A stretch of 64,000 nt of DNA from Blastocatellia bacterium (GTDB lineage: Bacteria; Acidobacteriota; Blastocatellia; UBA7656), in contig DASUNP010000110.1 of the NCBI GenBank assembly GCA_036277095.1, forward strand, positions 5,444-69,443. The letters run 5' to 3'. Position 1 is the first letter of the stretch, and each line of letters opens with the position of its first letter. A program made the translations under genes and the position numbers. Positions 1-64,000 of this stretch are shown here, one piece after another. Below the pieces are notes generated by a model. The model saw only the letters and a program-made list of their open reading frames with translations. It was not told the origin of the DNA and searched no databases.

Positions 1-411
1 CAGGTGCCGCTGTTTCCGAGCCGGGCGATGGCGATGGTTTCGAGTCTCTTTGGATTGCTAGCGGTGGGGCTGACGGCGTTAGGACTTTACGGAATCCTCT
101 CTTACTCAGTCAGCCAGCGCAAGCGGGAAGTCGGCATACGAATGGCGCTGGGCGCGCAGGCGGCGGACATCTTCAAACTGATCATCCGGCAAGGGCTGAC
201 GATCACGCTGATCGGAATAGGCATCGGGCTGATCGGCTCGCTGGCGCTCACGCGCTTTTTGTCGAGCTTGCTGTTTGGCATCAGCCCGACCGACCCGTTG
301 ACGTTCGCCGTCATAGCCGTATCGCTGCTGGGAGTGGCTCTGGTGGCCTGTTTCGTGCCCGCGCGCCGCGCCACGAAAGTTGATCCGATGATAGCGCTCA
401 GGCACGAATGA
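1..411 (+). CDS. ADOP-type double-FtsX permease, C-terminal fragment (gene starts upstream of the window)
   Basis: Frame continuous from position 1. Ends with the family-typical second FtsX C-terminus ...[16 protein letters not shown]...[19 protein letters not shown] followed by a stop at 409-411. Same C-terminal architecture as the complete paralogs downstream. Confidence 0.85.
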
Positions 412-424
412 CAAAGGACAGATT

Positions 425-2854
425 ATGGAATCACTCTTACAAGATTTGCGATACGGCGTACGAATGCTCTTGAAGAAGCCCGGCTTCACATTGATCGCGA
501 TCACGACGCTCGCGCTCGGGATAGGCGCGACGACGGCCATCTTCAGCGTAGTCAATGCGGTGCTGCTTCGCCCGCTGCCGTATAGTGATGCCGACCGTAT
601 TGTCGCCATCCAGGAACTCGACAAAGAAGGCAGGCGCAGACAGGTCACGCCCACCAACTTTTTAGACTGGCGGGAACAGAATACTGTCTTCGAGCACCTG
701 GCGGCGATCTTCGTGCGCACCTCAAACCTGGCCGGTGGCGACGAGGCCGAGCGCGTCAGCCTCGCCGTAACTTCGGCGAACTTCTTCGACGTGTTCGGCG
801 TCCGCCCGCTGCACGGGCGACTCTTCCTCGCGGAAGACGAACTGGCGGGTCACCCCCTGGTTGCCGTCATCTCTCACGCGCTGTGGCAGCGCCGTGCGGG
901 CGGCGACCCTGAGATCGTCGGCAAGACGATCACGCTCGATGGCAGAAGCTACACCGTCATAGGCGTCGCGCCTGAAGGTTTTCAGTACCCGGATAAGACG
1001 GAGGTCTGGCTGCCGCCGCTCAGACTCGCGCCCGAACCGAACGAATCGGTCGACGTCACGCGGCTGCGCGGCTTTGGGTATTTGAGCGCCGTAGCCCTGT
1101 TAAAACCCGGCGTTCCGCTTGAGCAGGCCGCCGCAGAGATGGAGACCATAACCGCTCGCTTGCGCGAGCAGTACCCGGAATCCAACAACACACGTTTCAA
1201 CAGAGTCGTCTCGCTACACACACACCTGGTCGGCGACACCAGCACGGTGTTGTGGCTGCTGCTGGCCTCGGTATGTTTCCTGTTGCTGATCGCCTGCGCC
1301 AACGTCGCGAACCTGATGCTGGTGCGCGCGGCGGGGAGGCAAAACGAGATTGCCATCCGCACGGCGCTCGGCGCGTCACGCCCGCGCATCCTTAGACAAC
1401 TGCTCACCGAAAGCGTAACGCTCTCGCTCGCGGGGGGCGCCGCAGGGTTGCTCCTCGGCTGGTGGGGCGTCGATCTGCTGACGAGGCTTCTGCCGAAAGA
1501 TTTTCCTCGGTTCGACGACATCCATTTAGACCTGTCGGTCCTGGGGTTCACGGCCCTTGTATCATTGGTTACGGGGATCGTCTTCGGTTTTGCCCCGGCC
1601 TGGCAGGTCTCGAAAACAGACGTCCACGAATCGCTGAAGGAGAATGCGCGTGGCGCTATCGGCGCTCGCAACCGCCTCCGCAGCCTCTTCGTCGTAGCCG
1701 AAGTCGCGCTCTCGCTCATCCTTCTCGTAGGCGCGGGGCTGCTCTTCCGCAGTTTTCTCGAACTACAATCGGTCAGAGCAGGCTTCGACCCGCAACAGGT
1801 GCTCACCTTCAGGCTGAGCCCGTCGGGAACGAACTTCAGACAGGACGAGCAGTACATAGCGTTTTACCGGCAGGTGGCCGAACGCCTGACCGCGATACCG
1901 GGCGTGGAAACGGCAGGCGCGATTGATACGCTGCCTCTGGGTAAAGGGCCGACCACGGGCTTCTGGGTCGAGGGCCGCCCGCAACTCCCGCGCGACCAGT
2001 GGTCGCCCGTGAACTACCGCAGCGTCACCCCCGATTACTTCCGCGCCCTGCGCATACCCGTCGCCCAGGGTCGCGGGCTCGACGAGCGCGATAACACTTC
2101 GGCCCCGCTCGCCGTCCTCATCAACCAGGCCACGGCCGAGCGCGATTTCGCGGGCGAAAACCCCGTAGGCCAGCGCATCAACCTCGGCGGCAGGGACAGT
2201 AACAATCAGCCGATCTGGTTTGAGATCGTCGGCGTCGTGGCGAACGTCCGCAGCATTGAGCTGAACACAGAGCCCGCGCCGGAGATTTACACAGCGGCCT
2301 TTCAAGACGCTTTCCCCAGCATGTCTTTCGCCCTACGCACGTCGATCGAGCCGGAGGGGCTGACGGCGGCCGTGCGGCAGGCCGTGCAGAGCGTCGATAA
2401 GGCGCAACCGGTGTCGGATGTGCGCACGATGGAAAAAATCGTGAGCGACGCCGTGACTCAACCGCGCTTCAACCTCGCCTTGCTGGCCGTCTTCAGCGGC
2501 ATCGCGCTGATCTTATCGGCGGCGGGGATTTACGGTGTGACATCTTACACCGTCTCGCAGCGGACGCATGAGATAGGAATACGGATGGCGCTGGGCGCGC
2601 AGGCCCGCGACGTGTTGAAGATGATCCTGGGGCAGGGGCTGCGGCTGATCGCAGTCGGCATCATTTCCGGGTTGCTCGCGTCGTTTCTCCTGACGCGTTT
2701 CTTGGCGACTCTCTTGTTCGGCGTCAGCGCGACCGACACGTTCACCTTCATCGGCGTCGCGCTGATTCTGACGGGAGTGGCTCTGGGAGCCTGTTTCGTG
2801 CCCGCCCGCCGGGCGGCGAAAGTGGACCCTATGGAAGCGCTCAGGTACGAATGA
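425..2854 (+). CDS. ADOP-type duplicated permease (MacB-like periplasmic domain + FtsX, twice; predicted 8 TM)
   Basis: 809 aa ORF. N-terminus MESLLQDLRYGVRMLLKKPGFT followed by TM1. First FtsX block [31 protein letters not shown]. Second FtsX block [17 protein letters not shown] and C-terminus KVDPMEALRYE. SD-like AAGGACA sits 6 nt upstream of the ATG. Confidence 0.9.
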   Translation: MESLLQDLRYGVRMLLKKPGFTLIAITTLALGIGATTAIFSVVNAVLLRPLPYSDADRIVAIQELDKEGRRRQVTPTNFLDWREQNTVFEHLAAIFVRTSNLAGGDEAERVSLAVTSANFFDVFGVRPLHGRLFLAEDELAGHPLVAVISHALWQRRAGGDPEIVGKTITLDGRSYTVIGVAPEGFQYPDKTEVWLPPLRLAPEPNESVDVTRLRGFGYLSAVALLKPGVPLEQAAAEMETITARLREQYPESNNTRFNRVVSLHTHLVGDTSTVLWLLLASVCFLLLIACANVANLMLVRAAGRQNEIAIRTALGASRPRILRQLLTESVTLSLAGGAAGLLLGWWGVDLLTRLLPKDFPRFDDIHLDLSVLGFTALVSLVTGIVFGFAPAWQVSKTDVHESLKENARGAIGARNRLRSLFVVAEVALSLILLVGAGLLFRSFLELQSVRAGFDPQQVLTFRLSPSGTNFRQDEQYIAFYRQVAERLTAIPGVETAGAIDTLPLGKGPTTGFWVEGRPQLPRDQWSPVNYRSVTPDYFRALRIPVAQGRGLDERDNTSAPLAVLINQATAERDFAGENPVGQRINLGGRDSNNQPIWFEIVGVVANVRSIELNTEPAPEIYTAAFQDAFPSMSFALRTSIEPEGLTAAVRQAVQSVDKAQPVSDVRTMEKIVSDAVTQPRFNLALLAVFSGIALILSAAGIYGVTSYTVSQRTHEIGIRMALGAQARDVLKMILGQGLRLIAVGIISGLLASFLLTRFLATLLFGVSATDTFTFIGVALILTGVALGACFVPARRAAKVDPMEALRYE

Positions 2855-2897
2855 TTTCAAATTTGAAACTTCAAATCTCAAATTAATGGAGTGCCAG
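2855..2897 (+). repeat. AT-rich heptamer junction (TTTCAAA/TTTGAAA/CTTCAAA/TCTCAAA)
   Basis: tttcaaa|tttgaaa|cttcaaa|tctcaaa|ttaatgg. TTTCAAATTTGAAA is a perfect palindrome. Confidence 0.7.
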
Positions 2898-5414
2898 ATG
2901 GAGAGACTCTTACAAGATTTGCGGTATGGCGCGCGGATGTTAGTCAAGAGGCCCGGTTTCACGTTGATAGCCATCATCACGCTCGCACTCGGGATCGGGG
3001 CGAACACGGCGATCTTCAGCATGATAAACGCTACGTTGCTGCGCCAATTGCCTGTCGCCGAGCCAGAAGAGCTGCTCTTCGTATTTACGGGGAACCCCGG
3101 CGACCCATTCAACGTGTCGTCTTACCCGGATTACGTTGAACTGCGCGATCAGAATCAAGTCTTCATAGGGATGGCTTGCTCCGGCGGCATCACGGCCAGC
3201 CTCAACAGCGATGACCAGGCGCAGGCAGAGCCGATCTCAGGGTTGATCGTCTCGGGCAATTATTTCGAGTTGCTCGGCGTCAGGGCCGACGTTGGACGCA
3301 CCTTCGCGCCCGATGAAGATCAGACGCCGGGCGCGCGCGCCGTCGTCGTCATCAGCAACAGACTGTGGCAGTCGCGCTTTGACAGCAGGCCCGACATCAA
3401 CGGGCTTCAAATAAAATTGAACGGCCATAGCTTCACCATCATCGGAGTCGCCCCCGCAGGTTTCAACGGCACTGAAACGAATATTACCCGCGACATCTAC
3501 GTGCCGATGATGATGCAGGCCGTCGTGCGCCCGCCGCGCGGGGGCTATTCGGGCGAGATGAACCCCGACCTGCTCAAAGTGCGCGGCAATCGCTGGCTGC
3601 GCATGATCGCGCGACTAAAGCCCGGCCTGTCGCGAGACGAGGCGCAGGCCGAAATGGCCGTCATCACCAGCCAGCAGGCCGAGGCTTATCCGGATACCAA
3701 TAGAAACCGCATCGCCACGCTCACGCCGCTCTCGGAGGGCGATCCTCAACAGCGCGGACAATTAATCTCGGCCGCAGGGTTATCGCTTGGCGTCGTCGCA
3801 ATAGTGCTGTTGATAGCCTGCGCCAATGTGGCGAATCTTCTGCTCGCGCGCGCCTCATCGCGTCAAAAAGAGATAGCCGTGCGGCTCGCATTGGGCGCGA
3901 GCCGCTGGCGGTTGGTGCGACAGTTATTGACCGAAAGCGTATTGCTGGCCGTGTGCGGCGGTCTGATAGGCTCGCTTCTGGCCTGGTGGCTAATCGACAT
4001 CTGGAAGGCGAGCCCGCCCCCGCCCGGCGCGCTGCCGATCAACCCGGATTTCAATCTGGATGGGCGCGTGCTCTTATTCACCTTACTGCTTTCGCTGTTG
4101 ACGGGAATCGTCTTCGGCCTAGCGCCCGCGCTCGCGGCTTCTCGGCCCGACCTAGTGCGAGCCTTGAAAGATGACGCGCGCGCGTCGGACCCGCAACGCG
4201 CTCTCAACCTGCGCGGCGCGCTTGTGATAGCGCAGGTCGCATTGTCGCTGGTGCTGCTTATCAGCGGCGGGCTGTTTTTGCGCAGCCTTTGGCGCGCGCA
4301 ACAGATTGAGCCCGGCTTTGATGCCGAGAGGATTCTGACCGCGCCGCTTACGGTCAATCTCCTGCGTTACACGAGCGCGCAGGGGCGCGAGTTTTACCGC
4401 CAAGTAGTCGAGCGCGTCAGCGCGTTGCCGGGCGTGGAATCGGCAAGCCTTGCGCGCACGATCGCGCTCGGCGGCGGAAGCTCTGTGCGCGGTCTGCTGA
4501 TCGAGGGCCGCCAATCGCCCGACAATGATCTGCGTAGCGAGACGACAGCGGGCGGCACGGCGTTCGACAACCCGAACGTCATTAACGTGAACACAGTCGG
4601 CCTGAGCTATTTTCAGACCTTGGGCATAGGGCTGATGCGGGGTCGCGATTTTAATGAGCAAGACACAGCAGACAGGCCGGGCGTCGTTATCGTCAACGAG
4701 ACTTTCGTCAAGCGCCATTTCCCGGGCGAAGAGGTGCTGGGCAAGCGCCTGAGCATGCGCGGGCAGCGCGGCCCCTGGCTTGAGATTGTCGGCATCGTGC
4801 GCGACAGCAAATACGTGACGCTCGGCGAGCGCGCGATACCTTTCGCTTACTTGCCCCTTTCGCAAAATCACGAGACAGGCATGGTGCTGCACGTCCGAAC
4901 AAGCGGCGACCCTTCCAGCCTTGTGAGCGCAGTGCGAAGCGAGATTCAATCGCTCGACCGCAATCTGCCTGTTCCCGGCGTAGGCCCTATGACCGAATTG
5001 CTCACCGCATCGCTCTACCCGGCAAGGATGGGCGCGGTATTGCTGGGCGCGAGCGGTCTGCTGGCATTGCTGCTGGCGGCCGTAGGATTGTACGGCGTGA
5101 TGTCATTTTCAATAGCGCGCCGCACTCGCGAAATCGGCGTGAGGATGGCGCTCGGCGCGCAACACAGGGACGTGGTTCGGATGGTGCTGAAGGAGGGGAT
5201 GGCGCTTGTCGGCCTGGGCGTCGCGCTAGGGGTGCTCGGCGCAGTTGCCGCGACGCGCCTGCTGGCGAGCTATCTTTACGATGTCAGCACGCTCGACGTT
5301 ACGACGTTTGCAGCGATACCCGTGGGGCTGGCGGTCGTAGCATTGCTGGCCTGTTACATCCCCGCGCATCGGGCTACACGCGTAGACCCGATGGTCGCGC
5401 TCAGATACGAATGA
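2898..5414 (+). CDS. ADOP-type duplicated permease
   Basis: Same architecture (MERLLQDLRYGARMLVKRPGFT ... [31 protein letters not shown] ... RRTREIGVRMALGAQ ... [10 protein letters not shown]). ATG at 2898 preferred over in-frame 2886 because GGAG lies 6 nt upstream and it aligns with the paralog N-termini. Confidence 0.9.
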   Translation: MERLLQDLRYGARMLVKRPGFTLIAIITLALGIGANTAIFSMINATLLRQLPVAEPEELLFVFTGNPGDPFNVSSYPDYVELRDQNQVFIGMACSGGITASLNSDDQAQAEPISGLIVSGNYFELLGVRADVGRTFAPDEDQTPGARAVVVISNRLWQSRFDSRPDINGLQIKLNGHSFTIIGVAPAGFNGTETNITRDIYVPMMMQAVVRPPRGGYSGEMNPDLLKVRGNRWLRMIARLKPGLSRDEAQAEMAVITSQQAEAYPDTNRNRIATLTPLSEGDPQQRGQLISAAGLSLGVVAIVLLIACANVANLLLARASSRQKEIAVRLALGASRWRLVRQLLTESVLLAVCGGLIGSLLAWWLIDIWKASPPPPGALPINPDFNLDGRVLLFTLLLSLLTGIVFGLAPALAASRPDLVRALKDDARASDPQRALNLRGALVIAQVALSLVLLISGGLFLRSLWRAQQIEPGFDAERILTAPLTVNLLRYTSAQGREFYRQVVERVSALPGVESASLARTIALGGGSSVRGLLIEGRQSPDNDLRSETTAGGTAFDNPNVINVNTVGLSYFQTLGIGLMRGRDFNEQDTADRPGVVIVNETFVKRHFPGEEVLGKRLSMRGQRGPWLEIVGIVRDSKYVTLGERAIPFAYLPLSQNHETGMVLHVRTSGDPSSLVSAVRSEIQSLDRNLPVPGVGPMTELLTASLYPARMGAVLLGASGLLALLLAAVGLYGVMSFSIARRTREIGVRMALGAQHRDVVRMVLKEGMALVGLGVALGVLGAVAATRLLASYLYDVSTLDVTTFAAIPVGLAVVALLACYIPAHRATRVDPMVALRYE

Positions 5415-5555
5415 CAGGGGTCGGGGGTCAGGGGTCAGGGGTCAGGGAAGAGGTTATCTGAAATATCAAATTTGTATGGCGGATGATGCGCTTGCGCGCG
5501 CCGCGATTACAAATCCCTGATCCCTGGCCCCCGACCCCCGACCCCTGGAGAGATT
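5415..5555 (+). repeat. Type-A junction element: phased heptamer array (CAGGGGT)x5 - AT/GC core - (ATCCCTG/ACCCCCG/ACCCCTG)x5, forming a ~33-bp imperfect inverted repeat; G-quadruplex-capable G-run arm
   Basis: Read directly: caggggt|cgggggt|caggggt|caggggt|cagggaa ... atccctg|atccctg|gcccccg|acccccg|acccctg|gagagat|tATG. The 7-nt phase is kept across all 141 nt. The right arm contains the SD of the next gene. Confidence 0.8.
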
Positions 5556-7982
5556 ATGGACACACTCATACAAGATTTGCGATACGCGGTCCGTATGCTG
5601 ATCAAGAAACCTGCATTTACTGCCATCGCTATTATCACGCTCGCGCTCGGCGTCGGGGCGAATACGGCGATCTTTAGCGTGGTCAACTCTGTTCTGCTTG
5701 AGCCGCCTCCATACAATGAGCCAGACCGGCTGGTCTGGCTCTCTCATGAGGATTCGCTCACGCCCGCAGACTTTCTCGATTACCGCGAGCAGGCGCAGAC
5801 GTTCGAGCACATTGCCGCGTTCATAGGCTGGGGCGTCAACCTCACGGGCAAAAGTGAGCCCGAGCGTTTGGCGGGCGCGCTCGTCTCCCCGGGGTTCTTC
5901 TCCGTGCTCGGCGTGCCCGCGATGATCGGTCACACCTTCACACCAGAACAGGAGCAGGATGCTTCCGCCCGATTTGCGGTCTTGAGCCACGGGCTGTGGG
6001 AGCGCCGTTTCGGGGCTGACGCCGGTGTCGTCGGCAGCTCGCTTCTGCTCAACGGCGAGAGCTTCACAGTAGTCGGAGTCATGCCGCGCGATTTTCGACA
6101 CCCGAGCGGAAAGGCCGAAGTCTGGGGCTTGGCAAGGCGAGTTGTGCCGGAATTGCCTTTCCGCACTTCCGACGTTATGCAGAACCGTCATCTGCATTAC
6201 CTTCAAGTCATCGGGCGGTTGAAGCCCAATGTGGCGATCACCCAGGCCCAGGCGGAGGTCGATACGATAGCGCAACGGCTTGAGCAGCAATACCCGAACA
6301 CGAATAAGGATGAACGCCTCGCGCTCGTGACCGTTCAAGAGCACGTAGTCGGCGATCTGAAGCTGCCGCTTTTGATACTGCTCGGGGCCGTCGGGTTCGT
6401 GTTGTTGATCGCGTGCGCGAACGTCGCGAACCTGATGTTGGTGAGGGCGAGCGGGCGCCGCCGCGAGATAGCCATACGCACAGCCCTCGGGGCGCAGCGG
6501 GGGCGAATAATCCGGCAGCTTCTGACCGAGAGCATGTTGATGGCTCTCGTCGGCGGGGGCGTGGGGCTGTTGCTTGCGCTTTGGGGCACGGACCTGCTGA
6601 TCTCCGTCAGCCCCGGCGCTCTGCCTAGCTTGAGAGATATAAGCCTCGACTCTCGCGTGCTCGCCTTCACACTTCTCACGTCGCTTTTGACGGGAGCGAT
6701 CTTCGGCCTTGTCCCCGCGCTCCAGGCGTCAAAGCCCAACCTGAACGAATCGCTTAAGGAGGGGAGCCGCAGCGCGGGCGGAGCGGGCAGCGCGCGAGTT
6801 CGCAACTCGCTTGTCGTAATCGAGATAGCGCTGTCGCTCGTTCTGCTCGCGGGCGCGGGACTTCTGATAAACAGCTTCCTCAAGCTCGCAAACACCGACC
6901 CCGGCTTCAAGGCTGAAGGCGTGTTGACTATGCGGCTCAATCTTTCAGGCAGCAATTATCAAAAGCCCGAACAGCTAGCCGCGTTTTACACTCAACTGCT
7001 CGACAGAGTCGAGGCTCTGCCCGGGATCGAGCGTGTGGGAGCAATCGAAGTCGCCCCGGTATTTTCGCGCGGCGCTTTTTACAGCTTTATCATCGACGGG
7101 CAGCCCGCCCCGATGGGCGAGCAGCAACGCGATAACGCTTCGGGGTTTCACTCCGTAAGCCCCGATTATTTTAACGCGATGGGAACTCCCTTTTTGACGG
7201 GCCGCCAGTTCAACGAAGCCGACACGCGTGAATCCGCGCAGGTGGTGATTATCAACCAGGAGATGGCCGAGCGCTACTGGCCCGGCGAAAGCCCTATCGG
7301 CAAGCGCATCAGTTACGGGACCAACGCCGATAACCAGCCGTCGTGGGTAGAGATCGTGGGCGTAGTCGGAAACGTGCGCCACGTCGGGTTGGACACCGAT
7401 GTCGACCCCGAGGCTTACGTGCCTTACACGCAAGCGCCTTATCGCTATATGACAATTATGATCCGCACGGCGACCGATCCCGAAAGCGTTGTCGCGGCAG
7501 TGCGGAGCCAGGTGCAGGCCCTCGACCCGCAGCAGCCTGTTTATGATTTCAAACCCATGACAGAAGTGATCGCGGATTCGCTCGCCAAGCGGCGGCTGAG
7601 CATGTTGTTGATAGGCATATTCGCTGCGGTGGCGCTCTTGCTTGCCGCCGTAGGAATATATGGCGTGATGTCGTACGCCGTCACGGAGCGGACGCGCGAG
7701 ATAGGCATTCGCGTCGCGCTCGGCGCGCAGATGGGCGATGTCATGAGACTTGTCGTGGGGCAGGGAATGACGCTCGCGCTCATAGGCATTGGCGCGGGTC
7801 TGGTCGTGGCGTTCTTGCTGACGCGACTCATAGAGAGCTTGCTTTACAAAGTGAGCACAACAGACCCGGCAACCTTCGTCGCGATCACTCTATTGCTCTT
7901 TGCAGTTGCATTCGTGGCGAGTTACATCCCCGCGCGTCGAGCGATGAGAGTCGACCCGATGGTCGCGTTGCGTTACGAATGA
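5556..7982 (+). CDS. ADOP-type duplicated permease
   Basis: 808 aa. MDTLIQDLRYAVRMLIKKPAFT ... [31 protein letters not shown] ... [16 protein letters not shown] ... [18 protein letters not shown] upstream. Its 3-prime end overlaps the convergent STAND gene by 10 nt. Confidence 0.9.
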   Translation: MDTLIQDLRYAVRMLIKKPAFTAIAIITLALGVGANTAIFSVVNSVLLEPPPYNEPDRLVWLSHEDSLTPADFLDYREQAQTFEHIAAFIGWGVNLTGKSEPERLAGALVSPGFFSVLGVPAMIGHTFTPEQEQDASARFAVLSHGLWERRFGADAGVVGSSLLLNGESFTVVGVMPRDFRHPSGKAEVWGLARRVVPELPFRTSDVMQNRHLHYLQVIGRLKPNVAITQAQAEVDTIAQRLEQQYPNTNKDERLALVTVQEHVVGDLKLPLLILLGAVGFVLLIACANVANLMLVRASGRRREIAIRTALGAQRGRIIRQLLTESMLMALVGGGVGLLLALWGTDLLISVSPGALPSLRDISLDSRVLAFTLLTSLLTGAIFGLVPALQASKPNLNESLKEGSRSAGGAGSARVRNSLVVIEIALSLVLLAGAGLLINSFLKLANTDPGFKAEGVLTMRLNLSGSNYQKPEQLAAFYTQLLDRVEALPGIERVGAIEVAPVFSRGAFYSFIIDGQPAPMGEQQRDNASGFHSVSPDYFNAMGTPFLTGRQFNEADTRESAQVVIINQEMAERYWPGESPIGKRISYGTNADNQPSWVEIVGVVGNVRHVGLDTDVDPEAYVPYTQAPYRYMTIMIRTATDPESVVAAVRSQVQALDPQQPVYDFKPMTEVIADSLAKRRLSMLLIGIFAAVALLLAAVGIYGVMSYAVTERTREIGIRVALGAQMGDVMRLVVGQGMTLALIGIGAGLVVAFLLTRLIESLLYKVSTTDPATFVAITLLLFAVAFVASYIPARRAMRVDPMVALRYE

Positions 7983-10900
7983 TCGTCAGTGGTGATTTCT
8001 AAACCTAGTTGCCGGGCAATCTCTTTTACTTCCTTATTGCGCCTGCCGTAGCCCATGCGCTCGATCATCTCTTTGGCAATTTTCCAATGCTCGCGAGCTT
8101 TGTCCCGATTGCCCTGCGCCAGATGCAGCCGTGCATATTCCAGATGACAATTAGCGAGATGCAAACCCATCCCGCTACGTGTGGCTATGCGAAGCACTTC
8201 AGTTAGATCGCGCTCGGCCAGCCCGTAATCACCATTAACCCGATGCAACTCCGCGCGCGTCAGCAGCCCGCGCGGTAAATGATGCGTTGTGCCTGCTTGT
8301 CGCAGTCCGTCCACGGCGCGTTGCAAAAACTCCGCCGCCTGTGTGGTATCACCCCTGCCCGCCTGTTGCGCTCCTAGCAGCGATGCGCGCCCCATTGAGA
8401 GATTATCCAATGCGATTTCGAGCAGCCAGTTGTTGCGTCTGGCAATCTCAAGCGTGTAGGCAGCGCGTTCTTTCACATCCTGTATCTGGCCCTGATTGAG
8501 CAGCAGATCGCAGTACTGAAATCCCCTCAATGAATAGAGGAACCTGTGTGCAGGCTGCCCTTGCTTTTCCATCTCTTCGGCCTCACGAAAGGCAATGACA
8601 GCTTCCTCTGTATGCCCCGCCTGATACAACGCATCGGCGAAGGCTGCTCTACTGATCATTCGTGGAAACTCGTCACCGCTGCGATCCGCCAGATCCACGC
8701 TCTGCTGGGCGAAGACGAGCGCCTGCGGCAGGTCGCCAATAGTCACGTAGAGTTCGCTGAGGTTGAGGGCATTGATAGCAGCATTTTCCCAATTCTCGCT
8801 TGCGATCCGCGCTTCCAACCCTGCCTGCATCGGCTGTGCCGCTTCCTCCAATCGTCCCAACGCTCGCAAATTAAAGCCAGCTTCACTCAGCACAAACGCT
8901 CTATAAGCATCCGAGAATCCTGCTACGGGTTGTTCCCATAGTATTTCAAAGAAGCTGGACAGTGTCGCCAAATCAGCGCCAAATGCGCCGAGCTTATGAA
9001 TACTAAATGCTTCTCTCCCTCTCCGAATCCGCCGCGAAAAGACCTCACCCGATGCTTCCTGATGTCTGCCCGCTGCGCAGCCATGCAAGACGGCTGCGAA
9101 CAGAGGCGACATCTCTTCCACCGTGTCAGGAAATTCTTTCGTTGTGCGCTTGAGGTGTTCGTAGAGCCGATTGTTCGCTTCCCGCCATGCGTCAGGGCGC
9201 TCGCGTTTGAGTTGTTGTTTGAAATACTCGCGCACCAGCGGATGAGCGTCCAGTGTGTCAGGCTCATTAATCAATTCTGCGCCCAGCAGCTTGATTCGGC
9301 GCAGATTTGCCAATGCCTCTTGCCATTTCACTTTACTCACATCCTGCAGCGCTTCGGTCAGACCCAGAATAGCGGGGGCCGCGCGCAAGGCAGCGATGCT
9401 TGCTGCGTCGGCGGGACGATCAAACAGCCCCATCATACGCAGCACCGCAAGTTCTACGCCTTCGCCCAGCCACTTCTCATAGGCAGCAATCATCTTTTGT
9501 GCCTTGTCGCCGGGCTGCCTGACATCAAACAGATTCTCAATCTCTCTGCGCCGCCGGATGTCTCCGCGCAACACCACATCCAGATAACTGCCCAACAGGG
9601 TCAGCGAGAAAGCGTGTCCGTTGAACTCTATTGCTGCCTCTTCCAATTCCTCTTCATCACCTTTGACATTCAGCGCACGCAAAACCTGTGCGCCTGCTTG
9701 CGGCGACAACTGGTCGAGGTCATGTTGTATGACCGTACTGTTTTCAAATTCAACCAGATCGCTCACTCGTTCGCGCGTCGAGATTACACACAACCCCGGT
9801 TGATGCGCCGCCAACTCGCGCAAAAGCGCCTGCAACGCCGCATCCTTCAACAATCCTCCTTGCGCGCCCGGCGGATGTTGCAGCGGTTCGAGTCCGTCGA
9901 GAATCAGCAGCGTGCGAGTCTGTCGAATAAGCCGCGCAAGCCTCTCGCCTTTGTCCCACGGCGTGCCTTGCGTCGGGTCATTGTCGCCAAAGTCTCGTAG
10001 CGCAGCGTAAATAAATTCATCGGCAGATGTCGCTTGCTCGTTCGTGCCCTGAGAGTAAAACGACCAGCTATAGACGCGCTCCGCGCCGCGATAGTTGTCG
10101 CGGGCCATGCGTTGTTTCACCCAATGATTGACCAGCGCGGTTTTGCCTACGCCGCCCCAGGCGACGAAAGCAATGATGTTGGTATTCGGATTCGCCCACG
10201 AGTCGTCGAGGAGTTGCAATTCTGCGTCGCGGCCAAAAAGGTCAGGCCCGCTCGTCGGCAAACGTGATATGGAGATCATGTCAGGCTCTAGCGATGGAGG
10301 TTTTTGCGGTTGAGATTCGATTGCAGTGTCAGTAGATGACCTTGATTGCGGGCCTGCCAACAACCCCGATGCCACCATTTCAAGCACGAATTCGGCGGCA
10401 TTTTCAGAAGCGATCTTTTGTCTCTGTTTTTTGCGGACGCCTTTTTTCCCATCAGCCCAATCGCAGATTGCTTTAATGAGTATCCAATTGACTTTGCTTT
10501 TGCTTTGCTCGCAGGCGATGTACAACCCTCCGCCTTCCATCTCTCCGCCAATCGCTTCTTCCGATAAGGCCAGCAGTTCATCCCGATAATCAATATTGTC
10601 AATCAACTTCTGCCCTGAAAGCACTACCCCGAAATCTACACCTGCTTTCTTCCAGCGCAGCCGAATCGTCCGAAAACGATCAAGCAGCTTTTCTGAGCAG
10701 TGCGGCTTGTCTCCCCGTAGGATGATTTTAGTTGCGCCTGCTTCTGTCGTCGCTACACGCTGAAGTTCATAAGGTTGAAGCTGCAATGAGACGAGGACAT
10801 CGCCAATCTTCTGCTTCTTAGGATTCACGCCAAAGGCGATTCCAACCAGGATGACATCGGATGGTTGCACCTCATCTATGGCATCTTTAACCGTCAGCAG

Positions 10901-11125
10901 AGAGCCGCCCCTTGTGTCTGCGCCCATTTCAGACCTGACGGCGAAAACACGCACGCCGCCGATCTCCCCCAGGTCGAAATAGGTTTTATGCCTTCCTGGT
11001 AGTTCCTTGTAATCGCGGTTAGTCAGGGCTTTGGTCCGTTCAAGCAGAGACTCGGTTTCGACGTCTGTCACGGTGACGAGTAAAACATCGCATCTCGATC
11101 TGAGTTCAGTGCCGGGCTTTTCCAT
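7973..11125 (-). CDS. STAND NTPase with N-terminal PNP_UDP/MTA-nucleosidase-like domain, NB-ARC ATPase and C-terminal TPR repeats (NLR-like, candidate defence/signalling protein)
   Basis: ORF-track frame 7973..11269. N-terminal region (RCDVLLVTVTDVETE ... GADTRGGSLLTVKDAIDEVQPSDVILVGIAFGV ... GGEMEGGGLYIACE) resembles purine/MTA nucleosidase motifs; compare the EME-x-A motif of MtnN. Walker A AWGGVGKTALV. Walker B TLLILDGLE. Sensor-1-like CVISTRE. GLPL-like GHAFSLTLLG. MHD-like DAHPLVREY. The C-terminal ~400 aa is helical-repeat/TPR-like. Start set at MEKPGT (11125), just before the first beta-strand of the nucleosidase fold. The upstream in-frame ATG at 11269 would add 48 low-complexity R-rich residues and lies inside a hairpin. 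Confidence 0.8.
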   Translation of the reverse strand: MEKPGTELRSRCDVLLVTVTDVETESLLERTKALTNRDYKELPGRHKTYFDLGEIGGVRVFAVRSEMGADTRGGSLLTVKDAIDEVQPSDVILVGIAFGVNPKKQKIGDVLVSLQLQPYELQRVATTEAGATKIILRGDKPHCSEKLLDRFRTIRLRWKKAGVDFGVVLSGQKLIDNIDYRDELLALSEEAIGGEMEGGGLYIACEQSKSKVNWILIKAICDWADGKKGVRKKQRQKIASENAAEFVLEMVASGLLAGPQSRSSTDTAIESQPQKPPSLEPDMISISRLPTSGPDLFGRDAELQLLDDSWANPNTNIIAFVAWGGVGKTALVNHWVKQRMARDNYRGAERVYSWSFYSQGTNEQATSADEFIYAALRDFGDNDPTQGTPWDKGERLARLIRQTRTLLILDGLEPLQHPPGAQGGLLKDAALQALLRELAAHQPGLCVISTRERVSDLVEFENSTVIQHDLDQLSPQAGAQVLRALNVKGDEEELEEAAIEFNGHAFSLTLLGSYLDVVLRGDIRRRREIENLFDVRQPGDKAQKMIAAYEKWLGEGVELAVLRMMGLFDRPADAASIAALRAAPAILGLTEALQDVSKVKWQEALANLRRIKLLGAELINEPDTLDAHPLVREYFKQQLKRERPDAWREANNRLYEHLKRTTKEFPDTVEEMSPLFAAVLHGCAAGRHQEASGEVFSRRIRRGREAFSIHKLGAFGADLATLSSFFEILWEQPVAGFSDAYRAFVLSEAGFNLRALGRLEEAAQPMQAGLEARIASENWENAAINALNLSELYVTIGDLPQALVFAQQSVDLADRSGDEFPRMISRAAFADALYQAGHTEEAVIAFREAEEMEKQGQPAHRFLYSLRGFQYCDLLLNQGQIQDVKERAAYTLEIARRNNWLLEIALDNLSMGRASLLGAQQAGRGDTTQAAEFLQRAVDGLRQAGTTHHLPRGLLTRAELHRVNGDYGLAERDLTEVLRIATRSGMGLHLANCHLEYARLHLAQGNRDKAREHWKIAKEMIERMGYGRRNKEVKEIARQLGLEITTDDHS

Positions 11126-11260
11126 CCTAAGCCTCACGCTATTGATCGAAAGTAATCTCAACCATACTAATCGAATTTCTCGAAGTGGCAAGGGCAAAGA
11201 ACGGCGGACGACAGAAGTCTTTATATTGGGAAACCATTTCCCAAAAGTGAACATCCGCCG

Positions 11261-11287
11261 GGCCGCCATTATTTGGCGGCCTTTTTC
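11261..11287 (+). terminator. Perfect 8-bp-stem palindrome GGCCGCCA-TTATT-TGGCGGCC followed by TTTTTCT (intrinsic-terminator-like on the + strand) in the divergent STAND/response-regulator intergenic region
   Basis: Read directly at 11261..11281 plus the T-tract. It overlaps the alternative upstream ATG (11269) of the STAND frame. Confidence 0.45.
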
Positions 11288-11327
11288 TAAGACAAATCAT
11301 TCGTTCATTTAAGCCCACTTTACTTAA

Positions 11328-11344
11328 TGGCACGCGAATTGGCT
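11328..11344 (+). promoter_or_regulatory. Possible sigma-54-type -24/-12 promoter upstream of the REC-PP2C gene (TGGCACG-N4-TTGG; -12 GC replaced by GG)
   Basis: aaTGGCACGcgaaTTGGct lies 45-60 nt upstream of ATG 11389. One mismatch at the normally invariant -12 GC. Confidence 0.25.
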
Positions 11345-11388
11345 AATCATGCGAGGGTTAATTTCGGCAAGCAGTTTTGAGTTACATC

Positions 11389-12561
11389 ATGAGAAGTACT
11401 GATTCACCAATTGCGCGCGCCTTGATAGCCGACGATCAGCCCGATGTGATCGAAGCGCTAAGACTCTTGCTCAAAGGCGCGGGATACCAGACTAAAGCTG
11501 TGACTTCGCCGGCTGCCGTGCTCGAAGTTCTAAAGACTGATCGCTTCGACCTGCTTCTGATGGACCTGAATTACACACGCGATACGACGTCGGGCCGCGA
11601 AGGGCTTGATCTGCTTTCGCGAGTCCAGGCCCTCGACTCTACGCTCCCCATTGTCGTGATGACCGCCTGGGGCAGCATCGACCTGACGGTCGAAGCCATG
11701 AGGCGCGGCGTTCGCGATTTTATTCTGAAGCCGTGGGAGAACTCGCGGCTGCTCGACGTTCTGCGCGAGCAGATCGAATTCGGCGTCGCCGCCCGCCGTG
11801 AGCAATCCTTGAAAGCTCAAGCTGATGCTCGTACGCGCGAGCGCGACCGGCAGATCGAAGAGGCTCGCGAGATTCAACGCCGCCTGGTGCCGAAAGAGAT
11901 TCCGCAGGTTTGCGGCTGCAATATCTCGTTCGCGTGGCGCCCGGCAGAAGCAGTCAGCGGCGATTATTTCGACGTGCTCAAGTTCGACGATTCGCGCGTG
12001 GGCCTGGTCGTGGCTGACGTGTCGGGCAAAGGATTGCCTGCCGCTTTGCTGATGTCAAACGTGCAGGCCGCGGTAAAAGCTTTCGCTTCCGCAGACCCCA
12101 ATCCCGCAGAAGTCTGCACGAGGGTGAACCGTGTCGTGGCAAGCAACATCGCCGACGACAAGTTTATAACTCTGCTCTACTGCCTCGTGGATTGCCGCGC
12201 GCGGAGACTCTCGTACGCGAACGCCGGTCACAACGCGGGCGTCGTCGTTCGCAAATCGGGCGCGGTCGTCAGGCTGGAAAAAGGGGGCGCGGTCCTCGGG
12301 CCGTTTCCTGAATGCTGTTATGAACAGGGCGAGGTCGAGATAAGCCCGGGCGATAGGGTCCTTTTATTCACAGACGGAATTACCGAAGCGAGAAACGAAG
12401 CCGGGGAAGAGTTCGGCGAAGAGCGGTTGATAAGGTTGGCGGTCGACAGCCGCGCGCTCGACGCCTGCGATCTGCAAGCGGTTGTCACACGGGCAGTGAG
12501 TGATTACGCCCGCGATAGCTTCCACGATGATGCGACACTGGTCGTGCTTTCGGTCGATTAG
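11389..12561 (+). CDS. Response regulator with REC receiver domain and PP2C/SpoIIE-type serine phosphatase output (RsbU-like)
   Basis: REC domain: LIADDQPDVIEALRLLL ... DLLLMDLNY (phospho-acceptor Asp) ... IVVMTAWGS ... FILKPW. Coiled-coil linker. PP2C motifs GDYFDV, VADVSGKGLPAALLMS, LFTDGITEA. The ORF track begins at a TTG (11377); the first ATG is 11389. Confidence 0.85.
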   Translation: MRSTDSPIARALIADDQPDVIEALRLLLKGAGYQTKAVTSPAAVLEVLKTDRFDLLLMDLNYTRDTTSGREGLDLLSRVQALDSTLPIVVMTAWGSIDLTVEAMRRGVRDFILKPWENSRLLDVLREQIEFGVAARREQSLKAQADARTRERDRQIEEAREIQRRLVPKEIPQVCGCNISFAWRPAEAVSGDYFDVLKFDDSRVGLVVADVSGKGLPAALLMSNVQAAVKAFASADPNPAEVCTRVNRVVASNIADDKFITLLYCLVDCRARRLSYANAGHNAGVVVRKSGAVVRLEKGGAVLGPFPECCYEQGEVEISPGDRVLLFTDGITEARNEAGEEFGEERLIRLAVDSRALDACDLQAVVTRAVSDYARDSFHDDATLVVLSVD

Positions 12562-12594
12562 TCGAAACAGGTTCCGGCGAAGAGAGGTAAAGCG

Positions 12595-15027
12595 ATGGAA
12601 ACTCTTTTGAAAGAGGTCCGGTTTGGATTTCGGATGCTGCGCAAATCGCCGGGCTTTACGCTCGCGGCGGTCATCTCGCTTGCTTTGGGGATAGGCGCGA
12701 ACACAGCAATCTTTAGCGTCATAAACACTGTCTTAATAAAACAGCTTCCGTACAACGACCCCGAAAGCCTCGTGCTGCTCTGGGGCAAAGATGCCGCAGA
12801 AGGCACCGAGCGAGATCAGGTCTCTTTCACAGATGTTGAAGACTGGCGCAAGCAATCTCTCGCGTTCGAAGAGATCACCGCCTACACCGACTGGAGGCCG
12901 ATACTGTCGGGCGTGGGCGAAGCCGAAAGAGTTCCCGCGATGCAGGTCGGGGACGGTTACTTCCGCGTTATGAAAGCCGAGCCGATCCTGGGCCGCGTCT
13001 TCACGCCCGAAGAGCAACAAGAAGGCAAAGACTTTGTCATCATTCTGGGCTACGGATTGTGGCAGCGGCAGTTCGACCGAGACCCCGGCGTCGTAGGTAA
13101 GACTGTTTACCTCAACAGCCGACCTTACACGGTCGTCGGGGTAATGCCGGAAAGTTTTCAGCCGCTCCCGGCGGGGCTCGTCAATCCTGCGGCTGAGATG
13201 TACCGGCCCGTGGCCGAAGCCTACGACGATGAAGAACGCGGCTCTCGTCACCTCCGAGCTATCGGTCGCCTCAAGCCCGGCGTAGAGATCAAGCAAGCTC
13301 AATCTGAGATGACGCTGATTGCCGACCGCCTGACGCAAGAACATCCGCGATCAAACACGGATTACAGCGTTCGCGTAGTCAGCATCACGGACGACACTGT
13401 GGGCGGACTTCGCGAACCGCTGCTGCTCGTCTTCGGGGCAGTCGCTTTCGTGCTGCTGATCGCCTGCGCGAACGTGGGCAACCTGTTGCTTGCGAGGTCG
13501 ACGGCGAGGCAAAAAGAGATTGCGATCCGCGCGGCTCTCGGGGCGCGGCGGTGGCAGCTCATTCGACAGTTTTTAGCCGAAAGCCTGGTGCTCTCTTTGA
13601 TGGGCGGGGCGATCGGGCTTCTTTTTGCGCTGTGGGGCGTCGGGCTGATCGCGGAGGTCGCTTCGCGCGTAATGCCGCTCATAAGCCAGGTTGAGATAAA
13701 CCTTCCCGTGCTCGTGTTCACGCTGGCGGTTTCGGTTGTCACGGGGGTCGCCTTCGGACTTGCGCCCGCGCTCCACGCGACGAAGCCCGATCTGAACGAG
13801 TCGCTCAAAGAAGGCGGCCGCCAGTCGGGCGCCGGGGCGGCGCGCAACCACCTGCGCAACTGGCTCGTGATCTCAGAAGTGGCGCTCGCGCTGGTGCTGC
13901 TGGTATCGGCGGGGCTGATGATAAAGAGCGTCCTCAAGCTGCGAAACATCGATCCCGGTTTCAACGCTGAAAACGTCCTGACGATGGACGTATGGCTGCC
14001 CTACGCCAAGTATCGGAACGACCCGAGCCGGCTCGCCTTTTACGATCGCCTGATCGAGCAGGTGAAAACGATTCCCGCCGTTCAATCGGCTGGCGTGACA
14101 AGCATACTGCCGCTCGGCAGCAACTTCGATGGCCGAGCTATTCAAGTCGAAGACCGACCCGTCGCTTTAGGTGAAGAGCCCGAGGCGGAGCTTTACATAG
14201 CGACTCCCGGCTACCTGGAGGCGATGGAGATTCCCGTTCAACGAGGGCGATCATTTACAGAGCGCGATAAAGAGGGCGCGCCGTTGGTCGCGCTCGTCGG
14301 CGAAACATTCGCCGAGCGTTACTGGCCCGGCGAAAACCCCGTGGGCAAGCGGATCAGGTTCCCCGGCTCTGAGTCTCGACCGCAGCCGTGGCGCGAGGTC
14401 GTCGGAGTGGTAAAGGACGTGAAGCAAAAGAAGCTGGATACGGGCGGCACTTTGCAGATCTATATGCCGCTCGCGCAGTACCCTTCATCGGCGATGACGC
14501 TCGTGGTTCGCGCGGAGTCAGACCCCGCGTTGATGACGGCGGCGGTCCGAAAAGAGGTTCTCGCCGTCGATGCGGAGCAAGCCGTCTTCAACGTAGCGAC
14601 GATGAATCAATGGCTGACCGATTCGATCTCGCTGCGCCGTTTCTTGATGATGCTGCTCGGCGCGTTCGCGGTCGTGGCATTGACGCTCGCAGCCGTTGGC
14701 ATCTATGGCGTCATCTCTTATTCGGTCTCGCAGCGAACGCACGAGATAGGCATACGTCTCGCGCTCGGCGCAAAGAGCCGCGACGTGCTTAAGCTCGTCG
14801 TGGGTCACGGGCTGTGGCTCGCCGTGGTCGGCGTCGCTATCGGCGTGGCAGGCGCGCTCGCGGCGACGCAGTTGATGACAAGCCTGCTCTACTCTGTCGA
14901 AACGGCGGACCCCGCGACATACGTTTCAATCTCGCTGCTGCTCATTCTGGTAGCCGTTCTCGCAAGCTACATCCCGGCACTCCGCGCGTTAAGAGTAGAC
15001 CCGATGGTCGCGCTCAGGCACGAGTGA
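12595..15027 (+). CDS. ADOP-type duplicated permease
   Basis: 810 aa. [22 protein letters not shown] ... [31 protein letters not shown] ... [16 protein letters not shown] ... [18 protein letters not shown] upstream. Lies 33 nt downstream of the REC-PP2C gene. Confidence 0.9.
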
Positions 15028-15069
15028 TTTCAAATTTGAGATTTGAGATTTGAGATTGAGAGGGAACCT
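15028..15069 (+). repeat. AT-rich heptamer junction (TTTCAAA then TTTGAGA x3), 42 nt = 6 heptamers, merging into the SD
   Basis: tttcaaa|tttgaga|tttgaga|tttgaga|ttgagag|ggaacct ATG. Confidence 0.8.
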
Positions 15070-17544
15070 ATGGACAGCTTACTGCAAGATTTGCGTTACG
15101 CGATGCGCGCGATGATAAAGCGACCGGCCATCAACGCCGTGGCCGTGATCGCCCTGGCCTTAGGCATAGGCGCGAACACAGCGATCTTCAGCGTCATCAA
15201 CGCCCTGCTTTTGCAACCACTGCCCGGCGTCGAAGACCCCGACCGGCTCGCCGTCGTCTACACGTCGGATTTCAGCAGCAGCCTCTATAGCACCTCTTCG
15301 TTCCCTGACTACATCGATTTCCGTGACCGCAGCGACATGTTTTCGGGGCTTGCGGCTTTCAGCGATTCTGTCGCTATCAACCTGGGCGTGGGCGACGGGG
15401 CCGAGCGGATTCAAGGGGCGATCGTGACGGGCAACTATTTTTCTCTGCTCGGAGTCAGCCCGCGCATGGGCCGCACACTGCTGCCGGATGACGACAGGCC
15501 CCAAAGCAGCCCGGCCACGGTCCTGAGCCACGAGCTTTGGCAGAACCAGTTCGGGGCTGACCAGAACATCATCGGCAAGACCGTTAGCCTCAACAACCAG
15601 AGCTTCACGGTCGTAGGCGTCGCGCCCGACGAGTTCAAAGGCGTGCGCTTGGAATCGGCCCCCGCGCTGTGGATACCGATGGCGACGATAACGCTGATTC
15701 AACGCTCGCCCGCTACCATCTTCGCGCAGCGCGGCTCGCGGTGGCTAGGCATCATAGGCCGCCTTGGCCCTGGGGCCACCGCCGAGCAGGCGCAGGCGCA
15801 GATACAGACTATCGCCGACGGTTTAGCCGCCGCTTACCCAGACACGAATCTGGGAACGCTCCAACAGCCCGATCAACCCCGGCCCATGTCTGTCGTTCCC
15901 GCGAACGTGGCTATGGTCAACCCCAACACGCGCGAGGAGACGGAAAACTTTGTAACGCTTCTTATGATAGTGGTCGCGGTGGTTCTGGTGATCGCGTGCG
16001 CCAACGTGGCTAACCTGCTTATCGTTCGCGCTCGCGGGCGTCAGAAAGAGATTGCCGTGCGCCTCGCTTTAGGCGCGAGCCGCTTCCGCATCATACGGCA
16101 GATGCTTACTGAAAGCCTCTTTCTATCCCTTGTGGGCGGGGCCGCGGGGCTGCTGGTGGCCGTCTGGATGACCGAACTCTTATCTTCATTCGACCAGCTA
16201 AGCTCTTTCGCCGCGCTCGACATAAGCGTCGATACCAGCGTGCTGGTATTCACATTGATAGTCTCGGTCATGACTGGAATTCTTTTCGGGCTCGCCCCCG
16301 CGATACAAGCATCAAGACCCGATCTGGTACCCGCCTTGAAAGATTCGCAAGGCCGGGAGATTTCCCGGAACCGCCGGTTCGGCCTGCGCAGCCTCCTCGT
16401 GGTATTTCAAGTCGTCTTATCTATGGTCTTGCTCATAGGCGCGGGGCTTTTCATCAGAAGCTTGCAGAAGGCTTACACGACTGATCTCGGCTTTGCCGTA
16501 AACAACGCTCTGCTCGTCACGGTCGATCTGAACGCTCAAGGATACAACGAGGCTCAAGGGAGAGAGTTCTACAAACAACTCTTAGAGCACGTCGAGGCTC
16601 TGCCGCGCGTCGAGTCCGCGAGCATGGCGGCATACATTCCCGTCAACGCGAACGGCAGCAGAGATAGCGTGATAGTCGAAGGCTATGAGCCGCGCCCGGG
16701 CGAGGACATGGAGCTTAACATCAACACCGTCGAGCACAGCTATTTTGAAGCCCTGGGCATACAGATTCAATCGGGGCGTGGCTTCGACGAGCAGGACCGA
16801 TTGTCGCCGCAAAAAGTTGTGATAAATGAAGCGATGGCCGAACGCTACTGGCCTGGGCAGTCGCCAGTCGGCAGGCGCATCAAGTTGGGCGATGCGCGAA
16901 GCCCTTTTCTTGAGATCATAGGCGTAGCCAGGACGGGCAAGTACCGCAGCTTCCGTGAGCAGCCGCTGCCTTACATCTACCTGCCATACGATCAACAGTA
17001 CAGGACCAGGATGACGCTATTGGTTCGCGCGACGGGAAACCCGGCCACGATCTTGCCCGCCGTGCGGGCCGAGGTCCAAAGGCTCAATAAAAACGTCCCG
17101 CTCTACAATGTGAAAACCCTTACAGAGCATTTAGGCGTTGCGCTCGCCAGGGAGCGGATGATTGCTACGCTCGTTGGCATGTTCGGGCTGCTTGCGCTGT
17201 TGCTCGCGGCGGTAGGCATTTACGGGCTCATGGCGCACTCGGTCTCCGAGCGCGTTCACGAGATAGGTATTCGCATGGCGCTGGGCGCGCAGAAGAGAGA
17301 CATACTCGTGCTCGTGCTGGGCCATAGCTTGTTGCTTTCCGGGGTGGGCCTGGTCGCGGGCATCGTCTCTACGCTCGTTTTCACCCGTCTGATCTCCAGC
17401 CTGCTTTACGAGGTCAGCCCTACTGACTCTGTAGCCTTTGTGACAGCCGCGCTGACGCTGACCGGAGTGATGTTGCTGGCGAGCTACATCCCGGCCCGTC
17501 GCGCCGCGAATGTCGACCCGATGGTCGCGCTCAGGTACGAATAG
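15070..17544 (+). CDS. ADOP-type duplicated permease
   Basis: MDSLLQDLRYAMRAMIKRPAINA ... VIACANVANLLIVRARGRQKEIAVRLALGA ... [16 protein letters not shown] ... [13 protein letters not shown] at 15070 preceded by GAGAGGG. The ORF-track start 15043 is a TTG inside the heptamer junction. Confidence 0.9.
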   Translation: MDSLLQDLRYAMRAMIKRPAINAVAVIALALGIGANTAIFSVINALLLQPLPGVEDPDRLAVVYTSDFSSSLYSTSSFPDYIDFRDRSDMFSGLAAFSDSVAINLGVGDGAERIQGAIVTGNYFSLLGVSPRMGRTLLPDDDRPQSSPATVLSHELWQNQFGADQNIIGKTVSLNNQSFTVVGVAPDEFKGVRLESAPALWIPMATITLIQRSPATIFAQRGSRWLGIIGRLGPGATAEQAQAQIQTIADGLAAAYPDTNLGTLQQPDQPRPMSVVPANVAMVNPNTREETENFVTLLMIVVAVVLVIACANVANLLIVRARGRQKEIAVRLALGASRFRIIRQMLTESLFLSLVGGAAGLLVAVWMTELLSSFDQLSSFAALDISVDTSVLVFTLIVSVMTGILFGLAPAIQASRPDLVPALKDSQGREISRNRRFGLRSLLVVFQVVLSMVLLIGAGLFIRSLQKAYTTDLGFAVNNALLVTVDLNAQGYNEAQGREFYKQLLEHVEALPRVESASMAAYIPVNANGSRDSVIVEGYEPRPGEDMELNINTVEHSYFEALGIQIQSGRGFDEQDRLSPQKVVINEAMAERYWPGQSPVGRRIKLGDARSPFLEIIGVARTGKYRSFREQPLPYIYLPYDQQYRTRMTLLVRATGNPATILPAVRAEVQRLNKNVPLYNVKTLTEHLGVALARERMIATLVGMFGLLALLLAAVGIYGLMAHSVSERVHEIGIRMALGAQKRDILVLVLGHSLLLSGVGLVAGIVSTLVFTRLISSLLYEVSPTDSVAFVTAALTLTGVMLLASYIPARRAANVDPMVALRYE

Positions 17545-17620
17545 CATCGTCATTCGTCATTTGTCATTTGTCCTTCGCATTCTCTTCAAAGGACGAATGA
17601 CTAAGGACAAAGGACAGATT
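17545..17620 (+). repeat. Type-B junction element: (TCATTCG/TCATTTG/TCATTTG/TCCTTCG) arm and complementary (GACGAAT/GACTAAG/GACAAAG/GACAGAT) arm forming a hairpin whose right arm supplies the SD
   Basis: catcg|tcattcg|tcatttg|tcatttg|tccttcg|cattctc|ttcaaag|gacgaat|gactaag|gacaaag|gacagat|tATG. Short remnants GACAAAGGACA(G/A)ATTATG also occur at 411-427 and 22628-22643. Confidence 0.75.
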
Positions 17621-20038
17621 ATGGACACGCTCATAAGAGATTTGCGATACGCGGTTCGTATGCTGGCAAAAAAGCCTGCCTTCACGGTCGTGGCGGTGCT
17701 GGCGCTGGCTTTGGGGATAGGAGCCAACACGGCGATCTTCAGCGTAGTCAATGCCGTGCTGCTGCGCCCGCTTCCCTATAGCGAGCCGGATCGGATCGTA
17801 AAGGTGTGGGAAGTCTTTCCGAACGTAAACCTCCGGGCCGATAAAGCGAGTGTCGCGCCCGCCAACTTCATCGACTGGGCTAATCAGAATCAGGTCTTTG
17901 AACAGATCGCAGCTTATAGCGGCGCGCGCGCGGGATTCAATTTCACAGAGGGCGGCCAGTCCGAACATATACAGGGCGCGCGCGTCTCGGCCAGCCTGTT
18001 CCCGCTCCTGGGCGTTCAGCCGATCCTGGGTCGCTTCTTCACAGAGGATGAGGACCGGCAGGGTAATCACCGGGTTATTGTCTTAAGCCAGGGGTTCTGG
18101 CAGCGCAGGTTTGGTTCAGACCACGACATCCTCGGCAGGACGCTCATTCTCAACCTCCGCAGCTACACTGTGATCGGGGTTATGCCTGCCTCCTTTGACG
18201 TGCCGCGCTCGGTCGACTTTTGGGTCCCGATGGCTTTCGACGCCGAAGAGGCGAAGACGCGCGATTTCCATTATCTCAGCGTGATAGCTCGCCTCAAGCC
18301 GAACGTCACGGTCGAGCAGGCGCGCGCCGAGATGATAGTGGTCGCTAGCCGCCTGGAACAGGAGCACCCGGTAACCAATGCCAATTACGGTGTGCAACTC
18401 AATCTGTTGCGCGAGCACCTGGTCGGCCCGGTTCGGCCCGCGCTGCTCACCCTGCTCGGCGCAGTCGGGCTGGTCCTGCTAATCGCCTGTGCAAACATAG
18501 CCAACCTATTGTTGGCCCGCGCGGCAGCCCGGCAAAAAGAGATCGCCATTCGTCAGGCTCTTGGCGCAAGCCGTCTCCGGCTGATTAAGCAGATGCTGAC
18601 AGAGAGCCTGCTTTTGTCTCTGCTGGGCGGCGTCATCGGCGCGATAATCGCTTTGTGGGGGACAGACCTTCTCGCCAGCCTTAGCCCGGAAAATATCTCG
18701 GGCCTCGGTCAAATCAAAAACGATGCTCGCGTGTTCGGCTTCACCCTGGCAATCTCGCTGCTGACGGGCGTCATCTTTGGCCTCGCGCCCGCCCTCCAAG
18801 CCACGAAGCCGCGTCTGAGCGAGATGCTCAAAGAAGGCGGACGCTCTGTGGGCGGCTCGGCCCGCAGCCGCACGCGGAGGCTGCTGGTCGTTTCGGAAGT
18901 GGCGTTGTCGCTCGTGCTGCTGGTAGGGGCGGGGTTGATGATAAAAAGTTTCATGCAACTTCAAAGCGTCGCCCCCGGATTCGATTCCAATAACCTGCTG
19001 ACGGTCAAGCTCTCCCCAACTATTTCCAAGTTTCGCAACCAGGGTGAAGGCATCGCTTTCTACCAGAAGGTCATCAATCAAGTCGAGTCGCTGCCCGGTG
19101 TCGTTTCGGCAGCCGCGGTCACTCACCTTCCTCTCAGCAATGATAACCTGAGCCTCACGTTCACAATCGATGGGCGGCCTGCGCCGGCTCCAGGTGAAGT
19201 GCTTTCCGCCGAGGCTCGCGCAATCAGCCCCAATTATTTTCAGACCATGTCGATCCCCTTTTTAAGCGGACGTGATTTTACGGATCGAGATAATGCTCAA
19301 GCCGCGCCCGCGATCATAATCAACGCAAAGATGGCCGACACGTTCTGGCCCGGCGAGGACCCTGTGGGTAAGCGCCTGTTTATGGACAACGAAAAGACTT
19401 CGCGCGAGATCGTGGGCGTTGTGGGGGATGTGAAGCATTGGGGGCTTGAGGAAGAATCGAGACCCGAGATGTACTGGCCGCTTTATCAAAACCCTGTCGT
19501 ATTCATGTCAGTCGTGATTCGCTCGACTTCGGATGCCGCCGGTCTGGCTGCCGCCGTGAGAAGCGAAGTCGAAGCGATCGACAAAGATCAGCCCGTCTAC
19601 AACACCAGGACCATGGAGCAGTTGCTTTCCCGCTCCGTGGCTACTCGGCGCTTTACCGTGCTCTTACTCGCCGTCTTCGCAGCTGTGGCACTGGTCCTGG
19701 CAGGCGGCGGAATATACGGCGTCATATCTTATTCGGTCTCTCAGCGGACGCGCGAGATAGGTATTCGCATGGCGCTCGGCGCGAGGTCGCAAGACGTTCT
19801 CGAAATTGTAGTGGGCGAGGGGTTAAAGCTCGCCGCCGTTGGCGTGGCGATAGGGCTTGCCGGGTCGTTAGCGTTAACCCGCTTGCTGTCAAGCATGCTT
19901 TATGGTGTGAGCACGACCGACTCTCAAACTTTTATAGGCGTCTCGCTGCTGCTTACGTTTGTGTCTTTGCTTGCGAGCTACATCCCCGCGCGCCGCGCAA
20001 CGAGAGTCGATCCGTTAGTCGCGCTCAGGTACGAATGA
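17621..20038 (+). CDS. ADOP-type duplicated permease
   Basis: MDTLIRDLRYAVRMLAKKPAFT ... [31 protein letters not shown] ... [16 protein letters not shown] ... VDPLVALRYE. ATG at 17621 preceded by AAGGACA. ORF-track start 17510 lies inside the previous gene and junction. Confidence 0.9.
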   Translation: MDTLIRDLRYAVRMLAKKPAFTVVAVLALALGIGANTAIFSVVNAVLLRPLPYSEPDRIVKVWEVFPNVNLRADKASVAPANFIDWANQNQVFEQIAAYSGARAGFNFTEGGQSEHIQGARVSASLFPLLGVQPILGRFFTEDEDRQGNHRVIVLSQGFWQRRFGSDHDILGRTLILNLRSYTVIGVMPASFDVPRSVDFWVPMAFDAEEAKTRDFHYLSVIARLKPNVTVEQARAEMIVVASRLEQEHPVTNANYGVQLNLLREHLVGPVRPALLTLLGAVGLVLLIACANIANLLLARAAARQKEIAIRQALGASRLRLIKQMLTESLLLSLLGGVIGAIIALWGTDLLASLSPENISGLGQIKNDARVFGFTLAISLLTGVIFGLAPALQATKPRLSEMLKEGGRSVGGSARSRTRRLLVVSEVALSLVLLVGAGLMIKSFMQLQSVAPGFDSNNLLTVKLSPTISKFRNQGEGIAFYQKVINQVESLPGVVSAAAVTHLPLSNDNLSLTFTIDGRPAPAPGEVLSAEARAISPNYFQTMSIPFLSGRDFTDRDNAQAAPAIIINAKMADTFWPGEDPVGKRLFMDNEKTSREIVGVVGDVKHWGLEEESRPEMYWPLYQNPVVFMSVVIRSTSDAAGLAAAVRSEVEAIDKDQPVYNTRTMEQLLSRSVATRRFTVLLLAVFAAVALVLAGGGIYGVISYSVSQRTREIGIRMALGARSQDVLEIVVGEGLKLAAVGVAIGLAGSLALTRLLSSMLYGVSTTDSQTFIGVSLLLTFVSLLASYIPARRATRVDPLVALRYE

Positions 20039-20170
20039 CAGGGATCAGGGGTCAGGGGTCGGGGGTCAGGGTTTTGTAATTTCAATGGCGGATGATGCGC
20101 TTATGCGCGCCGCGATTTCAAATCCTTACCCCTGACCCCTGGCCCCCGACCCTCGACCCCTGGAGGGATT
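20039..20170 (+). repeat. Type-A junction element (second copy)
   Basis: cagggat|caggggt|caggggt|cgggggt|cagggtt ... tccttac|ccctgac|ccctggc|ccccgac|cctcgac|ccctgga|gggattATG. Shares the central block atggcggatgatgcgctt..gcgcgcgccgcgatt with the 5415 copy. Confidence 0.8.
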
Positions 20171-22627
20171 ATGAATACGCTCTTGAGAGATTTGCGATAC
20201 GCGGTTCGTATGCTGGCAAAGAGGCCTGCCTTCACGGTCGTGGCTGTGCTGGCGCTGGCTTTGGGGATAGGAGCCAACACGGCGATCTTCAGCGTAGTCA
20301 ATGCCGTGCTGCTGCGCCCTATGCCGTACGAGAACCCGGACCAGCTAATTATGCTCTGGGAGACTAACCCGAGGCTTCAGCTCGGGTTCGATGAGGTTTC
20401 AGTCGCGCCCGCTAACTATGTCGACTGGAAAAACCAGAATAGCGTGTTCGAACAGCTCGCGGCTTTCTGGCCCAGCACCTATAACATCACCGATGCAGGC
20501 CAGCCCGAAAGGCTCGAAGGCGTAGAAGTCTCGTCAGATCTATTCTCCTTGCTGGGCGTTCAGGCGGCTCGCGGTCGGACTTTTTCCAAAGGTGAGGATG
20601 AGCTGGGTAATCACCGTGTCGTCGTCGTAAGCCACGGCCTCTGGCAGCGGCGCTTCGCATCAGACCCCGAACTCATAAATAGAACGATCAAGCTTAACGG
20701 CGAAGAGTTCACCGTCGTCGGCGTCATGCCCGAAGGCTTCCAGTTCCCGCGCAGGACCGAGCTGCCCGCACAGTATCGGTTCTTCCCCCCTCAGCCGGAG
20801 CTATGGACCCCGCTTGCCTTCACTCCCGCCCGCATACAGAATCGCGGCACTCACAACATTGCCGTCATGGGCAGGCTTAAATCGGGTGTCACGATAGATC
20901 AAGCGCGAGCCGAAATGAGTTCTATCGCAAGCCACCTCGCGGAGCAGTATCCCAGGACTAATCGCGGCTTCGACGTGCTGCTCACGCCCTTGCACGATCA
21001 GGCCGTGGGGCGCGTGAAACCTGCGCTCCTGATTCTGTTCTCTGCCGTCGGGCTTGTATTGATGATCGCCTGCGCGAACGTCGCGAATCTTCTGCTCGCG
21101 CGCGCGGCGACCAGAAAGAAAGAAGTCGCTATACGCACGGCCCTCGGAGCGGGACGGCGGCGGCTCGTCCGGCAGTTCTTGACCGAAAGCGTGTTGCTCG
21201 CTTTTGTAAGCGGAATACTCGGTTTGCTGCTGGCTCTGTGGGGCATAGATATTCTTTTGGCGCTCGCGCCCGAAAACCTCCCGCGCCTGCACGAGGTAAG
21301 CCTGGACATTTATGTGCTCGGCTTTACCCTGCTGGTTTCGCTCGTCGTGGGGGTGGCCTTCGGACTGGCTCCGGCCTATCAGGCTTCAAAGCCCGACCTC
21401 ACCGAAGCGCTCAAAGAAGGAGCGAGGGGCTCGGCCGTAAGCATCGTCCGCAACCGCACCCGCAGCCTTCTGGTGGTTGCTGAGATTGCGCTGTCGCTTG
21501 TGTTGCTCGTTGGCGCGGGGCTGTTGATAAAGAGCTTCATCAAGCTCCAGCAGGTCGATCCCGGTTTCAATCCCGAGCGGGTCTTTACGATCGACATAGC
21601 GCTGCCTGACGCGACTTATCCTGAAGCCGATCGCCAGCTAGCCTTCTTCGATCAAGCCCTCGATAAAATCGCTGCTTTGCCCGGCGTCGAGTCTGCGGCC
21701 ATCAGCACGAGCATACCCTTCAGCGGGTCAGAAAACAGCACCAGCTTTTCCGTCGAGGGGAGCCCGCCCGCCGATCAGATCCCCCAGGCCGATTACGCGA
21801 TGATAGGGCCGGGATTCTTCAACACGATGGGCATCCCCTTCGTGCGCGGGCGCGATTTTACAGAGCGCGATAACAGAGAGGCCCCGCAGGTTGTTATCGT
21901 TAGCAAGAGCCTGGCCGAGCAATTCTTCCCGGGCGCGGACGCAATCGGGAAACGGTTAAATATTTCGCTTAGCTCTGAGGGGCCGAGGCCGAGTGAGATC
22001 GTCGGGATAGTCGGAGACGTGAAGTATTCTGCGTTGAACGCCGAGCAAATACCTGCGCTCTACCTGCCGCACAAACAATTCCCCGGCGGCTTTGTATACG
22101 TGGTCGTGCGTTCTGCTTCCGACCCGTCGAGCCTCGCCGCTAGCGTTCGCGGCGAAGTCTGGACAATCGATAAAAACTTGCCGGTCTCTTCCTTACAGAC
22201 GATGGAGCAATTAATCGCCACTTCGGTCGCGTCACAGCGATTCAACATGCTGCTGCTTGTAATATTCGCAGCCGTGGCGCTGGTCCTGGCGGCCGTCGGA
22301 ATCTACGGCGTGATGAGTTATTCAGTCACACAACGCACTCACGAGATAGGCATACGCATGGCTCTAGGCGCGCAGGCCGTAGACGTGTTGGCGCTGGTTG
22401 TGAGGCAAGGGATGGGGCTCGCATTCGCGGGCGTCGGCGTGGGACTCTGCGCGGCGTTTGTTTTGACGCGGTTCATGCAGAGCTTGCTTTTCGGAGTAGC
22501 TGCCACAGACGCAGCTACATTTATTCTCATCTCGTTGCTGCTGACCGCGGTGGCCATAATGGCGAGTTATTTCCCCGCGCGCCGTGCAACGAGAGTCGAT
22601 CCGTTAGTCGCGCTCAGGTACGAATGA
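20171..22627 (+). CDS. ADOP-type duplicated permease
   Basis: 818 aa. MNTLLRDLRYAVRMLAKRPAFT ... [31 protein letters not shown] ... [16 protein letters not shown] ... VDPLVALRYE. SD GGAGGG upstream. The first ~150 nt are ~94% identical to the 5-prime end of the 17621 paralog. Confidence 0.9.
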   Translation: MNTLLRDLRYAVRMLAKRPAFTVVAVLALALGIGANTAIFSVVNAVLLRPMPYENPDQLIMLWETNPRLQLGFDEVSVAPANYVDWKNQNSVFEQLAAFWPSTYNITDAGQPERLEGVEVSSDLFSLLGVQAARGRTFSKGEDELGNHRVVVVSHGLWQRRFASDPELINRTIKLNGEEFTVVGVMPEGFQFPRRTELPAQYRFFPPQPELWTPLAFTPARIQNRGTHNIAVMGRLKSGVTIDQARAEMSSIASHLAEQYPRTNRGFDVLLTPLHDQAVGRVKPALLILFSAVGLVLMIACANVANLLLARAATRKKEVAIRTALGAGRRRLVRQFLTESVLLAFVSGILGLLLALWGIDILLALAPENLPRLHEVSLDIYVLGFTLLVSLVVGVAFGLAPAYQASKPDLTEALKEGARGSAVSIVRNRTRSLLVVAEIALSLVLLVGAGLLIKSFIKLQQVDPGFNPERVFTIDIALPDATYPEADRQLAFFDQALDKIAALPGVESAAISTSIPFSGSENSTSFSVEGSPPADQIPQADYAMIGPGFFNTMGIPFVRGRDFTERDNREAPQVVIVSKSLAEQFFPGADAIGKRLNISLSSEGPRPSEIVGIVGDVKYSALNAEQIPALYLPHKQFPGGFVYVVVRSASDPSSLAASVRGEVWTIDKNLPVSSLQTMEQLIATSVASQRFNMLLLVIFAAVALVLAAVGIYGVMSYSVTQRTHEIGIRMALGAQAVDVLALVVRQGMGLAFAGVGVGLCAAFVLTRFMQSLLFGVAATDAATFILISLLLTAVAIMASYFPARRATRVDPLVALRYE

Positions 22628-22640
22628 CAAAGGACAAATT

Positions 22641-25061
22641 ATGGATACGCTCTTGAGAGATTTGCGATACGCGATTCGTATGCTGGCAAAAAGGCCGGGC
22701 TTTACTGTCATTGCCGTGCTGACGCTCGCAATAGGGATAGGCGCGACGACGGCCATCTTCAGCGTAGTCAATGCCGTGCTGCTGCGCCCGCTCGATTACA
22801 AAGAGCCGGACCGGTTGCTGACGGTCTGGGAGAATCACGAGGCGCGCGAGGGGCCGAAGAATGAATGGACTTCGCCTCCTAATTTCGGCGACTGGAGAGA
22901 TCAGAATAATGTCCTTGAGGGCCTGGCCGCGCTGCAAGGTTGGGGGCCGACGCTCACGGGCGGGGCCGAGCCTGAGATGTTGAACGGCGCTGCTGTCTCT
23001 CACGACATGTTTCAGGTCTTGGGCGTCGAGCCTGCAATGGGGCGCAGCTTCCGTGCAGAAGAAGACCGCGCGGGCGCCGAGCGCGTCGTCATACTCGGCC
23101 ACGGGGTATGGAAACGAAGGTTCGGCGGCGATGAAGCTATACTCACTCGACCCATCACGCTAAACGGCGAAGCCTACACGGTCGTGGGCGTAATGCCCGA
23201 AGGGTTTCGCTTCCCCATCATCTCAAACGCCGAAGCATTCGTGCCGTTGATGCAGATCGTAAACAGCACCTGCGACCGGGGCTGCTACACGCTGAGGACA
23301 ATCGGCAGGCTCAAACAGGGAATCACGGTCGAACAGGCGCGCGCAGACATGGGCGCGCTCGCCGCAGGGCTTGCGGAGAAGCACCCTGATGTAAACATAG
23401 ATGTGGGGATCACGCTCGTCCCGTTGCACGAGCAGGTCGTAGGCTCCGTTAAGCCCATGCTGCTCGTGCTGCTGGGAGCCGTAGGCTTTGTATTGCTGAT
23501 CGCCTGCGCGAACGTGGCGAATCTGATGCTTGCGCGCGCGGCCACGCGGGCCAAAGAGATAGCCATTCGGACGGCGCTCGGCGCGAGCCGCGCCCGGCTG
23601 ATCCGCCAGCTTTTGACTGAGAGCTTGATACTTTCTTTGATTGCAGGCGCGCTCGGTTTGCTGCTCGCGTTCTGGCTCGTCGACGTGATGATTGCTTTCA
23701 GCCCCACAGGCACTCCGCGCATCGACGAAGTAGCGATAGACAAAACCGTGCTCGTCTTCACGCTCATAGTCGCCGTAGCCACGGGTCTTATCTTCGGACT
23801 CGTCCCGGCGCTTGAAACCACCAGGCCCGACTTCGGCCAGTCGCTCAAAGAGGGCAAGGGGACGGACGCGGCTTCGGGCGGGAAGGCAGTCCGCAACACG
23901 CTTGTCGTGGTGGAAGTCGCGCTCGCCTTGATGTTGCTGATAGGAGCGGGGCTCTTGATAAAGAGCTTTGCAAAGCTCTTGAACGTCGACCCGGGTTTCA
24001 ACCCTTCAAACGTGTTGACGCTCCAGCTCAACTTGCCGCGCACGAGATACCCCGAAGGCCAGCACGTCGCGGCCTTTTACGCGGACCTCATCGGTCGCGT
24101 AAAGAATTTGCCCGGGGTCGAATCGGTCGCCGCCGCTTCGTCGCTGCCGCTCGGCGGGCCGAACACGGACGCCAGCTTCTTTGTAGAAGGCCGCCCCGCC
24201 CCATCGCCCGGAGAGGAGCCCGCAGCGTGGTACTCGCTTGTGACTGCCGATTACTTCCGAACGATGGGCATGCGTATGGTGAGCGGCCGCGCGTTCGACG
24301 AGCGAGACCATACAAAATCTCCTCAGGTGATCGTCATCAACGAGACTATGGCCCGCCGCTACTGGCCGGGCGAAGACCCTGTCGGCAAGCGTGTGATAAC
24401 GGGCAGCATAAACAACCCGAACCGGCGCGAGGTCGTCGGCGTGATCGCGGACGTGAAGCATTTCGGTATAGACGCAGACGCGCGACCGACTATGTATTTC
24501 TCTCACGCGCAGATCCCTGCGCGACTGATGACCCTCACGGTGCGCACGAATGCTGAGCCGACCTCGCTTGCCACGGCCGTCCGCAGCCAGGTCTCGGACA
24601 TAGATAAAGAGTTGGCCGTTTCAAACATCAGCAGCATGCAAGAGCGGGTTGCGACCTCGATCGCGCCCTCAAGGCTGATTATGCTGTTGCTCGGTCTATT
24701 CGCCGGGCTGGCCCTTTTGCTTGCGGCCGTCGGCATCTACAGCGTCATCGCCTACGGCGTCACACAGCGCACGCGCGAGATAGGCATTCGCATGGCTTTA
24801 GGCGCGCAGGCCGTAGACGTGCTCAAGCTCATCGTGGGGCAGGGAATGACGCTCGCGCTCATAGGAGTGGCGATCGGGCTAGGGCTGGCCGTAGCGCTCA
24901 CCAGATTCATGCAGGGCTTGCTTTATGAAGTAGACGCCTTCGACCCCGTGACGTTCGCGGCGATCTCGCTGCTGCTTGTAGGCGTCGCGTTGCTTGCTTG
25001 CTACATCCCTGCGCGGCGCGCGGCAAAAGTCGACCCGATGGTCGCGCTCAGATACGAATGA
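22641..25061 (+). CDS. ADOP-type duplicated permease
   Basis: 806 aa. MDTLLRDLRYAIRMLAKRPGFT ... [31 protein letters not shown] ... [16 protein letters not shown] ... [17 protein letters not shown] upstream. Confidence 0.9.
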   Translation: MDTLLRDLRYAIRMLAKRPGFTVIAVLTLAIGIGATTAIFSVVNAVLLRPLDYKEPDRLLTVWENHEAREGPKNEWTSPPNFGDWRDQNNVLEGLAALQGWGPTLTGGAEPEMLNGAAVSHDMFQVLGVEPAMGRSFRAEEDRAGAERVVILGHGVWKRRFGGDEAILTRPITLNGEAYTVVGVMPEGFRFPIISNAEAFVPLMQIVNSTCDRGCYTLRTIGRLKQGITVEQARADMGALAAGLAEKHPDVNIDVGITLVPLHEQVVGSVKPMLLVLLGAVGFVLLIACANVANLMLARAATRAKEIAIRTALGASRARLIRQLLTESLILSLIAGALGLLLAFWLVDVMIAFSPTGTPRIDEVAIDKTVLVFTLIVAVATGLIFGLVPALETTRPDFGQSLKEGKGTDAASGGKAVRNTLVVVEVALALMLLIGAGLLIKSFAKLLNVDPGFNPSNVLTLQLNLPRTRYPEGQHVAAFYADLIGRVKNLPGVESVAAASSLPLGGPNTDASFFVEGRPAPSPGEEPAAWYSLVTADYFRTMGMRMVSGRAFDERDHTKSPQVIVINETMARRYWPGEDPVGKRVITGSINNPNRREVVGVIADVKHFGIDADARPTMYFSHAQIPARLMTLTVRTNAEPTSLATAVRSQVSDIDKELAVSNISSMQERVATSIAPSRLIMLLLGLFAGLALLLAAVGIYSVIAYGVTQRTREIGIRMALGAQAVDVLKLIVGQGMTLALIGVAIGLGLAVALTRFMQGLLYEVDAFDPVTFAAISLLLVGVALLACYIPARRAAKVDPMVALRYE

Positions 25062-25171
25062 CAGGGATCAGGGGTCAGGGGTCAGGGTTTTGTAATTTCA
25101 AATTTCAGATTTGAGATTTCAAATCCTTACCCTTGACCCCTGGCCCCCGACCCCCGACCCCTGGAGGGATT
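25062..25171 (+). repeat. Type-A junction element (third copy; AT-rich heptamer core instead of the GC-rich central block)
   Basis: cagggat|caggggt|caggggt|cagggtt|ttgtaat|ttcaaat|ttcagat|ttgagat|ttcaaat|ccttacc|cttgacc|cctggcc|cccgacc|cccgacc|cctggag|ggattATG. Confidence 0.8.
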
Positions 25172-27607
25172 ATGAATACGCTCTTGAGAGATTTGCGATA
25201 CGCGGTTCGTATGCTGGCAAAAAGGCCGGGCTTTACTGTCATTGCCGTGCTGACGCTCGCAATAGGGATAGGCGCGACGACGGCCATCTTCAGCGTAGTC
25301 AATGCGGTGCTGCTTCGCCCCCTGCCGTACAAGGAGCCGGATCGCCTGGTCCAGTTCTGGGAGACGAATCCGCTTAAAGGCTGGACTGAGAATGTGGTCG
25401 CGCCCGCCAACTACCTCGACTGGCAAAGCCGCAGTGAGTCGTTCGAGTTGATGTCTGCTTACTTCGGCTCACAGACCAGGGATGTCGGCGTGTCTAACTT
25501 CTATCTCACGGGCGACGGCGAGCCTGAGCGGCTACAGGGGCTGGGCGTGACGGGCGAATTCTTCTCCGTCTTAGGCGTTGAGCCTTTGCACGGGCGAGGA
25601 TTCCGACCCGAAGAGTCATGGTCGGGCAACGATGTGGTCGTCTTGAGCCACGGTTTGTGGCAGCGCCGGTTCGGGGGCGACCCGAACATAGTGGGCCAGA
25701 CCATCTCGCTCAACGGCCGCGCGCAGACCGTGGTAGGCATCATGCCCGAATCGTTCTATTTCCCGACTAAAGATATAGAGCTGTGGTCGCCGCTTGGGAT
25801 GACGCGCGAGCAGATGATGCAGTTGCGCAGGCCGCACTTTCTGCGTGCAATCGCGCGGCTAAAGCCGGGCGTCTCGCTTGAGCAGGCGCAGGCGGAGATG
25901 ACCAGAATCGCAAGCGACCTGGAACAGCAATACCCGGACACCAACACGCAGATGGGCGTGGGGCTGGGAACGCAGCAGGAATGGTACGTCGAAAAGACTC
26001 GCCCGATGCTGCTCATCTTTATTGCCGCCGTAGGCTTTGTATTGCTGATCGCATGTGTGAACGTGGCTAATCTGATGCTTGCGCGGGCAGCTACGAGGGC
26101 CAAAGAGATAGCCATTCGGACGGCGCTCGGCGCAACCCGTATGCGCATCGTCCGTCAACTGCTGACCGAAAGTTTGCTGCTCGCCGTCACAGGCGGCTCG
26201 CTCGGATTACTGCTCGCCGTGTGGGCGCGCGATTTGCTGCTGGCTTTCAGCCCCGGCAACATCTATCGCTTCGACGAGACCAGCCTCGACCTGCGCGCAA
26301 TCGGATTCACGTTCGGGGTCACGCTGTTGACCTCCTTGATGTTCGGCCTCTTCCCGGCGCTCAGAATATCAAAGCCTGATTTGACCGCGACGCTCAAGGA
26401 AGGCCAGAAGGGCGCGGGCGGATCACGCGGCGTCGGCCCGCTCAAGCTGCTGGTCGTCGCAGAGATCGCCCTGTCGCTCGTGCCGGTGATCGGCGCGGGA
26501 CTTTTGATAAAGAGTTTCTTACGACTTCAAGAGGTCGATCCGGGCGTAGACCCGAACAATGTCTTGACCTTCAAAGTCTCGCTGCCCGGCATTCGTTATA
26601 AAGAGGACGACCAATACGTGCGCTTCTTTCGCCAGCTCGATGAGCGCATCAGGGCGCTGCCCGGCGTCGAAGATGTCGGGGCGTCTACGGCCATAGCGTT
26701 TAAGACTTATAACTGGACGGGCGATTTGACGGTCGAAGGCCGAGACCCCGAACACTACTTCCGCGAGGTGCGCCACAAGGAGATCACTCCGAGCTATTTC
26801 CGCACGATGCGACTCCACCTGGAAGCCGGTCGAGAGTTCACCGAAGCGGACAACACGAACAGCCCCGCCGTCGTAGTAGTCAACCAGGCGCTGGCCGATC
26901 AGTATTTCCCCGGCGAAGAAGTGCTCGGACGCCGAGTCAAGTTCTCAAAGCCGACCATAGACGGCACCTGGCACACGATCGTGGGCATAGTAGAGGGCGA
27001 AAAGCAGGACGGCTTAGATGCGGCGATCAAGCCCGATATATATCAATCTTACTTGCAAAACCCTGTGCCGCAGATGACCTTCGTCGTGCGGACCTCTAAC
27101 GATCCCAACAGCCTTATCGGGGCCGTGCGCGGCGAGATACGCGCGCTCGATAAAGACCTGCCCGCTTTTGACATCGAGACTATGCAGCAGATCGTAACCG
27201 AGTCGCTCGCCCAGAAGCGTTTCACGATGTTGCTGCTCGCCATATTCGGCTCCGTCGCTCTGTTGCTCGCGGCAGTAGGCATCTACGGCGTGATGAGCTA
27301 TTCAGTCACGGAACGCACGCACGAGATAGGCGTGCGCATGGCGCTGGGCGCTGCAAAGCGTGACGTGCTCAAGCTCGTAGTAGGCCAGGCGGCAGTGCTG
27401 GCGATGATAGGCGTAGGCTGCGGGTTGGTCGCGTCATTTCTGTTGATGCGATTGATGGAGAGCCTGTTGTTCAAAGTCAGCACAACCGACCCGCCCACTT
27501 TCTTAATCGTCTCAGTAGTGCTGACCGCAGTCGCGCTCGTAGCGAGCTACTTGCCGGCGCGTCGCGCTACGAGAGTAGATCCGATGATCGCGCTCAGATA
27601 TGAATGA
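25172..27607 (+). CDS. ADOP-type duplicated permease
   Basis: MNTLLRDLRYAVRMLAKRPGFT ... LLIACVNVANLMLARAATRAKEIAIRTALGA ... [16 protein letters not shown] ... [13 protein letters not shown] 25172 preceded by GGAGGG. The first ~145 nt are nearly identical to the 22641 paralog. Confidence 0.9.
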   Translation: MNTLLRDLRYAVRMLAKRPGFTVIAVLTLAIGIGATTAIFSVVNAVLLRPLPYKEPDRLVQFWETNPLKGWTENVVAPANYLDWQSRSESFELMSAYFGSQTRDVGVSNFYLTGDGEPERLQGLGVTGEFFSVLGVEPLHGRGFRPEESWSGNDVVVLSHGLWQRRFGGDPNIVGQTISLNGRAQTVVGIMPESFYFPTKDIELWSPLGMTREQMMQLRRPHFLRAIARLKPGVSLEQAQAEMTRIASDLEQQYPDTNTQMGVGLGTQQEWYVEKTRPMLLIFIAAVGFVLLIACVNVANLMLARAATRAKEIAIRTALGATRMRIVRQLLTESLLLAVTGGSLGLLLAVWARDLLLAFSPGNIYRFDETSLDLRAIGFTFGVTLLTSLMFGLFPALRISKPDLTATLKEGQKGAGGSRGVGPLKLLVVAEIALSLVPVIGAGLLIKSFLRLQEVDPGVDPNNVLTFKVSLPGIRYKEDDQYVRFFRQLDERIRALPGVEDVGASTAIAFKTYNWTGDLTVEGRDPEHYFREVRHKEITPSYFRTMRLHLEAGREFTEADNTNSPAVVVVNQALADQYFPGEEVLGRRVKFSKPTIDGTWHTIVGIVEGEKQDGLDAAIKPDIYQSYLQNPVPQMTFVVRTSNDPNSLIGAVRGEIRALDKDLPAFDIETMQQIVTESLAQKRFTMLLLAIFGSVALLLAAVGIYGVMSYSVTERTHEIGVRMALGAAKRDVLKLVVGQAAVLAMIGVGCGLVASFLLMRLMESLLFKVSTTDPPTFLIVSVVLTAVALVASYLPARRATRVDPMIALRYE

Positions 27608-27648
27608 TTTCAAATATCAAATTTGAAATCTCAAATTGAGGGAAGCCG
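27608..27648 (+). repeat. AT-rich heptamer junction
   Basis: tttcaaa|tatcaaa|tttgaaa|tctcaaa|ttgaggg|aagccgATG. Confidence 0.7.
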
Positions 27649-30075
27649 ATGGACACGCTCTTACAGGATGTTAGATACGCGTTTCGCATGCTTGCGAAAA
27701 AGCCGGGGTTCACCATCGCAGCCGTGCTGGCCGTAGCCCTCGGCATAGGCGCGAACACCGCGATCTTTAGCGTGGTGAACACCGTGCTGCTGCGGTCGCT
27801 CCCGTACAAAGACCCCGACAAGCTCACGATGGTTCTGTCTCATAAACGCGATTCGCTCAGGGGCAGCGGCTCGGCGGCCTTTCTCGACGTTGTCGATTGG
27901 GAGAAACAGAGCCAGACGTTTGAAGATATGGCGGTCTTTCGTCAGATGGGCTACACGCTGACGGGCGTCGGAGAGCCCGAGCGAATAACTGGCGCGCGCG
28001 TGTCGGCAGACTTCTTCCCCTTGCTCGGAGTCGAGGCGATCGAAGGGCGCACCTTCCGCCCCGAAGAAGACCAACGGGGCTCGGAGCGCGTCGTCGTCCT
28101 CGGCCACGGGCTGTGGCAGCGGCGGTTCGGCGGCGACCCGTCCATAATCGGGCAAAGCCTCTCGCTCAACGCCGAAGGCCACACTGTCATAGGTGTATTG
28201 CCTCCCGACTTCAAGTTCCCACTTGATGTCTCGGACGCAGAGATGTGGACGGCCGTCGCTCATGACGGCGACCTGCTTGAAGAGCGCGGGGCCCATTATT
28301 TGAAAGTCGTGGGGCGACTCAAACCGGGCGTGTCGATCAATGAAGCACAGTTAGAGATGAACGAGATAGCCTCGCGACTCGAACAGCAATACCCGGCTGA
28401 GAACACCGGCCGCATAGTCAATCTCAATCCTATGTTCGAGCATTTAGTCAGCGGCATACGCCGCACCCTGGTAATTCTGCTCGGCATTGTGGGCCTCGTG
28501 CTGTTGATCGCCTGCGCGAACGTGGCGAACCTTATGCTTGCGCGCGCCGCCGCGCGCACGAAAGAGATAGCAATACGGACGGCGCTCGGCGCGAGCCGCC
28601 GCCGGGTCGTGCGCCAGTTGCTGACCGAGAGCTTGATACTCGCGCTGCTGGGCGGGGGCGCGGGGCTCCTGCTCGCGCTCTGGGGCATTGAGCTGCTCAT
28701 CAAGCTCGGGCCGAGAGATATTCCTCGCCTCGACGATATTTCTATAGACGGAACCGTGCTCTGGTTCACGGCTGCGGCTTCGATACTAACGGGAATCATC
28801 TTCGGGCTTGTGCCTGCGCTTAAAGCTTCAAAACCCGACTTGAACGAATCGCTCAAAGAAGGGAGCCGGGGGACGAGCGAAGGCTTTAATCGTTACAGCC
28901 TGCGCAATCTGCTGGTCGTCGTTCAGATGGCGCTTACGCTTATACCGCTGGTAAGCGCGGGGCTGCTGGTTAAGAGCTTTCTCCGGCTCCAGCAAGTCAA
29001 CCCGGGGTTCGCGCCCGAGAACGTCCTGACGATGCGAGTATCTTTGCCCGCCCTGTTCGATGAGGGCGATAAGGCGGTATTGTTCTTCAAACAGGCTACC
29101 GAGCGGATCGAGAGCATTCCAGGCGTGGAGTCGGTCGGCGCAGTTACTCTGCTCCCGCTGGTCGGCTCGAACAACCGCGCGTCTTTCAACATCAAAAGCC
29201 GCCCGTACCCCGAAAACGAGGAGCCGGTCGCAGAGTTCCGCGCCGTCACGCCGAATTACTTCCGCGCCATGGGAATCCCTGTCATAAGAGGTCGCACCTT
29301 CACCGAGCATGACGTTAAAGGCAAGACCGGAGCCATCATCATCAACGAGACGATGGCGCGGCGCTACTGGCCGGGCGAAGACCCGCTGGGCCAGGTTATG
29401 AGCTTCGGCGTCTCTGTCAGCGATAACGAGCCTGACGAGTGGGAGATCGTTGCCATAGTGGGCGACCTGAAGCACTTCTCATTGGACAGCGAAGCCGTGC
29501 CTGAAATGTATATTCCACACGCGCAGCAGCCCTGGACCGGCATGACGATGGTGGCGCGCTCTTCGATGGACCCGACTCAACTTGCGACATTGATGCGCGG
29601 CCAGGTCCTGTCGCTCGACCGCAACCAGCCGGTTTCGGACGTGCGAACAATGAGCGAAGTCGTCGGGAGATCGATCGCGCAGCAGAGATTCTACCTGCTG
29701 CTGTTCGCGTTGTTTGCCGTAATGGCCCTGGTGCTTGCGGCGGTAGGCATATTCGGCGTGATGAGCTATTCAGTAACGGAGCGCACGCGCGAGATAGGCA
29801 TTCGCATGGCGCTGGGCGCGCAGACGCGCGACGTGTTGAGGCACGTCGTGGGCCAGGGAATGTTGCTCACGCTTGCGGGAGTGGTGATAGGGCTGGTGGG
29901 GTCGTTTTTGCTGACCCGGTTTATGGCGAACATGCTTTATGAAGTAGACGCCTTCGACCCCGTGACGTTCGCGGCGATCTCGCTGCTGCTTGCGCTCGTG
30001 GCATTGATCGCGTGCTACATCCCTGCGCGTCGCGCTACGAGAGTAGATCCGATGGTCGCGCTCAGATATGAATGA
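27649..30075 (+). CDS. ADOP-type duplicated permease
   Basis: 808 aa. MDTLLQDVRYAFRMLAKKPGFT ... [31 protein letters not shown] ... [16 protein letters not shown] ... [20 protein letters not shown] upstream. Confidence 0.9.
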   Translation: MDTLLQDVRYAFRMLAKKPGFTIAAVLAVALGIGANTAIFSVVNTVLLRSLPYKDPDKLTMVLSHKRDSLRGSGSAAFLDVVDWEKQSQTFEDMAVFRQMGYTLTGVGEPERITGARVSADFFPLLGVEAIEGRTFRPEEDQRGSERVVVLGHGLWQRRFGGDPSIIGQSLSLNAEGHTVIGVLPPDFKFPLDVSDAEMWTAVAHDGDLLEERGAHYLKVVGRLKPGVSINEAQLEMNEIASRLEQQYPAENTGRIVNLNPMFEHLVSGIRRTLVILLGIVGLVLLIACANVANLMLARAAARTKEIAIRTALGASRRRVVRQLLTESLILALLGGGAGLLLALWGIELLIKLGPRDIPRLDDISIDGTVLWFTAAASILTGIIFGLVPALKASKPDLNESLKEGSRGTSEGFNRYSLRNLLVVVQMALTLIPLVSAGLLVKSFLRLQQVNPGFAPENVLTMRVSLPALFDEGDKAVLFFKQATERIESIPGVESVGAVTLLPLVGSNNRASFNIKSRPYPENEEPVAEFRAVTPNYFRAMGIPVIRGRTFTEHDVKGKTGAIIINETMARRYWPGEDPLGQVMSFGVSVSDNEPDEWEIVAIVGDLKHFSLDSEAVPEMYIPHAQQPWTGMTMVARSSMDPTQLATLMRGQVLSLDRNQPVSDVRTMSEVVGRSIAQQRFYLLLFALFAVMALVLAAVGIFGVMSYSVTERTREIGIRMALGAQTRDVLRHVVGQGMLLTLAGVVIGLVGSFLLTRFMANMLYEVDAFDPVTFAAISLLLALVALIACYIPARRATRVDPMVALRYE

Positions 30076-30116
30076 CTCAAATCTCAAATTTGAAATTTCA
30101 AATTGAGGAGAAAGCG
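30076..30116 (+). repeat. AT-rich heptamer junction
   Basis: ctcaaa|tctcaaa|tttgaaa|tttcaaa|ttgagga|gaaagcgATG. Confidence 0.7.
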
Positions 30117-32540
30117 ATGAATACATTCTGGCAAGACCTGCGCTACGGGTTTCAAGTATTGCGCAAGACCCCAGGCTTTACGGCGGTGGCTGTAATAACT
30201 ATAGCCCTCGGCATAGGGGCCAACACGACTATCTTCAGCTCTATGAACACGCTCGTCTTCGAGCCTTTCTCTTTTCGGGACCAGGAGCGTTTGGTGGGCG
30301 TGATGGAGCGCAACCTTGAAGTCGGCATCCAGCGCGAGTCTATTGCGCCAGGTAACTTCATCGATTGGTACGAGCAGAATCAAACTTTCGACCAACTGGT
30401 TGCGATAAACCAGATCTATTTCGACCTTACCGATGCGGACCAGCCGGAGCGCTTTGCCGGTTACAGAGTCTCTCAAGGCTTTTTCGAGACGCTCGGCGTG
30501 AGCGCCGCTCTCGGTCGCACATTCTTGCCGGAAGAACAGCAGACCGGAAACCACCGCGTCGTTGTTCTAAAGCACAGCCTGTGGCAGAGCCGCTTCGGCG
30601 CTGACCCGGGGATCATAAACCAGACGATCACGCTCAACCGCGAGCCGCACACGGTCGTCGGCGTCATGCCCGAAGAGTTCAATTACCCTTTCAATGGCGG
30701 AGAGATGTGGACGCCGCACGTCTTCTTTCCTACAGATCGGACTGAACGGGCCGCCCACTACTTGCAGGCGATTGGCCGTCTCAAACCGGGCGTCACGATT
30801 GAACAGGCTCGCCAGGACCTCAACCGAATAGCCGAGCGCGCAGCCCAACAGTTCCCCGAAACAAACGCGGGCCGGAGCGTCCGCGTGATGTCGCTTACCG
30901 AGGACGCGGCAAGAGGGGCGCGGCCGTATGCGCCCATTGTGCTCGCGGCAGTCGGCTTTGTCCTGTTGATAGCCTGCACAAACGTGGCGAATCTTTTGCT
31001 CGTCCGCTCGTCGGCCCGGCAAAAGGAGATAGCCATTCGACTGGCTATGGGCGCGAGCCGCTTCCGGTTGATCCGCCAGTTGATGACGGAGAGCTTGCTG
31101 CTTGCGCTCGCGGGCGGCGCGCTTGGGCTTTTGATGGCCGTGTGGGGAGTCGAAGGGCTTTCGACCGGCATACCGGAGAGTTTTTCGAAATTCATCCCCG
31201 GATGGCACAAGCTTGAGATAGATAAAACGGCGCTGGTCTTTACGCTGATAATATCGATCTTCACCGCGCTACTGTTCGGGCTCCTCCCCGCTTTGCAAGC
31301 TACGAAGGTGAACCTGAACGAAGCCCTGAAAGAAGGCGGCAAGGGCTATTCCGGCAAGAGCGCGCGCAACCGCACGCGCAGTGTCCTGGTCGTGTCGGAA
31401 GTCGCGTTGTCTATGATCCTTTTGATAAGCGCGGGGCTGATGATCAGAAGCTTCATTGAGGTGCTGAGGTCAGACCTCGGAATCGACCCGAACGGCGTGC
31501 TCACGATGCAGGTCGCACTCCCGTTCGACAAATACTCTCAGCCCGAGCAGCGAACCAATTTTATTCAACACCTGCTCTCTCGCGTGGAGACGCTTTCGGG
31601 CGTTACCGAAGCGGGCGCGATCAACCACCTGCCGATGGGGGGGAGCAGCCAGTCAGGTAATCTTTTGAGCGCGGGCCGGACTGAGTTCGTTAAAGGCAAA
31701 CAACCTCCGATAGATTACCGCGTCGTGACGCCGGGCTACTTCGACGCCGTAGGCACGCAGATTCTAAAGGGGCGCAACTTCACCGGCAAAGAGAGCGCCG
31801 ACGGCCCGCGCGTCGTCTTGATTGACGAAGCGTTGGCGAAGCGTTTCTTCGCGGGCGAGGAAGCGATCGGCCAACAACTCAAGTTCGGAATTGACGGCAA
31901 GACGCTTGAGATCATCGGCATCACCAAGAACGTGATGAACGACGACTTCGACAATCTGGCCGAGCCGACCATTTATGCCGCTTACACTCAAGAGACGTTC
32001 AGAGGGATGTTCCTGGTCATTCACGCGGGCTCTGACCCGGGGCCGCTCACCTCTGCGGTGCGGAGCGAAGTAAGCAATATCGATAAGACGCTGCCGGTCT
32101 TTAACGTCAAGCCGATGCGACAAGTGATGAACGAAAGGCTGTCGCCGAAACGGCTGTCGGCTTTTATCTTTGGCATCCTGGCCGTGATTGCGCTCTTGCT
32201 TGCCGCCGTGGGGATTTATGCGGTGATGTCGTACGCCGTCTCTCAGCGCACGCACGAGATTGGCATTCGCATGGCTTTAGGAGCCCGCCCGCGAAACATC
32301 TTGCAATTAGTCTTCAAGTACGGATTGACGCTGACATTGATCGGATTGGCGATCGGGCTGGCGGGAGCGTTCGCCGTGACGCGAGCGATGGCGCAAGTGC
32401 TTTATGGCGTCACGTCGACGGACGCGCTGACGTTCGGGGGAATCACTCTGCTGCTCGCGCTCATAGCCCTGCTCGCGTGCTACATCCCTGCGCGTCGCGC
32501 GATGCGCGTAGACCCGATGGTCGCGCTCAGATATGAATAA
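30117..32540 (+). CDS. ADOP-type duplicated permease
   Basis: MNTFWQDLRYGFQVLRKTPGFT ... [31 protein letters not shown] ... [16 protein letters not shown] ... [13 protein letters not shown] 30117 preceded by GAGGAGAAAG. Confidence 0.9.
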   Translation: MNTFWQDLRYGFQVLRKTPGFTAVAVITIALGIGANTTIFSSMNTLVFEPFSFRDQERLVGVMERNLEVGIQRESIAPGNFIDWYEQNQTFDQLVAINQIYFDLTDADQPERFAGYRVSQGFFETLGVSAALGRTFLPEEQQTGNHRVVVLKHSLWQSRFGADPGIINQTITLNREPHTVVGVMPEEFNYPFNGGEMWTPHVFFPTDRTERAAHYLQAIGRLKPGVTIEQARQDLNRIAERAAQQFPETNAGRSVRVMSLTEDAARGARPYAPIVLAAVGFVLLIACTNVANLLLVRSSARQKEIAIRLAMGASRFRLIRQLMTESLLLALAGGALGLLMAVWGVEGLSTGIPESFSKFIPGWHKLEIDKTALVFTLIISIFTALLFGLLPALQATKVNLNEALKEGGKGYSGKSARNRTRSVLVVSEVALSMILLISAGLMIRSFIEVLRSDLGIDPNGVLTMQVALPFDKYSQPEQRTNFIQHLLSRVETLSGVTEAGAINHLPMGGSSQSGNLLSAGRTEFVKGKQPPIDYRVVTPGYFDAVGTQILKGRNFTGKESADGPRVVLIDEALAKRFFAGEEAIGQQLKFGIDGKTLEIIGITKNVMNDDFDNLAEPTIYAAYTQETFRGMFLVIHAGSDPGPLTSAVRSEVSNIDKTLPVFNVKPMRQVMNERLSPKRLSAFIFGILAVIALLLAAVGIYAVMSYAVSQRTHEIGIRMALGARPRNILQLVFKYGLTLTLIGLAIGLAGAFAVTRAMAQVLYGVTSTDALTFGGITLLLALIALLACYIPARRAMRVDPMVALRYE

Positions 32541-32562
32541 ATGAAAGTGAGGGACAGCAATT

Positions 32563-33699
32563 ATGAATAGATGGATCAGATCTACATTTTTCGCATCGAT
32601 AGCGGTTTTAATCTGCTCGTCTTTTTTCGCCATCGCGGCGCAAACCGAGAAGAGGGTTTCGGAAAGGGACGAACAATGGAACTGGCAGTGGCGCGAAAAC
32701 AATGTGAGCCTCGAACTGAAGTTGCGTGGCAGGGTCGAATTCAACGACGACTACACGGACGTTGTCAGCATCTCGCCCGGCGGCTCTCTGCGCATCAAGG
32801 ACGAGCGCGGGGGCAAGACCCGCCGCGTCGAGATAACGCCCTCCGGCGACGGCAGCTTGAACCGGTCTTATTCGGTCAACGGCGAAGCGCGCCCTTTTGA
32901 CAGAGAGGCGCAGGAATATCTAGCTCGCTTTTTGAACGAAGCGACGCAACAGGCCGGCCTCGACGCCGCTCCGAGGGCGAGAAAAATCCTGAGCAGCCGT
33001 GGCTCGTCAGGTCTGCTCGACGAGACTTCAAAGCTCCACAGCGATTACGTGAAGCGGATCTACTTTCAAGAGCTGATCAAAAGCGGGAGCCTCGATGCTC
33101 AGTCCGCGCGCCGCCTGATCGATCAAGTGGCTCGCCAAGTCACTTCCGATTACGAGAAAGCTCAGACGCTCATCAGGCTGGCCGAAGCCCCGCTCGATAG
33201 AGCCAACTGGAGCGCCGCTTACATCGAAGCAACGCGCAGCATCACTTCAGATTACGAGCGCAAGCGCACGCTTTCGGCTTTGCTCAGCAAAGGCAATCTG
33301 TCCAGAGACGAGTTGCTTCTTGCGATCAAGGCCGCTTCCGAAATCTCTTCCGATTACGAGAAGGCCGAGACGCTTATAAAAGTCTCGCAAGGCCCGAATA
33401 ATAAGAACGACTGGAGCGCCGCTTACATCGAAGCGACGCTCGGCATCAGTTCCGATTACGAAAAAGCGCGCGTGCTTATGACACTGCTCAGCAAAGGTAA
33501 TCTGTCCAGGGAAGAACTACTGCTTGCGGTCAAGTCGGCTGCCGGCATGTCTTCGGATTACGAAAGGGCGCGCGTGCTTATCAAAGTAACCAACGCGGCA
33601 AACGGCGACGAGGCAGTTCGCAACGCGGTGATCGATGCGGCAAGGGCGATGAGTTCAGATTCCGAACGCGAGCGCGTGATGAAAGCCGCTTCAAGATAA
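32563..33699 (+). CDS. Secreted protein with ~7 tandem ~34-aa helical repeats (core S-[ST]-D-Y-E-[KR]-A-x-x-L), function unknown
   Basis: Signal-peptide-like N-terminus MNRWIRSTFFASIAVLICSSFFAIAAQ. Repeats VTSDYEKAQTLIRL..., ITSDYERKRTLSALLSKGNLSRDELLLAIKAASE, ISSDYEKAETLIKV..., ISSDYEKARVLMTLLSKGNLSREELLLAVKSAAG, MSSDYERARVLIKV..., MSSDSERERV. SD GAGGGA upstream. Hairpin immediately downstream. Confidence 0.7.
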   Translation: MNRWIRSTFFASIAVLICSSFFAIAAQTEKRVSERDEQWNWQWRENNVSLELKLRGRVEFNDDYTDVVSISPGGSLRIKDERGGKTRRVEITPSGDGSLNRSYSVNGEARPFDREAQEYLARFLNEATQQAGLDAAPRARKILSSRGSSGLLDETSKLHSDYVKRIYFQELIKSGSLDAQSARRLIDQVARQVTSDYEKAQTLIRLAEAPLDRANWSAAYIEATRSITSDYERKRTLSALLSKGNLSRDELLLAIKAASEISSDYEKAETLIKVSQGPNNKNDWSAAYIEATLGISSDYEKARVLMTLLSKGNLSREELLLAVKSAAGMSSDYERARVLIKVTNAANGDEAVRNAVIDAARAMSSDSERERVMKAASR

Positions 33700-33760
33700 A
33701 AGTGCTGAGTCCTGAGTAATTGTTTTCCACTCAGCACTCAGCACTCAGGACTACAGAAAG
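33700..33760 (+). terminator. Hairpin after the repeat-protein gene (GTGCTGAGTCCTGAGT ... ACTCAGCACTCAGGAC)
   Basis: Inverted repeat read directly. No clear U-tract, so function as a terminator is uncertain. Confidence 0.4.
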
Positions 33761-33773
33761 GTTGAGCAACTTT

Positions 33774-36161
<2,388 letters not shown>

Positions 36162-36174
36162 GAAAGGAGACGAA

Positions 36175-36552
36175 ATGCGGAAACATCTCGGCAGACTATC
36201 ATCTCTCTTTGTATCGCTTGCACTCCTGGCCGTAGTCTTTCAAGCCCATGCGTCCGACGACTTGAAGCTCAACGGCAGCGCTTCAAGCGCGACCCAGACT
36301 AAAGAGCTAAAGCTCCCTGTTTCAGAATCGGCAAAAAAAGGTCGCCTGCAAGTAAGGGCTAACGTGAAATCGGGCACGATCAGGTGGACGTTGCGCGACC
36401 CGGAGGGCATCGAGCGATTGACCGTAAACGGGAGCGGCGGTCGCGTCTCGGGCGACACGGGCGAGATGACGACTACGCGAGGGACCTGGAAGCTTGTGAT
36501 GGAGCTTAAGGACGCGACTCTCGATTATGAGATCGATTGGGTAGCTCGTTAA
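36175..36552 (+). CDS. Small secreted protein (125 aa), hypothetical
   Basis: Strong SD GAAAGGAGACGAAATG. Signal peptide MRKHLGRLSSLFVSLALLAVVFQAHA. Starts 13 nt after the preceding permease stop. Confidence 0.6.
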   Translation: MRKHLGRLSSLFVSLALLAVVFQAHASDDLKLNGSASSATQTKELKLPVSESAKKGRLQVRANVKSGTIRWTLRDPEGIERLTVNGSGGRVSGDTGEMTTTRGTWKLVMELKDATLDYEIDWVAR

Positions 36553-36614
36553 GCCTGTAGGGGCGGGGACAGAGATACGCAATTGCAGGTTGCTATTGGG
36601 TGAAAGGTGAAGTG

Positions 36615-39044
36615 ATGGAGAGCTTGATTCAAGATGTTCGTTACAGCATCCGCGCTTTGATCGCAAAGCCCGGCTTTGCCGCAGTGGCTGTTATCACGCT
36701 CGCGCTGGGGATAGGGGCCAACACCGCGATCTTCAGCGTGGTCAACTCCGTTCTGATACGACAGATGCCTTACGACGAGGCGGACCGCATAATGTCTATA
36801 GGCCCGGTCTTCCAGGATAAGGGCCAGGGGCCGGGGTATAATTCGTATCCTAATTTTGCCGACTGGCGAGATCAGAATCGAACCTTTGAGCGGATGGCCG
36901 CTTACCGCTCCAGGGGTGTCGTGCTGACGGGCGGCGGTGAAGCCGAGCGAGTCGCCGGGGCGCGCGTCTCATCAGATTTCTTCCCTACGCTTCGCGTTCA
37001 ACCGTTGCTCGGCAGGACATTCACTGCCGATGAAGAGAAGCCCGCAAGCCCTAATACAGTCGTTTTAAGCTACGAGCTTTGGCAGCGGCGCATGGGCGGC
37101 GACCCTCGCATACTTGAGCAAGTGGTGACGCTCGATGGGCGAAGCTACGCGGTCATAGGCGTATTGCCCGAAGGCTTTGAGTTTCCTCTGCTGGGCAAGA
37201 CCGATGTCTGGGCGTCTGTATCGCTCGACGGCCAGTCGCTTCAAGAGAGAGGCGCGCAGATGTACGGCGTGATAGGGCGGCTTAAGCCGAATGTTGCCCG
37301 CGAGGAAGCCCAGACCGAGATATCGACTATCGTGGGGCGGCTCGCCGCCCAGTACCCCGAGCAGAACAAAGAGAATCCTGTGGCGGTCGTCGGTTTGCAG
37401 GAGCAACTGGTCGGGGCCGTACGGCCTGCGCTCCTGATCTTGCTCGGAGCGGTCGGGTTCGTGCTGCTCATAGCGTGCGCGAACGTCGCGAATCTGCTTC
37501 TCGTCCGCGCATCGCTCAGGGAAAAAGAGATGGCCATACGCGCGGCGCTGGGCGCGAGCCGCGCGCGGCTCATAAGACAGTTGCTTACCGAAAGCCTGCT
37601 TCTTGCAACCGCGAGCGCGGCGGTCGGGTTGTTGCTCGCGCTGTGGGGAATCGATCTGCTCGTCGCCGCAGGCCCCGACAATATCCCGCGCCTTGACGAA
37701 ATAAGAATTGATGGCAACGCGCTTCTCTTTACCATCTGTGTCACGATGCTGACGGGGTTGACGTTCGGACTTGCGCCGGCTCTCCAGGCATCAAAGCTCG
37801 ACTTGAACCAGTCGCTCAAAGAAGGCGCTCGAAGCTCGTCGGCGGCGTCGGCGCGGGGGCGTCTGCGAAAGGCGCTTGTCGTCTCGGAAGTGGCGCTGGC
37901 GCTCGTGCTGTTGGTTGGCGCGGGGCTGCTGATAAAGAGCTTTTACAGGCTGCAACAGGTCGACCCCGGTTTTAATCCCGAAGGCGTGCTCACGTTCAAA
38001 GTGTCGCTCCCCGCAGCCAGGTACTCGGGGGATGATCGGATCACGGCCTTTTATGATGAGGCACTCGACAGAATAAAAGAGTTACCCGGCGTCGAGTCAG
38101 CCGGGAGCATCAGCTTCTCTCCGCTGTCGAACACGACCTTTTATCTCGGCTTCACCGCCGAAGGCTGGCCGCCTCGAACCCCTTCGGAGTTGCCTCCCGC
38201 GCAATTCCGCCTGGCAAGCTCGGACTATTTTACCGTAATGCAGATTCCGATCAGCCGGGGCCGCGGATTCACCATAGAGGATAGAAAACAGTCCTCGCCC
38301 GTAGCGGTCATAAATGAGGAGATGGCGCGCCGCCACTTCGCAGGCGAAGACCCGGTGGGCAAACGTCTCTCGTTACAGGTGGCGCTAGGCGAAGGCGAGC
38401 CCGCGTGGCGCGAGATCGTCGGTGTCGTGGGCGACGTGAAGCACTTCGGGCTCGATGCCGAAGTGAAGCCGGAAATATACGTGCCTTATGCTCAACAGCC
38501 CACCGGCGCAATGACGATGGTCGTGCGCTCGGCAATCGATCCTGTGGGTCTTACCGGCGCGATCAGAGAAGAGATAAAGGCTATTGATAAGGATCTGCCC
38601 GTTTATAGCGTGGCGAATCTTGAGAGCTACGTAGATCGATCCGTTGCGAGGCGGCGATTTTCGACCGTGTTGCTTATGGCGTTCGGGGCAATCGCGCTCG
38701 CGCTCGCGGCGATAGGCGTCTACGGCGTGATGAGCTACACCGTGGCCGAGCGGACGCGCGAGATAGGCATTCGCGTGGCTCTGGGTGCGCAGAGGCGAGA
38801 CATCCTGAAGCTGGTCGTAGGCCAGGCATCTGTATTGCTTATCGCGGGGCTTGCCGCAGGGCTTGCGGGCGCGTTCGCGCTGACTCGCGTGATGGAAGAA
38901 CTATTATTCGGCGTGAGCGCGACGGACACTGTAATTTTCCTGACGGTGCCGGTAGTGCTTGCCGCGATAGCTCTTTTCGCGAGCTACATTCCCGCGCTGA
39001 GGGCGACGAAAGTCGACCCGATGATCGCGCTGCGCTACGAATAG
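36615..39044 (+). CDS. ADOP-type duplicated permease
   Basis: MESLIQDVRYSIRALIAKPGFA ... [31 protein letters not shown] ... [16 protein letters not shown] ... [13 protein letters not shown] 36615 with GGTGA upstream. Confidence 0.9.
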   Translation: MESLIQDVRYSIRALIAKPGFAAVAVITLALGIGANTAIFSVVNSVLIRQMPYDEADRIMSIGPVFQDKGQGPGYNSYPNFADWRDQNRTFERMAAYRSRGVVLTGGGEAERVAGARVSSDFFPTLRVQPLLGRTFTADEEKPASPNTVVLSYELWQRRMGGDPRILEQVVTLDGRSYAVIGVLPEGFEFPLLGKTDVWASVSLDGQSLQERGAQMYGVIGRLKPNVAREEAQTEISTIVGRLAAQYPEQNKENPVAVVGLQEQLVGAVRPALLILLGAVGFVLLIACANVANLLLVRASLREKEMAIRAALGASRARLIRQLLTESLLLATASAAVGLLLALWGIDLLVAAGPDNIPRLDEIRIDGNALLFTICVTMLTGLTFGLAPALQASKLDLNQSLKEGARSSSAASARGRLRKALVVSEVALALVLLVGAGLLIKSFYRLQQVDPGFNPEGVLTFKVSLPAARYSGDDRITAFYDEALDRIKELPGVESAGSISFSPLSNTTFYLGFTAEGWPPRTPSELPPAQFRLASSDYFTVMQIPISRGRGFTIEDRKQSSPVAVINEEMARRHFAGEDPVGKRLSLQVALGEGEPAWREIVGVVGDVKHFGLDAEVKPEIYVPYAQQPTGAMTMVVRSAIDPVGLTGAIREEIKAIDKDLPVYSVANLESYVDRSVARRRFSTVLLMAFGAIALALAAIGVYGVMSYTVAERTREIGIRVALGAQRRDILKLVVGQASVLLIAGLAAGLAGAFALTRVMEELLFGVSATDTVIFLTVPVVLAAIALFASYIPALRATKVDPMIALRYE

Positions 39045-39115
39045 TAGGCGCGGCAGTTTCTAGTTTGAAGAGGCCGAACTAGAACTCATAAAACTGAAAC
39101 TTGCTCATCGGAGGA

Positions 39116-41566
39116 ATGATGAACTCTCTCTTGCAAGATATTCGATACGGCTTTCGCATGCTAAAGCGTAAGCCTTTGTTCACCGTGATCGCTGTTCTTA
39201 CGCTCGCGCTCGGCATTGGCGCAAACAGCGCGATATTCACGCTGGTCAACACGGTCTTGCTGCGCCCGCTGCAAGTAGCCGCGCCCGACGAGCTTGTGTC
39301 GCTCGCCGTGACCGGCAAGAACGATTCGATGCAGGCCTTCTCTTACCTGAACTACAAAGATTTTCGCGACCGCAACGAAGTCCTCTCCGGGCTATACGCC
39401 ACGCGCCTGTGTCCTATGAGCTTGAGCCGAGACGGCAATAATGAGCGCATCTGGGGCTTCGAAGTCACGGGCAACTACTTCGATATTCTCGGCGTCGGCG
39501 CGATACACGGCCGGACGTTTCGGCCCGAAGAAGACCGCACGCCGCTCTCTCATCCCGTGGCGGTCCTCAGCTACGACGCGTGGCAGCGCCGGTTCGGCGG
39601 CGACCCCGCGACGGTCGGGCAGCAGATTCTCATCAACGGCCACAATTTCGAGATCATAGGCATCGCGCCCGAAGGGTTCAGCGGCACGGAGCTGGTCTAC
39701 ACGCCCGAGGTCTGGGTGCCGATGATGATGCAGGAGTGGATCGAGCCGGGCAATGCGTGGCTCGAAGAGCGACGCACGCAGAACATGTTTGCCACGGGCC
39801 GGCTCAAGCCCGGCGTTACTGACGAGCAGGCCGAAGTCTCGCTCAACGTGCTTGCCTCGCAGCTCGCCGAGCAGTATCCCGACACGAACGAAGGGCAGAA
39901 GATCACGCTGATGCCACCGGGCTTCATCCTGCCGGGGATAAGGGGCGCTGTAATCAGCTTCACCATCGTGTTGATGACGATAGTCGCGCTCGTCCTCTTA
40001 ATCGCATGCACGAACCTCGCGAGCCTGCTTTTGGCCCGCGCCGCCGAGCGGCGCAAAGAGATCGCCATTCGCCTTTCGATGGGGGCGAGCCGCTCTCGCC
40101 TCATACGACAGTTGCTTACCGAGAGCCTGTTGCTTGCGCTGGCGGGCGGCGCCGCCGGGTTCATCCTTGCTATCTGGATAATTGATTTGATAGTCGCGCT
40201 CAAGCCCCCGATCGACATCCCGCTATGGATAAACCTCCGCGTAGACTGGAGAGTGGTGTTGTTTTCGCTGCTGGCCTCGCTCGTGACGAGCCTGTTGTTC
40301 GGCCTTGTGCCCGCGTTGCAAGCGACAAAGACAGACATCGTTCCGGCCTTGAAAGACACGGCTTCCCAAGCGGGCCAACGCCGGTCGCTCTTGCGCAGCG
40401 GGCTGGTCGTCGCGCAGGTAGCATTTTCGCTCTTCCTGCTGATAGCCGCGGGGCTGATAGTCCGAGCCCTCCAGCAGCTACAGGAGATCGGCCCGGGCTT
40501 CGATACCAGAAACGGGCTAGTGATGTCTTTCGACCTGGGCTTGCAAGGTTATGACAGGGCCAGGGGAGAGCAGTTTCATCGCCAACTGAAAGAGCGCATC
40601 GAGTCGCTACCCGGAGTGGGCTCGGCTTCTTACACGGACCTGTTCCCGCTGAGCCTCAATTATTCGGGCAACAGCTTCTACGTCGAAGGCGAGACCATCG
40701 ACCGCGGGGCCAACGTGCCGACGGCGATGGTGGCCTCGATAGGGCTGGACTACTTTTCTACGATGGGCGTACCGGTGCTGACGGGGCGAGACTTCACCCA
40801 GAAGGACGATGAAAAAGCGAAGCCCGTCATCATAGTCAACGAAGCCTTTGTAAGCCGCATTCTTCCCAACGCCGCCTCGATCCACGACGCGCTGGGCAAG
40901 CGTGTCAAGACTTCGCCGGAAGGAAGGCTCCGCGAAATCGTCGGCGTGGCGAAGGACGGAAAATACTGGACCGTCGGCGAGGCGCCGCAACCCTTCGTCT
41001 ACTTCCCGCTGCTTCAATCATATTCCTCGACCACGACCCTGATCGTCCGCACGAACTCCGACGCGCAATCGATGATCGGCGTGATTCGCGGCGAGGTTCA
41101 AAAGCTCGACGCGAACCTGCCGCTGTACGACGTGCGAACCTTCACGGAGCACGTAGGCGTGTCGCTGTTTCCCGCGCGCATCGCGGCCACGCTGTCGAGC
41201 AGCTTCGGCCTGCTCGCGTTGATCCTGTCGACGATAGGCATTTACGGGGTGGTCTCTTATTCGGTCGCGCAGCGGACGCGCGAGATAGGCATTCGCATGG
41301 CGTTGGGCGCGCAAGCTGTAGACGTGGTTCGCCTGATCGCAGGGCGCGGGATGGTGCTCGCGCTCGTGGGGATATCGATAGGCATTGTGATGGCTTTCGC
41401 GTTCACGCGTTTTATGGAGAGCGTGCTCTACGGCGTGAGCGCGACCGACCCTGTGACGTTTGCGGTCATCACACTGTTGCTCGCTGCGGTGGCGCTGCTT
41501 GCGTGCTACATCCCCGCCCGTCGCGCGACAAAAGTCGACCCGATGATCGCGCTCAGGCACGAATAA
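39116..41566 (+). CDS. ADOP-type duplicated permease
   Basis: MMNSLLQDIRYGFRMLKRKPLFT ... LLIACTNLASLLLARAAERRKEIAIRLSMGA ... [16 protein letters not shown] ... [16 protein letters not shown] immediately upstream. 39119 is an alternative start. Confidence 0.9.
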   Translation: MMNSLLQDIRYGFRMLKRKPLFTVIAVLTLALGIGANSAIFTLVNTVLLRPLQVAAPDELVSLAVTGKNDSMQAFSYLNYKDFRDRNEVLSGLYATRLCPMSLSRDGNNERIWGFEVTGNYFDILGVGAIHGRTFRPEEDRTPLSHPVAVLSYDAWQRRFGGDPATVGQQILINGHNFEIIGIAPEGFSGTELVYTPEVWVPMMMQEWIEPGNAWLEERRTQNMFATGRLKPGVTDEQAEVSLNVLASQLAEQYPDTNEGQKITLMPPGFILPGIRGAVISFTIVLMTIVALVLLIACTNLASLLLARAAERRKEIAIRLSMGASRSRLIRQLLTESLLLALAGGAAGFILAIWIIDLIVALKPPIDIPLWINLRVDWRVVLFSLLASLVTSLLFGLVPALQATKTDIVPALKDTASQAGQRRSLLRSGLVVAQVAFSLFLLIAAGLIVRALQQLQEIGPGFDTRNGLVMSFDLGLQGYDRARGEQFHRQLKERIESLPGVGSASYTDLFPLSLNYSGNSFYVEGETIDRGANVPTAMVASIGLDYFSTMGVPVLTGRDFTQKDDEKAKPVIIVNEAFVSRILPNAASIHDALGKRVKTSPEGRLREIVGVAKDGKYWTVGEAPQPFVYFPLLQSYSSTTTLIVRTNSDAQSMIGVIRGEVQKLDANLPLYDVRTFTEHVGVSLFPARIAATLSSSFGLLALILSTIGIYGVVSYSVAQRTREIGIRMALGAQAVDVVRLIAGRGMVLALVGISIGIVMAFAFTRFMESVLYGVSATDPVTFAVITLLLAAVALLACYIPARRATKVDPMIALRHE

Positions 41567-41608
41567 TTTCAAATTTCAGATTTGAGATTTGAAATTGAAA
41601 GGAAGTAT
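41567..41608 (+). repeat. AT-rich heptamer junction, 42 nt
   Basis: tttcaaa|tttcaga|tttgaga|tttgaaa|ttgaaag|gaagtat ATG. Confidence 0.75.
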
Positions 41609-44038
41609 ATGGAGACCCTACTTCAAGATATTCGTTACGCCGCCCGGACGCTTGCAAAAAAGCCCGGGTTTACGCTTCTCGTCGTGACGGCCCTCTCTCT
41701 GGGCATAGGGGCGACAACGGCGATCTTCAGCGTGGTCAACGCGATACTGCTCCGCTCGCTCCCTTACCGCGAGCCCGAACGGATCGTGATTCCAGTATCG
41801 ACTAACCCCGCGAGAGAGATCACACAGGGCGGCGTCTCGTATGCCGATTATCTCGATTGGAAAAACGAGACAGAGGTCTTTGAGCACGTCGCGGTATTTC
41901 AGGAACAGAACGCCGACCTGACGGACGGCGGCGAGCCTCAGCGCGTTTCCGTCGGCATAGTCAGCGAAGACTATTTCGCCGTCATGAATGCTCCGCCTCT
42001 GCTGGGCAGAACGTTCAGCCCCGAACATTACCAGCCGGGCCCGGCACGCGCGCTGGTCTTGAGCCACGGATTGTGGCAGCGGCGGTTCGGCGGCGACCCT
42101 GAGATCATCGAGCGAACGATCATGCTCAATGGCCGCCCTTACCCTGTCATCGGCGTGATGCCGAAAGATTCACAGTTTCCGGGCACTCATGATGTGTGGG
42201 CCGCACTTGCCGTAGGCCCGAACCCTGGCCCCGATTTTCTCAGGCGCGACAACATGGTCTATAGCTCGGTGGCGCGATTAAAGGAGGGAGTCTCGGTCGA
42301 GCAAGCGAGGGCGGTCGTCGAGACTATCGCCCGTCGCGTCGAGCTTGAGCACCCGGAATCGCTACGGGGTTGGAGCGCATCGGTGACCCCCGTTCACGAC
42401 TATGTCGTCGGACCGACCTTGCGCCGCGCGCTGCTGGTGCTGTTCGGGGCCGTAGGCTTTGTGTTGCTGATCGCCTGCGTCAACGTGGCAAATCTCAGCC
42501 TTGCCCGCGCGGCGCGGCGCGAGCGGGAGATTGCAATCAGGATCGCACTGGGCGCGGGGCGTCTGCGATTGATCCGGCAACTGCTCACGGAGAGCGTGCT
42601 GCTGGCGCTGGTCTCCGGCGCAATCGGTTTCTTACTTGCCCTGTGGGGCGTCGATCTTCTGACGGCGCTTGCGCCCGATAGCATCCCGCGATTGGATGAG
42701 GTCAGCGCCGACACCCGCGTGCTTGGCTTTGTGCTTGTCGTATCGCTGCTCGTGGCGCTGGCATTCGGGCTAGTGCCTGCGGCTCAGGCTTCAAAGACCG
42801 ATCTGAACGAAGCGCTCAAAGAAGGGGGCCGGGGCGCTGCGGGCGGGATGCGCGGCTCGCGCATTCGCGGCGCGCTGGTCATTTCAGAAGTCGCGCTCTC
42901 ATTGATGCTGCTCGTAGGCGCGGGCTTGATGGTGAAGAGTTTCATCAGGCTTCAACAGGTCGATCCCGGCTTGAATGTCGATAACGTGCTCACGATGGAG
43001 GTCTATTCTCCCGGCGCGCGTTACGCCGAGAGGCCGAACGTAGCCGATTTTTATCGCCGGATTGTAGACCGCATTGAAAACGTCCCCGGAGTCGAATCGG
43101 CCTCGGCGAGCTCTACGCTGCCGCTTGGCGGCGGCGGCTTTTATCTGGGCCGCAAATTCCTCGTCGAAGGGCGCGCAGAGCCTCCCGAGGGGCAGGATAA
43201 TCCCGCGCAATGGAATGTAGTAACCCCCGCCTACTTCGAAACTCTCGGCATACGTCTATTGAAGGGGCGCAACTTCGACGAGCGGGACACGCCCGGCTCG
43301 AATCCTGTCATCATCATAAACGAATCTCTCTCGCGCGCAATCTTTCCCGGCGAAGAACCGCTCGGCAAGCGAATTCGCTCCTGGAGGGACGAGAACGTGC
43401 TGCGCGAGATTGTTGGCGTCACACAGGACGTCCGCTATTTCGGGCGCGACGACGAACTGCGAGGTCTGGTTTATGTGCCGCACGCGCAGGACAGTTGGCG
43501 CTCGATGGTCCTGGCCGTGCGCACAACAGGGGACCCCGCAGGATTTACCTCTGCTGTCCGAAACGCGATCTCGGATTTCGATAAGGACCTGGCCGTCTCG
43601 CGCGTGCAGACTATGACCGAGGTGCAGGATGATTCGGTCGCAGGGCCGCGATTCAACATGATGCTGCTCGCCGTTTTCGCGGGCGTTGCGATGGTGCTGG
43701 CGGCCGTCGGAATCTACGGCATCCTCTCTTACGCGGTCGCGCAGCGGACGCACGAGATCGGCGTGCGGATGGCGCTGGGCGCGCGAGCCAGCGATGTGCT
43801 CAAGCTGGTCGTAGGCCAGGGGTTGAAACTCACGCTCGTGGGCGTGGTCATAGGGCTGGGCGCAGCATTTGCAGTGACTCGCGTGATGGAAAGCTTGCTC
43901 TATGAAGTGAGCGCGACCGACCCGCTGACATTCATAGCGATAGCGCTGCTGCTGGTGGGAGTGGCTCTGGTAGCCAGTTTCATCCCCGCGCGCCGCGCCA
44001 CGCACGTAGACCCGATAATCGCGCTCAGGTATGAATAA
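41609..44038 (+). CDS. ADOP-type duplicated permease
   Basis: METLLQDIRYAARTLAKKPGFT ... [31 protein letters not shown] ... AQRTHEIGVRMALGAR ... VDPIIALRYE. SD GAAAGGAAG upstream. Confidence 0.9.
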   Translation: METLLQDIRYAARTLAKKPGFTLLVVTALSLGIGATTAIFSVVNAILLRSLPYREPERIVIPVSTNPAREITQGGVSYADYLDWKNETEVFEHVAVFQEQNADLTDGGEPQRVSVGIVSEDYFAVMNAPPLLGRTFSPEHYQPGPARALVLSHGLWQRRFGGDPEIIERTIMLNGRPYPVIGVMPKDSQFPGTHDVWAALAVGPNPGPDFLRRDNMVYSSVARLKEGVSVEQARAVVETIARRVELEHPESLRGWSASVTPVHDYVVGPTLRRALLVLFGAVGFVLLIACVNVANLSLARAARREREIAIRIALGAGRLRLIRQLLTESVLLALVSGAIGFLLALWGVDLLTALAPDSIPRLDEVSADTRVLGFVLVVSLLVALAFGLVPAAQASKTDLNEALKEGGRGAAGGMRGSRIRGALVISEVALSLMLLVGAGLMVKSFIRLQQVDPGLNVDNVLTMEVYSPGARYAERPNVADFYRRIVDRIENVPGVESASASSTLPLGGGGFYLGRKFLVEGRAEPPEGQDNPAQWNVVTPAYFETLGIRLLKGRNFDERDTPGSNPVIIINESLSRAIFPGEEPLGKRIRSWRDENVLREIVGVTQDVRYFGRDDELRGLVYVPHAQDSWRSMVLAVRTTGDPAGFTSAVRNAISDFDKDLAVSRVQTMTEVQDDSVAGPRFNMMLLAVFAGVAMVLAAVGIYGILSYAVAQRTHEIGVRMALGARASDVLKLVVGQGLKLTLVGVVIGLGAAFAVTRVMESLLYEVSATDPLTFIAIALLLVGVALVASFIPARRATHVDPIIALRYE

Positions 44039-44157
44039 CAGGGATCAGGTGCCAGGAGCCGGGGGCCAGGGATTCGTAATTTCAAATCTCAAATTTGATA
44101 TTTCAAATCCTTCTTTCCCCTGAACCCTGACCCCCGATCCCCGACCCCTGGAGAAAG
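44039..44157 (+). repeat. Type-A junction element (fourth, degenerate copy; 119 nt = 17 heptamers)
   Basis: cagggat|caggtgc|caggagc|cgggggc|cagggat|tcgtaat|ttcaaat|ctcaaat|ttgatat|ttcaaat|ccttctt|tcccctg|aaccctg|acccccg|atccccg|acccctg|gagaaag|ATG. Confidence 0.75.
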
Positions 44158-46638
44158 ATGATGGAGACCTTATTTCAAGACGTTCGTTACTGCTTTCGGG
44201 TGATGATGAAAAGCCCCGGCTTTACCGCCGTGACAATTCTCTCGCTGGCAATCGGCATCGGCGCAAACACTTCGATCTTCAGCGCGATCAACGCCGTGCT
44301 GTTGCGCCCGCTGCCGTTCAAAGACTCCGACCGTTTAATGACCGTCGACCGCACAACCCCCAGCGCAGTCAATCCGATCTCTCCGTGGTCTTATCCGAAG
44401 TTTGAAGCCCTGCGCGCGAACAACGAAGTCTTCGAAGAGGTCGCGGCCATAAGCAACCAGAGCTTTCCGCTCACAGAGACCGATACGCCCGAACGACTCC
44501 AGGTCGAGATGGTGTCGGCCAGCTATTTCTCCATGCTCGGCGTAGAGGCTTCACGTGGGCGCACGTTCACTCCCGAAGAAGACCAGACGCCCGGCACACA
44601 CCCGGTCATCGTAATCGGTCACGGGCTATGGGAGCGCCGCTTCGGGTCAGACCCTGGAGTGACGGGCCAGAGCGTGAGCCTTAACAAAGTTCGCTTTAAC
44701 GTCATAGGCGTGATGCCCGAAGGCTTCAAGGGGCAGTCGGGCACTGTAGAGGCGTGGGTTCCTATGATGATGGCCCCGCAGTTGACATTCCCGCGACGGC
44801 TGAAAGCGGCGGGCGCTCACTGGCACAACGTCGTCGCGCGGCTAAAGCCGGGCGTAAGCCTGGCTCAAGCGCAAGCCTCTATGGAAGTGCTGAACCCGAA
44901 GATAGCCGAAGCGAATCCCGGCCAGAACACCCCGGAGGCAATCAAAGTGGCGGGGCTGAGAGAGTCGAAGATCGACCCGGCCATCAGTAAATCGCTCTTA
45001 ATACTCTTTGCGGCGGTGGGCCTCGTGCTGCTAATAGCCTGCGCCAACATCGCCAACCTGCTGCTGGCGAAATCGGCGTCGCGGCAAAAGGAGATCGCCG
45101 TGCGGATCGCGCTCGGAGCGAGTCGCGCGCGATTGGTCCGCCAGCTTTTGACCGAGAGTGTGTTGCTGGCATTCATTGGCGGACTGGTCGGATTGCTGCT
45201 CGCGCTCTGGGGGATAGAGCTGCTGACCGCAATCAATCCTATGAGCGACCCTGCGGCGCGCGCCCGTTACAATCTCATGCGCGACTTTAACGTCTTCAGC
45301 ATTGACTCCAAGGTGCTTGCCTTCAACATTGCCGTCTCATTCGTCACGGGTCTGCTGTTCGGGCTTGTGCCCGCCTTACAGTCGGCGCGCAGAGATGTCA
45401 ACGAGGTGTTAAAGGAAGGCGGAGCCGGTTCAGCCGAAAAGTCCAGAAGGCTCGGCGGCCTGAACTTCCGCAACGCCTTCATAGTCGGCGAGGTCGCCGT
45501 GTCGCTCGTGCTGCTCGTGTCGGCGGGGCTTATGATAAAAAGCTTCGCGCGCTTGCAGGCGACCAGTATAGGCTTTGACCCGGAAGGCGTGCTGACGGCG
45601 AGGATCAGTCTTCCCGGTCGCGAGTATGAAGGGAAAGCCATAGGGTTTTTCGAGCAGCTCTTAGACCGCGCGAAAAATCTGCCCGGTGTCGAATCGGCTA
45701 GCGTCTCCATATCAACTCCGCTTTCCAACAATTCCAGCAAAGCCGCTATTAAGATTGAAGACCGCCCAGCAGCCGACGGCGATGAGCCGCCCACGGCGGG
45801 CTATCACGTTATAGGAGCAGAGCATTTCGAGACGCTGCGGATTCCGGTGCTGCGCGGAAGGTCGTTTACCGACCAGGACCGGAAAGGGACAAAGCGCGTC
45901 GCGATCATCAGCGACTCGATGGCCCGGCGGCTCTGGCCCGATGACGAGGCTCTAGGCAAGCGAATATGGCTCTCGATGGGATGGGAGAAGAACGACTTCG
46001 CCGAGATCGTCGGCGTCGTCGGCGACGTGAAGTATAGCAACGTCGAAGGGGCGGTGGAGCCTGATGTCTACATCCCCTACTTGCAGACTGTGGAAGAACC
46101 GCCATCGTTTGTCTTGATACGCGCGGCTGGTGACCCCGCCGCGCTCGTCGCCGGACTTCGCAGAGAAGTCTTCGCGCTCGATAAGAACGTGCCGGTCTAT
46201 GACGTTAAGACGCTTGAGGAGCGGAGCCGTGACGCGACTTCGCGAGCGCGCTTCATGGCGTTGCTTCTAGGCGCATTCGCGTGCGTCGCGCTGTTGCTTT
46301 CGAGCATAGGGATCTACGGCGTGATGGCCTCTGCGGTAGCCGGGCGCACGCGCGAGATAGGAATTCGCATGGCGCTGGGCGCGCAAAAAGCGGATGTGCT
46401 GAGACTCATCCTAAGCGACGGCATCATTTTAACAATCGCGGGGATAGCCCTGGGGCTTATGGCTTCGCTGGCCGTCACGCGCTTTCTGACGAGCCTGCTT
46501 TACGGCGTAGGCGCGGCGGACCCTGTGACGTTCGCGATCGTCTCCGCGATACTCGCGGCGGTCGCCATGACGGCGAGCTACATCCCCGCGCGTCGCGCGA
46601 CAAAAGTCGACCCGATGGTCGCGCTAAGGCATGAGTAA
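44158..46638 (+). CDS. ADOP-type duplicated permease
   Basis: 826 aa. MMETLFQDVRYCFRVMMKSPGFT ... [31 protein letters not shown] ... [16 protein letters not shown] ... [20 protein letters not shown] upstream. Confidence 0.9.
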   Translation: MMETLFQDVRYCFRVMMKSPGFTAVTILSLAIGIGANTSIFSAINAVLLRPLPFKDSDRLMTVDRTTPSAVNPISPWSYPKFEALRANNEVFEEVAAISNQSFPLTETDTPERLQVEMVSASYFSMLGVEASRGRTFTPEEDQTPGTHPVIVIGHGLWERRFGSDPGVTGQSVSLNKVRFNVIGVMPEGFKGQSGTVEAWVPMMMAPQLTFPRRLKAAGAHWHNVVARLKPGVSLAQAQASMEVLNPKIAEANPGQNTPEAIKVAGLRESKIDPAISKSLLILFAAVGLVLLIACANIANLLLAKSASRQKEIAVRIALGASRARLVRQLLTESVLLAFIGGLVGLLLALWGIELLTAINPMSDPAARARYNLMRDFNVFSIDSKVLAFNIAVSFVTGLLFGLVPALQSARRDVNEVLKEGGAGSAEKSRRLGGLNFRNAFIVGEVAVSLVLLVSAGLMIKSFARLQATSIGFDPEGVLTARISLPGREYEGKAIGFFEQLLDRAKNLPGVESASVSISTPLSNNSSKAAIKIEDRPAADGDEPPTAGYHVIGAEHFETLRIPVLRGRSFTDQDRKGTKRVAIISDSMARRLWPDDEALGKRIWLSMGWEKNDFAEIVGVVGDVKYSNVEGAVEPDVYIPYLQTVEEPPSFVLIRAAGDPAALVAGLRREVFALDKNVPVYDVKTLEERSRDATSRARFMALLLGAFACVALLLSSIGIYGVMASAVAGRTREIGIRMALGAQKADVLRLILSDGIILTIAGIALGLMASLAVTRFLTSLLYGVGAADPVTFAIVSAILAAVAMTASYIPARRATKVDPMVALRHE

Positions 46639-46640
46639 TT

Positions 46641-48122
46641 ATGGATAGACCATTAGCAGTCCCGCGAAATACTTATCGCATTCGCCTCAGGCGGACCATT
46701 CTCATTGGCGTGGGGATTCTCGCCCTTGTCGTAGCCATCGGCTCGATCCCCATAGCCTTCGTCTATTTCATGAGCGAGCCGGTTGTCCCTTCGCCTTTGC
46801 TCTTGTCCGAAGGCGTACTGTCTGAAAGCTCGCCGCAATCGATCAAGCCCATTCAGACGAAACCGCAGCGCCTCGTCGCCTTCGTCAACGTGAACGTCGT
46901 GCCTATGGACACGGAGCGCGTCATCGCGGGCCAGACCGTCATCGTCAAAGATGGTCTCATAGCTGAAATAGGGCCGACCGCAAAGGTCAAAGTCCCCGCG
47001 TCGGCCCTGCGCGTAGACGGGAGCGGCAAGTACCTGATGCCGGGCCTCGCAGACATGCATGTCCACCTTACCGTCCCGCGCGAGGACGTGCTCGCGCTTT
47101 TTCAGCTCTTTATCGCAAACGGCGTGACGACTATCTTAAACTTGCGCGGCACGCCCGAGCATCTTGAGCTTCGCGCGAGCGTCGCGAAGGGCGAAGTATT
47201 CGGCCCGACGCTCTACACGGCGGGCTCTTATGTGAACGAGCCGTTCGTCAACACGCCCGACGAAGTCGAGCGCGCCGTCATAGAGCAGAAACGCGCGGGC
47301 TACGACTTCATAAAGATGCACGGCGATCTATCAAGGGAAGCCTACGCCAGGCTCTTTGCAGTCGCGCGGCGCGAAGGCATTCGCGTGGTCGGGCACGCGC
47401 CCAGGACTTTAGGCATCGAAGCGATGTTTGAAGAGCGGCAGTACGCCGTTGTTCATGCGGAAGAATATATTTACGACCGGAACCACAGCTCAAGAGACTT
47501 TGCCGCAATCGAGCCTCGCATTCCTGAGCTTGGGCAAGCGACCGCGAAGGCTGGCATCTGGTTCATGCCGAACCTGACCGCGTTTAAGAACATCGGGTTG
47601 CAGGCCAACGACCTCCAGGCGATCTTAGACAGGACGGAGATGCGCTTTATGCCGCCGCGCATACGCGATGGCTGGGGGCCGGCTACCAACCCTTACACGC
47701 GCAGGTTCGGCAAAGATCAATATCCTAAAATCATGGCGCGATACCAGTTGCTTGAAAAAATTGTCCGTGGCTTTCGCGCGGCGGGCGTGCGAATGCTCAT
47801 AGGGACCGACGCGCTCAACACGGCGGTCGTGCCGGGATTCTCTATGCACGACGAGCTTAATGATCTGGTCGTGGCGGGGCTTACGCCTTACGAGGCGCTG
47901 AGGGCCGCGACCGCAAACGCTGCGGAATTCTTAGGCACAGCCGACCGTGTAGGAACAGTTACAACAGGCAAGCGGGCCGATCTGTTACTGCTGGAAGCCG
48001 ACCCGCTCAAAGATGTGAAGAACGCGAACCGCCGCGCGGGGGTGATGTTTCGCGGCCAGTGGATGACGGAAGCCGATCTTCGCAAGATGCTCGATGATCT
48101 GGTCGCATCTTATTCAAGGTGA
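46641..48122 (+). CDS. Membrane-anchored metal-dependent amidohydrolase-family protein
   Basis: Starts 2 nt after the permease stop (TAATTATG), consistent with translational coupling. N-terminal TM helix ILIGVGILALVVAIGSIPIAFVYF. Amidohydrolase hallmarks GLADMHVHL (HxH metal site), MLIGTDA, TTGKRADLLLLEADPL near the C-terminus. Confidence 0.8.
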   Translation: MDRPLAVPRNTYRIRLRRTILIGVGILALVVAIGSIPIAFVYFMSEPVVPSPLLLSEGVLSESSPQSIKPIQTKPQRLVAFVNVNVVPMDTERVIAGQTVIVKDGLIAEIGPTAKVKVPASALRVDGSGKYLMPGLADMHVHLTVPREDVLALFQLFIANGVTTILNLRGTPEHLELRASVAKGEVFGPTLYTAGSYVNEPFVNTPDEVERAVIEQKRAGYDFIKMHGDLSREAYARLFAVARREGIRVVGHAPRTLGIEAMFEERQYAVVHAEEYIYDRNHSSRDFAAIEPRIPELGQATAKAGIWFMPNLTAFKNIGLQANDLQAILDRTEMRFMPPRIRDGWGPATNPYTRRFGKDQYPKIMARYQLLEKIVRGFRAAGVRMLIGTDALNTAVVPGFSMHDELNDLVVAGLTPYEALRAATANAAEFLGTADRVGTVTTGKRADLLLLEADPLKDVKNANRRAGVMFRGQWMTEADLRKMLDDLVASYSR

Positions 48123-48146
48123 ATATGCTTATAGGTTTGAGATATT

Positions 48147-48255
48147 TCACCGCCGCAGACACAGAGCACACAGAGTTTACGCAGAGCAGAATTATGTTCT
48201 CTCTATACGTTTTCTCTGCGCCCGCTCTGTGTTCTCTGCGTCTCTGCGGTGAATT
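48147..48255. repeat. REP/MITE-like dispersed hairpin repeat, copy 1 (CACCGCCGCAGACACAGAGCACACAGAG ... CTCTGTGTTCTCTGCGTCTCTGCGGTGAAT)
   Basis: Long imperfect inverted repeat immediately after the amidohydrolase stop. It shares a ~30-nt near-identical core (CTCTGTGTyCTCTGCGTCTCTGCGGTGAATyCT) with the copy at 63686..63771. Confidence 0.6.
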
Positions 48256-48342
48256 CTATTTGTTTTCTAAAGCTGAAATTAACTGAAACCAAATCTGGCA
48301 AAAAGGCACTAACCGGGTGAGAATACGTTTCGGAGGAAAGAA

Positions 48343-49179
48343 ATGAAACTCTATTTCAAGCCATTACTCACCCTAGCGACAATCGTTCTGCCTTTCTGCC
48401 TGACGGCGGCGGCGCAGAGCAAGGATTTTAAGAAGACGGTCGATCTTGAACAGGGAGGCAGTTTATCACTGTCAACAGACAAGGGCAGCGTCCGGCTCAG
48501 CTCGTGGAGCCAGAACCAGGTCGAGATCGTCGCCCGCATAGACCCGCCCGATGAAGTGAGTCCGGACTACGCACGCCGCGCGATTGAAGGCGTCGTGATC
48601 GAAGTCCTTGGCGGGGGCCGCTCGCTGACCATCCGCTCGAATTTCGAGGGCGTCCCGTACCGAGAAGATTTCGGCGGCCGTTCGAGAACGCTTCCCAACG
48701 TTCATTATGAGATACGCGCGCCTCGCAGCCTCAAGCTCAACGTCGATATAGACAGGTCCAGAGTCGACCTTAATGGGTTTGAAGGCAGCATAGAAATACA
48801 CTCCGACCGAACCCCCGTGACGGCTACCGACATTGCGGGCGACATACGGCTGCGGATGGATAGGGGCGAGCTCACGCTCTCGAAGGTCAGAGGGGCGCTC
48901 AACGTCGACACCGACCGGACGGACATCAATTTGCAGGGCGTTCGCTTCGAAGGCGATTCTCGATTCGACATGGATCGCGGCGAGCTGGACATAAAGCTTG
49001 CCGAGAGCCAGGGCCTCTCTATACAGACCGACCTTTCGCGGAGGGGCGATTTTACTACAGACCTTCAGATAAGCATGCAGAACATGCGCGGCAAGAATTT
49101 TGACGGGACCATAAACGGCGGCGGCCCTCGCGTGGTCTTTAGAACCGACAGGGGCCGCATACGATTGAGGCGCGAATAG
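48343..49179 (+). CDS. Secreted beta-repeat protein, DUF4097-like (putative adhesin / LiaG-YvlB-like fold)
   Basis: Signal peptide MKLYFKPLLTLATIVLPFCLTAAAQS. Repeated strand motifs GDIRLRMDRGELTL / GALNVDTDRTDINL / GDSRFDMDRGELDIKL, typical of DUF4097 beta-helical repeats. SD GGAGGAAAG upstream. Confidence 0.6.
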   Translation: MKLYFKPLLTLATIVLPFCLTAAAQSKDFKKTVDLEQGGSLSLSTDKGSVRLSSWSQNQVEIVARIDPPDEVSPDYARRAIEGVVIEVLGGGRSLTIRSNFEGVPYREDFGGRSRTLPNVHYEIRAPRSLKLNVDIDRSRVDLNGFEGSIEIHSDRTPVTATDIAGDIRLRMDRGELTLSKVRGALNVDTDRTDINLQGVRFEGDSRFDMDRGELDIKLAESQGLSIQTDLSRRGDFTTDLQISMQNMRGKNFDGTINGGGPRVVFRTDRGRIRLRRE

Positions 49180-49278
49180 AGTCAGTTGTCAGTTGTCCGT
49201 TGTCCGCGGTCAGTCGTGGGAGCGGCCTTCGTAAGCGCGAGCAACTGACTGCGGACAACTGATTAAGGACAACTGAAT
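49180..49278 (+). repeat. Type-C junction hairpin built from (CAGTTGT) and complementary (ACAACTG) heptamers
   Basis: gtcagttgtcagttgtccgttgtccgcggtcagtcg ... gcaactgactgcggacaactgattaaggacaactga. Imperfect ~35-bp inverted repeat between the DUF4097-like gene and the next permease. Confidence 0.65.
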
Positions 49279-51723
49279 ATGAATGACATTCGTCTCAGCC
49301 TTCGCTCTCTTTTCAAGAGGCCCGGCTTCACCGTTGTCGCCGTCCTGACTCTAGCTTTAGGGATCGGCGCTAACTCTACGATCTTCACTCTCGTTAACGC
49401 AGTCCTGCTACGGCCTCTCCCCGTCGAAGAACCCGACCGGGTCGTAAGCGTCTACGCGACCTCGCCCGACGGCGCTCGCTCCTCGCGCTTTTCGTATCTC
49501 GATTATGTCGATTACCGCGACCGGAACGAGGTGCTGGCGGGGCTTGCGGCTCAGAACTTGACCCCCATCACTCTCGGCGTCGCCGAAGGCGCGGAGCCCA
49601 TACTCGGACAGATAGTCTCGGGAAACTACTTCACGGTCCTGGGCGTCGGCGCGCGTCTCGGAAGGGTCTTCACAGCGGAAGAAGACCGACAAGGCAGTGA
49701 GCGCGTCGCGGTCGTCTCTCACAGCTTCCACCAGCGCCGCTTCCCCGCAGAGCCCGACGTGACGGGTAAGATTATTTACTTGAACGGCGATGCGTTCACC
49801 GTCATCGGCATCATCGAAAAAGATTTCACGGGAACGAGCATAGGGCCGTTCATTGACGTCTGGGTACCGATGATGCAGACCGGAAACTGGATGGGGCCCG
49901 ACTGGATGGGGAACCGCGCGCGGGCACAGCTCCAGATGATCGGCCGCCTCAAGCCCGATGTTTCGCGCGACGAGGCGCAGGCGAATATGAGCACGCTCGC
50001 CGCACAGCTCGCACAGGAGTACAAGGAACCGGGCCGCGCCGACGGCGTAGAGCTTACGCAATCATCGCTCATAGAAGGGCGTCGCCGCACGGCGGTAGCG
50101 GCGTTCTTTGCGATACTTCTCGCAGTAGTCGGGCTCGTCTTGTTGATCGCCTGCGCGAACGTGGCGAACCTGTTGTTAGTTCGCGCGCTCTCGCGCAGGC
50201 GCGAGATGGCGATAAAGCTGGCGTTAGGCGCGGGGCGCTTCAGGCTCATGCGGCAGTTCATGACCGAAAGCCTTTTGCTCGCGCTCGCGGGCGGCGGCGC
50301 CGGATTGTTAATATCTCTGTGGGCAGGCAACCTCCTGCACAATTTCAACCCGCTTCCTTCCTTTCCCATTCAATTCGACCTTTCGGCGGACGCCCGCGTG
50401 ATCGCGTTCGTCTTCGCCGCCTCGCTCGTGACGGGGGTTGCGCTCGGCATTATTCCCGCGCTGCGCGGCACGCGGCCCGATCTGCTCGCGACTTTAAAAG
50501 ACGAAACCAGCTCTGTCGGAAGCGGCTCAAGCAAGTCGCGCCTGCGCAACGTGTTCGTCGTGGCCCAGATATCGCTTTCGCTCGTTCTGCTGATCGGCGC
50601 GACGCTTTTGGTCCGCAGCCTCCAGAACTCGCAAGCAATCGATCCGGGCTTCAGGCCGGAAAACGCCTTTGCCATGGATTTCGACCTCGACCTGAAAGGC
50701 TTTTCCGAAGAGAAGGGAAGAGAGTTTTACGCGCGTATGATCGAGCGCGTCTCCGCAGTGCCCGGCGTCGAGGCGGCTGCGATTGCCGACCGCGCGCCGC
50801 TCGACATCTCGACCACGACGACAGGCGTTCTCATCGAAGGCTATGAGCCTCCTGCGGGAAAGACTGCCATCCCCATTTCGGCTTACACCGTTGGACCGGG
50901 ATATTTCGGGACTACGGCCATACCGTTGGTCGGCGGGCGAGATTTCACAGTGCGGGATGACAAAGACGCGCCGCAGGTCGTCATCATCAATCAACAGATG
51001 GCGCTCAGGTATTGGCCCAACGAAAACCCTATAGGAAAGCGGTTCCGCCTCGCCGCGCAATCGGCCCAGAAGCTGCCGGAAATGATCGTAGAAGTGATAG
51101 GCGTGGCGCGCGACTCCAAATACCGGACGCTTTCTGAAGAAGCGACTCCGCACGTCTACCTGCCGTTTCTACAGAGCTACAAACCCGGGATGACTCTGAT
51201 AGTGCGCGTGGCGGGCGACACACGGCAGATGATGAGGACTGTCCGCGCAGAGTTGCAACGGCTGGACAAAGACCCGCAGGCATTCTTTCCCCGAACCATG
51301 TTCGAGCACATGGCCGTAGTGCTCGCGCCGGGTCAGATAGCCGCCACTCTCTTTGCTATCTTCGGGCTGCTCGCGCTCGCGCTTGCCGTCGTAGGCATCT
51401 ACGCCGTGATGGCTTATTCAGTCACGGAGCGCACGCGCGAGATAGGCATTCGCATGGCGTTAGGCGCGAAGCCCTCCGACGTTTTCAAGCTCGTAGTTGG
51501 AAAAGGTCTGATCTTATCGGCGATCGGCACGATTATAGGGCTTGCGGCTGCCTTTGCGCTGACACGATTCTTAGCGGGCCTGCTGGTCGGGGTGAGCGCG
51601 ACCGACCCCGCGACATTTGCGGCGATCCCCGCGCTGTTCACTCTCGTCGCGCTTCTAGCGAGTTACCTGCCTGCGCGCCGCGCGATGCGCGTCGATCCGC
51701 TGGCGGCGCTCAAACATGAATAA
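49279..51723 (+). CDS. ADOP-type duplicated permease (divergent N-terminus)
   Basis: MNDIRLSLRSLFKRPGFT ... [31 protein letters not shown] ... [16 protein letters not shown] ... VDPLAALKHE. Confidence 0.88.
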   Translation: MNDIRLSLRSLFKRPGFTVVAVLTLALGIGANSTIFTLVNAVLLRPLPVEEPDRVVSVYATSPDGARSSRFSYLDYVDYRDRNEVLAGLAAQNLTPITLGVAEGAEPILGQIVSGNYFTVLGVGARLGRVFTAEEDRQGSERVAVVSHSFHQRRFPAEPDVTGKIIYLNGDAFTVIGIIEKDFTGTSIGPFIDVWVPMMQTGNWMGPDWMGNRARAQLQMIGRLKPDVSRDEAQANMSTLAAQLAQEYKEPGRADGVELTQSSLIEGRRRTAVAAFFAILLAVVGLVLLIACANVANLLLVRALSRRREMAIKLALGAGRFRLMRQFMTESLLLALAGGGAGLLISLWAGNLLHNFNPLPSFPIQFDLSADARVIAFVFAASLVTGVALGIIPALRGTRPDLLATLKDETSSVGSGSSKSRLRNVFVVAQISLSLVLLIGATLLVRSLQNSQAIDPGFRPENAFAMDFDLDLKGFSEEKGREFYARMIERVSAVPGVEAAAIADRAPLDISTTTTGVLIEGYEPPAGKTAIPISAYTVGPGYFGTTAIPLVGGRDFTVRDDKDAPQVVIINQQMALRYWPNENPIGKRFRLAAQSAQKLPEMIVEVIGVARDSKYRTLSEEATPHVYLPFLQSYKPGMTLIVRVAGDTRQMMRTVRAELQRLDKDPQAFFPRTMFEHMAVVLAPGQIAATLFAIFGLLALALAVVGIYAVMAYSVTERTREIGIRMALGAKPSDVFKLVVGKGLILSAIGTIIGLAAAFALTRFLAGLLVGVSATDPATFAAIPALFTLVALLASYLPARRAMRVDPLAALKHE

Positions 51724-51744
51724 TCATCGATTGAGGGGTAAGCA

Positions 51745-54174
51745 ATGGAAAGTATTCTCAAAGACATTCGCTACAGTTTAAGGATGCTATTGAAGAATCC
51801 CGGCTTTACGCTGGTTGCGATTCTGACGCTCGCTTTAGGCGTGGGAGCGAATACGGCCATCTTCAGCATAGTCGATGCCGTGTTATTGAACCCATTCCCT
51901 TACCGCGACCACTCGCGGCTTATGATAATCAGGCAGAGCCTCCCGAAGATCGGAGTGCAAGAGCAGATGCGCGCTTCAAGCCCCGAGGTCGGAGAGCTAC
52001 GCGACCGGACAACCGTATTCGAGAACATGGCTGCGTGGGAGCCCGTTAGCCGGAACCTGACCGGCGGCCAGGAGCCTGAGCGAATAGCCGCCGCTAAAGT
52101 CTCCGCCGATCTCTTCCCGGCGCTCGGAATCGAGCCTCTTATGGGTCGCGCAATAACGGCCGGGGACCAGGGGCCTAAAGGCGAGCGCGTGCTGGTCCTA
52201 AGTCATGGCTTGTGGCAGCGGCGCTTCGGCGGCGAAGACATGCTCGGGCAGAAGGTGGCCCTGGATGATGAGCCTTACACGGTCGTCGGAGTGATGCCGC
52301 CACAGTTCAGGTTTGAAGGCGCGGAAGCCTGGTTTCCCTTCCCGTTCGTGATGGGCGAAGGGCCTCGCTCGGGCCGGAGCTTTATGGTCATGGGCAGGCT
52401 GAAGCCCGGGGTCGACATCGAACAGGCTAACGCCGAGCTTGAGGTGATCGCGCGCCGCCAGGAGCAAGAGCTTGGAGCCAACGCTCCGGAATACGTGGAG
52501 CGAAAGATAACGCTGGTCCCGCTCTTGAATTATACGCTTGGCTCCGTGCGGACCGCGCTGCTGGTTCTGCTTGGCGCGGTCGCGATGGTGCTTTTGATTG
52601 CGTGCGCGAACATCGCAAACCTGCTGCTCGCCCGCGCGGTCTCGCGCGAGCGGGAGATTGCCATTCGTCAGGCGTTGGGCGCAAATCGCTCTCGCATCAT
52701 CCGGCAGATGCTAACGGAGAGCGGCGTGCTGGCGCTGCTGGGCGGAGGACTGGGCCTGCTGCTCGCCGTCTGGAGCCTCGACGCGCTCGTTGCTCTCGTC
52801 CCGGTGGGAACCATCCCGCAAGGAATCGAGTTGAGCATAGACTCGCGCGTGCTCATCTTCACGCTGGCGGTATCGCTCGCGACCGCGCTCGTCTTCGGGC
52901 TGTGGCCCGCGCTTCAAGCATCAAAAGTAAACTTGAACGAGTCGTTGAAAGAGGGCAGCCAGAAGACGACAGTGGGTTACCGAAACCGCCGCGCGCAAAG
53001 CTTGCTCGTCGTCACGGAGGTAGGGCTTTCGCTGTTGCTGCTGATTATGGCAGGACTGATGCTGAGAAGCTTCGCGCGATTGACTCAGATCGATCCCGGT
53101 TTCGACCCTGAAAATGTCGTCTCCATGCGGATCAATCTCCCCCCGGCCAGGTACGCTCAAGAGGGAAGGATGGCCGCTTTCTTCCAGCAGCTCATTGAGC
53201 GAGTTGAGACCGTTCCGGGAGTCGAGGCGGCGGCTGTCGCTTCGCACATGCCATTCGTCTACACAGAGGATTGGACCTTCACAGTAGAAGGGGCGGCCAG
53301 TGAAGAGACTGCCCAAACGCAGAACCTCGACACTCGGACCGTAAGTCCCGGCTACTTCCGCGCCATGCGAATACCCATGCTCAGGGGCGAGACTTTTTCA
53401 CCGCAAGATGCGGCGGGCGCTCCCGGCGTGATTATCATTAACCAGACGATGGCTCGCCGCTTCTGGCCGGATCAGGAGGCCATCGGGAAGCGAGTCAAGC
53501 TGGGCCGCGCCGATTCAAATAATCCTTGGCTGACCGTGCGCGCAGTAGTCCAGGACTCAGCTCAAGGCAGCCTGGACGTCGCGACAAAGCCTGAAGTCTA
53601 TTTCCCGCTCGCGCAGATGGCGGGGCGATACCGCAGGATGAATCTTGCGGTGCGCTCGACGGCGGGCGACCCCTTGAGCCTGATCGGCCAATTACAGGCA
53701 GAGGTGCGCGGCATCGATAAAGACCAGCCCGTCTACCAGATTCAAACTATGGAGAGCCTTATCGGCGATTCGGTCGGAACCCGCCGCTTCGCTATGACTC
53801 TGCTCGGGTTGTTCGCCGGGCTTGCTCTGTTGCTCGCGGCAATAGGGATTTATGGCGTGATGTCGTATGCGGTCACCGAGCGCACGCATGAGATAGGAAT
53901 CCGCGTGGCTCTCGGGGCCGGGCAGAAAGAGGTGTTAAAGCTCATAGTAGGTCAGGGCATGGTATTCATCTTATCGGGTTTGGTCATAGGGTTGATCGGA
54001 GCCTATATCGCTACGAGCCTGCTCTCGAACCTGCTTTACGACGTAAGCGCGCGCGACCCCATCACTTTCGCCGTGGTTACAATCGTTCTAACCTTGATAG
54101 CGCTTGTGGCCTGCTACATCCCCGCACGGCGGGCAATGAGAGTCGATCCCATAGTCGCGCTCAGGTATGAATAG
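51745..54174 (+). CDS. ADOP-type duplicated permease (last of the array)
   Basis: [22 protein letters not shown] ... [31 protein letters not shown] ... [16 protein letters not shown] ... [18 protein letters not shown] upstream. Followed by a hairpin. Confidence 0.9.
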
Positions 54175-54244
54175 TATCGTCATTCGTCCTTTGTCATTTG
54201 TCCTTTGCAGGTAATGCAGAGAGTGCAAATGACAAAGGACAAAG
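54175..54244 (+). repeat. Type-B junction-like hairpin terminating the array (no permease gene follows)
   Basis: tatcg|tcattcg|tcctttg|tcatttg|tcctttg|caggtaa|tgcagag|agtgcaa|atgacaa|aggacaa|ag. Inverted repeat TTGTCATTTGTCCTTTGCA / TGCAAATGACAAAGGACAA. Confidence 0.7.
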
Positions 54245-54853
54245 CTACCATATCTCGCTCGGATCAAATACAAATCCTGGTAATAGCGGCTCGCCACTTA
54301 TTGAAGAAGGGTTCTCAAAGCACTCCACAGGGTGATTCGGGCGATAAACGTAAATCCGCCTATTCTTCGCCTCCACCAGCCAACCGAGCCGTGCACCGTT
54401 CTCGATGTAGGCCTTCATCTTCTCCTCCAGACCCGCAAGGCCATCCTTCGCTGACCGGAGTTCTAATACGAAATCGGGGCAGACAGGGGCAAACTCTTCT
54501 TGTTGTTCGTCTGTTAAGGCCTCCCATGCCTGACGCCTTACCCACGCCGCGTCAGGAGACCGTTTTGCCCCGTCGGGCAGAGTAAAGCCTGTGGAAGAAT
54601 CGAATGATACTCCCGTCCCATCTGCTTCAGCCCAGTTTGCAAGGCGCTGATTGAGCTTACTATTTCGCCATCCCGTTTTTGATCCGGTTGGGGGCATAAT
54701 AACCAGTTCGCGTTTCGCGGTGAGTTCAAACCGAAGGTCTGGATTGTCCTGGCATAATTGGTAAAACTGCTCATCTGTAAGATCGACGGAGTGAAGGTTC
54801 AGCATCAGGAGGCCTGCTGCATTCTGTTCTTCTGTCGAAGGCGTCTTTGCCAT
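54245..54853 (-). CDS. Uma2-family (DUF820) putative restriction-endonuclease-like protein
   Basis: 202 aa. Family-typical core ...LVIMPPTG ... PDFVLELRS ... RLGWLV... (PD-(D/E)xK-like fold of Uma2 proteins). Confidence 0.7.
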   Translation of the reverse strand: MAKTPSTEEQNAAGLLMLNLHSVDLTDEQFYQLCQDNPDLRFELTAKRELVIMPPTGSKTGWRNSKLNQRLANWAEADGTGVSFDSSTGFTLPDGAKRSPDAAWVRRQAWEALTDEQQEEFAPVCPDFVLELRSAKDGLAGLEEKMKAYIENGARLGWLVEAKNRRIYVYRPNHPVECFENPSSISGEPLLPGFVFDPSEIW

Positions 54854-54913
54854 TATGAGCTTCCTGGTTCGAATTCTATCCTTCGCATCATAGATTTGTC
54901 ACCGCCTCTTAAT

Positions 54914-55552
54914 TCACAGTTCGCTCAAAGCTTGCATGGCTCGCCTGTCCAGGATGGTTATCTCCATTCGGGAAATGGCTATGAGCTTGTCGTGCCTCAT
55001 CGCGTCGAGTATGACCGTCACAGTCTCTCTGTAGAGGCCAAGGCGTTCGCCTATCTTTTCGTGTGACCACCCCTTAATGACAGAGCGACCTCTGGAAAGC
55101 TCCAGAAGCAGGGCTGCTATTCTGGAGTCGGCCAACTGGAACCCTGCGCGGTAGTGCTCATCTTCAATGAAAGCCAGCCTGGCCCCCAGCCTCTTGAGGA
55201 TCGCTACCGGGTCAGCTTTTATCCACTCTCTCGCCTTGTCCGCGCTTATGATCCAAACTCTTGCGCCTTGAGCCCCGGCAACGGCTGTGGTCCCGAGCAT
55301 TGTCTGTCCCAGCAAAGGCATAGCCCCGAAAAGCGCGCCCTCGGTCAGCTCTTTCACCGGATAGTCATGACGCGCGTGCCTGATCTGCACAGAGCCGCCG
55401 CTCACAATGCATAACAGCCCCGCGCAGCGTATGACGTGGCTCGGCTTGTAGTCGCGGCTCGGAAGTGCGGCCAAGACGTTTGATTGAGGAAAGTTTTCGA
55501 TCTTAAGATAGCCGATCTTTTGAGCAAGCGCGGTGGCGGCGAGGGTTTTCAT
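54914..55552 (-). CDS. Crp/Fnr-family transcriptional regulator (cNMP-binding-like domain + C-terminal HTH)
   Basis: C-terminal HTH SHEKIGERLGLYRETVTVILDAMRHDKLIAISRMEITILDRRAL is typical of Crp/Fnr. An upstream in-frame ATG at 55606 is an alternative start. Confidence 0.7.
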   Translation of the reverse strand: MKTLAATALAQKIGYLKIENFPQSNVLAALPSRDYKPSHVIRCAGLLCIVSGGSVQIRHARHDYPVKELTEGALFGAMPLLGQTMLGTTAVAGAQGARVWIISADKAREWIKADPVAILKRLGARLAFIEDEHYRAGFQLADSRIAALLLELSRGRSVIKGWSHEKIGERLGLYRETVTVILDAMRHDKLIAISRMEITILDRRAMQALSEL

Positions 55553-55813
55553 CCTGTCTGTAACGTTGTGCTTCCTTCTTCCGCTCGCTTCGGATCGTCT
55601 CTTCATGATTAGTCAGGTTAAATAAAAAGATAGAGGAGCGTAAGAACAGTGAGGTATGCTATCCCCAGTGAAGCAAATCACACTGCTTTACGCTCCCCGC
55701 GAAAAAGCTGTAGCCTCTCTTTCAACTCTGTTATTCCTCTTCTCATCAGCGCGCGCTATATTACTTTATGCTTCGAATTCTGTCAATGAAAATATGCACA
55801 AAAAGTGATTATA

Positions 55814-56278
55814 ATGAATAAACCTAAAAATCCCCAATCAGAGATCGATTCGCTGAGCGCCTTCGTCCGGCGAATCATGCGCCAGAAACGTCTCTCCATC
55901 CGCGACATACAAACTCGCGCAGGCGGCCCAGACAAGATAGCCGCCTCCTACATCAGCCGCATCATTAACGCCAAGGTCACTAACCTCTCCGTAGACAAGC
56001 TGACCGTGCTGGCAGAAGGCTTGGACGTAGACCCGTTCGAGTTGTTCGCCGCCGCCTCGGGCAGGCAGATACGCACTGAGAGGGATGGAGTGGATGCGCT
56101 AGAGTTGATAGAGACTATGGAGCAAGCCGTCGGCAACCCTGCGTCTTTGGAGGTCGTGAGGAGGTGGCTGAGGCTAGGGCCTGAGTATCAGTCGGCTGTG
56201 TTGAACTGGATAAGGTTCCTGTCCGACGAGGCGAGGTCGAACAAGAAGCCGAGCAAGCGGCCGCCTAAGAAGCCTTAG
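55814..56278 (+). CDS. XRE/Cro-C1-type helix-turn-helix DNA-binding protein
   Basis: HTH-like LSIRDIQTRAG...ISRIINAKVTNLSVDKLTVLAEGLDVDPFELF. Basic K/P-rich C-terminal tail. Lower-GC region. GTG at 55805 is an alternative start. Confidence 0.6.
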   Translation: MNKPKNPQSEIDSLSAFVRRIMRQKRLSIRDIQTRAGGPDKIAASYISRIINAKVTNLSVDKLTVLAEGLDVDPFELFAAASGRQIRTERDGVDALELIETMEQAVGNPASLEVVRRWLRLGPEYQSAVLNWIRFLSDEARSNKKPSKRPPKKP

Positions 56279-56377
56279 TCTTTATGATGATGAAACATCT
56301 GCGATTTACAGTTCGTTAGCAGCCTTGAGGCCGTCAATCCTTCGTAAAGAACCGATCGCGAAAAGGACGATTACGCT

Positions 56378-57901
56378 ATGCAATGCATATCGAAGATTGT
56401 GAGCCTTATTCTATCCGCCTGTTTCATGTGCGCCGCTGTCTCGGCGAGCCTCGCGTCTCAAGAGCAATCGCCTCCCGCACCTCAGCGCAAAGCGGGCGAT
56501 CTGAAGTTCGAGCCATACAAGCTGCAATTTGAAGGGCAATCTGTTGAAGCTGAGATCGGGCGGCTCATCGTTAAAGAGAACAGGCAGAATCCGAAATCTA
56601 ATCTCATAGAGCTTGCCTTCGTTCGACTGAAAAGCACAGCGGCGCAACCCGGCCCGCCCGTCATTTACCTCGATGGCGGCCCGGGCTCTTCGGCCATCAA
56701 CCTCGCGCGAGCCCCGGATTACGCAAAAGCATTCTTGAAGCTCCGCGAAGTCGGAGACGTTATCCTGCTCGACCAGCGCGGCGTCGGTCTTTCGCGCCCG
56801 AACCTGTCGCGCTTGGCGCCGCGGCCCATGCCGGTTGATGCTTTCCTGAGCCGCGAGAAGGCCTTCGCCGTCTTCAAGGAGCGCGCCGAGGAAGCGACGG
56901 AGCATTTCAAAAGCCTTGGCGTAGATTTGCTCGCCTATAACAGTCGCGAAAGCGCCGCCGATGTCGACGACCTCCGCCGCGCGCTCGGCGTCGAGCGGGT
57001 CAACCTGGTCGGTTTCAGCTACGGCACTCACCTGGGGCTTGCGACCATACGCTATCACGGCGCGCATCTCAATCGCGTTGCCCTCATAGGGACCGAAGGG
57101 CCGGACCACACTCGAAAACTTCCCTCGACTTCGCAAAAGAGCCTTGAACAGTTGGCGCGCGTCGCCGCCGCCGACCCGACCGTAGGCCCGAAGGTCCCCG
57201 ATATGGTGGGGATGTTGAAGCGAGTTTTCGACCGGCTCGAAAAAGAGCCGATAACCGTGCGAATTACTGACAGGCGGAGGAATCAACCCGTAGATGTGAT
57301 GGTCGGCAAGTTCGGCCTACAGTTCATCATCTTGATTGACCTGGGCGACACAAACGATCTACCCGTCTTTCCCGCGCTCTTCTACACGATCGATCGAGGC
57401 GATTACTCTATACTCGCGCGATTCGTCGAAAAAAGATTCAACCAATTTGGCGGGGGAATCAATATGATGACGCTCGTGATGGACGCATCGAGCGGGGCCA
57501 CGAAAGCGCGCGATGCCGAGATCGCGCGCGAGGCCAAGGATGCGATCTTTAACGACACGATGAACTTCCCGTTCCCCGAGATAGGCCGGGTCTTTGGCAA
57601 CCCCGACCTCGGGGATAACTACCGGTCCGCCATTCGCACCAGCGTGCCCACGCTGTTCATAAGCGGCACCTTCGATAACAATACTATGCCGTTTCAAGCC
57701 GACGAGGTGCGCAAGACATTCAAGCACAGCGAGCACATCATAGTCGAAAACGCGGGGCACGAAAGCTCGCTCGTCGAGCCGCGCGTGCAGCAAGCTATGG
57801 TCGATTTCTTGCGCGGTAAGGACGTGAGCAAAGTGAAAATATCGCTGCCGCCGCTCAGGTTCGAGCCGATCCCTGAGCCGAAGACCGACATCAGGAATTA
57901 A
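56378..57901 (+). CDS. Secreted alpha/beta-hydrolase (S33 prolyl/tripeptidyl aminopeptidase-like)
   Basis: Signal peptide MQCISKIVSLILSACFMCAAVSASLA. Nucleophile elbow GFSYGTH (GxSxG). YLDGGPGSS oxyanion region typical of proline iminopeptidase-like hydrolases. Confidence 0.7.
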   Translation: MQCISKIVSLILSACFMCAAVSASLASQEQSPPAPQRKAGDLKFEPYKLQFEGQSVEAEIGRLIVKENRQNPKSNLIELAFVRLKSTAAQPGPPVIYLDGGPGSSAINLARAPDYAKAFLKLREVGDVILLDQRGVGLSRPNLSRLAPRPMPVDAFLSREKAFAVFKERAEEATEHFKSLGVDLLAYNSRESAADVDDLRRALGVERVNLVGFSYGTHLGLATIRYHGAHLNRVALIGTEGPDHTRKLPSTSQKSLEQLARVAAADPTVGPKVPDMVGMLKRVFDRLEKEPITVRITDRRRNQPVDVMVGKFGLQFIILIDLGDTNDLPVFPALFYTIDRGDYSILARFVEKRFNQFGGGINMMTLVMDASSGATKARDAEIAREAKDAIFNDTMNFPFPEIGRVFGNPDLGDNYRSAIRTSVPTLFISGTFDNNTMPFQADEVRKTFKHSEHIIVENAGHESSLVEPRVQQAMVDFLRGKDVSKVKISLPPLRFEPIPEPKTDIRN

Positions 57902-57906
57902 GCTAT

Positions 57907-58602
57907 TCAGTCATCGGCTATGCGGCCATCCCTGATGTTGATGATGCGGTGGGCGAGCGAGGCGTTCTCGGGGTTGTGAGTGACGACGAATATCGTTTGA
58001 CCTTGCTCGTTGAGCCTCAAAAAGACTTCCATCACCTCGCGCCCCGTGCGCGTGTCGAGCGCGCCCGTAGGCTCGTCCGCAAGTATGAGCGGGGGCTCGT
58101 TGACTATGGCGCGCGCGATGGCAAGGCGGCCCTGCTCGCCGCCCGACATCTGGTTCGGGAAGCGCGCGGCTTTATCGGCAAGCCCCACCTTTTCAAGCAC
58201 AGTCATGGCCCGCTCGCGTTTCTCCCGCGCGCTCAGGCTGATGGTGGTGAGCGGCAGCATCGCGTTTTCGACTGCGGTCAGGTATGGCATCAGGTGATGA
58301 TGCTGGAAGACGAAGCCGAGGTATTCGCGGCGGAAGTCTGCGCGCCGCTCGTCTTCGAGCCCGTACACGTCGATATTGTCTATGAGCAGACGGCCCTCGG
58401 TCGGGTGGTTCATCGCCCCTATGATGGTAAGCAGCGTCGTCTTGCCCGAGCCTGACGGCCCCATCAAACAGATGAACTCGCCTTCGGCGACGGCGGCGTT
58501 CACATCCGCGAGCACTCGCACCCCGCCATTGGTTCCGTCTGTGTGATAAACCTTGCTGACGTTTTCCAGTTTTACGAAAGACACTGTGGTCGGTTTCCTC
58601 AC
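57907..58602 (-). CDS. ABC transporter ATP-binding protein (MacB/LolD/FtsE-type)
   Basis: Walker [10 protein letters not shown]. Signature MSGGEQGR. Walker [14 protein letters not shown]-loop VVTHN. Overlaps the upstream permease gene by 4 nt. Confidence 0.9.
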
Positions 58603-59849
58603 ACGTATCGGACCGCTTCGGAAGGGTCGAGCCGGGACGCGCGAATGATCGGATAGAAGCTGCTAAGAATTCCTATCACAAGTCCCGCCGTGATGGCGGC
58701 GAGGGCGAGCGCGGGTTGTAACTGGAAGGCTATCTCTGTTTCGGCGAAGTAAGGCAGCGCCGCCCAGCTTGCAGCGGTCCCGGCGGCCCACCCGACCAGC
58801 CCGCCGATCACGCTTATTACCGCCACCTCGATAATCAATCCTTTTATGATGTGTGCCTTTCTGAATCCTATGGCCCGCAAAACGCCTATCTCTTTCGTCC
58901 GCTCGATGACCGAGCCCATCATGGTGGTGAATATCATCAACGCGCCGATGCTCAAGACGATCACGGCGACGATGGCGAAAAACCTGGTCAGTCGCTCGAC
59001 GGTCTCGGCGCGCGCGCGGACGGACTGTTGTATGGCAGACACCTTTGCGTGCGGGAGCCGCCCGCCGATTTGCGCGACTATGTCTTCGACAGGACAGTCC
59101 TTGCACAGCGCAGCCACTTCAATGAGGCTCAACTGGCCGGGCCTGCCGACCAGTTGCTGAATGTGCGATAGCTCTCCGAAGATCATGTGGTCTTCCGGCC
59201 CGCCCGTCTGTGCGAGCACGCCCGCCACGCGGTGCTCGCTGCCTGCGACCTGCAACCGGTCGCGAACGATCTTGAATTGATGGGCATTCTCACTCTCGTC
59301 GTGCGCGCCGTTGTGCGAGCTGTGCGAGACGGCTGCGGGCGCTGAGTCGGCGGTCATCTCTATGACCGAAAGGGCGCGGGCGACTTCGTAGCCCACGAGC
59401 AGATCCTGCGGGCTTGCGGGGCGGTTGCCCGCGATGTGCCACCATCGTTTGAGCTTCAGCTCGCTTTCGAAATCTACGCCGGCCATCACCACGGTCTTTC
59501 CTTCGACCTCGATCGTGCGCAGCAGCTTTGGCGCGACGATGCTCAGGCGGTTGCGGTAAGGGATGTCGAGCAGGTCCGTCGCGTCCTGGGTTTTCAACTG
59601 CTGCTCGTCTATCGAGACGCTCGACACACTGATGCCCCCGTAGTTGAGCGACATGCTGTTGGACTGCGGAACGACCACAATGTTTGCGCCGAACTGGTCG
59701 AGCTGCGAGCCTATCTCTTCTTTAATCGAGCCGCTCAAGCTCAACAGGGCCACGGCCGTTCCTATGCCGATGGCAATGCCTATGATCAGAAAGAGGGCCT
59801 TGCCTTTACGGCGCTTGAGGTTTGCAAAAGCGATTGTGCTGATTCTCAT
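58599..59849 (-). CDS. ABC transporter permease, single FtsX domain with MacB-like periplasmic domain (LolC/E-MacB type)
   Basis: 416 aa. TM1 FLIIGIAIGIGTAVALLSL. Large periplasmic domain. C-terminal FtsX ERTKEIGVLRAIGFRK...[10 protein letters not shown]. Operon with the ATPase. Confidence 0.85.
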   Translation of the reverse strand: MRISTIAFANLKRRKGKALFLIIGIAIGIGTAVALLSLSGSIKEEIGSQLDQFGANIVVVPQSNSMSLNYGGISVSSVSIDEQQLKTQDATDLLDIPYRNRLSIVAPKLLRTIEVEGKTVVMAGVDFESELKLKRWWHIAGNRPASPQDLLVGYEVARALSVIEMTADSAPAAVSHSSHNGAHDESENAHQFKIVRDRLQVAGSEHRVAGVLAQTGGPEDHMIFGELSHIQQLVGRPGQLSLIEVAALCKDCPVEDIVAQIGGRLPHAKVSAIQQSVRARAETVERLTRFFAIVAVIVLSIGALMIFTTMMGSVIERTKEIGVLRAIGFRKAHIIKGLIIEVAVISVIGGLVGWAAGTAASWAALPYFAETEIAFQLQPALALAAITAGLVIGILSSFYPIIRASRLDPSEAVRYV

Positions 59850-60003
59850 GTCGACTTACTTTCTAACTACCTGTTCCCATTCCGCAGTAAGATTAAGATT
59901 ACTGGCGAGCCGCCAAATATGCAATAAGCCGCAGCCCGATCCTTTTTTATAACTTGAAGAACGAACTGCGATCATTATATTCTTGCCCCCGGCGAAACTG
60001 TTA

Positions 60004-62025
60004 ATGACGATGAGATTCTTACCCTCGCGTTTGTTCAATCAAGTGCATGGCTGGCTCTCGCGAACGATCCCGACATCCGGCTCACAAAACTTTGAGGCCG
60101 TAACCGGGAAAGGCAACTATAAAACTCTACTCTTAGCTTTTCTCGTTATATTCGTTACTTCGATGGGCATCCGGCTTTTGCACTGGCATGACGAGCGGCT
60201 CGACTTTCAGCGGAAAGATTCATTGAGCACATCCCTGGTGACAGGCTACGAGCGCGAAGCGAACCGTATGCTCGAACAAGGAACCATTCTTTATCCGCGC
60301 GAGCCCGTTGACCCCGGAGATGCGCGCATGCTTGTCCACCCGCCAGGGTATTCCGTGCTGATCGCCGCATTTCAGAAAATGTCCGGGGATGCGCACACAG
60401 GCTTGAGGCTGGCGCAGATCATCTGCGATTCAATATCGGCATTGCTGGTTTTTCTCATCGCGGCGGAGTTGTTGCCCTTCATCGTCTCGCTCATCGCAGG
60501 CGCGCTCGTAGCTCTCTCCCCGCATCTCGCCGGATATTCCCTGTGGCTTTCGGCGGATTCGATTGCGGTGTTGCCTATTCTTTTGTCTGTCTACTTGATT
60601 GTCAGGGCGATCAAAAAGCCCCGGCTAATAACAATTATCAGCGCGGGAGCGAGCGTCGGCTTATCGTGCTGGCTCAGATCAAACGCGCTGCTGCTCGCAC
60701 TCTTTCTTGCCGTCGTTATTTTTTTGCTGTTCGAGCGCGCTCGCAAGCTGCGTTACTCTGTAGCCTTCATCGCAGCGTTTCTCTTAATCATTGCGCCGAT
60801 CACCATCCGCAACCTATTGGTGTTTGATAGCTTCATCCCGCTTTCGCTCGGCGCGGGAATAACTTTAATCGAGGGCATTGCCGATTACGACACGGACCAG
60901 AGATTTGGAATGCCGCAATTTGACAAAGATGTTGTGGTCAAGGAGGCCGAGTGGCATGGCCGACCTGATTATGAGGAAAACCTCTGGCGCCCGGACGGCG
61001 TCGAACGCGAGCGAGCGCGATTTGCCCGTGGCCTTGCGGTGGTTAGATCGAACCCCGGCTGGTTTTCAGGCGTCATGTTACGCCGCTGCGCTTTCATGCT
61101 GAGGTACAACGATTCAGGCCCTAGCAATTGGCCGTTGAACACCTCACAGGCGCCGATAGTTTCAGCCGAGCCCGGTTTCAGTCATCAAATTCCGCCTACC
61201 GGTGCGCTTACGCCCGTATGGACCGCTTCGCCCATAGATTTAATGGCTTCCGGCCTGCCCGTGTCGGCGGAGGCAGAGATCAGGCTAGCGCCCGGTAACG
61301 CGGCGCTGGAAATCAGGGGCGACGGCTCTCAGTTCGGAGATCAGTTTGCTTCCGGGCTTATAGCCGTGCAGAAGAATACCGATTACGTTCTCACGATTCC
61401 GGCAAACCTCATAAACCCCGGCATGGCTGTTAAGGTGACGAGCGCGGATTACCGCGTCACGCTCGCATCAGTGATTTTGGAGGAGTCTAAGAAAAAGAAG
61501 AGACGGCGCGGCGCAGAGAGCTTGGATTCAGACAGTGATGAATCGATGCCTTTGATCGATCTGCCATTCGCGAGTGGCGACAGGACCGAGGTGCGCCTCG
61601 TGGTCGTCAATAATCACCCGTCGTCGTCGCGCCCGCTCGTCGAGCTAGGGCAGGCGGAAGTAGTCGAGGCCGGGCCGACTGCATACTTGTGGACACGGGG
61701 GCCGCGCGCCTTGATACTCGGCATTCAAAAAAACCTGTTCAAAACCGATCTCATGCTGCCGCTTGTTATTGCCGGAATTGTTTTGCTGGCGCTCGTCAGG
61801 CATAAGCGCGCGCTTCTAATCATGCTTGCGGTGCCCGTTTATTACTTCTGCACACAGTCGGCGCTGCACACGGAATACAGATACATTTTATCGATCCACT
61901 ATTTTCTATTCATGATGGCGGCGGTGGCGCTTTACTGTGCGGGGGCGATTATCGGTCAGACCGCAACCCGGCTCGGAGCCTCTCTCAGAAGAATCGCCCG
62001 CCGCGCTCAAGGTCGCTCGCTTTGA
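60004..62025 (+). CDS. Polytopic membrane protein, GT-C/PMT_2-like (ArnT / dolichyl-phosphate-mannose mannosyltransferase-like) glycosyltransferase candidate
   Basis: Multiple TM helices. HPPGYSVLIAAF resembles the conserved PMT_2/ArnT N-terminal loop motif. The ORF track begins at TTG 59983; the first ATGs are at 60004 and 60010. Confidence 0.5.
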   Translation: MTMRFLPSRLFNQVHGWLSRTIPTSGSQNFEAVTGKGNYKTLLLAFLVIFVTSMGIRLLHWHDERLDFQRKDSLSTSLVTGYEREANRMLEQGTILYPREPVDPGDARMLVHPPGYSVLIAAFQKMSGDAHTGLRLAQIICDSISALLVFLIAAELLPFIVSLIAGALVALSPHLAGYSLWLSADSIAVLPILLSVYLIVRAIKKPRLITIISAGASVGLSCWLRSNALLLALFLAVVIFLLFERARKLRYSVAFIAAFLLIIAPITIRNLLVFDSFIPLSLGAGITLIEGIADYDTDQRFGMPQFDKDVVVKEAEWHGRPDYEENLWRPDGVERERARFARGLAVVRSNPGWFSGVMLRRCAFMLRYNDSGPSNWPLNTSQAPIVSAEPGFSHQIPPTGALTPVWTASPIDLMASGLPVSAEAEIRLAPGNAALEIRGDGSQFGDQFASGLIAVQKNTDYVLTIPANLINPGMAVKVTSADYRVTLASVILEESKKKKRRRGAESLDSDSDESMPLIDLPFASGDRTEVRLVVVNNHPSSSRPLVELGQAEVVEAGPTAYLWTRGPRALILGIQKNLFKTDLMLPLVIAGIVLLALVRHKRALLIMLAVPVYYFCTQSALHTEYRYILSIHYFLFMMAAVALYCAGAIIGQTATRLGASLRRIARRAQGRSL

Positions 62026-62542
62026 TCACGATCTGGTCGCCTTCGATTGCATTCGCAATGCCGATAGGGTTGCAGCCGCCCGCCACTTTGTTTATCAGCG
62101 ATGAGTGAAACTTCAATCCGCAGTTGTTGCAGATCATCTCGTCGCCTTCCTGATGATAGCCCTTCTTGGCGTGGTAGCATGTGTCGCACGCGTCGAGCGC
62201 GGCGCGGTAAACGCCGTCAGAACTCTTCATCACAAAAAAGCGCACGGACCGTTTGTCAGCCGTGTTGTAGTCGAAAAACTTCGCCTTAGCGCTGATATCG
62301 GATATCGGAATTCTTACGTCGCTCGCCTGATTACCGCTCGCTTGATTGCCGCTCGCCGCCTGGTTAGTCGTGGTCACTGTGCTCGACGACGGTTTGTCGC
62401 TCGAAGCGTTGAACACCACGTAAACGCCCAGGGCGACGGCGATCAAGGCGGGGATTATGATCCACGCCTTGCTTTTCGATTTAGTATTGCCGGAAAACTG
62501 TTCCCTCTTCTTCTCGCGCGTCTGGTTCTGCATGCTCGACAC
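61985..62542 (-). CDS. Membrane-anchored Cys-rich protein (DUF2318/FtrD-like candidate)
   Basis: N-terminal TM AWIIIPALIAVALGVYVVF. S/T/Q-rich linker with ASGNQ repeats. C-terminal domain with CDTC ... CNNCG cysteine pairs. Converges on and overlaps the previous gene by ~41 nt. Confidence 0.45.
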   Translation of the reverse strand: MSSMQNQTREKKREQFSGNTKSKSKAWIIIPALIAVALGVYVVFNASSDKPSSSTVTTTNQAASGNQASGNQASDVRIPISDISAKAKFFDYNTADKRSVRFFVMKSSDGVYRAALDACDTCYHAKKGYHQEGDEMICNNCGLKFHSSLINKVAGGCNPIGIANAIEGDQIVIKASDLERGGRFF

Positions 62543-62705
62543 TCCTTCGGGTTCTATGTGCTGCGCAGATATTATATCAACCGCTCTGTCAAAACTGAAT
62601 TAGCTGTGACTCGCGGCGCGCCGGGTGATATATTTATAGATAATGTGGCGCTTCTGATCACCTCCCCTAATTTGAAACGTTATCACACGACCGGGAGATC
62701 GAAGC

Positions 62706-63671
62706 TTGTTTTTTCAAGAACCTGTAGCCCCGCCGCCGCCGTCTTCGGAAACCGAGCAGATCGCACCGCCTTCGCTCGGCGACACGATTCTTGAGAAGAT
62801 TATTTACTACCTGAATTACCCTTTCGTAAATCAGAAAGAGTTTAAAGTCTCCGCGCTCAGCCTGCTTCTACTTATCGTCGTGATAATAATCGCGTGGATG
62901 GTCTCTCGCTACGCCAGGCGATTCTTGAAGAACCGCGTGTTGCCGAAATCGCACATCGATGTCGGGCTGCAATACACGCTCCTCAGAGTGCTTCATTACC
63001 TGGTCATCACCCTGGGTCTTATTTACGGCTTGAAGGTAGGCTTCTCGATAGACCTGACGAGCATCGCCGTCATACTGGGCTTTTTGTCCGTAGGCATTGG
63101 CTTTGGCCTTCAGTACATCGCTTCGGATATGGTGTCCGGCTTCATACTGCTTTTCGAAAGGCCCGTCCGCGTCGGCGACCGCATAAAGATAGATGACGTT
63201 GAAGGGCGCGTTGAGAACATCAGCGTGCGCTCTACGCTGATAATCACGAACGAGAACATGGCCGTCATCGTGCCGAACTCGCAACTGGTCCAGCGAAAAT
63301 TCATCAACTGGTCTTACAACGCGGAGCCCGTGCGCATAGACATACCTATAGGCGTCGCCTACGGGAGCGACCTCGATAAAGTCTCCGCCGCCCTCGTCCA
63401 GGCGGCCAGGGCTGTTAAAGAGGTTCTACACGATCCGCCGCCGCGCCCGCACTTCAAGGGCTTCGGCGATTCGGCGCTCGATTTCGAGATTCGCGTCTGG
63501 ATAAACGAGCCTCACAAGCACCCGCAGATTCGCAGCAAGCTCAATTTTCAGATCGACAGCGCGTTTCGCGAGCACGGCATAGAAATACCATTCCCACAAC
63601 GCGACCTGCGCATTCGCGCGGGCGCTTTGCGCATTGAGCGAGACAAGATCGATATCGAAGAGGGGTCGTAA
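62706..63671 (+). CDS. Small-conductance mechanosensitive channel (MscS family)
   Basis: TM helices followed by the MscS core ASDMVSGFILLFERPVRVGDRIKIDDVEGRVENISVRSTLIITNENMAVIVPNSQLV...INWS. Apparent TTG start (no in-frame ATG before TM1). Confidence 0.8.
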   Translation: MFFQEPVAPPPPSSETEQIAPPSLGDTILEKIIYYLNYPFVNQKEFKVSALSLLLLIVVIIIAWMVSRYARRFLKNRVLPKSHIDVGLQYTLLRVLHYLVITLGLIYGLKVGFSIDLTSIAVILGFLSVGIGFGLQYIASDMVSGFILLFERPVRVGDRIKIDDVEGRVENISVRSTLIITNENMAVIVPNSQLVQRKFINWSYNAEPVRIDIPIGVAYGSDLDKVSAALVQAARAVKEVLHDPPPRPHFKGFGDSALDFEIRVWINEPHKHPQIRSKLNFQIDSAFREHGIEIPFPQRDLRIRAGALRIERDKIDIEEGS

Positions 63672-63685
63672 AGCTGACACTATCT

Positions 63686-63771
63686 CACCGCAGAGACGCA
63701 GAGAACGCGGAGGTTACACAGAGAAAAACTCTGCGCCTCCTCTGTGTCCTCTGCGTCTCTGCGGTGAATCC
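63686..63771. repeat. REP/MITE-like dispersed hairpin repeat, copy 2
   Basis: TCACCGCAGAGACGCAGAGAACGCGGAGG...CCTCCTCTGTGTCCTCTGCGTCTCTGCGGTGAATC, immediately after the MscS stop. Same core as copy 1. Confidence 0.6.
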
Positions 63772-64000
63772 TCTTCCATTCATTTGCGCGTAGCTTGACG
63801 ATTGCTGACACGACACTTAAACTTGAATTCAGTATTTGTGTTGCATCACCTTCTTCTAAAACATTATTGGCCGCGCGCAAGCGCCGATTAAACAGATGCT
63901 TGAAAGCTTATGGCACACAACCTTTTCAACTCACTCCAAACCTTTACAGTCAACCGCAACCTGACGGGCGAGTTTTACTCTCTGCCGCAACTTGAGAGCG

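Follow-up and report, generated by a model that had tools for sequence, protein, structure and literature searches.

Outer-membrane-protein paralogues such as babA/babB of Helicobacter pylori and opa of Neisseria have conserved 5' and 3' ends around a variable middle and exchange sequence by gene conversion; it is the variable middle that is swapped, with antigenic or adhesin consequences. Among prokaryotic genes that evolve in concert, tufA/tufB and the rRNA operons are examples. Concerted evolution by recurrent gene conversion has been described for 26 prokaryotic genes (PMC6053082).

The window analyzed here, a stretch of 64,000 nt from a Blastocatellia bacterium (a soil acidobacterium), contains a tandem array of ADOP-family permease genes, some of which share short blocks of near-identical nucleotide sequence. 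From the distribution of silent and informative sites, it is probable (at about 0.86) that the blocks were produced by repeated short-tract interlocus (ectopic) gene conversion between the tandem ADOP paralogues. Recurrent short-tract interlocus gene conversion is a process already known, of which the array is a further instance. As in concerted evolution (PMC6053082), the paralogues are closer to one another than to their orthologues, the silent sites are homogenized, and the phenomenon recurs in related lineages. Unlike in the described cases, only terminal or junction tracts of 35-135 nt are homogenized in genes of 2.4 kb, the rest standing at ~50% amino acid identity; furthermore, there are 18 tandem copies, of which at least six take part, and the tracts reach into the intergenic spacers. 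The array resembles babA/babB and opa in that a divergent domain, exposed to the outside, lies between conserved ends, which serve as the substrate for homologous exchange. It differs from them in that only the ends are homogenized, with no exchange of the periplasmic-domain region detected among the array paralogues, and in that there is no host-immune context. A full-text literature search found no paper on gene conversion in the ADOP family and no study of the family itself.

The array comprises 18 full-length, same-strand genes for duplicated FtsX/MacB-type permeases of the ADOP family (TIGR03434), with scores of 1017-1066 bits against a cutoff of 622 and with profile positions 1-803 of 803 covered. 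Each gene gave two Pfam matches to MacB_PCD and two to FtsX, which is the duplicated architecture, and a start codon with a ribosome-binding site was present in 18 of 18 copies. No ABC_tran gene was found inside the array, as in 'orphan' permeases; the only one in the window (57907-58602, minus strand) lies 3.7 kb past the array and forms a pair with a single-copy FtsX permease of its own (58599-59849). At the protein-family level the array proteins appear to be ordinary, with no departure from TIGR03434.

Four consecutive genes on the plus strand, as are all the features below, share the most prominent blocks: g17621 (17621-20038; 1060 bits), g20171 (20171-22627; 1066 bits), g22641 (22641-25061; 1055 bits), and g25172 (25172-27607; 1025 bits). 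The true start of g17621 was set at 17621 by paralogue alignment; the ORF-maximal ATG at 17510 is not the start. Two syntenic related Blastocatellia genomes, L001 and L039 (the latter a 3.25-Mb contig), served for the orthologue test, and syntenic orthologues in them showed 73-82% amino acid identity to the window genes. The orthologues were r4302 in L001 for g20171 (76%), r6791 (79%) and m1958 (77%) for g22641, and r11810 (78%) and m4426 (77%) for g25172, whereas g17621 had an orthologue in neither genome. Gene content varied among the three genomes: g17621 was present in the window only and r9342 in L001 only, and g20171 was missing from L039. The bodies of g20171, g22641, and g25172 keep orthologous order in both relatives.

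The first 150 nt of the four genes differed pairwise at 5-25 positions, compared with 32-70 in other pairs (median 52 for the other 114 pairs). The longest exact runs among the four were 36-100 nt, compared with at most 21 nt (median 11) in other pairs, and an unbiased self-BLAST of the window returned the 5' blocks as its top-ranking matches. The block of g17621 (17621-17769) encodes the N-terminus and TM1 (codons 1-50) and has an exact run of 74 nt with that of g20171 (20171-20319). The two genes differed at 8 of 150 nt (positions 4, 6, 13, 15, 51, 53, 75, and 150), against about nine in the preliminary description of 17621-17770 and 20171-20320. The blocks of g22641 (22641-22789) and g25172 (25172-25320) showed 5 differences in 150 nt and were exactly alike over a run of 100 nt; for 22641-22785 and 25172-25316, earlier put at ~97% identity, 4 of 145 nt differed (97.2%). 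The identity of the 5' blocks stops at about nt 150, which is the end of TM1. The four copies are non-identical, with copy-specific differences and distinct upstream spacers.

Two of the blocks are mosaics. In g20171, the sequence type is that of g25172 over nt 1-53 and that of g17621 over nt 57-149. The block of g25172 appears to have been overwritten from several paralogues, since it equals g20171 from -57 to +50, g22641 from +51 to +134, and g425 from +94 to +149. The last of these segments is a 56-nt block of g425 (nt 94-149; 518-573) with an exact match at 25265-25320, ~24.7 kb distant. The 54-nt string noted earlier in these two genes was exact (520-573 and 25267-25320), but the statement that their neighbours lack it holds only in part, because g22641 carries it at 22736-22789 with two mismatches. 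In the 56-nt block, 18 of 18 silent codons were identical; the permutation p value of 0.003 was lost after correction for 153 pairs, and taken alone the block is suggestive of a conversion tract. Several weaker tracts likewise failed multiple-test correction on silent sites alone.

Silent-site identity was taken as codon identity at codons with an identical amino acid, the block being the first 50 codons. For g17621 and g20171, 42 of 45 silent codons were identical in the block compared with 0.41 in the body (p = 3.6e-12), and for g22641 and g25172, 43 of 46 compared with 0.47 (p = 2.5e-10). Thus the check proposed beforehand gave synonymous-site identities of 0.93 in the 5' blocks versus 0.41-0.47 in the rest, and equal divergence was not seen. 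The tracts were assessed with triplet breakpoint tests and by permutation of silent sites; in the latter, the tract scores were 40 and 36, and 1000 permutations reached no more than 21 and 18 under the null. Pooled over the 153 paralogue pairs, silent identity was 0.459 in the 5' block and 0.448 in the body, while codon usage alone predicts 0.383; homogenization of silent sites is confined to particular pairs. The silent sites of the gene bodies are accordingly near the codon-usage expectation, and the paralogues are anciently diverged, with protein identities of 38-55% among the 18. The block-sharing paralogues measured 50-55%, in agreement with the ~50% given for them at the outset.

Comparison with the orthologues set the blocks apart from the genes that carry them. 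The first 150 nt of g25172 differed at 41 and 45 positions from its two orthologues, which differ from each other at 14, and at only 5 from the paralogue g22641; all 40 of its 40 informative sites matched the paralogue and none the orthologue. Similarly, g20171 differed at 29 positions from r4302 versus 8 from g17621, with 25 of 29 informative sites matching the paralogue and 4 matching r4302. The 5' block of g22641 showed 23 and 28 differences of 150 from its own orthologues, which is in the normal range. Unconverted control genes showed 25-27 differences from theirs. Orthologue identity was uniform along the genes (~0.75-0.79), whereas paralogue identity dropped from 0.9-1.0 to ~0.57 past codon 50. 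In g25172, orthology resumes at about codon 49, past which orthologue identity stands at 0.75-0.8, and at nt 150-165 the nearest neighbours are the orthologues.

Within the 150-nt block, the nearest neighbour switches from segment to segment. At the breakpoint of g20171, 5 and 18 informative sites of the two types partition perfectly (P = 5.9e-5), and the informative sites of g25172 also partition perfectly (P = 0.01). Codon 6 (Arg) is AGA in all four window genes and in no orthologue of these; AGA must accordingly have arisen first and spread later. These comparisons indicate that the conversion events postdate the split from the nearest sequenced relatives, a timing that is coarse with two outgroup genomes of which the closest is ~76-82% identical in protein. 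As a recipient of converted sequence, g25172 appears to be the clearest case, and it is the only gene whose polarity could be resolved; g22641 probably represents the lineage that donated much of the sequence in common. Conversion also appears to recur within the lineage: in L001, r4302 and r6791 had a 5' silent identity of 0.74 compared with 0.45 in the body, and in L039, m1958 and m4426 were 0.94-0.97 identical over codons 24-47, with derived bases in common. The ADOP arrays of three other genomes (L002, L004, and L005) showed no 5' homogenization, with 33-69 differences in the first 150 nt, so it is not a family-wide property. Gene conversion between array members had been the main reading of the preliminary description, and the homogenized silent sites and the blocks nearer to paralogues than to orthologues bear it out.

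Homogenized blocks were also found at the 3' ends. The last 42 nt of g17621 and g20171 were exact, and the last 56 nt (19983-20038 and 22572-22627) had one mismatch; a 43-nt string reported as common to both ends was present exactly at 19996-20038 and with one mismatch at 22585-22627. Silent codons in this block were identical at 14 of 15 (p = 5.5e-5), the pair has in common a derived Leu codon, TTA, at a position that is ATG in r4302 and most paralogues, and the block of g20171 was 0.97 identical to the paralogue versus 0.75 to the orthologue. In the same way, the last 51 nt of g25172 (27557-27607) and g27649 (30025-30075) had one mismatch and 13 of 13 identical silent codons (p = 3.5e-5), and the block of g25172 was 0.97 identical to the paralogue versus 0.78 to m4426. 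One internal tract behaves alike: it lies in g22641 (23478-23584), where the first FtsX domain has its conserved transmembrane region, and has its partner in g25172 (26027-26133). Self-BLAST gave 92.5% identity over 107 nt, silent codons were identical at 26 of 34 versus 0.44 in the body (p = 2.5e-4), and the tract of g25172 was closer to g22641 (0.86-0.97) than to the orthologue (0.75-0.83).

The intergenic spacers take part as well. An identity tract of 107 nt with two mismatches runs over the intergenic/coding boundary: 20114-20220, from the right hairpin arm through the ribosome-binding site to nt 50 of g20171, matches the corresponding elements of g25172 (25115-25221). The orthologous spacers in both relatives lack the hairpin arms of this tract. 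The spacer at 20039-20170 is predicted to fold into a hairpin of inverted heptamers, (CAGGGGT)n...(ACCCCTG)n, with an RNA folding energy of -78.8 kcal/mol (z = -6.3), and it shares its arms with a hairpin of the same type at 25062-25171 (-59 kcal/mol, z = -5.7). The loop of the latter keeps an AT-rich spacer sequence that the orthologous junctions of both relatives have without the arms. A third hairpin, (TCGTCAT/TTGTCAT)n...(AAGGACA)n, lies upstream of g17621 (17545-17620; z = -4.7), and the 3' end of its right arm is also found in the 13-nt spacers upstream of g425 and g22641.

A junction thus consists of the 40-56 nt that end one gene, a spacer with its hairpin arms, and the ~150 nt that open the following gene (N-terminus and TM1). 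Together, the comparisons strongly indicate that sequence at gene junctions, plus one internal transmembrane segment, has been copied between paralogues. The tracts of ~35-135 nt overlap, so one 150-nt block can be a mosaic of two or three donors. Four of the family's most conserved segments, which have the highest baseline nucleotide identity, contain the detected tracts; these end where the divergent periplasmic-domain coding sequence begins. Because the tracts lie in the most conserved segments and end where homology drops, the events would be homology-dependent recombination or repair, and the transfer may be non-reciprocal and use the homologous recombination machinery. Once homogenized, exact runs of 36-100 nt should ease further exchange, so that the process would be self-reinforcing among the four neighbours. 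Junction homology probably also mediates the gain and loss of whole genes among the three genomes. The nucleotide identity itself needs no assigned function.

A more far-reaching proposal is that the gene junctions, each made up of a conserved C-terminal end, a heptamer hairpin, and an N-terminal/TM1 start, act as recombination hot spots and make the array a fast-turnover cassette system that diversifies periplasmic domains. The long hairpins could form cruciforms, or G-quadruplexes in the case of G-rich arms; such structures might stall replication or be cut, leading to repair from the neighbouring paralogue. Short conversion tracts would be one outcome of this repair, and permease units that are gained, lost, or reshuffled would be the other. 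We regard this proposal as unlikely. If it were true, the ADOP array would be a structured cassette system instead of passive duplicates.

Recent unequal crossing-over or partial segmental duplication would fuse the 5' end of a paralogue to the body of a different one, yielding chimeric genes instead of a short tract copied non-reciprocally; it is improbable as the origin of the blocks. The genes are tandem with conserved ends in common, and the differences in gene content among the three genomes imply that unequal exchange does occur in the array. However, the body of a chimera should have a near-identical counterpart, and none above 55% protein or ~0.6 nucleotide identity exists in the window; the persistence of orthologous order in the bodies of g20171, g22641, and g25172 also speaks against it, and two or three donors per 150-nt block would need several crossovers without a change in copy number. 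Unequal crossing-over had been named earlier beside gene conversion; it is the less likely direct cause of the blocks, as no body counterpart was found, but it may explain the differences in gene content.

It is very improbable that the pattern is an artefact of assembly, in which paralogous 5' ends were collapsed or contig paths crossed from one paralogue, or one co-existing strain, to another. The source is a third-party assembly of a metagenome-assembled genome (MAG), and exact repeats of 50-100 nt are of the sort that confuses short-read assemblers; some of the identity may have been inflated by bubble-popping in real repeats. However, an assembler cannot make identity from ~70%-identical sequence, and in unconverted pairs no exact run is longer than 21 nt. 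The gene-body order agrees with two independent assemblies, and the four copies retain their own differences and upstream spacers. Similar closeness of paralogues over orthologues was seen in the 3.25-Mb contig of another MAG (m1958/m4426) and in L001 (r4302/r6791).

The least probable of these explanations is a nucleotide- or RNA-level element in the first ~150 nt (a regulatory structure, sRNA target, or translation-initiation signal) that keeps silent sites identical: silent sites are nearly invariant in the block of the four genes, which takes in the translation-initiation region, and a strong hairpin stands directly upstream of two of them, but the pooled pairs gave no silent-site excess in the block, orthologue pairs showed no cross-species conservation of silent sites (0.55-0.74 in the block versus 0.54-0.62 in the body) and differed at 23-45 of 150 nt in the same gene, the four minimum-free-energy folds were no stabler than shuffled sequence (z = -0.35, +0.85, +1.24, and +1.44) and differed between copies, Rfam gave 0 matches at the gathering threshold over the whole window, an exact scan of 185,579 species-representative genomes and 241 million metagenome records gave no match to the 35-nt core (nt 16-50), and constraint would not yield mosaic sharing with clean breakpoints. 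The alternative raised in the preliminary description is accordingly set aside. A 20-mer scan returned mostly single, unrelated ADOP genes, and also L039, the third syntenic genome.

Programmed cassette recombination (antigenic variation of the pilE/pilS type, shufflon, DGR, or integron) was considered separately and rejected. All 18 copies are full-length, with no silent or truncated donors; no recombinase, integrase, or reverse-transcriptase domain was found among the window ORFs submitted to Pfam, and no attC-like core sites were seen in the spacers when read by eye.

Gene conversion explains a striking pattern without a new element and removes a false lead, namely an RNA signal in coding sequence; it leaves the question of ADOP protein function unchanged. 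It shows that the large ADOP arrays of soil Acidobacteriota are dynamic, with junctions repeatedly overwritten and whole genes gained or lost between related genomes. ADOP phylogenies and orthology calls should leave out the first ~150 and the last ~60 nt of the genes, and short-read assembly and binning of these genomes are put at risk by the exact 50-100-nt repeats at the junctions between genes.

The spacers also bear a likeness to known intergenic repeats, which concerns the spacers and not the coding blocks. Over-represented intergenic heptameric repeats have been described in Xanthomonas and Nostoc, where GGGNATC repeats form G-quadruplexes (PMC4692102), and in Beggiatoaceae, where the unit is TAACTGA (PMC4679880). 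Like these, the spacers carry arrays with convergent inverted pairs able to form stem-loops. Period-7 arrays were reported by TRF in the hairpin spacers; they are of ~4 units between same-strand ORFs, with the G-rich strand after the stop and the C-rich strand before the next start. Unlike the described repeats, which have one dominant unit per genome, many heptamers occur in one array here (CAGGGGT, TTGTCAT, TTTGAGA, CACTCAG, and GTCAGTT). The spacer heptamers of the relatives include AAGGCAA, GGAGTCA, and TGCGGAT, and orthologous junctions carry different spacers.

The ADOP (acidobacterial duplicated orphan permease) array in the window comprises 18 genes on one strand, each of 795-838 codons, whose products have a duplicated MacB_PCD + FtsX permease architecture. 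The five genes run against NCBIfam all gave full-length matches to TIGR03434 (1017-1066 bits; cutoff, 622), and no ATPase gene was found inside the array. Protein identity between paralogue pairs was 38-55%. The genes under study, named by their start coordinates, were the four neighbours g17621, g20171, g22641, and g25172, together with g425 and g27649. The start of g17621 was set at 17621 by paralogue alignment; the longest ORF begins at 17510 and runs through the upstream hairpin.

An unbiased self-BLAST revealed that the top internal similarities of the window were the 5' blocks (first ~150 nt) compared here. The first 150 nt of g17621 and g20171 (17621-17770 and 20171-20320) differ at 8 positions, close to the ~9 given in the preliminary description, and those of g22641 and g25172 (22641-22785 and 25172-25316) differ at 4 of 145 nt, in line with the ~97% identity claimed. 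The string common to the 3' ends of g17621 and g20171 was recovered over 43 nt, its first base excepted. The 54-nt block described as shared by g425 and g25172 is exact in both, but it is not absent from all their neighbours as had been stated, since g22641 has a copy with 2 mismatches. Differences in the first 150 nt numbered 5-25 among the four genes versus 32-70 (median, 52) in 114 other comparable pairs, and the longest exact runs were 36-100 nt in the homogenised pairs, whereas other pairs had a median of 11 nt and did not exceed 21 nt. Identity is lost at ~nt 150, at the boundary between the hydrophobic N-terminal segment and the MacB-type periplasmic domain; the N-terminal segment is probably TM1, as judged from the MacB architecture, and MacB_PCD begins at residue 22 according to Pfam.

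Silent identity, scored as the same codon at codons for identical amino acids, was 42/45 in the first 50 codons of g17621/g20171 versus 41% in the body of the genes (Fisher p=3.6e-12), and 43/46 versus 47% for g22641/g25172 (Fisher p=2.5e-10). In a permutation test, the runs of silent matches in the two pairs scored 40 (null maximum, 21) and 36 (null maximum, 18). The median body silent identity, 0.446, is near the 0.383 predicted by codon usage alone, indicating that the duplications are old. When all 153 pairs were pooled, the 5' block (0.459) equalled the body (0.448); the 5' silent homogenisation is specific to certain pairs and not family-wide. Thus, the 5' silent divergence of these pairs is not the same as that of the rest of the genes, and gene conversion stands. 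The body silent identity of g22641 (22641-25061) and g27649 (27649-30075) was 0.594, ~4.5 SD above the median, with patches of 11-19 consecutive identical codons despite 53% protein identity, which suggests multiple older or smaller conversions away from the gene ends.

Orthologues were obtained from two related Blastocatellia loci. The first, L001, is a 12-kb contig reached through a 76%-identical homologue from a protein search, and carries r1787, r4302, r6791, and r11810, the orthologues of g15070, g20171, g22641, and g25172 (82%, 76%, 79%, and 78% protein identity, respectively). The second, L039, was reached by a 20-mer scan and lies on a 3.25-Mb contig from another Blastocatellia MAG; it keeps the gene order of the window, with orthologues of g15070, g22641 (m1958), g25172 (m4426), and g27649 (m6907). 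Orthologue nucleotide identity was ~0.75-0.79 and even along the genes; paralogue identity was 0.9-1.0 over the first ~48 codons and then ~0.57. In the first 150 nt, g25172 differs from its own orthologues at 41 and 45 positions and from its paralogue g22641 at 5, and the two orthologues differ from one another at 14; g20171 differs from its orthologue at 29 and from g17621 at 8. The unconverted controls g15070 and g27649 showed 25-27 differences from their orthologues. At sites where paralogue and orthologue disagree, g25172 follows the paralogue at 40 and the orthologue at 0, and g20171 follows them at 25 and 4, respectively. Both outgroups agree on METFL(Q/H)DIRYGFRVLLSK as the ancestral N-terminus of g25172; at present it is MNTLLRDLRYAVRMLAKR, resembling its neighbours. 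Codon 6 is AGA (Arg) in each of the four neighbouring window genes and in none of their orthologues, so that AGA must have spread after arising.

The informative sites also revealed mosaic breakpoints. g20171 matches g25172 at five sites to nt 53 and g17621 at 18/18 from nt 57, a perfect partition (P=5.9e-5). g25172 matches g20171 to nt 34 and g22641 across nt 51-114 (P=0.01) and is exactly identical to g425 at nt 94-149. The g20171/g25172 tract extends from 57 nt upstream to nt +50, spanning the start codon (107 nt, 2 mismatches), so that the ribosome-binding site and the right hairpin arm of the intergenic spacer both lie within it; the orthologous spacers in L001 and L039 are short, AT-rich, and unrelated. 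Because this tract crosses the coding/non-coding boundary and the spacer is not conserved between species, DNA copying is favoured over selection on the product. Homogenisation at the 3' end was found in g17621/g20171 (last 42-56 nt; silent identity 14/15), which have a derived Leu codon in common, and in g25172/g27649 (last 51 nt; 13/13), with paralogue identity of 0.97 versus 0.75-0.78 for orthologues. An internal g22641/g25172 tract (107 nt, 92.5% identical; silent identity 26/34, p=2.5e-4) falls within the first FtsX domain, in its conserved transmembrane part, and here too the paralogue is nearer than the orthologue. In the family alignment, the tracts detected coincide with four segments that are among the most conserved.

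The silent-site, orthologue, and breakpoint tests agree on gene conversion between array members, the main reading of the preliminary description. These sequence comparisons show that, in all likelihood, junction sequence has been copied on several occasions between tandem paralogues that diverged long ago. The copied tracts are short and overlap, and the copying postdates the separation from the nearest relatives. Recent chimeras by unequal crossing-over, the other source named for the blocks, are improbable, since they demand near-identical gene bodies, of which there are none in the window, and the bodies are still in orthologous order. An assembly artefact of the metagenome-assembled genome is more improbable still: it is unable to produce identity out of ~70%-identical sequence, two independent assemblies back the gene order, and another MAG shows a comparable pattern on a multi-megabase contig. 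Least probable is the proposed RNA- or nucleotide-level element holding silent sites in the first ~150 nt, which failed on silent-site conservation (missing both family-wide and across species; orthologue silent identity 0.55, 0.74, and 0.62 in the block, not raised over 0.54, 0.62, and 0.60 in the body), on folding (z -0.35 to +1.44 across blocks, every copy folding differently), on Rfam (no match), and on distribution (the 35-nt core was not found in two large sequence collections).

Gene conversion between the paralogues would have proceeded by homology-dependent recombinational repair, nucleated in the sole segments with sufficient nucleotide similarity. Divergent periplasmic-domain sequence would block tract extension, and every event would extend the exact homology open to subsequent ones. 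Duplicated prokaryotic genes are well known to undergo gene conversion and concerted evolution (e.g. PMC6053082), which makes the ADOP case a new instance of an established type of process, seen in an uncharacterised family. A programmed cassette system was also considered and rejected; every copy is complete, and no recombinase, integrase, or reverse transcriptase was found among the window ORFs submitted to Pfam.

The relatives carry their own homogenisation at the same junctions: silent identity of r4302/r6791 in L001 was 0.74 in the block versus 0.45 in the body, and m1958/m4426 in L039 are 0.94-0.97 identical at codons 24-47, with derived bases in common. No 5' homogenisation was found in the arrays of three more distant Acidobacteriota (33-69 differences in the first 150 nt). 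In one of these arrays, L005 from another Blastocatellia genome, two adjacent genes are alike in their last 60 nt (4 differences) and in the adjoining (GGAGTCA)n hairpin spacers, which are visibly similar (7317-7499 and 9848-10000), but not in their 5' blocks. This common 3' end and spacer indicates that junction-centred homogenisation extends beyond the lineage of the window. Gene content differs across the three genomes: g17621 is confined to the window, L039 lacks the g20171 orthologue, and an extra paralogue, r9342, lies only in L001 between the g22641 and g25172 orthologues. Whole permease units appear, on this comparison, to be gained or lost at conserved junctions, which plausibly rests on the junction homology.

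The ADOP spacers are period-7 tandem repeats, and period 7 accounted for 39 of the 64 TRF arrays in six loci. They were located in the window (5415-5555, 15028-15069, 17545-17620, 20039-20170, 25062-25171, 27608-27648, 30076-30116, 33700-33773, 41567-41608, 44039-44160, 49181-49278, and 54175-54245), L001 (1694-1786 and 9215-9341), L005 (4851-4977, 7378-7499, and 9909-10000), and the ADOP array L004 (6883-7031 and 15054-15161). The heptamers found were CAGGGGT, TTGTCAT, TTTGAGA, CACTCAG, GTCAGTT, AAGGCAA, GGAGTCA, TGCGGAT, and CGGCAAT. Inverted heptamer pairs are frequent and give long, very stable hairpins (RNA fold z -4.7 to -11.5), whose G-rich arms conform to a G-quadruplex motif. Over-represented intergenic heptamers, among them convergent pairs and G-quadruplex-forming units just past stop codons, are on record from Beggiatoaceae (PMC4679880) and from Xanthomonas and Nostoc (PMC4692102). 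The ADOP repeats are placed like the GGGNATC heptamers of the latter two genera, with the G-rich strand past the stop, the C-rich strand ahead of the following start, and pairs that converge. Unusual features are the many different heptamers in a single array and the complete spacer turnover at orthologous junctions.

The G-rich/C-rich arms seem to enclose an ancestral AT-rich spacer (25062-25171 and 20039-20170). The loop of 25062-25171 keeps 'tttcaaatttcagatttgagatttcaaat', which is the entire spacer at the orthologous junction in L039 (4382-4425, reverse strand) and L001 (11766-11809). The loops of 20039-20170 and 5415-5555 contain an extra nested GC-rich palindrome (atggcggatgatgcgctt..gcgcgccgcgatt). 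In the hairpin before g17621, the right arm has a 3' end ('..aaggacaaaggacagatt') that recurs in the 13-nt spacers preceding g425 and g22641 ('caaaggacaRatt'). A 41-nt sequence occurs twice, at 92.7% identity, in non-ADOP intergenic regions separated by 15 kb (48214-48254 and 63729-63769), with small period-8/9 repeats (TCTCTGCG, CGCAGAGA, and TCCTCTGCG) at or beside the copies.

The window's array is broken up by a minus-strand gene (7973-11269) for a 1098-aa protein with an N-terminal phosphorylase-superfamily domain (PNP_UDP_1), a NACHT/NB-ARC NTPase, and C-terminal TPR repeats. Such STAND-type architectures have frequent ties to defence or signalling. This gene is followed by another (11377-12561) whose product joins a response regulator to a SpoIIE phosphatase domain. 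At the end of the array lies a gene for a putative endonuclease of the Uma2 family (54245-54853, minus strand), and a second Uma2 gene (9508-9807) lies within the L004 array of an unrelated Blastocatellia MAG; their presence at two ADOP arrays may be a coincidence.

Follow-up and report, generated by a model that had tools for sequence, protein, structure and literature searches.

The 64-kb window, by which we mean the whole stretch of DNA analysed here, contains at 49180-49278 an intercistronic spacer that is bounded by the stop codon TAG (49177-49179) of a DUF4097-like gene and by the start codon ATG (49279) of a permease gene (Table 1). The sequence quoted in the original prediction was found at exactly this position, and the observation as a whole was confirmed. 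The upstream ORF matched the Pfam family DUF4097 with an E-value of 7.5e-5 and 22.6 bits, slightly below the cut-off of 22.9 bits, and an identical protein, HEX5736631.1, is named as a DUF4097 family member by NCBI. The downstream ORF scored 914 bits against TIGR03434, the ADOP model, for which the cut-off is 622.

Table 1. Genes, parts of the intercistronic hairpin and related repeat elements in the window
Feature	Position	Strand	Description
DUF4097-like (toastrack/LiaG-like) protein gene	48343..49179	+	upstream cistron; 278 aa; stop TAG 49177-49179
Intercistronic spacer (hairpin element)	49180..49278	+	99 nt; fills the whole stop-to-start interval
5' arm	49182..49216	+	35 nt: TCAGTTG, TCAGTTG, TCCGTTG, TCCGCGG, TCAGTCG (five degenerate units of TCAGTTG)
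Outer 9-bp helix, 5' strand	49182..49190	+	TCAGTTGTC; pairs with 49268-49276 (GACAACTGA); best-conserved part of the stem
Loop	49217..49241	+	25 nt, including a small internal stem; variable among orthologs
3' arm	49242..49276	+	35 nt: CAACTGA, CTGCGGA, CAACTGA, TTAAGGA, CAACTGA; 14-nt super-period
Shine-Dalgarno-like AAGGA of the permease	49265..49269	+	straddles the internal loop and the outer helix
ADOP-family permease gene (duplicated MacB/FtsX-type)	49279..51723	+	downstream cistron; 814 aa
GGGGTCA-family heptamer hairpin	5415..5555	+	ADOP-ADOP junction; -94.8 kcal/mol
AT-rich heptamer array, GATTTGA x5	15028..15069	+	fills an ADOP-ADOP spacer
Sister element, units TCGTCAT/TCATTTG	17545..17620	+	3' arm CAAAGGA; unit 1 nt off that of the target
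GGGGTCA-family heptamer hairpin	20039..20170	+	
GGGGTCA-family heptamer hairpin	25062..25171	+	loop of AT-rich heptamers (AATTTCA)
CTGAGTx/CACTCAG heptamer hairpin	33700..33772	+	between a 378-aa ORF (no family match) and an ADOP gene
GGGGTCA-family hairpin, degenerate	44039..44157	+	
Sister element, TCATTTG type	54175..54244	+	convergent junction: ADOP gene, then Uma2 gene on the minus strand

As originally described, the spacer is an imperfect inverted repeat built of heptamers, and each arm consists of exactly five units of 7 nt. Gaps of 2 nt separate the foot of the stem from the stop codon on one side and from the downstream ATG on the other. An inverted-repeat search delimited two arms of 33 nt (49182-49214 and 49244-49276), 29 nt apart and 82% complementary by Watson-Crick pairing, and 29 of the 33 positions pair once G-U pairs are counted. 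TRF assigned a period of 7 to the 5' arm (3.4 copies with 94% matches, up to five degenerate units) and a period of 14 to the 3' arm (2.5 copies). The non-consensus unit TCCGCGG of the 5' arm is mirrored by CTGCGGA in the 3' arm, and therefore the match between the arms extends beyond the shared heptamer. RNA folding, which had been suggested as a check, gave a minimum free energy of -54.1 kcal/mol compared with -34.2 +/- 3.8 for shuffled sequences (z = -5.27), and none of 200 shuffles matched the stability of the target hairpin. The two-unit pattern occurs six times in the window when up to three mismatches are allowed (0.24 expected), and the hairpin itself is single-copy within the window. 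An assembly artefact was ruled out, as an identical element is present on an independent Logan contig and homologous elements are present in ENA, JGI and NCBI assemblies.

The sister elements cited in the original prediction are also real, with GGGGTCA repeats at 5415, 20039, 25062 and 44039 and TGTCATT repeats at 17545 and 54175. The GGGGTCA family of the window carries G tracts (GGG or longer) of the kind that can form a G-quadruplex, unlike the target, and arrays resembling the AT-rich array at 15028-15069 are found at 27608-27648, 30076-30116 and 41567-41608. When the 64 kb were considered together with about 160 kb of related loci (designated L with a number below), the same architecture was found to be built from the units GGGGTCA, TCATTTG, TCAGTTG, CAGTGTG, GATTTTA, ATGCGTG, AAGGCAA, GGTTTCT, AAGGATG and CTGAGTx. 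A "TCA/TGA core" common to all units was considered and dropped once AAGGCAA, CAGTGTG and ATGCGTG had been found. The claim that three unrelated sequences are organized identically was thus upheld with respect to the organization, since an array, a loop, a complementary array and a Shine-Dalgarno sequence with start codon recur with clearly different units; however, two of the three, TGTCATT and CAGTTGT, are not clearly unrelated. In the registers TCATTTG and TCAGTTG they are one base apart, both alternate GTCA with GTCC, and both 3' arms carry GGAC. A covariance model of the target was uninformative on the descent of the TCATTTG family, because unrelated CAGTGTG hairpins scored equally (about 40 bits).

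Period 7 dominates among the tandem arrays (39 of 111, with a further 12 of period 14), and 24 pairs of an array and its complement were found. Heptamer arrays are enriched at ADOP junctions, being present in 33 of 56 ADOP-adjacent spacers versus 3 of 39 other spacers, and they also occur away from such junctions, with three at L019, a locus without ADOP genes; in the DNA covered, neither of the outcomes that the original prediction named as refuting was thus observed. G exceeds C in the 5' arm of the sense strand for 10 of the 11 unit types, which is a bias relative to gene direction, and folding energies of the plus and minus strands show no consistent bias across all families. Copies at paralogous junctions are 84-99% identical to each other, compared with 36-53% for their flanking genes; at L017, for instance, the spacers are 99% identical between flanking genes of 40-51% identity, and the identity fades gradually into the gene ends. 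This pattern, in which the junctions outmatch the genes and identity decays into their ends, points to gene conversion, by which copies within a family apparently move between paralogous junctions.

Orthologs of the junction were gathered through homologous proteins and the contigs encoding them; a scan of genome contigs led to one true ortholog (L002), and a metagenome scan led to one truncated contig (L005). A homologous hairpin was found at the same junction in nine distinct sequences of related Blastocatellia, which are soil Acidobacteria, with 75-95% protein identity, in spacers of 99-116 nt, with the distances from stop codon to foot and from foot to ATG steady at 1-3 nt. Identity to the window was 74-100% for the arms, 53-88% for flanking third codon positions (leaving out the degraded downstream gene of L015) and 23-83% for the loop. 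By this measure the arms surpass third codon positions in conservation, and the loop varies freely. Pairing was retained in 94.9% of alignment cells, as opposed to 21-51% in slid registers, and the alternative registers of +/-7 and +/-14 were still 77-84% paired, as repeats would be. Compensatory changes on both sides were found at five pairs, a number reached by 2 of 500 shuffles, and one-sided changes on the plus strand gave 15 G-U cells versus 5 A-C cells; as the orthologs are not phylogenetically independent, these covariation and G-U counts are modest evidence. The plus strand folds better than the minus strand in seven of nine versions of the target. The GGAC of the Shine-Dalgarno sequence is invariant across all 10 aligned sequences, and the orthologous 5' arms have a G content of 0.29-0.34 versus a C content of 0.17-0.21.

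Every version that retains the hairpin has 5 + 5 units, from 75% to 100% protein identity, and this unchanging unit number ruled out a phase-variable (contingency) or hypervariable simple sequence repeat (SSR). Inheritance of the target is vertical, and its unit number does not change. The hairpin is missing from the 53-nt spacer of one ortholog (L014, 80% identity) and is degenerate in L011, and the element is therefore dispensable. The unit at the DUF4097-to-ADOP junction is TCAGTTG in orthologs of 75-100% identity, and it is ATGCGTG (L018) or of the GGGGTCA type (L017) in orthologs of 53-57% identity, which indicates that what recurs at this junction is a structure, not any particular sequence. 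The proposal that a shared mechanism, and not common descent, generates or selects these structures was partly supported. Between families, different units build the same architecture and the unit is replaced at an orthologous junction, but within a family common descent is the rule.

These data bear on whether the hairpins have any function. They could be by-products of DNA dynamics, in which slippage would generate heptamer SSRs, intra-strand template switching (quasi-palindrome correction) or inverted duplication would supply the complement, gene conversion among ADOP paralogs would spread them, and spacers would tolerate them. Copy number does vary among paralogous copies, with 2.7-5.6 units in the GGGGTCA family and 8.4 versus 4.3 units in the arms of the element at 814-965 of L006; junction cassettes spread independently of genes; and presence or absence differs at orthologous junctions, as between 51724-51744 of the window and 3441-3581 of L007 and in the loss of the hairpin in L014. 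The pairing kept in shifted registers and the lack of a consistent strand bias in folding energy across families fit such an origin as well, and heptamers have been described as the commonest long SSR class in many bacteria and attributed to polymerase slippage (Mrazek 2007, as summarised in PMC4679880). In contrast, by-products would not explain why the target arms, and not the loop, are better conserved than synonymous sites, why compensatory changes are present, why the unit number is frozen across 75-100% protein identity, or why the G-rich arm lies 5' relative to gene direction in 10 of 11 families. We consider this explanation unlikely.

Known signals were searched for in several ways. 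Rfam gave no matches at gathering thresholds in the whole window, and a permissive Rfam search of 48900-49500 gave just sub-threshold look-alikes of miRNA-precursor hairpins (E = 0.01-0.6). Scans for the consensus of sigma-70-like promoters and of U-tract terminators found nothing in the junction loops, at the element or in its surroundings, and the site counts did not exceed those of shuffled sequences; this fits with transcription that reads through. A BLAST search of plasmids with the element gave no match. An intrinsic (Rho-independent) terminator was rejected as an assignment on the basis of the missing U tract, the loop of 25 nt and the tail AATATG. A factor-independent terminator or attenuator that works without a U tract, and that would set the polarity from the DUF4097-like gene to the permease and between ADOP paralogs, was considered separately. 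Hairpin-only terminators have been proposed for high-GC phyla, the strong GC-containing hairpin begins 0-6 nt past the stop codon, and some members lie at convergent junctions, where a terminator is expected (54175-54244 of the window and 13383-13467 of L018). However, besides the lack of a U tract, the loops of 25-70 nt far exceed those of intrinsic terminators, and since the ATG lies 2 nt from the stem with no promoter-like site in or after it, efficient termination would silence the permease. For these reasons, termination appears improbable as the function of the element.

Mobile or recombination elements inserted at junctions, such as attC-like integron sites, REP/REPIN elements or MITEs, would account for the differences in presence among close relatives. 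The layout also resembles that of attC or VCR sites, in that co-oriented genes are each followed by an imperfect hairpin whose structure is conserved while its sequence is variable, and in that the junctions are more alike than the genes and are homogenized within an array. However, the attC core sites RYYYAAC (5') and GTTRRRY (3') are missing, and GTTG in the 5' arm with CAAC in the 3' arm is the reverse order on either strand; an integron attC site was rejected on this basis and for want of an integrase, and the genes here are paralogs of one family, not diverse promoterless cassettes. Neither the window nor the flanks of the fetched loci with gene tables encode an integrase domain, RAYT or transposase, and the search there also found no nearby recombinase or RNA-binding regulator, the examples of proteins that the original prediction proposed to look for. 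A MITE was rejected for the multi-copy L017 family, which has neither sharp termini nor target-site duplications; together with the absence of a transposase and with a copy identity that decays gradually into coding ends, this speaks against the MITE/REP idea in the DNA covered. REP/BIME elements and other stabilizer hairpins between cistrons, such as the REP between malE and malF of E. coli and the hairpin of the Rhodobacter puf operon, are imperfect palindromes that follow convergent genes or separate co-directional ones. They are transcribed, keep 3' exonucleases off the upstream mRNA and influence translation when they lie no more than about 15 nt from the stop codon. REPs are high-copy, have one conserved sequence per genome and arms of 20-40 bp that are not tandem heptamers, and are mobilized by RAYTs. 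No RAYT was seen in the fetched DNA, and the target is single-copy in 64 kb; an overview of REP elements is given in PMC3733652. A mobile origin is, in our opinion, very improbable.

The explanation that we favor, with a probability of about one half (0.5), is a stem-loop in the polycistronic sense transcript that originated from heptanucleotide repeats and is maintained by selection. It buries the permease ribosome-binding site, and its foot is close to the upstream stop codon, which suggests translational coupling and/or mRNA protection. According to the alignments, purifying selection acts on both the pairing and the arm sequence, and the loop is left to drift. Judging from the gene order and from the lack of a promoter or terminator consensus match, transcription probably runs through the element; given the lack of a consistent strand bias in folding energy across families, an RNA-level function of the hairpin class as a whole is putative. 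As for its origin, a heptanucleotide SSR may have expanded through replication slippage and then been mirrored on the other arm, and later point mutations may have frozen the array at 5 + 5 imperfect units. The geometry suggests the function: the outer 9-bp helix and the internal loop hold the AAGGA of the permease, so the permease ribosome-binding site would be closed unless the outer helix were melted. A ribosome that finishes translating the DUF4097-like ORF would be well placed to open this helix, and translation of the permease could then be coupled to that of the upstream gene. The stem of about 30 bp might also hold back 3' exonucleases, or be the site at which the upstream segment of the mRNA is processed. 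More broadly, the target may represent one case of Blastocatellia-wide operon punctuation, especially in ADOP paralog arrays, by heptamer hairpins of arbitrary sequence, whose family copies may spread through gene conversion anchored in conserved gene ends. Some points count against the favored explanation. A terminating ribosome would open just a few base pairs at the foot of a structure of -54 kcal/mol, which may fall short of freeing the Shine-Dalgarno sequence, and the unit length of 7 nt is left unaccounted for. Furthermore, the Shine-Dalgarno sequence lies just outside the stem in most other families, so occlusion of the ribosome-binding site is not a general function and would be limited to the TCAGTTG and TCATTTG types.

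Alternatively, the repeats could serve as consecutive binding sites of a protein whose modules each read about 7 nt. Candidates would be a DNA-binding protein or, on RNA, a protein of the cold-shock-domain, S1 or CsrA-like kind, and the hairpin would be secondary. The GGA motifs at 14-nt spacing in the 3' arm resemble CsrA sites, and it is the arm sequence, and not pairing alone, that is conserved. With related 7-mers between them, the CAACTGA units stop 2 nt short of the ATG, matching the "split" TAACTGA sets of Beggiatoaceae (PMC4679880). However, no single sequence-specific reader fits about ten unrelated units and a junction that switches units by lineage, no candidate protein is encoded near any of the loci, and the covariation needs both arms. 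A dedicated reader of this kind is therefore hardly probable. More speculatively, and with low probability, sequence-agnostic heptamer hairpins could be a general operon punctuation of Blastocatellia in which the base of the stem juxtaposes the stop codon with the ribosome-binding site and start codon, so that terminating ribosomes would re-initiate (shunt) over spacers of 100-140 nt. The 7-nt period would then come from a dedicated generator, such as hairpin-templated slippage with a 7-nt step, or from a heptad-reading RNA chaperone, and not from chance.

Heptanucleotide repeats are the commonest class of long SSRs in many free-living bacteria. Existing accounts of their origin and function each cover one unit, namely the G-quadruplex repeats of Xanthomonas and TAACTGA of Beggiatoaceae. 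In the present case, the structure is separable from the sequence, as many units build one stop-to-start hairpin and one junction swaps its unit over evolution, and a single element shows both purifying selection and compensatory change. If these are functional RNA elements, they would offer a cheap and evolvable tuning of relative expression within long operons and tandem paralog arrays, and would bear on how Acidobacteria run unusually large families of ADOP permeases. If they are not functional, they would give a clean natural setting in which slippage, template switching and gene conversion can be studied. If the reading as general operon punctuation is true, the dominance of heptamers among the long SSRs of bacteria would become experimentally approachable.

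Several known systems can be compared with the target. Cyanobacterial STRR heptamers reportedly include several unrelated units per genome and are said to be intergenic and transcribed, and in heterocyst-forming cyanobacteria, STRRs within the gene for RNase P RNA are said to form a pair of an array and its complement that lengthens a helix. The STRR units CCCCAGT, TTGGTCA and CAACAGT differ from those of the target, and to our knowledge a flush hairpin from stop to start is not the general description of STRR arrays. TAACTGA direct repeats occur in marine Beggiatoaceae and in some Cyanobacteria and Bacteroidetes (MacGregor 2015, PMC4679880), and the "split" sets of Beggiatoaceae end 1 nt before start codons, for which module-reading proteins have been proposed (PMC4679880). 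TAACTGA matches CAACTGA of the target at six of seven positions. Both systems have two to six forward copies that end 1-2 nt before a start codon and overlap the ribosome-binding site, and both are "split" by related 7-mers, the target alternating CAACTGA with CTGCGGA and TTAAGGA. In contrast, the TAACTGA repeats of BOGUAY are direct only (one inverted case in 170 sets) and predicted to be unstructured, whereas the array of the target forms one side of a 33-bp stem. Repeats of CAACTGA itself are rare in BOGUAY, with three doublets (PMC4679880), and there is no evidence for shared descent of the two systems. Among the papers searched, none links Acidobacteria with heptamer repeats.

In Xanthomonas campestris and X. 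axonopodis, paired inverted heptameric SSRs (GGGAATC) lie between aligned ORFs, and in Nostoc PCC 7120 the repeats are GGGGA(C/T)T (Rehm et al. 2015, PMC4692102). The Xanthomonas genomes each contain 70-75 cases of two convergent arrays, which are capable of forming stem-loops and are mostly transcribed, and from species to species a repeat keeps its type, single or inverted pair (PMC4692102). This type shares with the target the tandem units of 7 nt (with a preferred copy number of about 4-5 in Xanthomonas), the complementary second array nearby in convergent orientation, and the placement of the G-richer array just after the stop codon and of the C-richer array just before the next start codon. 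It differs in that one G-rich unit per genome was described and interpreted in terms of G-quadruplexes, whereas TCAGTTG of the target is without G tracts and about ten unrelated units coexist here, in the phylum Acidobacteriota (Blastocatellia). Rehm et al. (2015) did not report the covariation, the stronger conservation of arms than of synonymous sites, the exchange of heptamers at an orthologous junction or the apparent spread through gene conversion that are described here. The paired inverted heptamer repeats of Xanthomonas are thus the closest precedent, and the target is a variant of these.

The hairpin of CAGTTGT units that the original prediction placed at 49180-49278, between the DUF4097-like gene and a gene of the ADOP family (duplicated MacB/FtsX-type permeases), was confirmed: the quoted sequence is present there, and it exactly fills the spacer between the stop codon and the start codon (see table; the unit is written TCAGTTG below). 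The upstream protein is weakly similar to DUF4097/LiaG (Pfam E = 7.5e-5, slightly under the cut-off; NCBIfam LiaG E = 1.3e-5), and HEX5736631.1, an identical protein, carries a DUF4097 family annotation in a MAG of Blastocatellia, the source lineage of the window. The downstream protein scored 914 bits against TIGR03434. The arms show 82% Watson-Crick complementarity across 33 nt, with 29 of 33 positions paired when G-U is included, and TRF reported period 7 for the 5' arm and period 14 for the 3' arm. When folded as RNA, the element reached -54.1 kcal/mol, compared with -34.2 +/- 3.8 for dinucleotide shuffles (z = -5.3), and 0 of 200 shuffles were equally stable. Since an independent Logan contig carries an identical element, the hairpin is not an assembly artefact.

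Features of the target junction, its surroundings and related loci (L handles denote contigs fetched for comparison, in their own coordinates)
Feature	Locus	Position	Description
Upstream ORF	window	48343-49179	278 aa; ends with TAG 49177-49179
5' arm	window	49182-49216	5 x 7 nt: TCAGTTG TCAGTTG TCCGTTG TCCGCGG TCAGTCG
Loop	window		25 nt, between the arms
3' arm	window	49242-49276	5 x 7 nt: CAACTGA CTGCGGA CAACTGA TTAAGGA CAACTGA
SD-like AAGGA	window	49265-49269	spans internal loop and outer 9-bp helix (49182-49190 with 49268-49276)
Downstream ORF	window	from ATG 49279	814 aa; full-length ADOP permease
CAGAG-type hairpin	window	48123-48342 (core ~48147-48253)	~125 nt, 8-9-nt units, CACCGCCGCAGACACAGAG...CTCTGCGTCTCTGCGGTG; separate from the target, at amidohydrolase-to-DUF4097 junction
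CAGAG-type hairpin	L002	9810-9930	as preceding
Paired arrays	window	63689-63763	CGCAGAGA / TCCTCTGCG, period 8-9
Paired arrays	L002	17721-17791	GACACAGAG / CCTCTGTGT, period 8-9
Loop module	window; L007	5478-5512 and 20085-20115 (loops of GGGGTCA hairpins); 3447-3480	conserved ATGGCGGATGATGCGC...GCGCGCCGCGAT
Non-heptamer hairpin	L017	15996-16131	near-perfect, ~48 bp, GGGGCAGGGCTTGTCCCTGCCCGGATCG..., -93 kcal/mol; ADOP-ADOP junction
ADOP C-terminal remnant	L017	10841-10910	clear; immediately 5' of the hairpin
Tandem repeat	L019	9454-9556	perfect 17 nt x 6.1 (CAATAAATGTATTCATT); divergent region upstream of DUF4097-like gene, adjoining ATGCGTG heptamer hairpin
Short spacer	window	22628-22640	13 nt, CAAAGGACAAATT
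Shortened ADOP gene	L015	1115-1348	N-terminal fragment fused to C-terminal fragment (internal deletion), 3' of conserved hairpin
ADOP array	window	425-54174	~20 tandem co-oriented paralogs without adjacent ATPase genes
ABC ATPase + single FtsX permease	window	57907-59849	conventional pair, opposite strand to ADOP array
1098-aa protein	window	7973-11269 (-)	inside ADOP array; PNP_UDP phosphorylase-like + NACHT/NB-ARC + TPR repeats
125-aa ORF	window	36175-36552	signal-peptide-like N-terminus; in 438-nt gap between two ADOP genes

The orthologous junction was collected from 12 further contigs (10 distinct sequences) by means of protein homologs of the DUF4097-like gene. The same hairpin was found in eight orthologs with 75-95% protein identity, all with 5 + 5 units in a spacer of 99-116 nt, 1-2 nt between the stop codon and the foot of the stem, and 2-3 nt between the stem and the ATG. 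In one other ortholog (L011) the hairpin is degenerate, and in another (L014, 80% identity) there is no hairpin and the spacer is 53 nt. In the alignment of these junctions (A3), identity to the window is 74-100% for the arms and 23-83% for the loop; for third codon positions in the 240 nt of adjoining coding sequence it is 53-88%, the degraded downstream gene of L015 being left out. L015, in which this gene has the internal deletion, retains both its hairpin and the junction that follows. The consensus structure has 28 pairs with 94.9% of cells paired, both sides have changed at five pairs, which was reached by 2 of 500 column shuffles, and pairing fell to 21-51% when the partner strand was shifted by 1-3 columns. 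The element is old and constrained. Among one-sided changes on the + strand, there were 15 G-U cells versus five A-C cells, and in seven of nine target versions the fold of the + strand is more stable than that of the - strand; with mutually related sequences and small counts, both observations point tentatively to selection acting on the sense RNA. Because the unit number is invariant among hairpin-bearing orthologs, an SSR of the contingency-locus type is ruled out.

A strong, conserved and covarying stem thus sits flush between stop and start, and we assign a probability of about 0.5 to its being a functional sense-strand RNA stem with the roles described here. The DUF4097-like gene and the permease gene are probably co-transcribed, and the stem would form in the mRNA and close the RBS of the permease. 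The GGAC of the SD-like site is invariant in 10 of 10 sequences. The ribosomal helicase acts ~11 nt downstream of the P-site, and since UAG is 2 nt from the foot, a ribosome terminating there would start unwinding the outer helix and uncover GGACAACUGAAUAUG, which would couple permease translation to that of the upstream ORF. Furthermore, a ~30-bp stem right after a stop codon is at the classic site of REP-type and puf-type stabilisers and is long enough for an RNase III substrate. Because most other families have their SD immediately 3' of the stem, the class-wide role is more likely to be protection or processing, or keeping stop and RBS close despite the inserted repeats, and RBS occlusion is confined to the TCAGTTG and TCATTTG types. 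A terminator or attenuator lacking a U-tract would also agree with a strong stem directly after the stop; no promoter-like site or U-tract terminator was found at or near the target, and we regard this explanation as improbable.

Heptamer hairpins are widespread in this lineage. Period 7 accounted for 20 of the 53 TRF rows in the window and period 14 for five, all except three of them at gene junctions; for the window and related loci together, the counts were 39 and 12 of 111 rows, period 9 being the next commonest (16). In the window and the related loci, 24 arrays have a complementary partner within 220 nt downstream. The unit types are GGGGTCA, TCATTTG, TCAGTTG, CAGTGTG, GATTTTA, ATGCGTG/TGAAGCG, AAGGCAA, GGTTTCT, AAGGATG/TGAAGGA and CTGAGTx, and short spacers are filled by AT-rich, partly self-complementary TTTCAAA/TTTGAGA arrays. 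On the sense strand, G exceeds C in the 5' arm for 10 of 11 unit types. Heptamer arrays were present in 33 of 56 spacers next to an ADOP gene but in only 3 of the 39 remaining ones (odds ratio 17, Fisher p = 1.7e-7, for spacers that are mutually non-independent). The three latter cases, at a MoxR/NUDIX junction, in the 5' region of a DUF4097-like gene and at a sigma-factor to anti-sigma junction, all come from L019, and therefore the pattern is not confined to ADOP genes. In distant DUF4097-like orthologs, the same junction contains an ATGCGTG/CACGCAT hairpin (L018, 53% identity) or a GGGGTCA-type hairpin preceded by an ADOP C-terminus remnant (L017, 57% identity); therefore, the architecture persists while the sequence is replaced. 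A binding protein that reads the heptads might also be considered; with units exchanged at one junction, we think there is little chance of it.

Within families, the spacers are more alike than the genes around them. Spacers of the CAGTGTG family in L017 are 84-99% identical versus 36-53% for the flanking ADOP paralog proteins, and the GGGGTCA spacers of the window are 65-78% identical versus 41-53%. For the L017 pair 7366-7478 and 13408-13520, the spacers are 99% identical (one mismatch over ~160 nt, a stretch that takes in ~20 nt from the end of one gene and ~27 nt from the start of the next) and the flanking proteins 40-51%. Identity of this pair fades gradually into the genes, with neither sharp ends nor a target-site duplication, which argues against transposition. 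This pattern appears to reflect gene conversion or unequal recombination for which the conserved ADOP termini provide the anchor, a process that would readily explain why ADOP junctions are enriched. An attC, REP or MITE element is highly improbable. Copy number ranges from 2.7 to 5.6 units among paralogous copies and is unequal in the two arms of L006 814-965 (8.4 vs 4.3); therefore, slippage has operated. Orthologous junctions can also gain or lose elements, as at window 51724-51744 (21 nt) versus L007 3441-3581 (a 141-nt GGTTTCT hairpin). The hairpins could thus have arisen neutrally, as a by-product of slippage together with template switching and conversion; given the covariation at the target, we consider this rather unlikely.

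It had been proposed that three unrelated units reflect a shared mechanism rather than common descent. A generating or selecting process common to unrelated units is well supported, but each family propagates by descent and conversion. TCAGTTG and TCATTTG are one base apart, GTCA/GTCC units alternate in both families, and both have GGAC/AAGGA in their 3' arms, so that these two do not appear clearly unrelated; GGGGTCA and the other units are plainly different. The covariance model of the target is unable to settle the descent of TCATTTG, because the TCATTTG hairpin scores no better than unrelated CAGTGTG hairpins (~40 bits each). The 13-nt spacer at 22628-22640 resembles the bare 3' arm (two units + SD) of a TCATTTG-family hairpin and suggests how full hairpins may relate to minimal junctions.

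Other structures were also observed. The CAGAG-type junction hairpin is present in the window and in L002 (78% ortholog) and missing from L006, L008 and L013, which are closer relatives than L002, and from L012 (spacer ~75 nt), a distribution that would imply repeated loss or site-specific gain. The paired arrays of period 8-9 in the table probably belong to the same class. The conserved loop module may represent either a mini-ORF of 14-16 codons or what is left of an ADOP C-terminus (..ARAA..). Judged from its domains, the 1098-aa protein is a STAND NTPase of defence-like architecture, and TIR and nSTAND genes are found nearby in related loci (L006).

Rfam contained nothing similar to the target, and our literature search found no paper joining Acidobacteria with heptamer repeats. 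The cyanobacterial STRR heptamers are a further relative. Among long SSRs, heptamers form the largest class in many bacteria (Mrazek 2007, as summarised in PMC4679880). The closest precedent is in Xanthomonas, where each genome has 70-75 convergent GGGAATC array pairs located between aligned ORFs; on the coding strand the G-rich array directly follows the stop, its complement directly precedes the next start, and the repeats are mostly transcribed and of a type conserved between species (Rehm et al. 2015, PMC4692102). The target has this geometry but not the G-quadruplex feature, and a G>C bias relative to gene direction has likewise been described for Xanthomonas and Nostoc repeats (PMC4692102). 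The TAACTGA repeats (MacGregor 2015, PMC4679880) closely resemble the 3' arm, whose CAACTGA is one base away; they similarly end 1-2 nt before ATG and occur as "split" sets, but unlike the target they are direct and unstructured. Therefore, the original interpretation is supported in part: the evidence for a shared process is good, whereas the interpretation must be amended for within-family descent, for two near-identical units among the three, and for these precedents. The novelty here lies in the phylum, in the coexistence of many units, in a constraint that has been demonstrated, and in the replacement of units at one orthologous junction.
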